Origin: an uncultured Clostridia bacterium
GTDB taxonomy: Bacteria > Bacillota > Clostridia > Oscillospirales > UBA644
Reading direction: 5' to 3'
Assembly: GCA_944386305.1 (NCBI GenBank)
Contig: CALXAN010000061.1
Coordinates: forward strand, 1-40,891
Length of the DNA: 40,891 nucleotides
Shown here: piece by piece, positions 1 to 40,891 of the stretch
Layout: every line of letters starts with the position of its first letter
Numbering within the stretch: position 1 is the stretch's first letter
Notes under the pieces: generated by a model
What the model saw: the letters and a program-made list of their open reading frames with translations, nothing else
Told to the model about the DNA's origin: nothing
Databases searched by the model: none
Program-made: the position numbers and the translations under genes

Positions 1-13
1 CCACGCGGCACAG

Positions 14-53
14 AAAAAGCGGGCAAGAAGTCTTTGACCTCTTACCCGCTTTT
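14..53 (-). terminator. Intrinsic terminator downstream of the XRE gene
   Basis: On the minus strand AAAAGCGGGUAAGAGGUC-AAA-GACUUCUUGCCCGCUUUU pairs fully, with two G-U pairs, and ends in a U run. Confidence 0.7.
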
Positions 54-133
54 GTGGCAATCCGTATGGCAGCTACCCTGTTTCAGTTGATTGTTGATGC
101 TGTTTTATGAGTAGCTACCATCAGCCAATCCTT

Positions 134-388
134 TTAGCCAATATTTATTTGGGAATCCAATCCGATAAAAAATTCATCATACGGTACGTTAAAAATCAGT
201 TTCAATCTAACCAAATCACCTATGAAGATGTTTCGTTTACCGTTTTCAATCTGTGACAGAGTGTTGATAGACATATCTCTTCCGTATTCTTCTAATGCTG
301 CCACTAAATCGGCTTGCGTCATATGATGAGACGCCCTTAATTTCTGTATGTTCTTGCCAATACTGTAATCCTGTAGAAGTTTATTCAT
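134..388 (-). CDS. XRE/Cro-CI family helix-turn-helix transcriptional regulator (84 aa)
   Basis: HTH_3-like pattern IGKNIQKLR..MTQADL..TLSQIENGKR; GGAGG RBS upstream; low GC. Confidence 0.88.
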   Translation of the reverse strand: MNKLLQDYSIGKNIQKLRASHHMTQADLVAALEEYGRDMSINTLSQIENGKRNIFIGDLVRLKLIFNVPYDEFFIGLDSQINIG

Positions 389-402
389 TTAATCCTCCAA
401 TC

Positions 403-476
403 TTTAACTATATAGTTAAATATGTATTGATTATAACACTATTTTCAATTATAATATTAACTATATAGTTAATATT
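403..476. promoter_or_regulatory. Two palindromic operators (core TTAACTATATAGTTAA) between divergent genes
   Basis: Perfect palindromes TTTAACTATATAGTTAAA (403-420) and AATATTAACTATATAGTTAATATT (453-476). Confidence 0.7.
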
Positions 477-499
477 GTGAAGAAAAGGGGTAAAAATTT

Positions 500-868
500 A
501 TGGAAAATCAAATGAGTGAATTTGAATCTCTCATAAAGTGGATTAGTCAAAATTTGGAATCATGGGATATAATTTGTGAAACCGGAATGGAAGCTAATCT
601 AAACGAAATTTCGGATATATCAAATTCATTATTAAATAACTCGCTGTACGGAGTTTTATTAATGTTTCTTTGCAAAAATTCCAGCTCATTAAAAATAGAA
701 ATGTCGTTAAAAGCAGCTTGTTTTAATGCAATGGCGGAACAAGGAAACTGCGACATAATCCGAAATATATTGTCCGATACCTGCAAATTTATTGACGAAT
801 ATCGCTGCGGAAAGAGAAGGGTTCTGACGGTTACAGACAGAAACAAGAATGAGCTGCAATGGGAATAA
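500..868 (+). CDS. Hypothetical protein (122 aa, low GC)
   Basis: ATG with an AAGGGG RBS-like site; long ORF in AT-rich DNA; divergent from the XRE gene; no family recognised. Confidence 0.65.
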   Translation: MENQMSEFESLIKWISQNLESWDIICETGMEANLNEISDISNSLLNNSLYGVLLMFLCKNSSSLKIEMSLKAACFNAMAEQGNCDIIRNILSDTCKFIDEYRCGKRRVLTVTDRNKNELQWE

Positions 869-1484
869 AACGGCAGCAAAATAAATTACGTATCGAATTG
901 ACAAAAAACGGAGGGTATTTCGGCCGGAGTTCGGGCCCGGCCGCATTAATATAAAAGAAGCCATGATATCGCGCCTTTAGGAGGCAATCTATAAGGCCTG
1001 GGGCGATAAAGCGCCGTAAGCGGCCGTCCTCGTCGTACAGGGTTGTGCGAATGCCGCTGATGACGTCGAGACTGTCGTCTGATTCGGTGTCAGTTTTATT
1101 TTTCCGTGCCGCAGACAGCCAATGCTCCCGGCCGACATGTGAACCATGTTGCAAATCCTCGCCGCGCACTGACGCTTGCGGCGCGTACGCGGTTATGCCG
1201 TGCGTGTCGCCGTATGCGCCGCCGCATATAATATACAGTACGGATATGCGCGGCCTACAGGCCGGATATCAAACAGGTGTATGATTTTTTTTGGCGCTGC
1301 ACTTCTTTGAGAAAAAAAATTGTATCGGCCCGAAAATGTGTAGTACCGAACAGGGCCGGTCCGTCCCCGTGCGGCCTTTGCGGAAGGCGTCTTTCTGCAG
1401 TATCGGGCATTGCAATATCTGCCTGCGGAAAAGGCCCGCGCCCGTCGGCGCCGCAGCAGGAGGCAAACGTATGATTTTTTTGTA

Positions 1485-1512
1485 ATATAATTTTTACGTT
1501 TCTCATACATTT
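1485..1512 (+). promoter_or_regulatory. Putative sigmaE-type promoter of spoIIID
   Basis: CATACATT at 1505-1512 resembles the sigmaE -10 box; spoIIID is a known sigmaE target. Confidence 0.45.
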
Positions 1513-1533
1513 CAGTAGGAGTGTGAGATAAAC

Positions 1534-1818
1534 ATGGACAATATTTCTCAAAGAGTCATGTCGCTTGCCGAATATATATCCGAAACGGGGGCCACGGTAA
1601 GGTGCGCGGCCAAGGTGTTCGGCGTGTCAAAGTCCACCGTACATAAGGACATGTCCGAGCGTCTGCAGCGCATGGACCCGCTCCTGTACGAAAAGGTGCG
1701 CAGGGTCCTGGATGTAAACAAACTGGAGCGCCATATCCGCGGCGGCTACGCCACCAAATCCAAATATGAGCACCTTGCACAAATGCGTTCCGACAGGAAT
1801 CCGCAAAATAACCTATAA
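1534..1818 (+). CDS. spoIIID: Sporulation transcription regulator SpoIIID
   Basis: ATVRCAAKVFGVSKSTVHKDM...ERHIRGGYATKSKY matches the SpoIIID signature; AGGAG RBS. Confidence 0.96.
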   Translation: MDNISQRVMSLAEYISETGATVRCAAKVFGVSKSTVHKDMSERLQRMDPLLYEKVRRVLDVNKLERHIRGGYATKSKYEHLAQMRSDRNPQNNL

Positions 1819-1927
1819 ATTTTTATAATCTGACATAAAATTCACGTAGAATTTACAAATTTTTATCATTTTATATAAGTTGACTTTTGCATCATGCTGC
1901 AATAATAGCCAAATTGCAAAAAAAAGC

Positions 1928-1956
1928 TTGACTGAAAATGTAAAGTATGATATATT
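1928..1956 (+). promoter_or_regulatory. sigmaA-type promoter of surface-protein paralog 1
   Basis: TTGACT-17 nt-TATATT with extended TG. Confidence 0.55.
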
Positions 1957-2040
1957 ATAGACGACAAAACGACATGACGCAGGAGGATCGAGTCCGTCGG
2001 TCCTCAGTAATTTTTTTTATTTCTTTAAGGAGGAAAGTAA

Positions 2041-3474
2041 ATGAAAAAGCTTTTAGCTTTGGTCATAACCCTGACCATGGCGCTGTCCGTGTTTTCCGTC
2101 TGTCTCTTTGCGGAAGAGGAAGAAAAGGAACCTATGCGCACTACGGCGACAGTCATTAACCCGCTGGTGGATATCTACAAGATAGGCACCGCGCCCAAGC
2201 GCGACGGTGTGGTGAGCGCCGGCGAATACGGCGACAAGATACATACCACCTACGAGGCGGGCAAGGAGGGCGAGTTCGACTATAACTACAACTTCCTCAG
2301 GGACGTCGACGCCGACTTCTACGCCTGCTGGGACGACCGGAACCTTTATTTGGCCTGGGTCGTACGCACTGACCATCACAGGGCCGATACTCCCGGTCAG
2401 GGGATGTGGATATGGAACTGCGTGCAGTTCGAGGTCTGCGACCGCGATCCGCGCTTAGAGGACAGGGTAGTGCTGTCTCTGGGCTGTGCTCCCGGTACGG
2501 GCGCGCAGGCCGGCAAGCAGCTTAGGGAGCTGTATAGTTCCGGGGGTCAAATTGATTTTAGTACTTTTTTTAGATCCTCAATGTGGCAGTTTACCGGCAA
2601 GAGGGACGATGCGGCCCAGACCACGACCTACGAGGTCAGCATCCCCTGGACTACGCTCAACACCGTTTCTATCAACGGTTACGGCGGATTTGGTGCTGAC
2701 ACCTCAGGCTTCGCCGCTCTCGGCGGCAAGGCTCAGGAAGGCACCGTCATAGGCCTGTCTTATGTGGTAAACGACACTACCGGTGTGCTGCAGATGGGCG
2801 CCGACCTGCCGGAGGGCGAGAGAGTGCCCGAATATGATACCACTGAGATGGAAACTTACGTCGGCTTTTGGGCTGACCAAAGGCACAGCGTACAGTGGGG
2901 CAGCTCCATACTCGGCGGATATGACGACGATGACGCCGGGATTGTGGCCGACAGCATGATGGCTGTAGTGACCCTCAGAGGCGAAAAGCAGGCCGATAAC
3001 GGCGATGACGACGATAACCAGGGCGGCAACCAGGGCGATAATAGCCAGGACGGAAACCAGGACGGCAATACTACCGACGACAACAATCCTTCTACCGGCA
3101 CTCCGTCCACAGGCGAACCCGCGACGGGCGAACCTGCTACAGGTACTCCTTCTACGGGCGTGCCCGAGACGGGCGCTCCGGCCACCGACGTGCCCGAAAC
3201 GCTCAATCCCGTAACCGGCTAGCCTCGGACTCCCGATGTCGACGAGCCTACGAATACTGACCCCGAAGACGAGGGCGGCAGCCTCCTGTGGCTGTGGATA
3301 GTCATCGGCGTAGTGGCCGCCGCGGCGATAGCGGCGATAGTCATAGTGCTGGTCAAGAAGAAGGGCGGTTCGGACGGCGATACTCCCGACGGCCCGACCG
3401 ACGGCCCGTCTCCCGAAGCCCCTGAGACCGGTGCAGCCTCCGACGAGACCGACACGGACGATAAACAGGAGTGA
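2041..3474 (+). pseudogene. Surface protein paralog 1 (signal peptide, CBM9/DOMON-like domain, PxTG-repeat stalk). An in-frame TAG at 3220-3222 separates a 393-aa ORF from an intact anchor-coding tail, so this is a truncated or secreted variant or a young pseudogene.
   Basis: TAG aligns with GAG (Glu) in both paralogs; the frame stays open through the WLWIVIGVVAAAAIAAIVIVLVKKK TM segment to TGA at 3472-3474; strong AAGGAGG RBS. Confidence 0.8.
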
Positions 3475-3561
3475 TATCGGCAATAAGACGATATTGTCTC
3501 AGGCTCCATAGTCTTTGAGCCCCCTGAGGAAATCAGGCGTAATATCTGTAAGCGACAATCG

Positions 3562-3592
3562 CGCGCAGCCCGTACGGGCTGCGCGTTTTTTT
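3562..3592 (+). terminator. Intrinsic terminator
   Basis: CGCGCAGCCC-GTAC-GGGCTGCGCG followed by TTTTTT. Confidence 0.85.
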
Positions 3593-3600
3593 GTATCAAG

Positions 3601-3743
3601 AAAACCACGCGACAGTCGCGTGGATCTGTGAAGGTTAACCGATGAGAAAAAAATCCTCCTTTTGTGTTAGAATAAAAAGACCTGCCAGCCGAAAAAACAC
3701 AAAAGGAGGATTTGTCTATGAAAAAAAGACATAAATAGTTTAG
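3601..3743 (+). mobile_element. Remnant left end of an IS200/IS605-family element
   Basis: Hairpin CCACGCGAC-A-GTCGCGTGG (3605-3623); perfect 18-bp stem 3651-3668/3696-3713 burying the AGGAGG RBS; ATGAAAAAAAGACATAAATAGTTTAG resembles the MK.DINSL start of Firmicutes TnpA but is frameshifted and truncated. Confidence 0.65.
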
Positions 3744-3934
3744 TATATCAGAACAATTAAAACGGAATAAGGAAAGTGATCAAATCGGCCTGTACGACCC
3801 ACGGGCCCCATTTATGGGCAGTAAGTAACAGATGCATGGCTGGCAGGCCAATGAAAAGGGCACTTGTGCCCGGCCGGCAGAGGGTAGGGCTATGTCCGAA
3901 AATGAACCCCGCTATGCGGGGGATATTTATTTGC

Positions 3935-4230
3935 TTTTGCGGCAGTATGCCGCGGGGGATGATCAGAATATTGCCTTGCGGCGGTATGTAACGGGAAATG
4001 ATCAAAGTACAGCTTTTGCGTTGCGGCGGCATGCAGCGGGGGATGAACAGAATACTGCCTTGCGGCGGTATGCCGCGGGGGACGATCAGAATACAGCTTT
4101 TGCTTTGCGGCGGAATGTAACGGGAAATGACCAAAGTACAGCTTTTGCTTTGCGGCGGTATGTAACGGGGAATGACCGAAATACGGCTTTTGATTTGCGG
4201 CGGCATGCCGCGGGGAATGATACAGTTTTG
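3935..4230. repeat. Degenerate tandem repeat, 7 units of 39 or 45 bp
   Basis: GCGGCGGTATG..CGGG.ATGA units start at 3939, 3978, 4023, 4062, 4107, 4152 and 4197. Confidence 0.9.
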
Positions 4231-4378
4231 CATTGCTGCGAGTCGGGCGCAAAAGTGTTTTTGAAGTCGGCTTTATAAAGAACGGTTTTTGCGCGGGCAG
4301 AGCAAAATGAATTATTATACGGATAATTGAAAAAAAAGTGTCCATTATGTGTAATTTTATACATATATCAAAAATCTA

Positions 4379-4408
4379 TTGACATAAAATACAAGGATGT
4401 GATAAAAT
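4379..4408 (+). promoter_or_regulatory. sigmaA-type promoter of paralog 2
   Basis: TTGACA-18 nt-TAAAAT with TG. Confidence 0.55.
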
Positions 4409-4479
4409 TAATGTGGTTCGGGAGACTCTATTTTTTTACAGCGGTAATTTGCATGCGTTATTTATGAGGAGGAACTCAT

Positions 4480-5958
4480 ATGAAGAAGTTTTTATCTATA
4501 TTATTGTGCGCGCTGCTGACGGTATCCATGTTTGCGGTCTGCGCCTCTGCTGAGGAGCAAAAGACGACTTATGCGACCGTTATCAACCCTCCGGTCGATA
4601 TTTATAAGGTTACCACTTCGCCCAAGCGCGACGGCGTGGTCAGCCCCGGCGAATACGGGGACAAGATACATACCACTTATGAGGCGGGCAAGGAAGGCGA
4701 GTTTGATTACAGGTACAATTTCCCTAAAGACGTGGACGCCGATTTCTATGCCTGCTGGGACGACAGGGCCCTGTATTTGGCCTGGGTCGTGCGTACCGAC
4801 CACCACAGGGCCGACGTTTCCGGTCCTGAAATGTGGATATGGAACTGCGTGCAGTTTGAGATCAGCGACCGCGACCCGCGCGAGGAAAACAGCGTAGTGC
4901 TGTCCCTGGGCTGTGCTCCCGGTACGGGCGCGCAGGCGGGCAAGCAGCTCAAGCAGCTCTTTACCTCTACGGGCAAGTATCCCCTTGATTCTTTCTTTAG
5001 GTCTTCTATGTGGCAGTTTACCGGCAGCAGGGACGACGCCGCAGGCACCACGACCTACGAGGTCAGCATTCCCTGGACTACGCTCAATACCGTTTCTATC
5101 AACGGTTATAACTCGCTGGACACTGACACCACGGGCTTTGCCGCGCTGGGCGGCGAGCCGCAGGAGGGCATGGTTTTCGGCCTGGGCTATGTCGTCAATG
5201 ACACTACGGGCGTGCTGCAGCAGGGCGTTGAACTTCTGCCCGGCGAGCCTGAGCCCGAATATGACCCGAATGATATGGACTCTTATGTCGGTTTTTGGGC
5301 GGACCAAAGGCACAGCGTACAGTGGGGCAGCTCCATACTCGGAGGGTATGACCACGATGACTTTTTAGCCGACAGCATGATGGCGGTAGCCACTCTCCGA
5401 GGCGTAAAGGGCGCTGACGACGGCGGCGATGAAGACGACGGCCAGGGCGGAAACGGCAGCCAGGATGACAATCAGGGCAGCAGCCAGGGCGGCAATCAAA
5501 GCGGGAACCAGGACGGAAATACTACCGGCGGCAGCAATCCCTCTACCGGCACTCCGTCCACCGGTGAACCTTCCACGGGCGAACCCTCTACGGGTGTGCC
5601 CGAGACGGGCGCCCCGGCCACCGACGTGCCCGAAACGCTCAATCCCGTAACCGGCGAGCCTCAGACTCCCGATGTCGACGAGCCTGCGGATACTGACCCC
5701 GAAGACGAGGGCGGCAGCCTTTTGTGGCTGTGGATAGTCATCGGTGTTGTGGCCGCCGCGGCGATAGCTGCGATAGTCATAGTATTGGTTAAGAAGAAGG
5801 GCGGTTCGGACGGCGGTGCTCCCGACGACCCGGACGACGGCCCTGAGACCGACGCGGCCCCCGAAGCCGCTGGGCCCGATGCGGCGGCTGACGGCTCTGC
5901 CGCCGACAGCGCAGAAAATACCGAAGCGTCTTCGGACTCAGGCGCCGACGATAAGTAA
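4480..5958 (+). CDS. Surface protein paralog 2: signal peptide, CBM9/DOMON-like domain, G/N/Q/D linker, PxTG repeats, C-terminal TM helix and acidic tail (492 aa)
   Basis: MKKFLSILL..ASA signal; PKRDGVVSPGEY, DFYACWDDRALYLAWVV, TTTYEVSIPWTTL and GLGYVVND resemble CBM9-like motifs; TM + KKK; GAGGAGG RBS. Confidence 0.85.
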   Translation: MKKFLSILLCALLTVSMFAVCASAEEQKTTYATVINPPVDIYKVTTSPKRDGVVSPGEYGDKIHTTYEAGKEGEFDYRYNFPKDVDADFYACWDDRALYLAWVVRTDHHRADVSGPEMWIWNCVQFEISDRDPREENSVVLSLGCAPGTGAQAGKQLKQLFTSTGKYPLDSFFRSSMWQFTGSRDDAAGTTTYEVSIPWTTLNTVSINGYNSLDTDTTGFAALGGEPQEGMVFGLGYVVNDTTGVLQQGVELLPGEPEPEYDPNDMDSYVGFWADQRHSVQWGSSILGGYDHDDFLADSMMAVATLRGVKGADDGGDEDDGQGGNGSQDDNQGSSQGGNQSGNQDGNTTGGSNPSTGTPSTGEPSTGEPSTGVPETGAPATDVPETLNPVTGEPQTPDVDEPADTDPEDEGGSLLWLWIVIGVVAAAAIAAIVIVLVKKKGGSDGGAPDDPDDGPETDAAPEAAGPDAAADGSAADSAENTEASSDSGADDK

Positions 5959-5977
5959 ATATATCCGTAAGATGACT

Positions 5978-6013
5978 TGCGCGCGGTTTTAACGGACCGC
6001 GCGCGGTTTATTT
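5978..6013 (+). terminator. Probable intrinsic terminator
   Basis: GCGCGCGGT...ACCGCGCGC stem followed by TTTATTT. Confidence 0.65.
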
Positions 6014-6254
6014 CTGAAGCCGAAGGGCAGGACAATTTTTTTTGAGACACAAGCCTTTTTGATAAACATGGAGGATACGGCGCATTTTTTGTACGAAAAG
6101 CCTTTTCTGCGCGGATATTTTTTCTTTGTAAAATGACAGGTAAGTCAGTCTTTTTAAGTGCGGAAATAAATTCAAGTATATAATTCGGTTTTTTGTACGG
6201 CGATAAAAAGAAAATTCGGCGATAAGGCGGCAGCGTGAGTTAGGTTCAGGTCTG

Positions 6255-6520
6255 AGTTTTCGCTTGATAAAAATTATTTTTTAAGCTTTGCGCAGCCACC
6301 CATACCGCATAAGCTTTCGCCTGTTAAAAAAAATTCTTTAGCTTTGCGCACCCTCTCTATATCGCATAAACTTTCTTTATATTAAAAAAATCTTTAAGCC
6401 TTATGCAGCTACCCATAACGCATAATATACGGCTTTCACTTATTAAAAATTATTCTTCAAGCTTTGCGCAGCTACACGTACAGCTTTCGCTTATTAAAAA
6501 AATTTAAGTTTCCGCATTCT
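6255..6520. repeat. Degenerate tandem repeat, ~5 units of 47-63 bp
   Basis: TTAAAAA..TT.AAGCTTTGCGCA..CGCATAA motif near 6284, 6340, 6397, 6460 and 6507. Confidence 0.75.
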
Positions 6521-7016
6521 CTCTGTATTTCTTGAAGGGCCGCCCATTCATTGTGTAATTAAAATTGGATAACGTCGGAATCCATTTTAAAAGGGAGGGC
6601 AAATAACGGTGCGCGAAATCCCTCCGCACGGGCGGTCGGCGTGTTAATTTTTTAAGCAGTAAAATAATTCAAGAAAAAATTTACCGGTTGTATATACATT
6701 ATCCATGCGTGACAGTGTTTAAGCGCCGTTGCGGGTGTTTTTGCTGCGCTGAAAGAGTTGCTGCGCTGTGCTTTTTTACGGCTTCGGAGTGCGGGTAGGT
6801 TTATTGAGGGTGCTTTGCTTGGTTTATTTTCGGCCGGCGTGTATAATGCGGCAGTTTTTTTGCCGTGTTTCTTTATAATATTTCTCCGGAGCATGGGCGG
6901 CCTTGAAGTGCGCTTTTTGCTCTGTTTATCGGATTTTTCACTGTGGCTGGAAGTCTGATTGCTGCGGCGGAAATTTAATTATAAAATGTCAATTTATACA
7001 AATAAATAAAAATAGC

Positions 7017-7046
7017 TTGACATAAAATATATATGTGTGGTAATAT
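7017..7046 (+). promoter_or_regulatory. sigmaA-type promoter of paralog 3
   Basis: TTGACA-18 nt-TAATAT with TG. Confidence 0.5.
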
Positions 7047-7127
7047 TAGTATGCGCCGAAGAGATAGTTTATTTATACGGCTTTATAAAAGCCGATGAGC
7101 AAAAATATTATGAGGAGGAATTCTCGT

Positions 7128-8546
7128 ATGAAAAAGCTTCTATCAATAATATTGTCCATGCTGATGACGATATCTATGTTTTCGCTGTGCGCGGCGGCCG
7201 AGGAGGAGACGGAAACAGAGCACGCCAAGACTACCGCCACCGTTATCAATCCGGAGATTGATATCTACAAGGTTACCACGGCGCCCAAGCGCGACGGCGT
7301 GGTCAGCCCCGGCGAATACGGCGACAAGATACATACCACGTATGAGGCGGGCAAGGAAGGCGAGTTCGACTATAACTATAATAAGCCCAAGAACGTCGAC
7401 GCCGACTTCTACGCCTGCTGGGACGACAGGGGGCTGTATCTTGCCTGGGTCGTGCGCACGGATCATCACAAGGCGCCGAAGGCGGGCGCTGAGATGTGGC
7501 TGTGGAACTGCATACAGTTCGAGATCTGCGACCGCGACCCGCGCTTAGACGACCGCGTCGTGTCGGGCTGGAGCATAGCCGTAGGCACGGACGCCCAGGC
7601 GGGCAAAAATCTCAAGGCGGTACAGACCCAGCATCAGACGTTCCTAAAGACCAACATGTGGCAGTTTACGGGCAAGCGGGACGACGCGGCCAATACCACC
7701 ACCTACGAAATGATGGTCCCCTGGACCAGCCTAAATACCATTTCGGTCAGCGGCTACGGCGAGATCAGCCCCGACACCACGGGCTTCGCCGCGCTGGGCG
7801 GTAAGCCGAAGGAAGGCATGGTTATAGGGCTGAGCTACTCTGTCAACGATACCACCGGCGAAAAGCAGATAAACCCGCCCGACCTGGCTGAAGGCGAAGT
7901 TCCGCCCGAATATAAGGAGGACGAGGTCCTTGAAGGCTTTTGGGCCGACCAAAGGCACACCGTGCAGTGGGGCAGCTCCATACTCGGCGGATATGACGAC
8001 GAAGACGCCGGAATTGTGGCCGATAGCATGATGGGTGTGGCCACTCTCAGAGGCGTTAAGGAAACTCCCGACGATGGCGGAGATGACAACCCCGGCGGCG
8101 GAACCGATAATCCCGGCGGCGGCAATACCGACGACCCTGACGACGATAACCCCTCTACCGGCACTCCGTCCACGGGTGAACCCTCCACTGGCGAACCTTC
8201 CACTGGCGAACCCTCTACGGGCGTGCCCGAAACCGGCGTTCCGGCTACCGACGTGCCCGAAACTCTTAATCCCGTAACCGACGAGCCTCAGACTCCCGAT
8301 ATCGACGAGCCTACGGATACTGACCCCGAAGACGAAGGCGGCAGCCTTGTATGGCTGTGGATAGTCATCGGCGTCGTGGCCGCTGCGGCGATAGCTGCGA
8401 TAGTCATAGTGCTGGTCAAGAAGAAGGGCGGTTCGGACGGCGGCGATACGCCCGACGGTCCGGACGACGGCGCAGCCCCTGATACCACTGTGACCTCCGA
8501 GACCGATGCGGCCCCTGAGACCGACGCGGACGATAGTCAGGAGTAA
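7128..8546 (+). CDS. Surface protein paralog 3 (same architecture, 472 aa from the MKKLL start)
   Basis: GAGGAGG RBS before ATG 7128; collinear with paralogs 1 and 2; TM anchor intact. Confidence 0.85.
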   Translation: MKKLLSIILSMLMTISMFSLCAAAEEETETEHAKTTATVINPEIDIYKVTTAPKRDGVVSPGEYGDKIHTTYEAGKEGEFDYNYNKPKNVDADFYACWDDRGLYLAWVVRTDHHKAPKAGAEMWLWNCIQFEICDRDPRLDDRVVSGWSIAVGTDAQAGKNLKAVQTQHQTFLKTNMWQFTGKRDDAANTTTYEMMVPWTSLNTISVSGYGEISPDTTGFAALGGKPKEGMVIGLSYSVNDTTGEKQINPPDLAEGEVPPEYKEDEVLEGFWADQRHTVQWGSSILGGYDDEDAGIVADSMMGVATLRGVKETPDDGGDDNPGGGTDNPGGGNTDDPDDDNPSTGTPSTGEPSTGEPSTGEPSTGVPETGVPATDVPETLNPVTDEPQTPDIDEPTDTDPEDEGGSLVWLWIVIGVVAAAAIAAIVIVLVKKKGGSDGGDTPDGPDDGAAPDTTVTSETDAAPETDADDSQE

Positions 8547-8632
8547 ACCAGTAAAATAACGACGGTATTCGCCTTACTGAGCCGGTCTTCGAGCCTTCTG
8601 CTTAGGAATCAGGCGTAATATCCGTAAACGAT

Positions 8633-8677
8633 AGCCGCGCGCGGCCACAACAGGCCGCGCGCGGCTTCTTCTTTTTT
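8633..8677 (+). terminator. Intrinsic terminator
   Basis: AGCCGCGCGCGGCC...GGCCGCGCGCGGCT followed by a T-rich tail. Confidence 0.8.
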
Positions 8678-8874
8678 CGGCCGCAGTATCCGTTTAGTCC
8701 CTATATGCCGCGGCTTGCTTTTAATTATGGTTTTATGCCTGTTATGCGGGGCTGCCGGCGTTCTCATCTCTTTCGTGCCGGTTATTGGGGGCTTGAGCCT
8801 TATCGCACGGCTGCAATGCGGTTTAATCTTAAGGCATTATCGCCGGCTGTGCAGCGGAATGCTGACTTTGGATC

Positions 8875-9397
8875 AAGCTGCCGGGAATCGAACACGGTGG
8901 GGCGGCTGATTTTTGTGCGTACCGCATTTTAATCCGAAAGGATTAACTGCGTGTTGCGCCTTGTCCGCACAAAAATCCGCTCGCTTAAAACGCACCGAAA
9001 AACGGCGCATATTTTTGTTTTTGCGGGTATCTTCGCCTTTACAGATTTGAGGGCGTACGTCAAAGACACCGCAGCAACTTTTTCTGCATATTTTGTTCGA
9101 CCCCCGTCAGCTTAAGCTGACGGGAGTCGAACCCCGCATGGTGCGGCTGATTTTTGTGCGTACCGCATTTTAATCCGAAGAGAGGGCCGGCGCCGTAAAA
9201 CGCCGAATAATGGACATGGGAATAAAGAAAGGCGTAAGCGTACATGTACGAAAAGTCGCGCCGCTCGGAGAGTCAGGGTTTTTTACGCCTTATTTGTACA
9301 AAAATCCGCTCGACTTTATCGAAAAAAATTACCCACGGATTTTCACCTTTACTATGAGACACCTTCGCAGCGACGCGTTTTTTTCGGCATATTTTGC
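8875..9397 (+). mobile_element. Two tandem copies of a dispersed MITE/REP-like element (copies A and B)
   Basis: Ends AAGCTGCCGGGA.TCGAAC / GTTCGAC.CCCG.CAGCTT; 38-bp junction palindrome at 9095-9132; shared internal blocks GCGGCTGATTTTTGTGCGTACCGCATTTTAATCCGAA and ACAAAAATCCGCTCG. Confidence 0.75.
9189..9271 (+). pseudogene. feoA: Internal fragment of a FeoA (ferrous iron transport protein A) gene embedded in repeat copy B
   Basis: Translates as GAVKRRIMDMGIKKGVSVHVRKVAPLG, the core of clostridial FeoA; N- and C-terminal parts are absent and there is no feoB in the window. Confidence 0.8.
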
Positions 9398-9774
9398 AGC
9401 GTGGGGAGGTTCTGTGTCAGATTAAACCGAAAGGGTCGTTTACATATGTGGCCGCGCTCTGCGTCAAGGGGCGGCGGAAATGTTTTTTATACCCGTGCCT
9501 TTACGCTCCACGATGGTATTTCCGCGTCCTTTGGCCTGCGTACGACCGTATCCGGCCTGGTTTGTATTTCGATATATTTACGCTTGCGGGTGGGCGGGAA
9601 TGCCTGTGCTGTAAAAAAATAATATCCGAGCGTTATTTCCCGGCGCTGTGAATGGTTTTTTGCTGTGCTTTTTTATCGTATAATATTTTCTGCAATGCTG
9701 TAAAAATAAAGAAACGAGGCCGTTTCAGATACGGTTCTGCTTATCAGAATTATAGGGGTATCCTCTGTTTGGGC

Positions 9775-10070
9775 AAGCCGCGCGCAGGGCGTTTCGGCTT
9801 TTGGTCTGTATGTTATTAATCCCTGTCATTTCGAAGGATTGCGGCCGCGTGCAGGGCATGCGCTTATATGTCGGCCCGGCCGTGCAAAAAAGTACGGCAG
9901 AGCGTTTCGGCTTTTGGTCTATATGTTATTAATCCCTGTCATTTCGAAGAATTGCGGCCGCGCGCAGGGCATGCGCTTATATGTCGGCCCGGCCGTGCAA
10001 AAAAAGTACGGCTGGGCGTTTCAGGTTTGGGTCATGTGAGTCCCGTTATTCGAAAAAAAGTACGGCGGTT
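9775..10070. repeat. Tandem repeat, ~2.5 units of 113-114 bp
   Basis: GCGTTTCGGCTTTTGGTCT units at 9789, 9902 and (degenerate) 10016. Confidence 0.9.
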
Positions 10071-10092
10071 CATTTTGGTTCATATATAAAGT

Positions 10093-10125
10093 ATCCCGCC
10101 GTTCGGATAACCCGAACGGCGGGAT
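10093..10125 (-). terminator. Hairpin/terminator downstream of the hydrogenase operon
   Basis: Perfect 14-bp stem ATCCCGCCGTTCGG/CCGAACGGCGGGAT. Confidence 0.7.
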
Positions 10126-10185
10126 GATTTGCGGCTTGATCTGTGCGGTCTGAGGTCTTGAAAAAATGTCGTAGAGCGGCTTTGT

Positions 10186-10417
10186 ACACTCAGCCGTCAC
10201 ATATATTTTTTTCCTGCCGCAGGTATGCGTCACTGATAGCTGATACAGACATTCAGCTGTCACATATGTTTCTTTCTTGACATAGATATGCATCACTGAT
10301 AGCTGATGCATACACTCAGCCGTCGCATATATTTCTCTCCTGCCGCAGGTATGCATTAGCTGATGCATACGCTCAGCCGTTACATATATTTCTTTCTTGC
10401 CACGTAGGTGGTATGCA
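10186..10417. repeat. Tandem repeat (63/63/57 bp) whose last unit overlaps the 3' end of hydA
   Basis: TCAGC(C/T)GT..CATAT.TTT..T.CTTG units at 10190, 10253, 10316 and 10373. Confidence 0.85.
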
Positions 10418-12122
10418 GGTCGTGGTGGGCGCGTTTGCAGCCGTAGGAACCCTTGTAGTATTCTTCGTAGAGGGTCTTGACTACGGGGGACAGGTGAGAC
10501 TTGCGTATGGTGCTGGCCTCGTCCATGTCGTACAGGGCTTTGGCGCGCAGCGCTTTTATGTCCGTGGTGTCGCGCACGTACTGCGGCTGTATGGGCTGGC
10601 CGCCGCCGTTTACGCAGCCGCCCGGGCAGCCCATGATCTCGACAAACGTCCAGTCGGCCTCGCCGCTGTGTATTTTGTCCATTACTTCTTTGGCCGCTTT
10701 TGCTCCGCTGGCCACGGCCACCTTTATCGTCTTGCCGCCCAGGTTTACCTGCGCCTCTTTTATGGGCGCGGTGCCGCGCAGCGCTGAGAAGTCTATCGGC
10801 TCGCCCTCGCCGCCGCTCAGCCAGTCGTTGGCCGTCCTGAGCGCGGCCTCCATGACGCCGCCTGTCGCGCCGAATATGGCCGCCGCTCCCGTGTCCTGCC
10901 CCAGCGGGTCGTCAAAGTCCTCGTCGGGCAGGTTTGTAAACATGAGGCCCGCCCTGCGTATCATGCGGCTCAGCTCCCTGGTGGTGATGACTATGTCCGT
11001 GTCTCTGTAGCCGGAGGCGTCCATGTTGTCGCGCGTGATTTCAAACTTCTTGGCCGTGCAGGGCATGACCGCCACGTTGATTATCGTGCCGGGGTCTATG
11101 CCGTATTTTTCGGCATAATAGGTTTTTATCACCGCGCCCGTCATCTGCATGGGCGACTTGCAGGTGGAGATGTGGTTGAGCATATCGGGGTAGTAGAACT
11201 CCGCAAACCTCACCCAGCCCGGCGAGCAGGAGGTTATCATGGGCAGGACGCTGTTGGATTTTATCCTTTCCAGCAGCTCGTGCGCCTCTTCTACTATCGT
11301 CAGGTCCGCGCCGAAATCCGTGTCGAAGACCTTGTCGAAGCCGAGCCTGCGCAGCGCCGCCACCATTTTGCCCTCCACGTTTGTGCCTATGGGCATGCCG
11401 AAGCATTCCCCGAGCGCAGCCCTGACAGAGGGCGCGGTCTGAACTATGACGGTTTTGGTCGGGTCGGAGAGCGCTTTCCACACCTTGTCGGTGTCGTCTT
11501 TTTCCACGAGCGCGCCCGTGGGACAGACTACCGTGCACTGGCCGCAGGCTATGCACGGCGTGTCCAACAGCGCCTTGCGGAAATGCGGCCCGATGCTGGT
11601 CTCCATGCCTCTGTCCGTAGGTCCTATGACGGATACGTGCTGCTCTTTGCACGCGGCCACGCACCTGCGGCAGAGTATGCACTTGGTGTTGTCACGCACC
11701 AGGTACGGGGTGGATTCGTCTATCTTGTACTTGGGGTTAAAGCCGCTGAACTTGTTTTCGTCCACGCCGTAGTCGTGGCACAGCTTGTGCAGCTCGCAGT
11801 TGGTCGACCTCAGGCACGACAGGCAGTCCTTGCGGTGGGTGGACAGTATCAGCTCCAGTGTGGTCTTGCGCGCGTTGCGCACCTTTTCGGTGTTTGTCTG
11901 TACCTCCATGCCCTCGCTGACGGGGTATACGCAGGCGGTCACCAGGCCTCTCGTGCCCGTGGCCTCCACCACGCATATCCTGCATGCGCCTATCTCGTTG
12001 GAGTCTTTCATGTAGCAGAGCGTAGGTATCTCTATGCCCGCGAGGCGCGCCGCTTCGAGTATAGTGGAGCCCTCCGGCACGCTGACCGGGATGCCGTTTA
12101 TCTTCAGATTAACGTTTTTCAT
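10380..12122 (-). CDS. hydA: [FeFe]-hydrogenase catalytic subunit (group A3, NuoG-like N-terminus)
   Basis: H-cluster motifs TSCSPGW, MPCTAKKFE and EIMGCPGGCVNGGGQP; 2Fe-2S, HxxxCxxCxxxxxC and 2x4Fe-4S motifs; GAGGTG RBS before ATG 12122. Confidence 0.96.
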   Translation of the reverse strand: MKNVNLKINGIPVSVPEGSTILEAARLAGIEIPTLCYMKDSNEIGACRICVVEATGTRGLVTACVYPVSEGMEVQTNTEKVRNARKTTLELILSTHRKDCLSCLRSTNCELHKLCHDYGVDENKFSGFNPKYKIDESTPYLVRDNTKCILCRRCVAACKEQHVSVIGPTDRGMETSIGPHFRKALLDTPCIACGQCTVVCPTGALVEKDDTDKVWKALSDPTKTVIVQTAPSVRAALGECFGMPIGTNVEGKMVAALRRLGFDKVFDTDFGADLTIVEEAHELLERIKSNSVLPMITSCSPGWVRFAEFYYPDMLNHISTCKSPMQMTGAVIKTYYAEKYGIDPGTIINVAVMPCTAKKFEITRDNMDASGYRDTDIVITTRELSRMIRRAGLMFTNLPDEDFDDPLGQDTGAAAIFGATGGVMEAALRTANDWLSGGEGEPIDFSALRGTAPIKEAQVNLGGKTIKVAVASGAKAAKEVMDKIHSGEADWTFVEIMGCPGGCVNGGGQPIQPQYVRDTTDIKALRAKALYDMDEASTIRKSHLSPVVKTLYEEYYKGSYGCKRAHHDLHTTYVARKKYM

Positions 12123-12141
12123 GTCTTGACGCACCTCTTTT

Positions 12142-14034
12142 CTATCTCTTGCTTATGGCTTTTATCTTTTTGCAGTTGTCCATGCAGACGCCGCATTTTA
12201 CGCACTTTTCGCTCAGTATCTCAAACGAGGCCAGCTTGTGCCCCGGCGCGGTGTAATCCGTGCGTACGATGGCCTCCGCGGGACAGTTCTTGGCGCAGAG
12301 GCCGCAGCCTATGCACTTGTCTTTGTCTATGGTGTAGCTCAGCAGAGCCTTGCACACCCCTGCGGGACATTTCTTGTTTACTATATGCGCGAGATACTCG
12401 TCTCTGAAAAATCTCAGAGTCGCCAGCACGGGATTCGGCGCCGTCTGACCCAGGCCGCACAGGGAGTTCTGCTTGATATAATTGCACAGATACTCCAGCT
12501 CGTCCAGGTCCTCCAGCGTGCCCTTGCCCTCCGTTATCTTGTCCAGCTTCTCCAGCAGCCTGCGCACGCCTACGCGGCACGGGGTGCATTTGCCGCACGA
12601 CTCATCTACCGTAAACTCGAGGAAAAACTTGGCCATGTCTACCATGCACGTGTCCTCGTCCATGATTATCAGTCCGCCCGAGCCCATCATGCAGCCTATG
12701 GATATGAGATTGTCGTAGTCTACCTGCGTGTCTATGAGGCTGGCGGGAATGCAGCCGCCCGAGGGTCCGCCCGTCTGGGCAGCTTTAAATTTTTTGCCGT
12801 TGGGCACGCCGCCGCCTATCTCGTTGACTATCTCGTTGAGCGTGGTGCCCATGGGTATCTCCACCAGGCCCGTATGATTTATCTTGCCGCCGAGCGCGAA
12901 GACCTTGGTACCTTTCGATTTTTCCGTTCCCATTTCTGCGAACCAATCCGCGCCCCTGAGTATTATCTGCGGGATATTGGCCAGGGTTTCCACATTGTTC
13001 TCCGCCGTCGGGCATCCAAACAGTCCCTTTACCGCCGGGAACGGGGGCCTTGTGCGCGGCTCTCCGCGCTTGCCCTCGATGGACGTCATCAGCGCCGTCT
13101 CCTCGCCGCAGACGAACGCGCCCGCGCCGAGCCTGATATCGAGGTCAAAGCTGAAGTCCGAGCCCAGTATATGCCGGCCCAGCAGCCCTTCTCTGCGCGC
13201 CTCGTCTATGGCGACGCGCAGCCTGTGTACGGCTATGGGGTACTCCGCGCGCACGTAGACGTAGCCCTGGTCCGCGCCCACGGCGTAGCCCGCTATGGCC
13301 ATGGCCTCTATGATGCAGTGCGGGTCGCCCTCAAGCACCGACCTGTCCATAAACGCGCCCGGGTCGCCCTCGTCGGCGTTGCAGACTATGTATTTCTTGG
13401 GCCCGTCGGCCACAAAGCTCCACTTCTTGCCCGTCGGGAAGCCCGCGCCGCCGCGCCCTCTCAGACCCGACTGCGACACTATCGACACTACCTGGGCGGG
13501 CGTATATTCGCTCAGACATTTCGCCAGCGCCTGATACCCGTCCCTGGCCACGTATTCCTCCAGCGATTCGGGGTCTATGACGCCGCAGTTGCGCAGCACT
13601 ACCCGCACCTGCTTGCGGTAGAAGTCGGTTTCCGTAAGCGGTTTGACGTTTCCGTCTTCGTCCAGCGTCTCCGAGTATACGTATTTCTTTACCGGATTGC
13701 CGCCCACGATATGGCCTTCGAATATCTCATGTATGTGTTCGGGCTCGACCCTCGAGTAAAACACGCCCTCGGGGTACACTATCATTATCCGCCCCAGCGC
13801 GCACAGCCCGAAGCAGCCCGTGCGCACGACCTTTACTATGTCCTGCATGCCGTGGGCTTCGACCTCGGCTTTGAGCAGTTCTATGAGCTTTTCGCTGTTT
13901 GAGGACGTGCAGCCGGTTCCGCCGCAGACCATGATGTGGTACTTATACGTCTCCGTGCCCGTGATTCCGTCCCGCAGCGCCACAAGCTTGCGGCTTGCCC
14001 GGCGCAGGGCGTTAAGTTCTTCTATGGATTTCAT
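12142..14034 (-). CDS. hydB: Electron-bifurcating hydrogenase NADH/FMN-binding subunit (NuoF-like)
   Basis: SGLRGRGGAGFPTG, CNADEGDPGAFMDR, GAGAFVCGEETAL, ESCGKCTPCR; C-terminal 2x4Fe-4S; N-terminal thioredoxin-like 2Fe-2S. Confidence 0.95.
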   Translation of the reverse strand: MKSIEELNALRRASRKLVALRDGITGTETYKYHIMVCGGTGCTSSNSEKLIELLKAEVEAHGMQDIVKVVRTGCFGLCALGRIMIVYPEGVFYSRVEPEHIHEIFEGHIVGGNPVKKYVYSETLDEDGNVKPLTETDFYRKQVRVVLRNCGVIDPESLEEYVARDGYQALAKCLSEYTPAQVVSIVSQSGLRGRGGAGFPTGKKWSFVADGPKKYIVCNADEGDPGAFMDRSVLEGDPHCIIEAMAIAGYAVGADQGYVYVRAEYPIAVHRLRVAIDEARREGLLGRHILGSDFSFDLDIRLGAGAFVCGEETALMTSIEGKRGEPRTRPPFPAVKGLFGCPTAENNVETLANIPQIILRGADWFAEMGTEKSKGTKVFALGGKINHTGLVEIPMGTTLNEIVNEIGGGVPNGKKFKAAQTGGPSGGCIPASLIDTQVDYDNLISIGCMMGSGGLIIMDEDTCMVDMAKFFLEFTVDESCGKCTPCRVGVRRLLEKLDKITEGKGTLEDLDELEYLCNYIKQNSLCGLGQTAPNPVLATLRFFRDEYLAHIVNKKCPAGVCKALLSYTIDKDKCIGCGLCAKNCPAEAIVRTDYTAPGHKLASFEILSEKCVKCGVCMDNCKKIKAISKR

Positions 14035-14075
14035 TTAAACTCTCCTTCACTGACCTGTGTTCTGCCGCCTGCAAA

Positions 14076-14570
14076 TCAATCTCTGTACTTGGCTATTATT
14101 CCCGGTATGTCCTCGGGCACGAGCCGTCCGTAAACCTCGCCGTTTACGGTTATTACGGGCGCAAGCCCGCATGCGCCTATGCACCTGCATGCCGACAGCG
14201 AGAATTTGCCGTCGGGCGTGCATTCGTCGGCCTCTATGCCCAGCTCCTTGGACAGTTCGTCCATTATCGCGCCCGCGCCCTTGACGTAGCAGGCCGTACC
14301 GAGACATACGGAGATGTCCTTTTCCCCTTTCGGAGACAGTGAAAACTGCGCGTAAAAGGTCGAAATGCCGTACAGCTCGCTCATCGGTATATCCAGCTCG
14401 TCCGCCACTATCTGCTGTACCTCTATGGGCAGGTAGCCGTATATCTCCTGCGCTTTCTGCAGCGCGGGCATGGCTACGCCCTGCATGTCCCTGTTCTGCC
14501 TGAGCCAGTCCCGCAGCTGCGCTTCCTGCTCGGGCGTGCCTTTAAAGGGAATGTTGGAAAATTTTTTCAT
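14076..14570 (-). CDS. hydC: Electron-bifurcating hydrogenase 2Fe-2S subunit (NuoE-like)
   Basis: VCLGTACYVKG and CRCIGACGLAP; GGAGG RBS. Confidence 0.94.
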   Translation of the reverse strand: MKKFSNIPFKGTPEQEAQLRDWLRQNRDMQGVAMPALQKAQEIYGYLPIEVQQIVADELDIPMSELYGISTFYAQFSLSPKGEKDISVCLGTACYVKGAGAIMDELSKELGIEADECTPDGKFSLSACRCIGACGLAPVITVNGEVYGRLVPEDIPGIIAKYRD

Positions 14571-15054
14571 GCCGTTTCCTCCAAATTTATATAAACAAAG
14601 CTCGATTTCAAATTATATAGAAGATGCGTTCGATTTCATTAAGAATATTTAAATTGACATAAAATTCGATAGCCTCAGAAATATGTAAGTCCTCCGTATT
14701 TGCGCGAGCCTGAACCGAAACTTGGGCGGGATATGGGGACGGTGTCCCTGAAACAGGGCCTCTCGTCTTTTTGCCGCGGCGATTGCCCGCACTGAGTATT
14801 ATAGCATAAAATCGCCCGTTGTTCCACATTATTTAATAAAATATGTCAAAAAAAATTTTTCCTCTTTTTACAAATAAATCTGCGGCGTAACCCATGCGGA
14901 TTCAAATCGTCTCCAAAGGCTGAAACCCTCCGTCTCCGCGGCGGTTTTTACGACGCCGAACCGCTGAAAAACGGGGCTCCGCGTATTTCCTCGGAAATAT
15001 AATGCGCCTGCGTATCTCGAGGTATTTTCGTTTTTCGAACATACGCCTGCGGGC

Positions 15055-15343
15055 GGAATTGCTCGAAAGTTCGCGATATTTTCCTCAGATTTCAGACTAA
15101 AAGCGGTATTTGCTTCAGATTTCAGACGGAATTGCTCGAGAATTCGCGATATTTTCCTCGAGTTTCAGGCGGAATTGCTCGAAAATTCGCGGTATTTTCC
15201 TCGGATTTCAGACTGAATTGTTCGAGAATTCGCGATATTTTCCTCGGATTTCAGACTGAATTGTTCTAAAGTTCGCGGTATTTGCCTCGAGTTTCAGACG
15301 GAATTGATCGAAAGTTCGCGGTATTTGCCTCAAAATTCGAGCG
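15055..15343. repeat. Tandem repeat, ~6.5 units of 43 bp without spacers
   Basis: Unit GGAATTGCTCGAAA.TTCGCG.TATTTTCCTC...TTTCAGAC. Confidence 0.9.
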
Positions 15344-15361
15344 GCCTAAAATTTGTCGTTT

Positions 15362-15618
15362 GAGCCTGAGCTGGCGGGAGTCGGGCAAAATATGCCGAAA
15401 AAAAATACGCTTCTTTTACATACCGCAGGTCTGCAAGGGAGAATAACCTGTCTGCAAAGGCAAAAATCCGTCGTTCTTTTCGCTGCAGTTTTGCGCGGGC
15501 GGATTTTTGTGCGGACAGGGCATAACGCAGTTAATTTTTTTCGAATTAAAATTCTAACGCAGTACGCGCGAAAATCAGCCGACCCGTGTCGTACTCGGCT
15601 CTTATGAAGCTTAAGCTC
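15362..15618 (-). mobile_element. Copy C of the dispersed MITE/REP-like element, inverted orientation
   Basis: Reverse complement reads AGCTTAAGCT..CGGCTGATTTTCGCGCGTAC..TTTTAATTCGAAA..TGTCCGCACAAAAATCCGCCCGC..TTTTTTCGGCATATTTTGCCCGACTCCCGCCAGCT, the same block order as copies A and D. Confidence 0.75.
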
Positions 15619-15665
15619 GGGCCTGACGTCGCCGAACGTTTAGGCGCCAGCGCGTTCTTTAGCCC

Positions 15666-15840
15666 GCAAAAGCATTTATACGCACGGCAGAATGCAAAGC
15701 CGCCGATCGCTTAACCCGGCTGCCGCAGACTGCCTATTCTCGGGCCTGACGCGCACGCCTGCGTATTCTCAGTCTGCAAAAGCATTTATACGCACGGCAG
15801 AATGCAAAGTAGCCGATCGCTTAACCCGGCTGCCGCAGAC
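15666..15840. repeat. 65-bp near-identical direct repeat, period 110 bp
   Basis: GCAAAAGCATTTATACGCACGGCAGAATGCAAAG..GCCGATCGCTTAACCCGGCTGCCGCAGAC at 15666 and 15776. Confidence 0.9.
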
Positions 15841-15863
15841 CTCTTAGGCTGGCGGCAAATGTA

Positions 15864-16307
15864 CTATTTTGTCTTAAATTGTTTAGAACAATCGTGGTTT
15901 TCGGTATTTTCAGGCTGTTTATGCCCGCCGCAGCGGTGTTTAAACAGCTCGGGCAGGTCCCGGGCCGCCAGTATCCGTCCGCACGGCTCAAAGCCCGCGC
16001 AGAGCGCCGTCTTTCGGTCGGCTTCGGTAAGCGGGGAGAACTCCGCCTCCTTCAGCCCGCACAGGTCGAAGAAATTGAGCACGGCCCTGCACAGCAGGAA
16101 CATGGCCTCCTCGTCCCTGCCTGCGCCGGCTGCGGCGCGCATGGACACTATGACGCCCCTGTCCGCCTCGATGCGCGACTGCGCCGCGCCGAGCAGCCCG
16201 TTTTCTTCGGCCGCATGGCAGAAAGCGCGCGGTATGTACTCCATGCCGCATCGCCTGCATATATCCTTTTGTTCCTCGGTGTCCTGCACGGGTCTTATGG
16301 TCAGCAT
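15864..16307 (-). CDS. Hypothetical protein, possibly GNAT-like fold (147 aa)
   Basis: GGAGGA RBS before ATG 16307 (MLTIRPVQD...); the upstream part of the 247-aa ORF overlaps the dehydrogenase gene and is spurious. Confidence 0.7.
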   Translation of the reverse strand: MLTIRPVQDTEEQKDICRRCGMEYIPRAFCHAAEENGLLGAAQSRIEADRGVIVSMRAAAGAGRDEEAMFLLCRAVLNFFDLCGLKEAEFSPLTEADRKTALCAGFEPCGRILAARDLPELFKHRCGGHKQPENTENHDCSKQFKTK

Positions 16308-16393
16308 TGTTCCTCCGTCCGTCCGCCGTCGGCGGACCTTGAGCCGCAAACGTCCCCGCGGCGAGGTTGAGCGCCGCGGGGATAGGCAAAAAA

Positions 16394-17341
16394 TTATATA
16401 TCGAGCTGGGCTATGGCCGACTTGAGCGTGTCCACGCTGTGCATAAATGCGGACAGCTCCTCGTCCGTAAATTTGGGCGTGAGCACCCTCTTTATTCCGC
16501 CCGCGCCCACTATCGCGGGCAGGCTTATGCTCACGTCCGTCACGCCGTATTCGCCGTGCATGACGCAGGACACGGGCAGCACGGTGTCCCTGCCGCTGCA
16601 TATGCACTCGCAGATATGCGTCACCGCCACGGATACTGCAAAGAACGTCGCGCCCTTGTTCTTTATCACCACCGCGCCGGAGGTGCGCACGTATTCCTCT
16701 ATCGCCTCGTGGTCAAGCTCCTGGTACCTGATATGCACGGGGTCCAGGCAGTCTCTGTAGTCGTCTACCGGTATGCCCGCCACCGAGGCCATGGACCAGG
16801 GAATGAACGAGCTGTCCCCATGCTCGCCCAGCACGAACGCATGCACGTTGCGCTGGCTTATGGCCAGGGTGTCCGCTATCCTGGCTTTGAGGCGCGAGGT
16901 GTCGAGTATGGTGCCCGAGCCTAAAATGCGGCTGTCCGGGACTCCGGATATGCGTGAAAAGACGTAGGTGAGTATGTCTACCGGATTGTTTACAAACAGG
17001 TAGACGGCGTTGGGCGCATGCTTGACGATTTTTTCGGTTATGGACTTGAGGATATTGACGTTGGTCTGAGCCAGATCGATTCTGCTCTGGCCCGCCTTGC
17101 GCGCGATGCCCGAAGTCACTATGACTATATCCGAGTTGGCCGCGTCGCCGTAATCGCCCGAATATATATTCAGCGCATGGCAGAACGGGGCGCCCTGGCG
17201 TATGTCCATAGCTTCGCCGAACGCCTTTTCCTTGTTTATGTCTATCATGACTATCTCGGCCGCCACGCCCTTGACCGCCATCGTGTAGGCTATGGTCGAA
17301 CCCACGTTGCCCGCGCCGATTATGGTTATCTTGTTGCTCAT
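16394..17341 (-). CDS. mdh: LDH/MDH-family NAD-dependent 2-hydroxyacid dehydrogenase, probably malate dehydrogenase
   Basis: GAGNVG, NPVD, GTILDTSR and GEHGDS motifs; substrate loop GIARKAGQSRIDL has Arg at the position that is Gln in true LDH. Confidence 0.75.
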   Translation of the reverse strand: MSNKITIIGAGNVGSTIAYTMAVKGVAAEIVMIDINKEKAFGEAMDIRQGAPFCHALNIYSGDYGDAANSDIVIVTSGIARKAGQSRIDLAQTNVNILKSITEKIVKHAPNAVYLFVNNPVDILTYVFSRISGVPDSRILGSGTILDTSRLKARIADTLAISQRNVHAFVLGEHGDSSFIPWSMASVAGIPVDDYRDCLDPVHIRYQELDHEAIEEYVRTSGAVVIKNKGATFFAVSVAVTHICECICSGRDTVLPVSCVMHGEYGVTDVSISLPAIVGAGGIKRVLTPKFTDEELSAFMHSVDTLKSAIAQLDI

Positions 17342-17437
17342 CTTTGTCCATCCTTTCTTTTGTCGGAGCTCGTTTGTTAAAGTTGCCCTTTTCCCTTATA
17401 TCTCAGTGATGTTCTGCTTACGGCCTGTTTATTAAAG

Positions 17438-18823
17438 TTACAGCATGCCCGTTTTGTTCCTTATATCCTCGTCTATGGTCTGCGCCGCCGTCTTGCCTGC
17501 GCCCATGGCGAGTATTACCGTCGCCGCGCCCGTGACCGCGTCGCCGCCCGCGTATACCCCCGGCCTGGAGGTTCGTCCGCGTTCGTCGGTTATTATTCCG
17601 CCTTTAGGCGAGGTCTGCAGTCCGTCGGTCGTGGACCGTATCAGCGGGTTGGGCGACGTGCCTATGGCTATTATCACGCAGTCGCACTCTATGCTGAACT
17701 CCGAGCCCTCTACCTTGACGGGCCTGCGCCGGCCCGAGCTGTCGGGTTCTGCGAGCGTCATTTTTACGCAGTCCACGCTCTGCACCGACCCGTCGGCCGC
17801 GGCGTTTATCCTCACGGGATTGCACAGCGTGCGCAGCAGCACGCCCTCCTCGCGGGCATGCCTGACCTCTTCGCGCCGTGCGGGGAGCTCGGTTTCGGAG
17901 CGTCTGTATACTATGCTGACCTCCTGTGCGCCCAGCCTTACCGCGCACCTTGCCGCGTCCATGGCGACGTTTCCGCCGCCCACCACTACCGCGCGCGAGG
18001 GCCTGACTACCGGCGTGTCGCTGTCGGGGAGGTAGGCTTTCATCAGATTTATCCTGGTCAGGAACTCGTTGGCCGAATATACCCCTTTGCTGTTTTCGCC
18101 CGGAATACCCATGAAATTGGGCAGACCCGCGCCCGAACCTATAAATACGGCTTCGTATTCCTGCAGCAGGTCGTCTATCGTTTCCGTGCGGCCCACGATC
18201 GAATCGGTCTGTATGCGCACGCCGATTTCTTTGAGCTGTTCTATCTCGCGGCGGACTATCGCTTTAGGCAGTCTGAACTCGGGTATGCCGTATTCCAGTA
18301 CGCCTCCCGGCGCGTGCAGAGCCTCGAATATGCTCACCTCATAGCCTCTGCCCGCCAGCTCTCCCGCGCATGCCAGCCCCGCGGGGCCCGAACCGACTAC
18401 CGCTACCTTGTGCCCGTTCGGCTCGGCGGCGCGCGCGGCCGAGGAGGAATGACGGTCCGCGACGAATCTTTCCAAATTTCCTATAGCTACGGGCTGGCCC
18501 TTGGCGCCCCTGACGCATTTGCTCTCGCACTGCGTCTCCTGCGGACATACTCTGCCGCAGATTGCGGGCAGCGAGCTGGACTGCGCTATTACGTCGTATG
18601 CCTGTTCAAATTTGCCGTCTGCGATCAGCGCGATAAATTCGGGTATGCGTATGCCGACCGGACATGCGCTCACGCACGGCATGTTCTTGCAGCCGAGGCA
18701 CCTGCGCGCCTCGTCTATTGCCTGCTGCTCGGTGTAGCCCAAAGCTACTTCGTCAAAGACGCTTCTCCTGCGTTCGGCGTCGAGCAGGGGCATGGGGTTG
18801 GATAGGGGGGACATGTTTTTCAT
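17438..18823 (-). CDS. nfnB: NfnB/GltD-like large subunit of NADH-dependent reduced ferredoxin:NADP+ oxidoreductase
   Basis: EARRCLGC..CVSACP, CGRVCPQETQCE, GSGPAG, YGIPEFRLPK, GGGNVAMD; ATGA overlap with the upstream gene at 18820-18823. Confidence 0.88.
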   Translation of the reverse strand: MKNMSPLSNPMPLLDAERRRSVFDEVALGYTEQQAIDEARRCLGCKNMPCVSACPVGIRIPEFIALIADGKFEQAYDVIAQSSSLPAICGRVCPQETQCESKCVRGAKGQPVAIGNLERFVADRHSSSAARAAEPNGHKVAVVGSGPAGLACAGELAGRGYEVSIFEALHAPGGVLEYGIPEFRLPKAIVRREIEQLKEIGVRIQTDSIVGRTETIDDLLQEYEAVFIGSGAGLPNFMGIPGENSKGVYSANEFLTRINLMKAYLPDSDTPVVRPSRAVVVGGGNVAMDAARCAVRLGAQEVSIVYRRSETELPARREEVRHAREEGVLLRTLCNPVRINAAADGSVQSVDCVKMTLAEPDSSGRRRPVKVEGSEFSIECDCVIIAIGTSPNPLIRSTTDGLQTSPKGGIITDERGRTSRPGVYAGGDAVTGAATVILAMGAGKTAAQTIDEDIRNKTGML

Positions 18824-19665
18824 GCTTTTGTCTGCCTCCATCCGGGTAGTTTGCAGCTTTCCCTGCGCTTAGTTTCAAATTCCCTGTACGAGCCTGCGCG
18901 CATTATCGCCTCGTCGAAATCTATCTTGTGCCCGTCAAACTCGGGCCCCTCCACGCAGGCGAACCTCGTCTTTCCGTCCACGGTCAGCCGGCAGCCGCCG
19001 CACATGCCCGTGCCGTCTATCATTATCGGGTTCATGCTCGCCACGGTCCTGACCCCGTACCCGCGCGTGAGCCCGCACACGAATTTCATCATTATCAGCG
19101 GCCCTATCGTCAGCACCTCGTCGTAGGTCTGTCCCTCGTCCAGCAGCCGTTTGAGCGCGTCGGTCACCATGCCTTTCTCTCCGGCGGATCCGTCGTCGGT
19201 CATGAGTATAAACTCGGAGGAATTGGCCTTAAACTCGTCCTGAAGTATCACTAGATCTTTGCTGCGGAAGCCCGCTATAGCGTGCACCTGCGCGCCCTGC
19301 GCGTGCAGCTTTTTGGCTACGGGCAGCGCTATGGCGCAGCCCACGCCTCCGGCCACTATCGCGACCCTGCTCAGCCCCTCAGTGTGCGTCGGGTTGCCCA
19401 AAGGGCCTGCAAAGTCCTGTATGTCGTCGCCCTCGTTCTTCAGGCTGAGCTTATACGTCGTCTCTCCCACTGTCTGAAATATTACGGTCACGTCTCCGCT
19501 GCGCGGGTCGTAGTCCGCTATCGTCAGGGGGATTCTCTCGCCGTTTTGGTCTGCCCGCAGTATGACAAACTGGCCGGGCTGAGCCTTTGCCGCTACGCTC
19601 GGCGCATGTACGCGCATGAGCGTGACGTCGCTGTTCAGGCTCTTTTTATATGTTATTTTATACAT
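18820..19665 (-). CDS. nfnA: NfnA (sulfide/dihydroorotate dehydrogenase-like FAD/NAD electron-transfer subunit)
   Basis: AQPGQFVILR, ERIPLTIAD, MIDGTGMCGGCR, FACVEGPEFDG; start MYKIT at 19665. Confidence 0.9.
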   Translation of the reverse strand: MYKITYKKSLNSDVTLMRVHAPSVAAKAQPGQFVILRADQNGERIPLTIADYDPRSGDVTVIFQTVGETTYKLSLKNEGDDIQDFAGPLGNPTHTEGLSRVAIVAGGVGCAIALPVAKKLHAQGAQVHAIAGFRSKDLVILQDEFKANSSEFILMTDDGSAGEKGMVTDALKRLLDEGQTYDEVLTIGPLIMMKFVCGLTRGYGVRTVASMNPIMIDGTGMCGGCRLTVDGKTRFACVEGPEFDGHKIDFDEAIMRAGSYREFETKRRESCKLPGWRQTKA

Positions 19666-19818
19666 TTGCTGCCTTTCCCTGCGGAGCCGCCCGCGGGCCG
19701 CTCCCATATATTATTTTCTGTTTTTTGTCAAATATTATCCGTCCCTGCCGCGCCCGCCGCGCAAAAAAACAGCGATATCCGACGCCGCTCGTACTCCCGT
19801 ATAAATGCACGCATCGAT

Positions 19819-19847
19819 ATTATAATATCGATTCATCATTTTGTCAA
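19819..19847 (-). promoter_or_regulatory. Consensus sigmaA promoter of the nfnAB-mdh operon
   Basis: Minus strand reads TTGACA-17 nt-TATAAT. Confidence 0.75.
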
Positions 19848-20138
19848 GTACGGTCGATATCTTTTAACAATAATACCGCGGCGGACGCTTTATTTTTACA
19901 AATAATACAGCGGCGAACGCTTTCTTTTTTATAATACCGTGACGGATATTTTTTATAATTAAAATTTGCTGTGTACGTTTTTTTGCTCGGAAAATGCGGC
20001 CGAGGCTGTCTTTCTGCCCTTGTTACAAAAATATGCGGCGGATCCGCCGTATGTGCCGATCCGCCGTCAGAACCATATCGCCGTTCGACGCTTTTGTAAG
20101 AGGCGCCGGGCGCGGTTTGGCCCGATACAGCCGAAGCG

Positions 20139-21719
20139 TCAGTCGGTGATAATGCTGTCCAGCCACGACTCGTGCTTGGGTATGCCCATGAGTGTGGTCA
20201 CGGTCGCGGCTATGTTTGCCAGGCCGAACTGCCCCTGCGACATGTGGTGCTCATGCTCGGGGTCGTATATGATAAACGGCACGGGATTGAGCGTGTGCGC
20301 GGTCTTGGGCTTGGGCGGCTGTCCGTCCTTTTTCTTCTCGTACATTTCGTCGGCGTTGCCGTGGTCGGCCGTGACGATGAGCGCGTATCCGGCCTCGCGC
20401 GCGGCCTGCGCTATCCTGGCCAGGCACAGGTCTACCGTCTCGACGGCTATCTTTGCCGCGGGGAACGAACCTGTGTGCCCCACCATGTCGCCGTTGGGGA
20501 AGTTGGCCCTGATAAAGCCGTATTCGCCCGATTTTACCGCCTCGATGACTTTGTCGGTTATCTGCGCGGCCTTCATCCACGGCCTTTGGTCAAAGGGCAC
20601 TATGTCGGACGGCACTTCCTCGAAGACCTCCAGCTTTTCGTCAAATTTCTCGCTGCGGTTGCCGTTCCAGAAATAGGTCACGTGCCCGTACTTCTGCGTC
20701 TCGGACACCGCGTATTCCTTTATTCCCTCCGCCACGAGCCGTTCGCTGAGCGTGTTTTTGATATGCGGGGGGGTGACAAGATAGTTCTTCGGTATCTTAA
20801 GGTCCCCGTCATACTGCAGCATGCCCGCGTATACTACGTCGGGGCGGCGCACCCTGTCGAATTTGTCGAACTGCTCCTCGTCGAAGGCCCTGGAGATCTC
20901 TATGGCTCTGTCGCCCCTAAAGTTCAACAGCACCACGCTGTCTCCGTCCTCCACCGTGCCTACGGGCCTGCCGCCGTCAGCTATGACGAACGGGTCGAGG
21001 TCCTGGTCTATCGCGCCCGTCTCGTCCCTGAGCGTGTTTATCGCCTCGGCGGCGGATGCAAACTGTCTGCCCCTGCCCAGCACGTGCGTATCCCAGCCCA
21101 GCTTGACCATGCCCCAGTTTGCCTCATAGCGGTCCATGGTTATCTTCATTCTGCCGCCGCCCGAGGCTATGCGCGCGTCGAAGTCGGGGCCGCTGAGTTC
21201 GTCGAGCAGTTTTTGCAGCTCCTCGACGTAGGTCAGCGCGCTGGTGGCGGGCACGTCTCTGCCGTCCAGCAGGATGTGCACGCGGCACTTCTTTACGCCC
21301 TCGGAGGGCAGCTGCCTGAGCATGGCCTCAAGGTGATGTATGTTTGAATGCACGTTGCCGTCGCTGAGCAGGCCGATGAAGTGCATGGTTGAACCGTTCT
21401 TTTTGCAGTTGTCCGTCAGTTTTTTCCAGGCTTCGGAATGGTATATTGCGCCCGATTCGATAGATTCGTTGACTAACTTTGCGCCCTGTGAGTATATTTG
21501 GCCGCAGCCTATGGCGTTGTGCCCTACCTCGCTGTTGCCCATATCCTCGTCCGACGGCAGGCCCACGGCCGTGCCGTGCGCCTTGATGGCGGTGTGGGGG
21601 CAGGTCTGCAGCATCATGTCCAGTGTGGGCGTGTAGGCCGCCTTTACCGCGTTGCCCCAGTCGGAACCGTTGATGCCCACGCCGTCCATTACGATAATAA
21701 TCACGTTTCTTTTCATCAT
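20139..21719 (-). CDS. gpmI: 2,3-bisphosphoglycerate-independent phosphoglycerate mutase
   Basis: DMGNSEVGH, SDGNVHS, LDGRDVP, NFRGDRA, DMVGHTG, TADHGNAD. Confidence 0.96.
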   Translation of the reverse strand: MMKRNVIIIVMDGVGINGSDWGNAVKAAYTPTLDMMLQTCPHTAIKAHGTAVGLPSDEDMGNSEVGHNAIGCGQIYSQGAKLVNESIESGAIYHSEAWKKLTDNCKKNGSTMHFIGLLSDGNVHSNIHHLEAMLRQLPSEGVKKCRVHILLDGRDVPATSALTYVEELQKLLDELSGPDFDARIASGGGRMKITMDRYEANWGMVKLGWDTHVLGRGRQFASAAEAINTLRDETGAIDQDLDPFVIADGGRPVGTVEDGDSVVLLNFRGDRAIEISRAFDEEQFDKFDRVRRPDVVYAGMLQYDGDLKIPKNYLVTPPHIKNTLSERLVAEGIKEYAVSETQKYGHVTYFWNGNRSEKFDEKLEVFEEVPSDIVPFDQRPWMKAAQITDKVIEAVKSGEYGFIRANFPNGDMVGHTGSFPAAKIAVETVDLCLARIAQAAREAGYALIVTADHGNADEMYEKKKDGQPPKPKTAHTLNPVPFIIYDPEHEHHMSQGQFGLANIAATVTTLMGIPKHESWLDSIITD

Positions 21720-21791
21720 TTTGCCTCTCTTCCTAAAAAAAAGATATTCCCGCTTTTCCTATAGACATGCGCCGCCTTTTCGGCGCCGTGC

Positions 21792-22997
21792 TCAGACGTT
21801 CATGCGGGCCCTTACTTCGTGTATAAACTCCTCCGCGTGCACGGTTTTTATGTTTTCGAGCGTGGATATAGAGGCTATGTCGCCCGTCATCACGCCCTGC
21901 TCTATCGTGCGCACTGTGGCCGCCTGCAGCTCGTCGGCAAACGCGGACAGCGCGGAGTTGCCGTCCTTTTCGGCCCTCTTGCGCAGCGCGCCCGCCCAGG
22001 CGAATATGGTGGCGGTGGAGTTGGTGGCCGTCTTTTTGCCCTTGAGGTGTTCGTAGTAGAAGCTCTGCACCGTGCCGTGCGCCGCCTCGTATTCGTACGC
22101 CCCGTCCGGCGATACCAGCACGGAGGTCATCATCGCCAGGCTGCCGTACGCCGCGGCCAGCATGTCCGAAAACACGTCCCCGTCGTAGTTCTTGGCCGCC
22201 CAGATAAATCCGCCCTCAGAGGTCATCACCCTTGCCACCGCGTCGTCTATGAGCGTGTAGAAATACTTTATGCCCGCCCGCTCGAATTCGGCTTTGTACT
22301 CTTGCTGATATATGTTTTCGAATATTTGCTTGAATCTGCCGTCGTAGGTCTTGGATATCGTGTCCTTTGCCGCGAACCACAGGTCCTTTTTCTCCGACAC
22401 GGCGTATTCAAAGCACGCTCTCGCAAACGAGGCTATGCTCGCGTCCGTGTTGTGCATGCCCATGACCACTCCGCCGCCGTTTTTAAAGTCATGTACGGGT
22501 ATGCGCCTGGCCGTGCCGTCTGCCAGCGTTATCAGCAGCTCCGCTTTCGCCCCGGCGGGTACGGCGTCTTCCGCGCTCTTGTATATGTCTCCGTAGGCGT
22601 GTCTTGCTATCGTTATCGGCTTCTTCCAGGTCGATACGAGCGGGGATATGCCCCTGACCGTGATAGGCTGTCTGAACACCGTGCCGTCGAGGACTGCGCG
22701 TATCGTCGCGTTCGGACTGGGCCACAGTTTGCTCAGGCCGTATTCTTTCTGCCTGGCGGCGTTGGGCGTTATCGTGGCGCATTTGACGGCTACTTGATAT
22801 TTTTTGGTCGCCTCGGCAGCCTGTACGGTCACCTCGTCGCAGGTCAGGTCCCTGTTGCGTATGCCTAGGTCATAGTATTCCGTGCGCAGGTCCACGTACG
22901 GCTCTATGAGATATTCCTTTATCCAGCGCCAGATGACGCGCGTCATCTCGTCCCCGTCCATCTCCACGATGGGGTTGTCCATCTTTATCTTTTCCAT
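21792..22997 (-). CDS. icd: NADP-dependent isocitrate dehydrogenase (type II)
   Basis: VEMDGDEMTR, VKCATITP, ARHAYGD, KNYDGDV, EAAHGTV; likely start MEKIK at 22997. Confidence 0.95.
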   Translation of the reverse strand: MEKIKMDNPIVEMDGDEMTRVIWRWIKEYLIEPYVDLRTEYYDLGIRNRDLTCDEVTVQAAEATKKYQVAVKCATITPNAARQKEYGLSKLWPSPNATIRAVLDGTVFRQPITVRGISPLVSTWKKPITIARHAYGDIYKSAEDAVPAGAKAELLITLADGTARRIPVHDFKNGGGVVMGMHNTDASIASFARACFEYAVSEKKDLWFAAKDTISKTYDGRFKQIFENIYQQEYKAEFERAGIKYFYTLIDDAVARVMTSEGGFIWAAKNYDGDVFSDMLAAAYGSLAMMTSVLVSPDGAYEYEAAHGTVQSFYYEHLKGKKTATNSTATIFAWAGALRKRAEKDGNSALSAFADELQAATVRTIEQGVMTGDIASISTLENIKTVHAEEFIHEVRARMNV

Positions 22998-23101
22998 CCT
23001 CAAACATCCTTTCATGGCCATTTAAGAAATAATTATATCATAAAGAAAGATTTATGTAAATATCCCGCCGCCGCGCGCCCGGTCTTTTTTTGAAAAAAAG
23101 C

Positions 23102-23130
23102 TTGACAAATCACCTATTGTGATGTATGAT
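23102..23130 (+). promoter_or_regulatory. sigmaA promoter containing a palindromic operator-like site
   Basis: TTGACA-17 nt-TATGAT; the spacer contains ATCAC-N5-GTGAT. Confidence 0.6.
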
Positions 23131-23540
23131 ATACGTGCTGAATTTGGCATATCGGCCTTTCCCTGCGTATTTTTGCCTGAATAGTGGCATTGCGCGTTTT
23201 GTGTATTTTCTTTGATATGCAGAAGTTTTTCTGCGCAGGCGTTCTGCTGCAGGAGTTTTGGCGGAGTTGTTATATCTTTGAGACAGCTTTGTTCTGTCGC
23301 AGGGATAAAACTATTGATTGAGGTCGATTGCACGGACAAAGCGGCATATCTGACGGAATTTGCGAAACGCAAATGCAATATTATTTTAAAATCTGTGATA
23401 AAATAGCTGAAAAAAATGCCTGTGCGTCGCATGCCGTGATTTTGCGCGCCGGACCTGTCTGCACGTTCGCAGGCTGATGCCTTTATATTTTTGATGATTA
23501 TCACGTTGACTGTAAAGTCAGGTAAGGGGAGGATTGTTAT

Positions 23541-23960
23541 ATGGACTTCGGCAAGAACCTGAGATATCTGCGTAAAAAGGCAGGCCTGAAGCAGCGCGAC
23601 CTCAGCGCGGCGTTCGGAGTGGCTCTTAGCACCGTGGCGATGTGGGAGACGGGCAAGCGCCAGCCTGACCTTGATACAGTCAAAAAAATAAGCGAATATT
23701 TCGGCGTATCGGCCGACGAGCTGATATCGGACGGATTCGGCTCCGCATGCGCCGAGCCTGAATTGAAAGAAAAGGAACGGCCGCTGGGACTCACCGGCAT
23801 GTCGGACGAGCTGGCCGAGCTGCGGCAGATGCTGCGTACCAGGCCCGAGGTCAAGATGCTCTTTTCGGTATCCAAAAACGCCAGCCGCGAGGATATAGAG
23901 CGCGCCGTGGCTATCATAGAAGCTCTCAAGAGCAGCTCGGAGGCCAGGACGGAGGACTGA
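23541..23960 (+). CDS. XRE-family repressor (ImmR/CI-like, 139 aa)
   Basis: FGKNLRYLRKKAGLKQRDLS..STVAMWETGKRQPD HTH; GGGGAGG RBS. Confidence 0.9.
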   Translation: MDFGKNLRYLRKKAGLKQRDLSAAFGVALSTVAMWETGKRQPDLDTVKKISEYFGVSADELISDGFGSACAEPELKEKERPLGLTGMSDELAELRQMLRTRPEVKMLFSVSKNASREDIERAVAIIEALKSSSEARTED

Positions 23961-23962
23961 GC

Positions 23963-24175
23963 ATGGGCGAGGTTTATATACGGCTGGTCAAGCTGCCCGC
24001 CACTGTGCGCGGAGTTACCGTGGCGGATGAGAACGGCGACTACAACATTTATATCAATTCGCTGCTTTCCTCCGACCAGCAGCAGCTGGTGCTGCGCCAC
24101 GAGATGACTCATGTCAGGCGCGACGATTTCGGCAGCTTTGACGATATATTCGATATAGAAGACATGGCGCCCTGA
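23963..24175 (+). CDS. Minimal ImmA/IrrE-like metallopeptidase (70 aa)
   Basis: YNIYINSLLS..QQLVLRHEMTHV (HExxH); GGAGGA RBS; starts 2 nt after the XRE stop. Confidence 0.8.
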   Translation: MGEVYIRLVKLPATVRGVTVADENGDYNIYINSLLSSDQQQLVLRHEMTHVRRDDFGSFDDIFDIEDMAP

Positions 24176-24384
24176 GACATTCGCGCGCGCCTCATATTTG
24201 CGCGCGGACGGGGTATAATAGCTTTGTGAGCCTGTCGGCGTTTTTTTGCCGAACGGCGGCGCGGGCGGGAAAATGCGGATTTGACGATTAAGCAAGCTGT
24301 CGGGAGCCGAAAAATGCGGCGCTGCTTTTTGTCCCTGTGCCTGAGAGCTCAAAGGCAGAAACTCGCCGCTGCGGCGGTGCTTAC

Positions 24385-24668
24385 GTTAAAGACGAAAATT
24401 TATCCGCGTCATTGCGGCGGCACATTTCTACCTCGGTGTATGCTCGTAGATCTTAAGACAGAAACTTATCCGCGCCGCTGCGGCGGCACATTTCGGTCTC
24501 GGCGTATGCCCGTAGATCTTAAGACAGAAACTTATCCGCGCCGCTGCGGCGGTGTACTTGACATATGTCCCCAGGCCCGCAAAGGCAAAAAAATATCCGC
24601 GTCACGGCGGCGCAGCCTCGGCGTATGCACGTGGATTTTAAGACATAAATTTATCCCTGCCGCTGCGT
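24385..24668. repeat. Degenerate tandem repeat, ~4 units of ~66 bp
   Basis: TTAAGACAGAAACTTATCCGCGCCGCTGCGGCGG at 24453 and 24519; degenerate copies near 24386 and 24638. Confidence 0.85.
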
Positions 24669-25001
24669 ATCTGTTTGCAGGCCCGCAAGGGCGAAAATCC
24701 GACGGAGCCGTTTTTCGGCGCGGTTTTAAGCGTGCTGTTTTGCGCGCCGTAGTATTTTGTGCTGCTGCGGCTGATCTTTTCGGGTCGGTATGTGCGCGCC
24801 GAGTCAGCCGCCACGTATTTTGCCCCAATCCCGGCAAGTTTGACACAGGATAGGCTCGGCGGGCGGCCTGGTCATGGTTTAAAAAAGCCTTTGCCGAAAG
24901 GTCAGTTTTTCTGTTAATAATAAGCTTTATCAAAAGATTCGGCGCTCGGCTTTGTACGGGCCGCCGTATTTTAGTTATATTAGTTATAGGAGATATGCAA
25001 T

Positions 25002-25823
25002 ATGAGTGAGAGCTGTACACACAACTGCGGCACCTGCGGCAGCGACTGCCCTTCGCGCAAGCCCGATCTTGCGGAGCTCAACGCTGACTCCAAGGTCAGG
25101 CATGTCATAGGCGTCGTGAGCGGCAAGGGCGGCGTGGGCAAAAGTCTTGTGACTTCGCTGCTGGCTGTTGCGGCACGCCGCCGCGGAAGCAGCGCCGCGA
25201 TAATGGACGCGGACATAACGGGCCCGTCTATCCCGAGGATGTTCGGCCTGCATCAGACTGCGGTAGCCGACGACAAGGGCATATACCCGGCCGAATCGGC
25301 TGCGGGCGTCAAGGTCATGTCGCTTAATCTGCTGGTCGAGGACGAGACCGCTCCGGTTATTTGGCGCGGGCCCGTAATAGGCGGCACCGTCAGGCAGTTT
25401 TGGACCGACGTGGTATGGGGCGACGTGGATTATATGTTCATAGACATGCCGCCGGGAACGGGCGACGTGCCGCTGACCGTCTTTCAGTCCATTCCCGTGG
25501 ACGGCATAGTGGTGGTCGCCTCGCCCCAGGACCTGGTGGGCATGATAGTGGAAAAGGCCGTAAACATGGCCGAGAGAATGAATATTCCTATTATAGGGAT
25601 TATAGAGAATTACAGTTATTTAGAGTGCCCCGACTGCGGCAGGCGCATAAAGGTCTTTGGTGACAGCGGCATAGACGATATCGCCGCCCGTCACGGGCTG
25701 CGCGTGCTTGCGCATATACCTATAGACCCCAGGCTGGCTCAGCTCTGCGACAGGGGCCAAATAGAGCTGTTCGAGGGCGATTTCATGGACGGGGCTGCAG
25801 ACTTTATATTGGCAGAGAAGTAG
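25002..25823 (+). CDS. mrp: Mrp/ApbC/NBP35-family Fe-S cluster carrier ATPase
   Basis: N-terminal CxxxCxxCxxxC, SGKGGVGKS, DADITGPS, WRGP, DMPPGTGD, CPDC. Confidence 0.94.
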   Translation: MSESCTHNCGTCGSDCPSRKPDLAELNADSKVRHVIGVVSGKGGVGKSLVTSLLAVAARRRGSSAAIMDADITGPSIPRMFGLHQTAVADDKGIYPAESAAGVKVMSLNLLVEDETAPVIWRGPVIGGTVRQFWTDVVWGDVDYMFIDMPPGTGDVPLTVFQSIPVDGIVVVASPQDLVGMIVEKAVNMAERMNIPIIGIIENYSYLECPDCGRRIKVFGDSGIDDIAARHGLRVLAHIPIDPRLAQLCDRGQIELFEGDFMDGAADFILAEK

Positions 25824-25827
25824 GGGC

Positions 25828-26289
25828 TTTCGTTTCCGAAATTCAAGATAGTTCTGCAAAAAAAGATATCAGCCGTTCTAATCTCAAACATTATATTGCA
25901 GAGACGCAGAGACCTTTCGTTTCTGAAGCTCAGGACAGTTCTGCAAAAAGATATCAGCTTTTTGAATCTCAAACACGCTCTGCGGCTTGGATTTGTTATT
26001 TCCCCGCGGCGGACAGGGCCGTTAGAATTTCAAGCACGCGCGGATAGAGCTGTTCGAGGGCGATTTCATGGACGGGGCTGCAGAGTTCTGTAAAAAAAGA
26101 TATCAGCCGTTCTAATCTCAAACATTATATTGCAGAGACGCAGAGACCTTTCGTTTCTGAAGCTCAGGACAGTTCTGCAAAAAGATATCAGCCTTTTGAA
26201 TCTCAAACATGCTCTGCGGCTTGGATAGAGCTGTTATTTCCCTGCGGCGGATATCGCTTCGGATTTCGCAGACGGGGGATTTATATTGG
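25828..26289. repeat. Nested direct repeats (period ~234 bp, ~87-bp subunit) containing a 41-bp exact copy of mrp 3' coding sequence
   Basis: The block at 25850-25992 recurs from 26084; 25761-25801 is identical to 26044-26084. Confidence 0.9.
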
Positions 26290-26328
26290 TTGTTTTGATA
26301 TATCGGCCGAAAGTTTTGATGCGGAATC

Positions 26329-26363
26329 AGAGCCGGGCTGACGCACAGCGTCAGCCCGGCTCT
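26329..26363. other. Perfect 16-bp GC-rich hairpin between convergent transcription units
   Basis: AGAGCCGGGCTGACGC-ACA-GCGTCAGCCCGGCTCT. Confidence 0.7.
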
Positions 26364-27271
26364 CAGCTTATTTTACAGCGGCCGCTTTTTATTCTGTTTT
26401 GCGGCGGCTGCGGTTGTGCCTGCGGCCGCCCCTGTTTCTGCGGTTTTTTCTATCTTGCGCAGCTTTTACAGCTCCTGCGTTCTTTCTTTTCTTGCAAATT
26501 CCCTGTATGGATTTTTTATTTCCCTGCGGGGGAGTCTTTTCTTAGCACATTTCTCGCTTGCATTCTTACATTACGTATTCCCCTGCGGGGCGTTCGATTT
26601 TTTCTTGCAGATTCTCTGCAGAGCTTTTGCATTCATATTCTTCAGCGGGTTCTTTTTTGTTTGCTCCCACGTTCAGCGGCTGGAACGCGTACCCGAAAAC
26701 ACAAAAACGGCGAACACCTGTGCCGCGGAGCGCATTCGGCAGGGTTCGATGAGAGCTTTTTTTGAATTTCCGTTCGGTTCCGCGCATGTGCATGTTCGGG
26801 CGGCGGATTTTTTTGCCGTACGGGAAAAGATGGGCCGTCCGTTAAAAAAACGCAGAGCGCGGCGTGATTTTCTGCTGCGGGGAAGGGGGGGGAGCTGAAA
26901 GTTCGCGGTATCGGCCGCCTGTACACAGACGTAAAAAAGTTAGGATTGTCCCGCGTGCAGGCGCCTGCACGCGGGACGCGGCGCATTGTGAAAAGAGTTC
27001 AGACGTGGATTCGCGGCGGAGGCGGGAGCCGTCCGAACCGCCTCGGCGGACAAAACGACGGGTTATGCCTCGGCTTTTCGGGCGGACGGTATGCCGCCGG
27101 ACTTCCTGTGCGGAAAGGCCGCAGGGGTAGCGGCTTTATACGCGCGCGCCCGTGCGAGATGCAGCGGCTGCGGAAAACGGCGAACGGAGCGCAGCCCGCT
27201 CTTTGAGCGAGCCCGGTTTTCAGCCTCGCATTCGGTTCGAACGCGGCGTGGGCACAGGGTTCGGCGCTTTT

Positions 27272-27556
27272 TTATTTAAACAGGTTCGGAAACGCGCGTT
27301 TGAGCGCGTCGAAGCCTCCGTTTGCGGCCAGCGCCGTAAGCATTCCGTTAAAAAGAATCAGCACGGCGCTGCTCGCGTTGAGCCTGCCTGTAAAATAATA
27401 CGCCGGGTACAGTATAGCTAGCGATATCGCGTAGCTCCATATTTGGGTCGGTATTTTTTTGACGAACCCCAGGTCTTTGGTGAACTGCGTTATCAGCACC
27501 ACCATTGCGAGCGCTCCAGCGAATGTGGCCAAGGTCTGCCAGTCGACGAATTGCAT
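27272..27556 (-). CDS. Small 3-TM membrane protein, phage holin-like (94 aa)
   Basis: WQTLATFAGALAMVVLITQFTK..KIPTQIWSY..ALAANGGFD; GGAGGTG RBS before ATG 27556. Confidence 0.75.
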   Translation of the reverse strand: MQFVDWQTLATFAGALAMVVLITQFTKDLGFVKKIPTQIWSYAISLAILYPAYYFTGRLNASSAVLILFNGMLTALAANGGFDALKRAFPNLFK

Positions 27557-27631
27557 ATGGTTCACCTCCGTTTTTCTTGATATTGCTCTCTTCGGCGGCC
27601 GCGCCTGAGCGGCAGTGAGCCGTGCGCGCGG

Positions 27632-27925
27632 CTATCCTGCGGACAGCATTCCTATCAGGAATGTTACCACGGCGCCTGCCAGCGCCGTGATTATCGCCGC
27701 GATTATCTGCTGGATCCGCCGTTTCGGCGCTGCGTCTATTTCTTCAAGCTTGCGCTCGTGGCGCGCTATCTGCTCTTCGGTGTGCTCCAGGTCGTTGGAC
27801 AGCGTTATCAGCGTCTCCTTTACTTCCCTGAGCTCGTCGTCCGATTCTTTGAGCTCGGCCAGGTCGCGCTCGATTGTCTTGAGTCTCTGTTCGCATCGCT
27901 CGGCGAATAAATATATGTCTTCCAT
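27632..27925 (-). CDS. Coiled-coil + C-terminal TM protein, XhlA/phage lysis-module-like (97 aa)
   Basis: Charged heptad region, then PKRR and a hydrophobic C-terminal helix; AAGGAGG RBS. Confidence 0.7.
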   Translation of the reverse strand: MEDIYLFAERCEQRLKTIERDLAELKESDDELREVKETLITLSNDLEHTEEQIARHERKLEEIDAAPKRRIQQIIAAIITALAGAVVTFLIGMLSAG

Positions 27926-28294
27926 AGCGGCCTCCTTTCCTTTTGTGCGTCCGCAGCTATATAATACACTTTAAACCGGACAATCCGTGTCCTGTTAAGA
28001 AAAAAAACATACCGCGCGGCGGCCTGAAAAAAAGAGGCGCCTTAAGCGTCGATGTTCTTAAAGTCTGCAGTCCCCCCCCCCGAGTCAGAACCGCCGCGCC
28101 GAAACCGCGGTCCGCTGTCTGAGGCCGTATACAGCTGCGCCGAAGGATATTTTCACGGTCTGCCTGAGAATATTTCAGACTTACAGTTTTTGTCTTCCGC
28201 CGTGCGCCTGCATATTTTTATCGCGGTGCGTGCGGGATCTTTCGGGAATTTTGCGGCTTTTTGCCCCAGGCTGTTCGGATCGGCGCAGGCCGCC

Positions 28295-28323
28295 TTGACA
28301 GGTGCGGAAAACTGTGTTATAAT
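28295..28323 (+). promoter_or_regulatory. Consensus sigmaA promoter
   Basis: TTGACA-17 nt-TATAAT with extended TG. Confidence 0.85.
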
Positions 28324-28329
28324 ACTCCA

Positions 28330-28422
28330 AACTAATCTGCCACCGGGCAGCAAAAGAATGCATCGGGCATTCGCCGCACATCGTTAGGTCTTGGAAGATG
28401 TGCGTGCGGGTGCCCGTTTTTT
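28330..28422 (+). ncRNA. Guanidine-IV (GGAM-1/mepA motif) riboswitch
   Basis: First hairpin CTGC-CACCGG-GCAG, A-rich linker, then a long terminator CGGGCATTCGC.CGCACATC..AGGTC..GATGTGCG.GCGGGTGCCCG-TTTTTT with GGT in its loop complementary to ACC; sits upstream of a PnuC-like gene. Confidence 0.8.
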
Positions 28423-28429
28423 GTAGGAG

Positions 28430-29134
28430 ATGAGGAAGATGAAAAAAGGAAGTTTTGCTTTTTCCAAAGCGGAAATCGCCCTTTGGTCAGGTTCGGTGCT
28501 GCTGATAACGGCGTCCTATTTTGTGTTCGGCGCTCAGAGCCTGCTGACTCTCGCGGCTTCGCTGGTGGGCACTACCGCGCTGATATTCAACGCCAAGGGC
28601 TACCCGTTGGGGCAGGTGCTGATGATAGTGTTCAGCCTTATGTACGGAGCCATATCGCTGGGCTTCGCCTATTACGGAGAGATGATAACCTATCTGGGCA
28701 TGAGCGCGCCCATGGCCGTGTTTTCGCTGGTGTCGTGGCTCAGGCACCCCTTCGAGCGCGGCAAAGCCGAAGTGCGCGTCAACCGCATCTCCGCGGCGGA
28801 GGCGGGGCTGATGTTCGTGCTCTGCGCAGGTGTGACAGCGGCGTTTTATTTTATATTGGAGGCCCTTGGCACCGCGAATTTAGTGCCCTCCACCGTGTCT
28901 GTCGCCACGAGCTTTTTGGCCGCGTACCTGACGTTCAGGCGCAGCCCGTTTTTCGCGCTGGCCTACGCCGCGAACGACGCGGTGCTCATAGTGCTGTGGG
29001 TCATGGCCGCGATGAGCGATGCGTCTTATGTGTCGGTGGTGGTATGTTTCGCGGCGTTTCTTGTAAATGATTTATACGGCTTCTTTAACTGGCGCCGTAT
29101 GCAGCGCCGCCAGTCCGCCGTCTCCGCGCTTTAG
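28430..29134 (+). CDS. PnuC-like membrane transporter, likely guanidine-related (start may be 28439)
   Basis: ~7 TM helices; LIFNAKGYPLGQ, YYGEMITY, YAANDAVLIVLW, NDLYGFFNW. Confidence 0.85.
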   Translation: MRKMKKGSFAFSKAEIALWSGSVLLITASYFVFGAQSLLTLAASLVGTTALIFNAKGYPLGQVLMIVFSLMYGAISLGFAYYGEMITYLGMSAPMAVFSLVSWLRHPFERGKAEVRVNRISAAEAGLMFVLCAGVTAAFYFILEALGTANLVPSTVSVATSFLAAYLTFRRSPFFALAYAANDAVLIVLWVMAAMSDASYVSVVVCFAAFLVNDLYGFFNWRRMQRRQSAVSAL

Positions 29135-29584
29135 ACTGCCGAAAGAAGAGTAAAAAATATAGCAGTTATCCTGCTGTTTTGTGCCTTGAGCGAAAGCGCA
29201 TTGAGATACAGAGTATGCAGACGGGGGATATTCGCGGACAGAAGCAAAAAGCTTATGGGAATACGGAAAAACGGTAGAGTTTGGCTGCAGGCTGGAAACG
29301 GTTGTTTTAAGATAAAAAATTACTTTCTGAGCCTTATACTGTGCGGTGCGGCGCAGCCTCTTTCTGCGGATCTGTGTTTTTTCCTCAATTATGCGTAAAA
29401 CGGGAGTAATCGTACTTGCCGGTGAAAGGTTTTGCCTGATTTTTGCGGGTGTTTTTGGTAATTTTTTCGACAAAAAAGGTCTTGCAAATCAGAGGGAATT
29501 ATGGTAGTATAATAGTGCAATACAGAAAAAAGGTCTGAGTGCGGCGCGCTCCGTGCACGGGCCGGATGAAAGGACGTATAGACA

Positions 29585-31765
29585 GTGAATCGAAGAAAGA
29601 ACAAAATTTGGGCCTGCCTGTTGTCCGTCGTGATGATAGTCAGCCTTCTGCCCGCCGCGGCGTTTGCGTTGGACGGCGACGGCACGAGCGACAGCCCTTA
29701 CCTGGTCGGCACCGAAGCTGAGCTGAGAGAGGCGATCGCTTTGGACAATGCATATATCCAGCTGACTGCGGACATCGAGCTGCAGAGCCACCTGGAAATA
29801 AGCAAATCCGTCACCATCATAGGCACGAACGGGACGGACAACCGGCAGATAAACAATAAGATAGTATATGTCAGCGGAGACGGCATTACGGTCAATTTTA
29901 CTAATGTCGATTTCTCGCGCACTTCCGGCAACTGTTTGTTGGTTGTAGGGCGGAATATGGCCCAAACCGCCGCTTCTTCCCCCACGGTCGTGCTGGAGGG
30001 CTGCAATATATCCAGCACTTCCAGCAACACGAACGGCACCGTTAACTTTACGGGCGGCTCGTTGACCATGACTGACAGCTCCGTGTCGGGCGCTCCCTAC
30101 GGTATTATATTAAACGGTCTGTTAAATAATTCTCCCATAGCGGGCGATGTGTCCCGCACGCTTGTCCTGACCGATACGGATGTGACGAGCAGCGCCGCGA
30201 ACGGCGGCAAGGCCATAATCACCAATGTCGGCACAAAAAGCGGCGACACGATTTCCGTAACGGGCGGCACGCTTTCCGGCTGGAACGCGTTTACGTTTAT
30301 GGGCTCCGGCGTGCGGACTACGCTGACCGACGTGACGATTGAGTGCGAAAATCCTTATTCCAGCGGACAGAACAATTACGGCGCCATAGTTTTCGGCGCT
30401 TCCAGCGACAATGACCTTATTTACGGCAACTCCGTTACCGTAAACGGCGGGTCCGTTACCTGCGCGGGCAACGGTACCAGCTCTTCCAATGAGTATGTCG
30501 CCAGCTTTTACAATACTGACAATACCTTGAGCTTTTCCGGTACGGAAATCAGCGCAAGCGGGAATACGAGCGAGGCGTTTTTCATCTACAGCTTCGTTAC
30601 GTCCTCCAGTTCTCCCTATGCGGCCTACAGGCCCGGCGACGCCGAGCCCGTCACTCTTGACGGCGTAAGCTTCAATGGCTTTATGATAGAGGCCGCCGGC
30701 GAGAAGTTTATAAATATCTACAGCTCCCTTGCCGAGGCGGTAAGCGCCGCAGAGGCCGGCAATACCGTCGTCCTGGGCCAGGATACGGCTGAAAATGTAA
30801 CTGTCGATAAGGATATCGTCATAGATTTCAACGGCAAAACCGCCGACGGCGTAGTTCCTGCCGACGGCAGCGTGCTTGTATACGACAAGGACGAGCAAAC
30901 CGTTTCTCAGGTTGAGCCCGAGAACCTTTCCGAGGCCGTTTCGATAGATGAGTTCGGCTTCAAGGCCGACGCTTCCGATGCAGCCGCTGCGATAAACGAA
31001 GCTCTCGGTAACGGTACTGTGTCCGACTGCGACGACAATACGGCGTATATTGTGCTGAGCAATCGCGTAAAGGGCGACCTTACCGTGCGCGTAACCAAGG
31101 GCGACCAGGCCGTCTATACCGAGACTCTGACAGATGCGGCCAGCGCCAAGACGGTTTACTTTACCTTTGAGCCGGACGGAGGCTCCGCGGCGCAGCTGCC
31201 CATAGCCGCAGGCGAGTACAAGGTCGAGCTTATGGCGGGCGATATTGTGGTAGCTTCCGCGACCTTAAAGATATATGAAGTGCGTTTCGACGCAGACGGC
31301 AATGTGACTTCGGGCGGTTTCTTTATGCTCGATGACGTCGCTTCTGCCTCAACGCCTGCCGACCCCTCCAAAGAGGGCTATGTGTTTAAGGGCTGGGGCG
31401 AAGCTGTGACGGACGATACTGCCTGCACCGTTACCTACACGGCGCAGTGGGAAGAGGAGCCTACCGATCCCGATCCCGAGGATCCCACAGATCCCGATCC
31501 TGAAGATCCCACAGATCCCGATCCCGAGGATCCCACGGATCCCGATCCTGAAGATCCCACGGATCCTGATCCCGAGGATCCCACAGATCCCGATCCTGAG
31601 GATCCCACAGATCCTGATCCCGAGGATCCCTCCGACACTGATGACGATACGGATTCTCCCGGCACGGCCGACAGCGCAGAGCTTTGGATTTGGGCTTCGC
31701 TGACGCTTGTTTGCGCAGGCGCTGTTATTACCCTGACAGTTAGGCGCAGAAAGCAGACTGTATAA
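29585..31765 (+). CDS. Cell-surface protein: signal peptide, beta-helix-like S/T/G/N-rich region, InlB B-repeat-like domain, PTDPDPED stalk, sortase-type anchor (726 aa)
   Basis: GDGTSDSPYLV N-terminal motif; PADPSKEGYVFKGW..VTYTAQW; SPGTAD + TM + RRRK. Confidence 0.85.
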   Translation: MNRRKNKIWACLLSVVMIVSLLPAAAFALDGDGTSDSPYLVGTEAELREAIALDNAYIQLTADIELQSHLEISKSVTIIGTNGTDNRQINNKIVYVSGDGITVNFTNVDFSRTSGNCLLVVGRNMAQTAASSPTVVLEGCNISSTSSNTNGTVNFTGGSLTMTDSSVSGAPYGIILNGLLNNSPIAGDVSRTLVLTDTDVTSSAANGGKAIITNVGTKSGDTISVTGGTLSGWNAFTFMGSGVRTTLTDVTIECENPYSSGQNNYGAIVFGASSDNDLIYGNSVTVNGGSVTCAGNGTSSSNEYVASFYNTDNTLSFSGTEISASGNTSEAFFIYSFVTSSSSPYAAYRPGDAEPVTLDGVSFNGFMIEAAGEKFINIYSSLAEAVSAAEAGNTVVLGQDTAENVTVDKDIVIDFNGKTADGVVPADGSVLVYDKDEQTVSQVEPENLSEAVSIDEFGFKADASDAAAAINEALGNGTVSDCDDNTAYIVLSNRVKGDLTVRVTKGDQAVYTETLTDAASAKTVYFTFEPDGGSAAQLPIAAGEYKVELMAGDIVVASATLKIYEVRFDADGNVTSGGFFMLDDVASASTPADPSKEGYVFKGWGEAVTDDTACTVTYTAQWEEEPTDPDPEDPTDPDPEDPTDPDPEDPTDPDPEDPTDPDPEDPTDPDPEDPTDPDPEDPSDTDDDTDSPGTADSAELWIWASLTLVCAGAVITLTVRRRKQTV
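31460..31627 (+). repeat. Intragenic 24-bp tandem repeat x7 (PTDPDPED)
   Basis: CC.AC.GATCC.GATCC.GA.GAT x7, varying only at synonymous sites. Confidence 0.95.
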
Positions 31766-31788
31766 AGTATTATAGTTAAATCATACAA

Positions 31789-31830
31789 ACAGGCGCCGCA
31801 TAAATGTGCGGCGCCTGTCTTTGCTTTTTT
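31789..31830 (+). terminator. Intrinsic terminator
   Basis: ACAGGCGCCGCA-loop-TGCGGCGCCTGT followed by a T-rich tail. Confidence 0.85.
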
Positions 31831-31953
31831 TATGTCTGAAAAGTAATCTCATGGAGGCAGAGAAAAAAACGAAAGGACAGCCCTCATGAAGCCATGAAAG
31901 ATAAGCCGCCGGAACCCGAAAGGAATAATCCCTATGCGTACAAGGGGCAATAC

Positions 31954-32577
31954 TAAGCTGCCGAACGACGAACCCGATATGGCTTTAAGCGGCTGATTAT
32001 CTGCGTTAAAATCCGAAAGGATCCCTTGTCCGCACAAAATCCGTCTGCTTAAAACCCACCGAAAAGAGACGAATTTTTACCTTTGCAGTCTTGCGGGGTT
32101 ATTCTCCTTTGTAGATCTGCGGGGGGTGTACGTTAAAGATACCGAAGCGCATTTTTTTCGGCATATTTTGTTCGACTCCCGGCAGCTTGGCTGCCGAAAA
32201 CCGAACCCGATATGGTTTTAAGCGGATGATTTTCGTGTGTACAGCGTTTTAATCAGAAAAGGATGTTTTTGTCCCTTGTCCGCACAAAAATCCGCCCGCT
32301 TAAAACTGCACGCACCGAAAAAACAGCGAAGAGAGATAATTTGCAGACCTGGCGTCAAAGACGCTTATTTTTTTCGGCATATCGTATACATCTCCCGGCA
32401 GCTTAAGCTGCCGGGAGATGTATACAGTATTCTGATTTGGCGCACGCACTGCGTTATATTAATCCGAAAGAATCGACCGCCCAATAATTTGCTCCCGAAA
32501 AGCGGTGCCTTTCGCCTTCTGCGGACGTACGTCAAAGACGCAGCGGCATATTTTTGGCATATTTACTGCCTTAAGCT
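31954..32577 (+). mobile_element. Three tandem copies (D-F) of the dispersed MITE/REP-like element
   Basis: Units bounded by TAAGCTG/CAGCTT at ~31954, 32188, 32404 and 32577; shared blocks AATCCGAAAG, CTTGTCCGCACAAAAATCCG, CGTCAAAGAC, TTTTCGGCATAT; perfect 42-bp palindrome at 32384-32425. Confidence 0.78.
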
Positions 32578-32800
32578 AACCCCCGAAAGAGCTGAAACTT
32601 TCGTATGTATGAACAATGCCATAGTCGGCATGAGGTCTGTCTGCTTTAAAAAAAATATTTTAGGTCTTCGGCTGCGCTCAGGCGATGCTTGTATTTCTGC
32701 GCCTGTTAACGGGCGGCGTTTTATCGAGACGGGGGTTAATTGGTGAGAATCCCGCAGGCGCGGAACGATAAATAATGAGTAAAAAGCAGGCGGACTGTTT

Positions 32801-33328
32801 TTACTCCGCCTGCTTGCCGAGCGCGTCCAGCAGCGGCGTAAGGTATTTCCTGTCGGTCCAGTCGCATTTTTTGCCCGCCGCCTCCGCCAATGCCTTCATC
32901 CACGGTTCATACGTGTTCGGGTCCTGCTTCTGCAGCGACTTTATCAGCAGCTTGCACATGGTCCTGTCCGTAAAGGACATTTTGCTCTCGTCCCATGCGC
33001 CCCGCGCGTAAAAGACGGGTATGTCCGTCAGTTTGCCGCTCATGTTTCGTTCCTTCAGCTTTTCAAAAGCCTCCGCGTCGAACGGCGACGCGCCTACGCA
33101 CAGCACGGCCGCTTTGCCCTCGTGCGCCGAAATAAGCTTTTTCAGCCGCGGCAGCCCAGATATGCCCGAGGCGTATATCGCGCCGCAGAATATCAGCATC
33201 CCCTTGATATCCGCCGCCCTTACCTCGGATATGTCCCTGCAGGCGTATCCCGTGTCTTCGCTGAGCCATTCGGCGTATTTCTTGGCTGACCCGTATTTGG
33301 AGCTGTAGACGATGAGTCCGTTTTGCAT
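32801..33328 (-). CDS. Flavodoxin-domain protein (HemG/Flavodoxin_5-like)
   Basis: IVYSSKYGSAKKYAEWL, GAIYASGI, FYARGAWD; AGGAG RBS. Confidence 0.88.
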   Translation of the reverse strand: MQNGLIVYSSKYGSAKKYAEWLSEDTGYACRDISEVRAADIKGMLIFCGAIYASGISGLPRLKKLISAHEGKAAVLCVGASPFDAEAFEKLKERNMSGKLTDIPVFYARGAWDESKMSFTDRTMCKLLIKSLQKQDPNTYEPWMKALAEAAGKKCDWTDRKYLTPLLDALGKQAE

Positions 33329-33343
33329 AAGCGTCTCCTCTCG

Positions 33344-33922
33344 TTACCGTTTATTTTTCTTCTTTTTCTTCTTGCTTTTTTCCTGTCCCTCGGCTGCCAG
33401 GAAGGCCTCAAAGGCCTCTTTTTGCTTCGAGTATATTTCATCAATCTTTATGCCGGGATATGCTGCAGAGAATATTGCGCCCAGCCCTACGGTGTATATC
33501 AGCATGTGCAGGTGCAGCCTCTCTGCCTGCGCGGTCTGCGTGCCGAGCTGCTTGGCCGCGTTCGGGTCGGCGTATGCGGCGTATAACTCCCTCAGAGACG
33601 ATATCCCTCGGCGCCTGTGCGTGATAAATATCCTGAAAAGTTCGGGCTCCTCTTCTGCAAACTGTATATACGCCCTGCCAGTCCCCGCCAAAGCGTCCTC
33701 GCCCGCGCGCTTTTTTGCAAACTCTGCGGCGAAAGCGTCCGTCATGTTCTCCACGTCCTGCCTCAGCGCGCCAATGTCTGCGTAGCAGCTGTATATCGGC
33801 TGGGGCGAGCAGTCGAGCCTTTTTTCTATGTTTTTAAGTGTGACCGCCTGCATTCCGCCCTTCCTCGCGGCCTCAAACGCCGCATTCGCCACGTCCTGTT
33901 TTGTAATTCTCTGTTTAGGCAT
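33344..33922 (-). CDS. TetR/AcrR-family regulator (WHG-like C-terminus, 192 aa)
   Basis: MPKQRITKQDVANAAFE..GMQAVTLKNI..CSPQPIYS; GRAYIQFAEEEPELFR; AAGGGG RBS before ATG 33922. Confidence 0.88.
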   Translation of the reverse strand: MPKQRITKQDVANAAFEAARKGGMQAVTLKNIEKRLDCSPQPIYSCYADIGALRQDVENMTDAFAAEFAKKRAGEDALAGTGRAYIQFAEEEPELFRIFITHRRRGISSLRELYAAYADPNAAKQLGTQTAQAERLHLHMLIYTVGLGAIFSAAYPGIKIDEIYSKQKEAFEAFLAAEGQEKSKKKKKKNKR

Positions 33923-34043
33923 TTTTGTATCCCCTTTCTGAAGTTTAAGCATAAAAAATCTCTGACAAAAGGCAAATAATTTTTGCGCAACAGCGCCGCA
34001 AAACCGTTTTTTATATAACCCCCTTATTCGATTCCTACTGCGG

Positions 34044-34205
34044 GCCTTCGCGGAGGACGTGCGACTTGTTTGCAGATTAACAGGCATTCGCGGAGGGCAT
34101 GCGACTTGTTTGCAGATTAACAGGCCTTCACCGAGGACGTGCGACTTGTTTGCGTATTAAATAGACTTTTGCAGAGGGGAGTACGACTCGGCTGCAGGTT
34201 AAATA
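34044..34205. repeat. Tandem repeat, ~4 units of 40 bp in the tetR leader
   Basis: GCCTTCGCGGAGGACGTGCGACTTGTTTGCAGATTAACAG at 34044, 34084 and 34124, plus a degenerate fourth unit. Confidence 0.9.
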
Positions 34206-34265
34206 AGTTATTTATATAAATCATTTATATAAGTTGATTATATACGATTGCGCGCGCTTTGTCAA
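34203..34265 (-). promoter_or_regulatory. sigmaA promoter with probable TetR operator
   Basis: Minus strand TTGACA (34265-34260)-17 nt-TATAAT (34242-34237); palindrome TTATATAAAT-C-ATTTATATAA just downstream. Confidence 0.7.
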
Positions 34266-34278
34266 TATTTTTTTGCAT

Positions 34279-34302
34279 AAAAAAACCTGCCGTACGGCAG
34301 GG
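34279..34302 (-). terminator. rnpB terminator
   Basis: CCTGCC-GTAC-GGCAGG followed by a T run on the minus strand. Confidence 0.7.
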
Positions 34303-34319
34303 AAAAAATACGAAAAAAA

Positions 34320-34673
34320 GATCTGCAAGCTTATAAGCCGAGTTCTGTAAGAGCGCGGCGCGCTCTCCGCAGTCATCTATCTGGAATGCATGTCGCCATG
34401 CACTTCAAGCTACCTCTGAGACGGGATGGGCGGCCCTGATGTCTCTTATGCGGTATTGCTCCGAATAGGGTTTACACGGCGGGCGGTGTTGCCATCGCCC
34501 CGGTGAGCTCTTACCTCGCCTTTTCATCATTGCCCGGAGGCTGTTTTTTTCTGTTGCACTTTCCCGGAGGTTGCCCTCGGCGGACGTTATCCGTTATTCT
34601 TGCCCATGGGAGCTCGGACTTTCCTCAGGAGGAGCCTTTCGGCGCTCTCCCGCGACTGCGCGGCTTGCAGATC
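34320..34673 (-). ncRNA. rnpB: RNase P RNA (type A)
   Basis: Minus strand contains GAGGAAAGTCCGAGCTCC, GGAAAGTGCAACAGAAA, GGTAAGAGC, AGATAGATGACTG and ACAGAACTCGGCTTA; P1 formed by GATCTGCAAGC/GCTTGCAGATC. Confidence 0.97.
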
Positions 34674-34713
34674 GTTTCTTCATACGCGGCGCACATTCTG
34701 TACGCTACTGTTA

Positions 34714-34742
34714 ATTATATTATTTTATACCCGTTCTGTCAA
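34714..34742 (-). promoter_or_regulatory. sigmaA promoter of rnpB
   Basis: TTGACA-17 nt-TATAAT on the minus strand. Confidence 0.8.
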
Positions 34743-34981
34743 CTGCCGCGCTTAAAAAATCCTTTTAGTCCGCTCAAAACTAAGATATATTTGCAAAATG
34801 ATACGCTACAGTCAAATATTGAAGTTTTCTTGAAATCAGGTATTTTTAAAAAAACTTCATTCTTAGCCCGACTTCTTCTCTGTTTGGCGGGCGGCTGTGC
34901 CCGGCGTTTTGTTTATACAACGCCGGGCTCAGAACGGTCCGATTTTTTGTATTAATGCGATCGATTTTTTTGAAAAGGCTA

Positions 34982-35010
34982 TTGACAAGCCCGATTTATT
35001 ATGGTAACAT
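34982..35010 (+). promoter_or_regulatory. sigmaA promoter of rpoBC
   Basis: TTGACA-17 nt-TAACAT with extended TG. Confidence 0.65.
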
Positions 35011-35249
35011 AATATACTGCATCATGATAATAATGGGAACGTGTGCGGTCAGGGCGAGTCTTGTCTGCGGGCGCAGGGCGCCCGGACGCGGTTTTGGGCA
35101 CGGTTTGGCGTTTTTTTGCGCATGTTCGGTCGGAGCGGTCCGCCGCGGAAGGGTCGGTGTTTCGCGCCGTCCGCTTTCGTGCGGAATCGCGCGGAATGAT
35201 TATGAGTTTTTTTTGTTCTTTAAATAATTTAGTTGGAGATGATTACAGA

Positions 35250-38200
35250 ATGGCGAACGTCGATCCGAAGGTCATAGGCGCTCATTACGAGCAATTCGGC
35301 GAAACCCAAAGGGTTAATTTTGCTAAGATCCCCCAGATTCAGGAGATCCCCAACCTGATAGCCGTTCAGCTTGATTCGTACAGATGGTTTGTCGAAGAGG
35401 GCATGAAGTATGTGCTGAGAGATTCGTCCAACGTCGTGGACCATACGGGTACTATCGTGCTCGATTACATCGATTACACCATCGACAATACTCCTAAATA
35501 TTCCGTGGAGGAGTGCAAGGAGCGGGACGCTACATACGCCGCGCCCCTGAGAATAACCTGCAGGCTGACCAATACTGTCACCAAGGAGATACAGGATCAG
35601 GTCGTATTTTTCGGGGATTTTCCGCTTATGACCGAGACAGGGACGTTCATCATCAACGGCGCGGAGCGCGTGGTGGTCTCGCAGCTGGTCAGGTCTCCCG
35701 GCTGCTATTTTTCCTTTGAGATGGACAAGAGCGGCAACCGTCTGTACAGCGGCACCGTCATGCCCAACAGGGGCCCCTGGATAGAGTATGAGACCGACGC
35801 CAACGACGTGCTCTACGTGCGCGTGGACAAGGGCAAGAAGTTCCCCGTGACCATACTTATACGCGCGTTCGGCATAGAGTCGGACGAACAGATAAAGGAA
35901 GTATTCGGAGAAGATCCCTGCGTGAGCGCGACCCTTGACAAGGAGGCCGCCACCAGGCGCGAGGTCAATACCGGCGAATCCAGGCGCAGCCAGGCGCTCA
36001 AGGAGCTGTATCTTAAGCTGCGTCCCGGCGAGCCCGCCACGGCCGACGGCGCGCAGGCGCATATAAACAACCTGTTCTTCAACGAGCGCACATACGACCT
36101 TACCCGCGTGGGCCGGCACAAGTACAACAACAAGCTCGCCATCGGCGCAAGGATAGCCGGCAGGGCCGTCACCAGGCCCGTCGTAGACCCCATGACCGGC
36201 GAGCTGCTGGCCGATATCGGCGACGTCATATCCAAGGACCTGGCTTCTAAGATTGAGCGCGCGGGCGTGTTTGACGTTTATATCAATATAGACGAAAAAG
36301 AGTTCAGGGTCTTTTCAAACGGTATGGTCGATATGCGGGATTTCGTCGGCTTCGACGTGCAGAGCCTGGGCGTAAACGAGAAGGTTAAGTTCTCCGTGCT
36401 GCGCCAGATTCTCGACGAGGCGTCCGACGACGAGCAGATCCGCGAGCTTACCAGGCAGCGCCTGTCTCAGCTCATACCCATGACCATATGCACGGAGGAT
36501 ATCTTCGCTTCTATAAACTATATACTCGGACTCAGCCACGGCATAGGCTCCGTGGACGACATAGACCATTTGGGCAACCGCCGTATCCGCTCGGTCGGCG
36601 AGCTGCTGCAGAACCAGTTCCGCATAGGCTTCTCCCGCATGGAGAGGTCTATAAAGGAGCGCATGAACATGCAGAACCTGGAGGTGGTCACGCCCCAAAC
36701 CCTGCTGAACACCCGCCCGGTAATAGCGGCGATAAGGGAGTTTTTCGGTTCTTCGCCCCTGAGCCAGTTTATGGACCAGAACAACCCGCTGGCCGCCATC
36801 ACGCATAAGCGCCGTCTTTCGGCTTTGGGCCCCGGAGGCCTTACGAGAGACCGCGCCGGCTTTGACGTGCGCGACGTGCACTATACCCACTACGGGCGCA
36901 TGTGCCCCGTAGAGACTCCCGAAGGCCCGAATATAGGCCTTATCTCGTACCTGGCCAGCTATGCCAGGATAAACGAATACGGCTTCATCGAGGCCCCGTA
37001 CCGCAAGGTGGACAAGGCCACCGGCAAGATAACCGACGAGGTCGAGTACATGACCGCGGACGTGGAGGACAACTATATAGTGGCCCAGGCCAACGAACCC
37101 ATAGACGAAGAGGGCCGGTTCAAGAACGAGCGCGTGGCCGTGCGCTACAGGGACTCTATCATGGAGACCGACAGGGAGAATGTCGACTACATCGACGTGT
37201 CGCCCCGCATGGTCGTTTCGGTCGCCACGTCTCTTATCCCGTTTCTTGAAAACGACGACGCTATCCGCGCCCTCATGGGCTCGAACATGCAGCGTCAGGC
37301 CGTGCCCCTCATCTCTTCGGAGGCGCCCATTGTGGGAACGGGCATGGAATACCGTACGGGCATAGATTCCGGCGTGTGCGTCATAGCGCGCCGCGGCGGC
37401 GTGGTAGACAGCGTCGACGCCTGCCAAATAGTGGTGAGGACCGACGAGGGCGAACTGGACAAATACAGGACCACGAAGTTCCTGCGCTCCAACCAGGCCA
37501 CATGCATCAATAACAAGGTTATCGTCAAGGCCGGACAGCGCGTGGTCGAGGGCCAGGTGCTGGCCGACGGTCCTTCTACCGACCACGGCGAGCTGTCTTT
37601 GGGCCGCAATATGCTCATAGGCTTTATGACCTGGGAGGGCTACAACTATGAGGACGCAGTGCTTCTCAACGAGAGGCTGGTCAAAGAAGACCTCTATACG
37701 TCCATCCATATAGAAGAATACGAGATCGACGCCAAGGAGACCAAGCTGGGCCCCGAGGAGATCACCAGCGATATCCCGGGCGTCAGCAAGGACCTGCTGG
37801 CCAACCTCGACGACGACGGCATAGTCCGCATAGGCGCGGAGGTGCATTCGGGCGACATACTCGTCGGCAGAGTTTCGCCTAAGGGCGACGCGGAGCAGAC
37901 GGCTGAGGAGAGGCTGCTGCGGGCCATATTTGGAGAGAAGTCCCGGGAAGTCAGGGACACGTCTCTTAAAGTTCCGCACGGCGAGTCGGGCATCGTGGTT
38001 GACGTCAAGGTGTTTACGAGAGAAAACTCCAGCGAGTTGTCTCCCTCTACCAATAAGATAGTCAGGGTCTACCTGGCTCAGCGCAGGAAGATATCCGTGG
38101 GCGATAAGATGGCCGGCCGGCACGGCAACAAGGGCGTCATTTCCCGCATACTTCCGCAGGAGGATATGCCTTTCCTGCCCGACGGCACGCCGCTCGATAT

Positions 38201-39035
38201 CGTGCTCAACCCCCTGGGCGTCCCCTCGCGTATGAATATCGGTCAGGTGCTGGAGGTCCACCTCGGCTACGCCGCCAAGAAGCTGGGCTGGAAGGTCATG
38301 ACCCCCGTGTTCGACGGCGCCAAAGAGGAAGATATAACCAAGTGCCTTAAGCTCGCGGGCTACAGCGAGGACGGCAAGACTACCCTTTACGACGGGCGCA
38401 CGGGCCTGCCGTTCGACGGCCCCGTCACCGTAGGATATATGTATTATCTTAAGCTGCACCACCTTGTAGACGACAAGATTCACGCCCGTTCTACCGGCCC
38501 GTACTCTTTGGTTACGCAGCAGCCGCTCGGAGGCAAGGCGCAGTTCGGCGGTCAGCGCTTCGGAGAGATGGAGGTTTGGGCCCTGGAGGCTTACGGCGCG
38601 GCTTATACGCTGCAGGAGATGCTGACGGTCAAGTCCGACGACGTGGTCGGGCGTGTCAAGACTTTTGAAGCTATAGTAAAGGGCAAGAACGTGCCCAAGC
38701 CGGGTATTCCCGAGTCGTTTAAGGTATTGGTCAAGGAGATGCAGTCGCTGGGCCTGGACGTCAAGGTACTGGCCAAGGACATGCACGAGATAGATATTTC
38801 CACATCCGCCGAGGAGGACGACGACATGGGCTTTGAACCCCGCGACGCCTCCGATATGATGGGCGACGACGTCGGCTACAAGACGTTTGACGACGACGAT
38901 GCGCCCGGTTATTCCGCCGTTACCGAAGACGACGGCCTGGAATCCGATTTGGGCGATATATTCGGAGGTCCGGACGCCGACGGGGACGAGGACGATGACA
39001 TAGACGTCTCCGACGACGTCGAGACAGAAGATTGA
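35250..39035 (+). CDS. rpoB: DNA-directed RNA polymerase subunit beta
   Basis: [55 protein letters not shown]; likely start ATG 35250 after GGAG. Confidence 0.98.
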
Positions 39036-39048
39036 GGAGGTCCGGTCA

Positions 39049-40891
<1,843 letters not shown>

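What the first reader, a model, noticed from the sequence alone, without database searches (positions are those of the whole stretch)
8875..9397. Dispersed structured element with terminal inverted repeats that forms tandem arrays (6 copies at 3 loci)
Seen: the same ordered blocks recur at 8875-9397 (x2, +), 15362-15618 (x1, -) and 31954-32577 (x3, +). The order is AAGCTGCCGGGAGTCGAAC / GCGGCTGATTTTTGTGCG / TTTTAATCCGAA / variable segment / CGCACAAAAATCCGC / CGTCAAAGAC / TTTTCGGCATATTTT / GTTCGACTCCCGGCAGCTT. Units are ~170-285 bp. The ends are ~19-bp inverted repeats, so head-to-tail units meet in palindromes centred on TTAA, and an internal inverted pair encloses the variable segment. All copies are intergenic, two loci lying between convergent genes. 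Known: non-autonomous MITEs and REP/BIME mosaics have this layout and are mobilised in trans. Inference: an unnamed non-autonomous mobile or structured-RNA family, likely abundant genome-wide. No cognate transposase is in the window.
Basis: partly seen in the sequence, partly recalled or inferred. Interest (0 to 1): 0.72.

Follow-up and report, generated by a model that had tools for sequence, protein, structure and literature searches.

The report
Widespread structured mobile repeat without transposase
The repeats are real and belong to a previously undescribed family of ~270-bp, hairpin-rich, inverted-repeat mobile elements that is spread across a whole class of gut bacteria, keeps its fold through compensating mutations, and has no recognisable transposase beside it.

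Summary
The 1.62-Mb MAG holds 54 profile matches at 38 intergenic loci. Units have ~19-bp terminal inverted repeats and mostly TA/TTAA flanks. In arrays they always lie head-to-tail.

A covariance model of the core finds full-length relatives in 9 of 45 other genomes of the family and 22 of 150 of the order. It also finds them in 11 genomes of other orders of the class, with 1-18 copies each.

In relatives the element is a sharp ~275-bp unit with 23-26-bp inverted ends. TA lies on both sides in three lineages. Three stems (the ends, plus two internal hairpins) are kept by compensatory changes: 90% paired against 69.5% in shuffles, 0 of 500.

No Rfam family matches. None of 69 flanking ORFs has a transposase domain. 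IS630, IS30, Y1 and IS4/5 transposases do not track the element.

Best reading (0.6): an orphan, structured MITE family moved in trans. In this genome it is old (mean identity 0.69) and array-forming. Some array junctions have been homogenised into perfect palindromes. A transcribed RNA role is not excluded.

The parts
8875..9113 (+). Unit 1, full length (inverted ends, two internal hairpin domains)
   Evidence: nhmmer 8869-9117, E 2.4e-70. The core model R1 matches 8890-9004 at 107 bits. Sequence read.
9095..9132 (.). Junction palindrome between units 1 and 2, centred on TTAA. It has one mismatch and carries a compensated variant in both arms.
   Evidence: (I6). Junction score 17, where only 1.5% of random end pairs reach 16.
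9114..9397 (+). Unit 2, disrupted. The 5' end and 3' body are present, the apex has been replaced, and there is no 3' inverted repeat.
   Evidence: nhmmer matches 9111-9181 (model 9-90) and 9280-9396 (model 101-256).
9189..9271 (+). 83-bp fragment of a feoA-like gene captured inside unit 2
   Evidence: BLASTN 95.2% identity over 83 bp to C81:6106-6188, which lies in a small ORF whose translation looks like FeoA. The FeoA name comes from my reading of the translation and no family search was run.
15363..15621 (-). Unit 3, a solo full-length copy. TTAA lies at its 5' end and its 3' end is decayed.
   Evidence: nhmmer E 5.6e-70. R1 matches 15474-15596 at 97.8 bits. Flanks read.
24294..24840 (-). 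Fourth locus, not in the finding. It is a long copy whose second hairpin domain is expanded by 58-66-bp tandem repeats (24388-24670).
   Evidence: nhmmer 24547-24836. A match to the inverted end with 2 mismatches at 24294. R1 matches 24709-24822. Repeats D16/D20. Sequence read.
31955..32188 (+). Unit 4, full length and first of an array of three
   Evidence: nhmmer E 1.7e-65. R1 matches 31975-32068.
32189..32404 (+). Unit 5, full length with a shortened second domain. Its 5' and 3' ends are of different sub-types.
   Evidence: nhmmer E 1.8e-46. R1 matches 32208-32324. Ends read.
32384..32425 (.). Perfect 2 x 21-nt junction palindrome between units 5 and 6. The arm sequence is idiosyncratic.
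   Evidence: I9. Junction score 21 of a possible 24, the highest of all 1221 end pairs scored.
32405..32577 (+). Unit 6, degenerate and truncated
   Evidence: nhmmer 32402-32577, E 1.2e-14. R1 matches 32425-32504 at 37.8 bits.

Best explanation
The repeats belong to a large, undescribed family of structured, non-autonomous inverted-repeat elements (MITE-type).

What an intact element looks like. It is ~270-280 bp with no ORF. It is closed by 19-26-bp terminal inverted repeats, which form stem P1. Inside are two independent long hairpin domains. P2 has a small apical hairpin. P3 is closed by a short A/T-rich stem.

How it most likely moves (inferred, not shown). It is cut and pasted as DNA by a DDE-type transposase supplied in trans. 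That enzyme recognises the inverted ends and inserts at TA, with a 2-bp duplication. It is not encoded next to any copy, and it is not one of the IS families I tested.

Why the hairpins persist. The internal hairpins are under constraint across genera, as the compensatory changes show. Two explanations are possible. The enzyme or a host factor may read them. Alternatively, a compact fold may make insertions in transcribed intergenic DNA tolerable.

What this genome shows. The family here is old and decayed. Its ends start with A and finish with T, so every resident copy offers half of the preferred TTAA context. Later copies therefore landed in the flanking TA and built head-to-tail arrays that share one TA. 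At some junctions the two abutting ends were later made identical, most likely by hairpin-templated repair.
For: Shown in this genome:
- 54 profile matches at 38 intergenic loci in the own genome.
- The centre of the flanking tetramer is TA at 24 of 37 5' ends and 21 of 33 3' ends. TTAA occurs 15 and 10 times, against a genome frequency of 0.06 for TA and 0.003 for TTAA.
- Members of an array always share one orientation (11 of 11 multi-hit loci).
- 4 loci touch contig ends, as multi-copy repeats do.

Shown in relatives:
- Unit borders are sharp.
- G002 has 3 copies that are 99% identical at unrelated loci, with perfect 26-bp inverted ends.
- G046 has 31 end matches and many ~275-bp pairs plus deletion derivatives. 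TA lies directly outside 7 of 7 left and 6 of 6 right ends.
- G184 has TA at at least 8 of 10 left and 9 of 10 right ends.
- G270 has TA on both sides of the one copy read.

Distribution of the core model R1:
- 9 of 45 other genomes of the family.
- 22 of 150 other genomes of the order, in 10 of 30 families.
- 11 genomes of other orders among 150 scored in the class.

Structure:
- RNAalifold on a plain MAFFT alignment of 15 copies from 9 genomes predicts P1, P2 and P3. 30 of 39 pairs show double changes.
- On that alignment 90.0% of cells pair against 69.5% in shuffles, 0 of 500 for all five measures. Slid controls give 34-47%.
- The core alone across 46 distinct copies gives 81.7% against 67.4%, 0 of 500.

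Non-autonomy:
- 0 of 69 flanking ORFs carry a transposase or recombinase catalytic domain.
Against: - No autonomous partner was found anywhere. The own genome has no Y1, TnpB-type or DDE_3 match. Its only two IS-like genes have unrelated ends: an IS1182-like gene on C107 and an IS30-like gene on C17.
- IS630, the usual TA-duplicating family, is over cut-off in 4 of 151 genomes of the order. Only one of those carries the element. It is in 0 of 5 copy-rich genomes of other orders.
- IS30 is in 3 of 23 element-positive genomes and 22 of 128 element-negative ones.
- G184 and G153 are 98-99% complete and hold 10-11 copies each, yet have no Y1_Tnp or DDE_Tnp_1 match.
- No empty site was seen, so mobility and the TA duplication are inferred. 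TA could instead be the outermost part of the element.
- In G002 the flanking dinucleotides are TT/TT, AA/AA and TG/TT, not TA.
- Conservation of internal hairpins by covariation across a class is not expected for a plain DDE-mobilised MITE.
- Within the own genome the same core helices show almost no covariation: 74.6% paired against 73.7% in shuffles.
- All genomes with many copies are draft assemblies, and these lose multi-copy IS.
Confidence: 0.6

Rival explanations
1. The primary entity is a structured RNA. It would be either a cis-acting leader or 3'-UTR module, or a small RNA. The conserved three-stem fold would be an RNA fold under selection, and the DNA copies would spread secondarily by transposition or recombination.
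For: - There is strong covariation in P2 and P3, which a DDE enzyme should not need.
- Conserved unpaired blocks lie inside the core.
- The fold of one unit is more stable than its shuffles (z -3.2).
- In genus g28 the element's 5' end lies 12-49 nt from an RBS-preceded start codon reading away from it in 10 of 17 copies, against 1 of 17 at the 3' end.
- The Bacillus bcr1 repeat is a precedent for a mobile repeat with a compensated two-stem fold that is transcribed (review passages).
Against: - There is no orientation bias in the own genome. Where geometry allows a test, 9 loci are co-oriented and 4 anti-oriented, and 3 of the 9 lie in one spacer.
- In 29 copies from other genera the counts are 10 against 8.
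- Neighbouring genes are functionally unrelated.
- No sigma-70-like promoter was found in two arrays or in one G184 copy.
- The strand test is contradictory. A.C cells outnumber G.U cells 120 to 51 on the model-fitted core alignment, but the count is 17 to 25 on the unbiased alignment.
- Sharp inverted ends and near-identical dispersed copies still require a DNA mobility mechanism.
Confidence: 0.2
2. The element moves through a circular or hairpin intermediate made by a site-specific (tyrosine or serine) recombinase. The junction palindrome (end + TTAA + end) would be the recombination site. Arrays would be integrated multimers or integrations into a resident copy's end.
For: - The junctions look like recombinase core sites, with two inverted arms around a short AT-rich centre.
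- Perfect junction palindromes exist even between diverged units.
- A 2-bp identical flank also fits a serine-recombinase crossover.
- No transposase was found.
Against: - Insertion sites share nothing beyond TA.
- In G002 the flanking dinucleotide differs between copies when read in the element's own frame. A fixed crossover core would not allow that.
- Array units are 56-85% identical, not the near-identical copies an integrated multimer would give.
- No recombinase lies beside any copy.
Confidence: 0.07
3. It is a REP/BIME- or REPIN-like element, or an IS200/IS605-derived palindromic element. A Y1 HUH transposase (RAYT/TnpA) would move it as single-stranded DNA and recognise the hairpins.
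For: - Hairpins are conserved as structure rather than as sequence.
- Copies cluster in intergenic DNA.
- The three G002 copies sit in the loops of pre-existing hairpins.
Against: - Y1_Tnp gives 0 matches in the own genome, while the control rings in 6 of 14 genomes. It also gives 0 in G184, G153 and G027.
- TnpB-type Zn-ribbon gives 0 matches.
- The units are ~270 bp with true terminal inverted repeats and symmetric TA flanks, unlike REP, REPIN or IS200/IS605 ends.
- Array members are all co-oriented (11 of 11), whereas BIMEs alternate (recalled).
Confidence: 0.05
4. It is not mobile. It would be an ancient intergenic sequence multiplied by local tandem duplication and segmental duplication.
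For: - Own-genome copies are old (mean pairwise identity 0.69).
- Arrays exist.
- No empty site was seen.
Against: - There are 38 dispersed loci between unrelated genes.
- Borders are sharp at the inverted ends and flanks are unrelated in G002, G046 and G184.
- G002 has 99%-identical copies at three unrelated loci.
- The distribution across genera of one family is patchy.
Confidence: 0.03

Closest known systems
Correia / NEMIS elements of Neisseria (MITE)
   Same: Small, ORF-less and multi-copy in intergenic DNA. They have terminal inverted repeats and TA at both ends, fold into a long hairpin, and have no transposase in the host genome. The TA duplication, the sizes and the orphan status are recalled. 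The review passages seen only show the NEMIS fold as typical of MITEs.
   Different: Correia elements are about 100-155 bp (recalled) and form one simple fold-back. The element here is ~275 bp with two separate internal hairpin domains kept by covariation. It occurs in a Gram-positive-type gut class, and here it forms head-to-tail arrays. No sequence similarity was tested.
bcr1 repeats of the Bacillus cereus group
   Same: [quoted passage not shown]
   Different: The passages give 5-bp direct repeats for bcr1, not TA. Its ~155-bp size, its lack of long terminal inverted repeats and its limitation to one species group are recalled. The present family spans a class. Homology was not tested.
REP / BIME / REPIN with RAYT
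   Same: Intergenic, palindromic and clustered. They are thought to be moved in trans (abstract of PMC3337134, listing).
   Different: REPs are 20-40-nt palindromes moved by a Y1 transposase, and BIME members alternate in orientation (recalled). Here the units are ~270 bp, all co-oriented, and no Y1 gene is found.
IS30-type tandem dimers and end-targeting (IS30)2
   Same: Head-to-tail copies whose inverted ends abut across 2 bp. IS30 also prefers palindromic targets and its own ends (recalled, and no paper was read). The own genome has one IS30-family gene.
   Different: That gene's flanks show no similar ends. IS30 genes do not co-occur with the element: 3 of 23 positive genomes against 22 of 128 negative ones.
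BOX / RUP / SPRITE of Streptococcus pneumoniae
   Same: Small intergenic repeats of a Gram-positive bacterium, some of them modular tandem arrays, with predicted RNA-level folds (review passages; abstract of PMC3049150).
   Different: The sizes and module logic differ. BOX has no terminal inverted repeats, and RUP is about 107 bp (recalled).

Membership tests
MITE (generic definition: review passages) | Small (under ~400 bp) with no transposase ORF | tested here: met
   Units are 173-283 bp, plus one 547-bp copy with an internal repeat expansion. Only short spurious ORFs overlap them.
MITE (generic definition) | Terminal inverted repeats | tested here: met
   About 19 bp in the window. 23-26 bp, perfect or nearly so, in G002, G046, G184 and G270.
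MITE (generic definition) | Target-site duplication flanking the ends | tested here: inconclusive
   TA lies on both sides in G046 (7/7 and 6/6), in G184 (at least 8/10 and 9/10), and in the own genome (24/37 and 21/33). G002 shows TT/TT, AA/AA and TG/TT. Without an empty site the TA cannot be told apart from the element's own last bases.
MITE (generic definition) | Many dispersed copies | tested here: met
   38 loci in 1.62 Mb, and 1-18 copies in 42 other genomes.
MITE (generic definition) | A full-length IS with the same ends | tested here: not met
   None was found in the own genome. End-anchored searches of G046, G047, G002 and G270 found none either. All of these are drafts except in completeness score.
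MITE (generic definition) | Filled versus empty sites in close relatives | tested here: inconclusive
   The flanks of a G046 copy are not conserved in 15 congeners. Contigs of 4 public runs cover the window's copies only in short pieces, with no joint across an element.
IS630 / Tc1-mariner-derived MITE | TA duplication together with an IS630-family transposase in the host or its mobilome | tested here: not met
   The TA flanks fit. However DDE_3 gives 0 in the own genome. NF033545 is over cut-off in 4 of 151 genomes, of which 1 is element-positive, and in 0 of 5 copy-rich genomes. No match in 50,697 phage or 72,556 plasmid records.
REP / BIME / REPIN | Short GC-rich palindromes, alternating orientation, and a RAYT (Y1) gene | tested here: not met
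   Units are ~270 bp. All array members are co-oriented (11 of 11). Y1_Tnp gives 0 in the own genome.
Any Rfam family (release 15) | A match at the gathering score | tested here: not met
   In the window only RNase P matches. 14 element loci scanned at E<=1 gave only 5 sub-threshold hairpin-type hits, none reaching its family's gathering score.
ISfinder-listed IS ends | Similarity of the ends to a catalogued IS | not testable with these tools

The most novel reading that the evidence does not exclude
The ~275-nt three-stem module is itself the functional unit of a new kind of mobile element. It would be a class-wide structured RNA or single-stranded DNA that spreads without any dedicated transposase in its host. 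It might do so by recruiting a housekeeping nuclease or recombinase, or by an RNA-mediated route. The head-to-tail arrays with perfect junction palindromes would then be footprints of that unusual mechanism rather than of serial TA insertions.
Probability: 0.12. Interest if true: 0.85.

Novelty: new variant of a known kind. Interest (0 to 1): 0.6.

Why it matters
- The element was found in 43 genomes in all (the own genome plus 42 others), spanning many families of a gut-associated bacterial class. It has no Rfam entry, and three full-text literature searches here found no description. It should therefore be annotated. It breaks assemblies, inflates intergenic regions and can be mistaken for regulatory RNA.
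- It combines classical MITE hallmarks with internal hairpins kept by compensatory change over long evolutionary distance. It also shows a consistent absence of the usual transposases, even in nearly complete genomes with 10-18 copies. That makes testable the question of what actually moves orphan bacterial MITEs and why some keep a fold.
- Three side observations give concrete handles on how such elements interact with host DNA repair and gene expression. These are the array junctions, the captured gene fragment, and the insertions into terminator-like hairpins or just upstream of start codons in some lineages.

Tried and rejected
Searches that found nothing:
- BLASTN of one unit against 40 relatives gave 0 matches. 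This was a sensitivity limit, since the covariance model later found relatives.
- Exact-motif scans of genome contigs (48 loci) and metagenome contigs (65 loci) gave only chance matches. nhmmer found nothing beyond the motif itself.
- The two look-ups of earlier findings of this scan returned nothing.
- BLASTN against phages and plasmids gave no match.

Structure and strand tests:
- RNAalifold on the first own-genome alignment A1 gave 0 pairs because the alignment was poor.
- The own-genome core alignment shows almost no covariation.
- The strand-of-fold test by G.U against A.C counts was contradictory, so no strand is claimed.
- The tRNA idea for the end sequence was dropped. ARAGORN found 0 genes in the window and in 9 loci.
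- The terminator idea for junction palindromes was dropped. The scan does not call them, and only small internal hairpins followed by T runs are called.

Public sequencing runs:
- No RNA holder was listed.
- Four DNA runs laid on 13001-33000 gave only short contigs. Some were identical to the window. None joined across an element.

Mobility tests:
- The empty-site test in the genus of G046 failed because the flanks are not conserved.
- The apparent orthologous pair G005/G018 turned out to be a ~535-bp composite repeat that is itself multi-copy. I therefore drew no purifying-selection argument from it.

Hunt for the mobilising enzyme:
- No link was found for Y1, TnpB-type, DDE_3, DDE_Tnp_1, rve, IS630 or IS30.
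- The IS1182-like gene on C107 and the IS30-like gene on C17 in the own genome have unrelated ends.
- Solo end-like matches in G270 lie next to ordinary genes. One adjacent 708-aa ORF is a signal-peptide surface protein by my reading of its translation, with no Pfam or NCBIfam family.

Step left undone:
- One end-pattern search in genus g6 was not run, so the end-anchored search for an autonomous element is missing for G005, G018, G012 and G023.

Full report
**1. The observation**

Repeat detection recovers the shared blocks and the palindromic junctions.

A profile made from ten copies finds 54 matches in the window's own 1.62-Mb, 129-contig genome, the best at E 1.9e-76. They cluster into 38 loci.

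It is a 547-bp copy whose second half is expanded by 58-66-bp tandem repeats.

Eleven of the 38 loci have two or three matches, and in all eleven the matches point the same way. Four loci touch contig ends.

All loci are intergenic by a crude ORF call. Of 31 loci with two neighbours of at least 150 aa:
- 13 lie between co-oriented genes, 10 between divergent genes and 8 between convergent genes.
- The genome-wide background is 681, 168 and 158.
- Where orientation can be judged, 9 loci are co-oriented and 4 anti-oriented, with three of the nine in one spacer. This is no clear bias.

**2. Anatomy in this genome**

A full unit has four parts:
- a ~19-bp 5' end;
- a long imperfect hairpin, P2, whose apex is a 7-bp stem with a four-base loop;
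- a second region, P3, closed by a short A/T-rich stem;
- a 3' end complementary to the 5' end.

One unit folds at -99 kcal/mol, with z = -3.2 against shuffles.

The copies are old. Mean pairwise identity of 21 near-full copies is 0.69, with a range of 0.56-0.85.

The tetramer across each end is TTAA at 15 of 37 5' ends and 10 of 33 3' ends. Its centre is TA at 24 and 21 of them. The inner A (5') and inner T (3') are better kept than the outer bases. This fits an element that starts with A and ends with T, sitting between two TA.

**3. Array junctions**

The two ends of one unit are no more complementary than random pairs of ends. The mean score is 8.4 for 19 units against 8.3 for 1195 pairs.

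Abutting ends of neighbouring units behave differently. They score 21, 17 and 15 in three of seven junctions, and only 1.5% of random pairs reach 16.

Three more near-perfect junction palindromes were seen by eye on C100, C118 and C11. The script missed these because their centres are shortened. One of them has no recognisable unit on its left.

The arm sequences differ between junctions, and each difference is mirrored in the other arm. Five-prime ends of the rare sub-type occur only in such junctions, whereas the matching 3' sub-type also occurs at solo ends. This suggests that one arm was copied from the other.

I read this as hairpin-templated correction of quasi-palindromes. That is a known mutational process which I recall from the literature and did not test here. 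Selection for a hairpin is the alternative. The terminator scan does not call these junctions.

Unit 2 carries 83 bp of a feoA-like gene at the apex of P2, 95% identical to the gene on C81. This looks like break repair with ectopic filler DNA.

**4. The family is much wider than this genome**

BLASTN found nothing in 40 relatives, and two exact-motif scans of public collections gave only chance matches.

A covariance model of the 124-position core, R1, changed the picture. Full-length matches were found in:
- 9 of 45 other genomes of the same family;
- 22 of 150 other genomes of the order, in 10 of 30 families;
- 11 genomes of other orders among 150 scored in the class, with up to 18 copies per genome.

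In these genomes the element is a sharply bounded unit of about 275 bp:
- G002 has three copies that are 99% identical, with perfect 26-bp inverted ends. Each lies in the loop of a different locus-specific inverted repeat, two of them followed by a T run. The flanking dinucleotides are TT/TT, AA/AA and TG/TT.
- G046 has 31 end matches, comprising many ~275-bp pairs, shorter deletion derivatives and copies cut by contig ends. TA lies outside 7 of 7 left and 6 of 6 right ends.
- G184 has ten copies with TA at at least 8 of 10 left and 9 of 10 right ends.
- G270 and G013 show the same layout.

The outermost bases of the ends differ between genera. The inner part of the ends and the whole internal layout are clearly homologous.

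**5. The fold is conserved by compensation**

On a plain MAFFT alignment of 15 copies from 9 genomes, RNAalifold predicts the end stem P1, part of P2 and the closing stem of P3. 30 of 39 pairs show double changes.

Counting that structure on the alignment gives:
- 90.0% paired cells against 69.5% in shuffles;
- 125 doubly changed cells against 39.9;
- 0 of 500 shuffles reaching the observed value for any of the five measures;
- 34-47% for slid partners.

The core alone, on 46 distinct copies, gives 81.7% against 67.4%, 0 of 500.

Three caveats apply. The structure was derived from the same alignment. One of the alignments was fitted to the model. Copies within a genus are not independent.

For P1 the covariation may only reflect the two ends co-evolving with one binding protein. 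For P2 and P3, which are local hairpins, it shows that pairing itself is kept.

Within the own genome the core shows almost no covariation, at 74.6% against 73.7%. This fits decay after activity ceased.

I could not decide which strand folds.

**6. What moves it**

None of 69 ORFs flanking copies in 20 genomes carries a transposase or recombinase catalytic domain. They are unrelated housekeeping genes.

Own genome:
- No Y1, TnpB-type or DDE_3 match.
- One IS1182-like gene and one IS30-like gene, both with unrelated ends.

Across 151 genomes of the order:
- IS630-family genes pass the cut-off in 4, and one of these is element-positive.
- IS30-family genes occur in 3 of 23 element-positive genomes and 22 of 128 element-negative ones.

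Copy-rich genomes:
- Five from other orders have no IS630 match.
- G184 and G153 have no Y1 or DDE_Tnp_1 match.
- End-anchored searches in G046, G047, G002 and G270 found only short elements and solo ends.

Phage and plasmid collections hold nothing similar. The mobilising enzyme is therefore unknown. Draft assemblies lose multi-copy IS, so absence is not proven.

**7. Relation to genes**

In genus g28 (G184, G153) the element's 5' end lies 12-49 nt from an RBS-preceded start codon of a gene reading away from it in 10 of 17 copies. The same holds for 1 of 17 at the other end.

In 29 copies from other genera the counts are 10 and 8. The test uses short flanks and a simple rule.

It hints at a directional signal in the element in that lineage. 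No promoter consensus was found in one such copy.

**8. Comparison with known kinds**

The element meets the MITE definition in size, inverted ends, copy number and lack of an ORF (review passages). It fails the test for a cognate IS, and the target duplication remains unproven.

It is not REP/BIME-like and matches no Rfam family.

The nearest analogues are:
- Correia elements, for their TA flanks, inverted ends and orphan status (recalled);
- Bacillus bcr1, for its two compensated stem-loops and mobility.

Three full-text searches found no description of such an element in this bacterial class. I saw only listings and abstracts, apart from the passages of PMC3184786. ISfinder could not be consulted.

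**9. Verdict**

The finding is real and its interpretation is largely right. It is the visible tip of a class-wide, undescribed family of structured orphan MITEs.

In this genome the family is old. It forms head-to-tail arrays through insertion at the flanking TA (inferred), and some junctions were later homogenised into perfect palindromes.

The conserved fold and the missing transposase are unexplained, and they are what makes the family worth following up.

Noticed in passing
window 9189-9271: An 83-bp piece of a feoA-like gene, 95% identical to C81:6106-6188, replaces the apex of the first hairpin domain of unit 2. It looks like filler DNA from break repair, or a Pack-MITE-like capture.
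   Followed up: partly
window 3937-4235, 6258-6492, 9784-10004, 10186-10431, 15060-15338, 25850-26226: Six further intergenic tandem-repeat arrays are unrelated to the element, with periods of about 45, 57-63, 113, 63, 43 and 234 bp. This small genome has unusually long, repeat-filled spacers. Spacers that hold the element are 333-2507 bp.
   Followed up: no
window 2041-3222, 4480-5958, 7095-8546: Three tandem paralogous genes, with segments 73-90% identical at 2.4-2.7-kb spacing (D1, D2, D4, D8). The third has no Pfam family. Each is followed by a different repeat array, and the last by the element array.
   Followed up: no
window 34318-34671 (-): Bacterial RNase P RNA class A at 260.8 bits, lying just upstream of the long ORFs at 35043-39035 and 39049-40890. 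I take these to be rpoB and rpoC from their size and position only, and no family search was run on them.
   Followed up: no
window 31430-31666: A 24-bp in-frame repeat (7 copies, D3) lies inside the 726-aa ORF 29585-31765. That ORF has a Listeria-Bacteroides repeat domain.
   Followed up: no
L126 (own genome C107:17280-20945), 1192-1216, 1342-1383, 2864-2905: An IS1182-like transposase gene (DUF772 + DDE_Tnp_1_6, 482 aa) is bracketed on both sides by the same 27-nt perfect palindrome, and a third copy of the palindrome lies nearby. This looks like insertion into, or duplication of, a hairpin target. One copy of the element lies about 80 bp away.
   Followed up: partly
L188 1392-1528 and 7465-7601; L181 1501-1637 (genome G002): All three G002 copies sit in the loop of a locus-specific inverted repeat. 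Two of these are followed by a T run, so they are terminator-like hairpins downstream of genes such as a MatE transporter.
   Followed up: partly
L190 846-1381 and 10977-11504; L184 (genome G005); L187/L205 (G018): In genus g6 the element is nested in a larger ~535-bp repeat that is itself multi-copy (97-98% identical within G005). This repeat is shared at 88% identity with a second species.
   Followed up: partly
L246-L255, L212 (G184); L256-L261, L215 (G153): In this genus the element's 5' end lies 12-49 nt upstream of start codons of genes reading away from it in 10 of 17 copies, against 1 of 17 at the 3' end.
   Followed up: partly
window 13001-33000 laid on runs X1-X4: Short contigs identical to the window (0 differing letters) occur in chicken-gut and feces metagenome runs at depth 2-4. 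The organism is therefore a low-abundance gut member in those runs.
   Followed up: no

Follow-up and report, generated by a model that had tools for sequence, protein, structure and literature searches.

How does a piece of an iron-uptake gene come to lie inside a non-coding repeat, and does it do anything there? The question is raised by a locus in an uncultured gut anaerobe at which a segment matching feoA interrupts one copy of an interspersed repeat. We analyzed this locus within the window, a stretch of 40,891 nucleotides that is the entire contig C61 of a genome of 1.62 Mb (129 contigs, 85% complete); the sequencing runs that contain the stretch are mostly chicken-gut metagenomes, and no RNA run is listed among them. 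An initial, sequence-only reading had taken the segment for foreign coding sequence held at a variable position of the repeat, perhaps by an undescribed capture system. We conclude instead, with a probability of roughly 0.7, that the feoA patch is one-off neutral filler DNA, left by break or gap repair in a fragile, MITE-like and now dead copy.

The patch lies in a repeat array between convergent genes

The patch lies in a repeat-rich spacer of 1.4 kb on which two genes converge: a surface-protein gene on the upstream side (7095 to 8546, plus strand) and hydA, a [FeFe]-hydrogenase gene recognized by its Pfam match (10380 to 12134, minus strand). Terminator-like hairpins lie 3' of both the surface-protein gene (8633 to 8666, plus strand) and hydA (10093 to 10125, minus strand), so that the repeat array is enclosed by convergent terminators. 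The patch had been connected with the hydrogenase genes by its closeness to them; this link is not supported, as terminators and other repeats separate hydA from the patch in a convergent intergenic region.

Among the neighboring sequences, positions 9773 to 10087 hold two to four tandem units of ~113 nt, each with a GC-rich palindrome (9784 to 9891 and 9897 to 10004 are 96% identical); this family is unrelated to the patched element. Three to four tandem 63-nt units at 10174 to 10400 lie downstream of, and overlap, the 3' end of hydA (stop at 10380). The surface-protein gene belongs to a paralogous trio in the window (2140 to 3585, 4462 to 5841, and 7095 to 8546) with DNA identities of 73 to 80%. 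The product of 7095 to 8546 (483 amino acids), the paralogue that we translated, combines a low-complexity region, in which P, T, G, D, and E abound, with a C-terminal hydrophobic stretch; it gave no Pfam match.

One repeat copy is interrupted at its hairpin tip

The host repeat is a ~250-nt non-coding unit closed by terminal inverted repeats (TIRs), and we saw no conserved open reading frame (ORF) in it. The unit starts with AAGCTGCCGGGAGTCGAAC and ends with the reverse complement of AAGCTGCCGGGAGTCGAAC, the TIRs being 19 nt long in this genome, and its long stem (GCGGCTGATTTT.GCGCG ... CGCACAAAAATCCGC) bears the tip hairpin TTAATCC-GAAA-GGATTAA. Iterated nhmmer searches of this genome returned 66 hits, which group into 36 clusters and of which 38 reach E ≤ 1e-15; the copies are often tandem and sometimes lie at contig ends. 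RNAalifold found no consensus structure for 16 copies of this genome because the same-genome alignment is too ragged with indels. Away from the patch locus, nhmmer placed further copies in the window at 15363 to 15601 (minus strand; E = 5.5e-49), at 24543 to 24834 (minus strand), and in a tandem run of three at 31965 to 32582 (plus strand; 31965 to 32206, 32193 to 32422, and 32432 to 32582). The second of these carries an 88-nt insert at model position 148, which matches neighboring tandem repeats rather than a gene.

The genome also holds another interspersed family of ~100 to 250 nt, unrelated to the host repeat, whose copies are 75 to 92% identical (C30:6202-6317, C46:3265-3581, C71:2607-3042, C84:21546-21741, C109:12419-13117, C118:13726-13814 and 26653-26883, and C54:11832-12006).

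At the patch locus two copies of the host repeat abut, both on the plus strand. Copy A is complete (8876 to 9132; nhmmer 8880 to 9132, model positions 1 to 253, E = 3.7e-78), with a 5' TIR of AAGCTGCCGGGAATCGAAC, the tip TTAATCC-GAAA-GGATTAA at 8929 to 8946, a 3' TIR that ends at 9113, and a fold z score of -5.7; its nhmmer hit extends into the 5' TIR of copy B. The abutting element ends share a TA (9113 to 9114) and thereby form a palindrome of 19+19 nt at 9095 to 9132, in which the 3' TIR of copy A and the 5' TIR of copy B are 95% complementary. Copy B falls into two parts. Its 5' part (9116 to 9179; nhmmer 9120 to 9184, model 2 to 64, E = 1.9e-11) consists of the TIR, the 5' strand of the long stem, the 5' half of the tip (TTTTAATCC), and the GAA of the tetraloop, and it shares with copy A a 41-nt repeat that is 98% identical. 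The 3' part, which begins with TTTTACGCCTTATTTGTACAAAAATCCGC (9283 to 9430; nhmmer 9281 to 9396, model 73 to 216, E = 6.3e-10, 37.5 bits), is degenerate and has lost most of the 3' TIR. The two halves are contiguous in the model (2 to 64 and 73 to 216) and thus belong to one interrupted element.

The interruption is plain from the spacing of two blocks, and the coordinates bear out the distances first reported for them. In copy A, TTTTAATCCGAA ends at 8938 and CGCACAAAAATCCGC starts at 8966, a gap of 27 nt. In copy B the gap is ~117 nt, from the end of TTTTAATCCGAA at 9179 to the start, at 9296, of the matching block, TGTACAAAAATCCGC, which has two mismatches to CGCACAAAAATCCGC of copy A. From the alignment of copies (columns 97 to 200) and a gapped alignment to feoA, we delimited a foreign patch of ~103 nt at 9180 to 9282 (plus strand). 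It begins within the GAAA tetraloop and takes the place of the 3' strand of the tip, so that ~13 to 15 nt of the element (AGGATTAACTGCG) have been replaced.

The patch was copied from a resident feoA gene or a near-identical one

The clean feoA-derived core of the patch spans 9189 to 9271, lies in sense orientation on the plus strand, and corresponds to codons 22 to 48 of the resident FeoA; positions 9180 to 9188 and 9272 to 9282 are ambiguous junction or filler bases. When the core was compared with the host genome by BLASTN, it matched C81:6188-6106 at 79 of 83 positions (95.2%; E about 1e-32), and a BLAST query of 9180 to 9275 identified this as the sole strong match to the patch in the 1.62-Mb genome. 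The translation of 9189 to 9269, GAVKRRIMDMGIKKGVSVHVRKVAPLG, is identical to residues 22 to 48 of the resident FeoA at 25 of 27 positions and matches the Pfam FeoA profile (E = 2.5e-5; 24.7 bits against a cut-off of 23) over positions 22 to 48 of 74. The original identification of the conserved core of FeoA was therefore correct, and so was the proposal that a repeat copy had acquired coding sequence, the donor being intact on C81. That contig carries a 74-codon feoA (Pfam E = 7.4e-22, profile positions 1 to 73 of 74) followed by feoB, with a second feoA-like ORF upstream. The core and the donor differ at 9221, 9226, 9233, and 9246; the mismatches (A/G, A/C, C/A, and G/A) are not adenine-specific. 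Two of these changes are synonymous, at third positions, and the other two replace an amino acid (K/T and V/I). Among the feoA genes of 40 related genomes, the best was at most 79% identical; the donor was therefore either the feoA of this cell or its counterpart in a very close strain.

The patch itself is a fragment, without the complete domain of ~74 residues, encoded by an ORF from start to stop, that defines a FeoA gene. The feoA matches of relatives adjoin feoB, and tblastn detected no FeoB in the window at better than E = 0.46, in agreement with the earlier statement that feoB is absent from it; other feo remnants were likewise missing there. The only ORF that starts in the patch, of 71 codons at 9210 to 9425 (plus strand, from the ORF list), we judged spurious; inspection of the upstream sequence revealed no Shine-Dalgarno motif, and a second strain (described below) lacks 1 nt at 9322, which breaks the frame. 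Homology to feoA may continue a little to the right of the core (GTCAGGG, found 16 nt further along feoA), an extension with weak support (77 of 2,000 shuffles); a leftward extension past 9189 was unsupported (1,431 of 2,000 shuffles). Neither junction shows clean microhomology, a point against an origin by repair.

A second feoA-feoB paralogue operon lies on C100, within 2399 to 4796, and a repeat copy (4585 to 4796, minus strand) lies ~150 nt upstream of its feoA. We considered whether this copy was linked to the patch; there is no sequence relation between them, and we treated the proximity as a coincidence.

The patch is inherited and is present in a second strain

In a run from a different study (X5), a 486-nt contig covers 8979 to 9441 without a break and spans both patch junctions. 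Over this range it is 97% identical to the window, with 14 substitutions and one 1-nt deletion (9322). An independent, diverged contig across both junctions rules out a chimeric join, which disposes of the concern, voiced at the outset, that the junctions were an assembly artifact. As a second strain, 3% diverged, has it too, the patch is inherited within the species. The 103-nt patch accounts for three of the substitutions, a rate equal to that of the whole stretch (14 in 463 nt), and the X5 base at 9226 is the donor's C. Runs X1 and X2 had no contig over 9190 to 9261, and a 151-nt contig from X7 extends just 13 nt into the patch and was not counted as bridging.

A repeat-rich intergenic stretch of 1.4 kb in a fragmented metagenome-assembled genome could also suggest a relic, in which a local feoA was overrun by repeats, or else an assembly chimera. 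The bridging X5 contig speaks against the latter. As for a relic, the flanking halves of copy B are contiguous in the element model, and an identity of 95% to the resident gene points to recent copying. Moreover, of 80 hydA loci of relatives (HydA 69 to 77% identical, up to 4 kb of flank on each side), none had FeoA or the element; an intact feoA at this position in relatives, which would have spoken for decay in place, was found in 0 of the 80. Given this result and the fact that the feoA genes of relatives adjoin feoB, a decayed feo locus is rejected, and we hold a relic or a chimera to be extremely unlikely.

The host element belongs to a structured family with MITE-like ends

Of 401 genomes sampled from the order, 13 contain the tip sequence. 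Family f13 contributes 5 (of 26 genomes) and family f19 contributes 7 (of 26), whereas in the window's own family it occurs, besides this genome, in 0 of 26. The element family occurs in three families of the order, and single genomes of a family other than the window's have as many as 11 pattern matches. Complete copies from other genomes have, as read by eye, a TA on each flank, which may be a target-site duplication, and their TIRs, of ~25 nt, differ between subfamilies and are still complementary. Element length is 250 to 280 nt across genomes, and 17 copies from other genomes fit a single 284-column alignment without long inserts. The copies that we collected from other genomes are at loci L033 to L062 (genomes G036, G132, G222, G250, G262, G287, G355, G369, G378, G392, and others).

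On the 17 aligned copies, RNAalifold predicted 65 pairs, 26 of them with compensatory changes. With the predicted structure, 95.1% of cells were paired, against 31 to 54% when the partners were slid, and the covariation score was 0.307, against 0.135 in shuffles, none of which reached 0.307 in 500 trials. In helix 5, the tip, 15 of 17 pairs are invariant across genomes. G-U cells outnumber A-C cells by 99 to 15, which favors the plus strand as the folded strand, a preference that is suggestive only because the structure was itself predicted on the plus strand.

TIRs together with TA on both flanks make the element MITE-like as judged from its sequence, and like a MITE it has many interspersed copies. 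It exceeds the size of <200 bp in the Delihas definition, and an autonomous IS630-type partner with matching ends did not emerge: the IS630-type transposase domain (PF13358, DDE_3) was absent from this genome and from four element-rich genomes. Searches of Rfam 15 (E ≤ 5 over positions 8000 to 10800, and E ≤ 1 over four loci of other genomes) placed the element in no family, and blastn of a copy from another genome against plasmid and phage collections gave no match. The family may be an undescribed structured mobile RNA or a MITE.

The position of copies relative to genes is uneven. In 12 of 27 copies from other genomes (L033, L035 to L038, L040, L043, L047, L049, L054, L056, and L057), the 5' end of the element lies at most 45 nt from the start codon and ribosome-binding site of a divergent gene (read as ...CAT...CTCCTTA directly before the element); the 3' end is so placed in only 2 of 22. 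The element could prefer to insert at a TA directly 5' of AGGAG, or it could act in regulation. At L039:1322-1410 (plus strand, genome G287), just upstream of an element copy, there is a sub-threshold match to the Rfam Gut-1 RNA (38.3 bits, where the gathering score is 50; E = 9e-5).

The patch site is conserved in the family and fragile in this genome

The patch destroys helix 5, the most conserved helix of the family. With 15 of its 17 pairs invariant, the patch site is therefore the family's most conserved part and no variable slot. The loop that had been called variable is the apical loop of this conserved hairpin; it has the form GNNA, always 4 nt long, in each of the 17 copies aligned from other genomes and in 23 pattern matches in f19.

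In this genome, however, the tip is often damaged on one side: among 37 aligned rows, its 5' half is kept in 32 and its 3' half in 14, and the tip segment measures 32 to 64 nt against ~55 nt when intact, with many rows 10 to 20 nt shorter. The 3' side of the tip is fragile in this genome, and its shortening explains why the region had appeared variable. None of the other copies among the 37 rows has an insert at the tip, and the inserts of at least 12 nt in other copies of this genome match only themselves or neighboring repeats. In 49 f19 genomes, we found no copy with a gap of 63 to 123 nt, against 23 with normal spacing. A scan of JGI metagenomes, from which the window's genome is possibly excluded, for copies with a gap of 90 to 120 nt returned one match, which was unrelated. 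Several repeat copies lie at contig ends of this 85%-complete genome, so further patched copies may be unassembled.

A second gene scrap occurs in two other copies

Two other copies of the repeat, on C43 (~9552 to 9959, minus strand) and C25 (1 to 273, plus strand), share an insert of ~130 to 145 nt that replaces the middle of the element and includes ~100 nt of a choice-of-anchor-I gene in sense orientation. This scrap is 74% identical over 117 nt to a gene on C11 (E = 1e-15; 25 of 54 amino acids, E = 8e-12); the donor-like gene (C11:4658-7519, minus strand) encodes 954 residues, with the choice-of-anchor-I Pfam domain at 298 to 791. The C43 and C25 copies have unrelated flanks and are ~70% identical to each other. 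A blastx comparison of all 36 clusters with the ORFs of the genome (sets of at least 120 and then at least 50 amino acids) recovered only the feoA and choice-of-anchor-I cases.

No further copy has a piece of a gene at the tip; the choice-of-anchor-I scrap sits elsewhere in the C43 and C25 copies. In both cases a fragment of a host gene lies between the ends of an element while a donor or donor-like gene lies elsewhere, and with this second scrap in two other copies the comparison with Pack-MITEs, drawn in the sequence-only reading, is apt as a description. The feoA-bearing element is a single copy, and the choice-of-anchor-I scrap is at two loci. The two scraps are both ~100 nt long and both sense relative to the favored element strand. 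Two like-sized sense scraps, one of them at two loci, could point to a process more regular than random scarring, with the proviso that for orientation alone the second scrap had a 1 in 2 chance of matching the first.

Discussion

We favor the view that the feoA patch is a repair scar, and we infer the break and the repair route behind it from the anatomy of the locus. The DNA of copy B would have broken at the hairpin tip, or repair synthesis would have aborted there; the 3' strand of the tip would have lost ~13 to 15 nt; and the gap would have been closed with ~100 nt from the feoA of the cell, either copied or ligated in. The loss of internal sequence, the foreign patch of ~100 nt, and the untidy junctions, seen in both scraps, fit filler DNA. 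The filling could have proceeded through Ku/ligase end-joining of a stray fragment or through template switching during gap repair; the latter is an equally good account, and the two are indistinguishable here. An end-joining system is encoded on C27, where a Ku gene (E = 1.3e-52) overlaps an ATP-dependent DNA ligase gene in an operon at C27:30222-31918 (L064 1474-3170; proteins of 253 and 312 amino acids). In an experiment of Dupuy et al. (PMC6379672), Ku/LigD captured DNA fragments into bacterial chromosomal breaks, with deletions at the ends of the inserts. As no partner transposase of the IS630 type was found in this genome or in four element-rich ones, abortive transposon gap repair has no enzyme to anchor it. 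If the patch is such a scar, it is probably functionless: it breaks the family's best-conserved helix, in a decaying copy between convergent terminators, and it drifts like its flanks. The Ku-ligase operon lies ~350 nt from a tandem repeat array (C27:29328-29892).

Close to a repair scar is the idea of transduplication, in which the family regularly gains ~100-nt gene pieces when it is mobilized, through gap repair that aborts once the element has excised, and can pass them on to other loci; the feoA cargo would again be functionless. The two views overlap, and their sole difference is whether the break was tied to transposition. Two independent scraps in ~36 clusters, both between element ends and in place of internal sequence, would suit such a habit, as would the presence of the choice-of-anchor-I scrap at two unrelated loci and the frequent internal deletions among copies, and the TIRs and TA flanks suggest that the element moves by cut and paste. 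The events number just two, however, and the feoA-bearing copy is single and without its 3' TIR; this genome and four element-rich ones lack a DDE_3/IS630 transposase, no long-gap tip copy turned up in 49 genomes, and the 17 aligned copies are free of long inserts. We therefore regard a Pack-MITE-like habit of the family as unlikely while keeping it as a live minority view. The same sense orientation of both scraps could be read as the trace of an RNA-level event, in which the element spread or was repaired through RNA or cDNA and a reverse transcriptase switched from element RNA to feoA mRNA and back; template switching of this kind does yield short patches in place of internal sequence. Two of two in one orientation is weak evidence, though, TIRs and TA flanks are marks of DNA transposition, and no RVT_1 reverse transcriptase is present in this 85%-complete genome, so that we consider an RNA-level chimera very improbable.

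Might the patch nevertheless do something? If copy B were transcribed, its feoA segment could act as an antisense RNA from the minus strand or, in sense, as a decoy for a regulator of feoA mRNA. Identity at 79 of 83 positions permits extensive pairing, the conserved, covarying, and strand-biased structure of the family suggests transcription, and the patch has been kept in two strains. The antisense or guide RNA that was first proposed fits poorly, however, with a patch that is sense on the strand favored by 99 G-U against 15 A-C cells, that diverges as its flanks do, and that destroys an otherwise invariant helix 5. The patch is moreover a single instance, in a degenerate copy between convergent terminators, and promoter-like sites in 8500 to 10450 numbered 3, which does not exceed what shuffles yield (mean 2.3), with none on the plus strand. 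A functional RNA is improbable on this evidence, and a role of the patch in iron regulation has no support. A structured repeat with an insert at its hairpin tip also resembles a scaffold with cargo, as in spacer-like acquisition by a dedicated capture or guide system, or the template of a diversity-generating retroelement. Recurrent, different inserts at one site would be the mark of a spacer scaffold. We found no other copy with an insert at the tip, an invariant loop length in other genomes, and no Rfam 15 match, and for this genome the suggestion of a capture system or a spacer in a scaffold is contradicted; we accord it almost no credence. The retroelement template was rejected on the mismatches, which are not adenine-specific (A/G, A/C, C/A, G/A), and on the lack of RVT_1 in the genome. 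The boldest combination of these ideas would make the repeat a mobile RNA element, structured, transcribed, and so far undescribed, of gut Oscillospirales-type Clostridia. Like a Pack-MITE in a prokaryote, it would take up sense pieces of ~100 nt from the mRNAs or genes of its host and carry them to new loci, with the feoA copy kept as an RNA that titrates an iron-uptake regulator; we think this a long shot.

If the repair-scar explanation is true, the patch preserves a natural instance of filler DNA from break repair in an uncultured gut anaerobe, and its value is mainly as a caution that gene scraps in repeats need not be systems. A more interesting side result is that one repeat family holds two gene scraps, one of which may have spread to a second locus. 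The host element family (250 to 280 nt, TIRs, TA flanks, covariation, presence in three families, absence from Rfam 15) is a more interesting object than the patch and merits a study of its own.

Filler DNA that arises by abortive gap repair or template switching is known from eukaryotic cut-and-paste transposons. The patched copy resembles such cases in the internal deletion of the element and the short templated patch from an ectopic site; it differs from those eukaryotic elements in that excision and repair are here deduced from the anatomy. Pack-MULEs and Pack-MITEs are plant DNA transposons that capture gene fragments. Here too a piece of a host gene lies between the TIRs of a non-autonomous element while the donor is intact elsewhere, and the choice-of-anchor-I scrap is at two loci; in contrast, our case is bacterial, the scraps are ~100 nt, there were two events in ~36 clusters, internal sequence was replaced, and the feoA-bearing copy is single and decayed, with no IS630-type transposase partner found. 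The literature on gene-fragment capture that we located concerns eukaryotic elements, apart from work on Tn3-derived elements, and for prokaryotic MITEs we found no discussion of it, including in a 2024 review (PMC10969869). CRISPR arrays and guide-RNA scaffolds share with this locus a structured repeat that adjoins a foreign segment, whereas here a spacer array and associated genes are lacking, acquisition does not use one uniform site, and the insert breaks the scaffold.

Close bacterial parallels in form are the RUP and Correia elements, bacterial MITEs that Delihas (PMC2229807) gives as non-coding and <200 bp. Like them, the host element is non-coding, multi-copy, and intergenic, with TIRs, TA (as read by eye) at both ends, and a long RNA-type stem-loop; unlike them, it measures 250 to 280 nt, shows strong compensatory covariation in its internal stems, came with no IS630-type partner that we could find, and is absent from Rfam 15. 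For the patch itself, a close parallel is the Ku/LigD capture of fragments by Dupuy et al. (PMC6379672). That work used an I-SceI cut and a transformed cassette in Sinorhizobium, whereas the piece here is natural, self-derived, and 100 nt long, at a break deduced from what it left behind; common to both are a non-homologous fragment at the break and the loss of end bases, and the genome that carries the patch has a Ku-ligase operon of its own.
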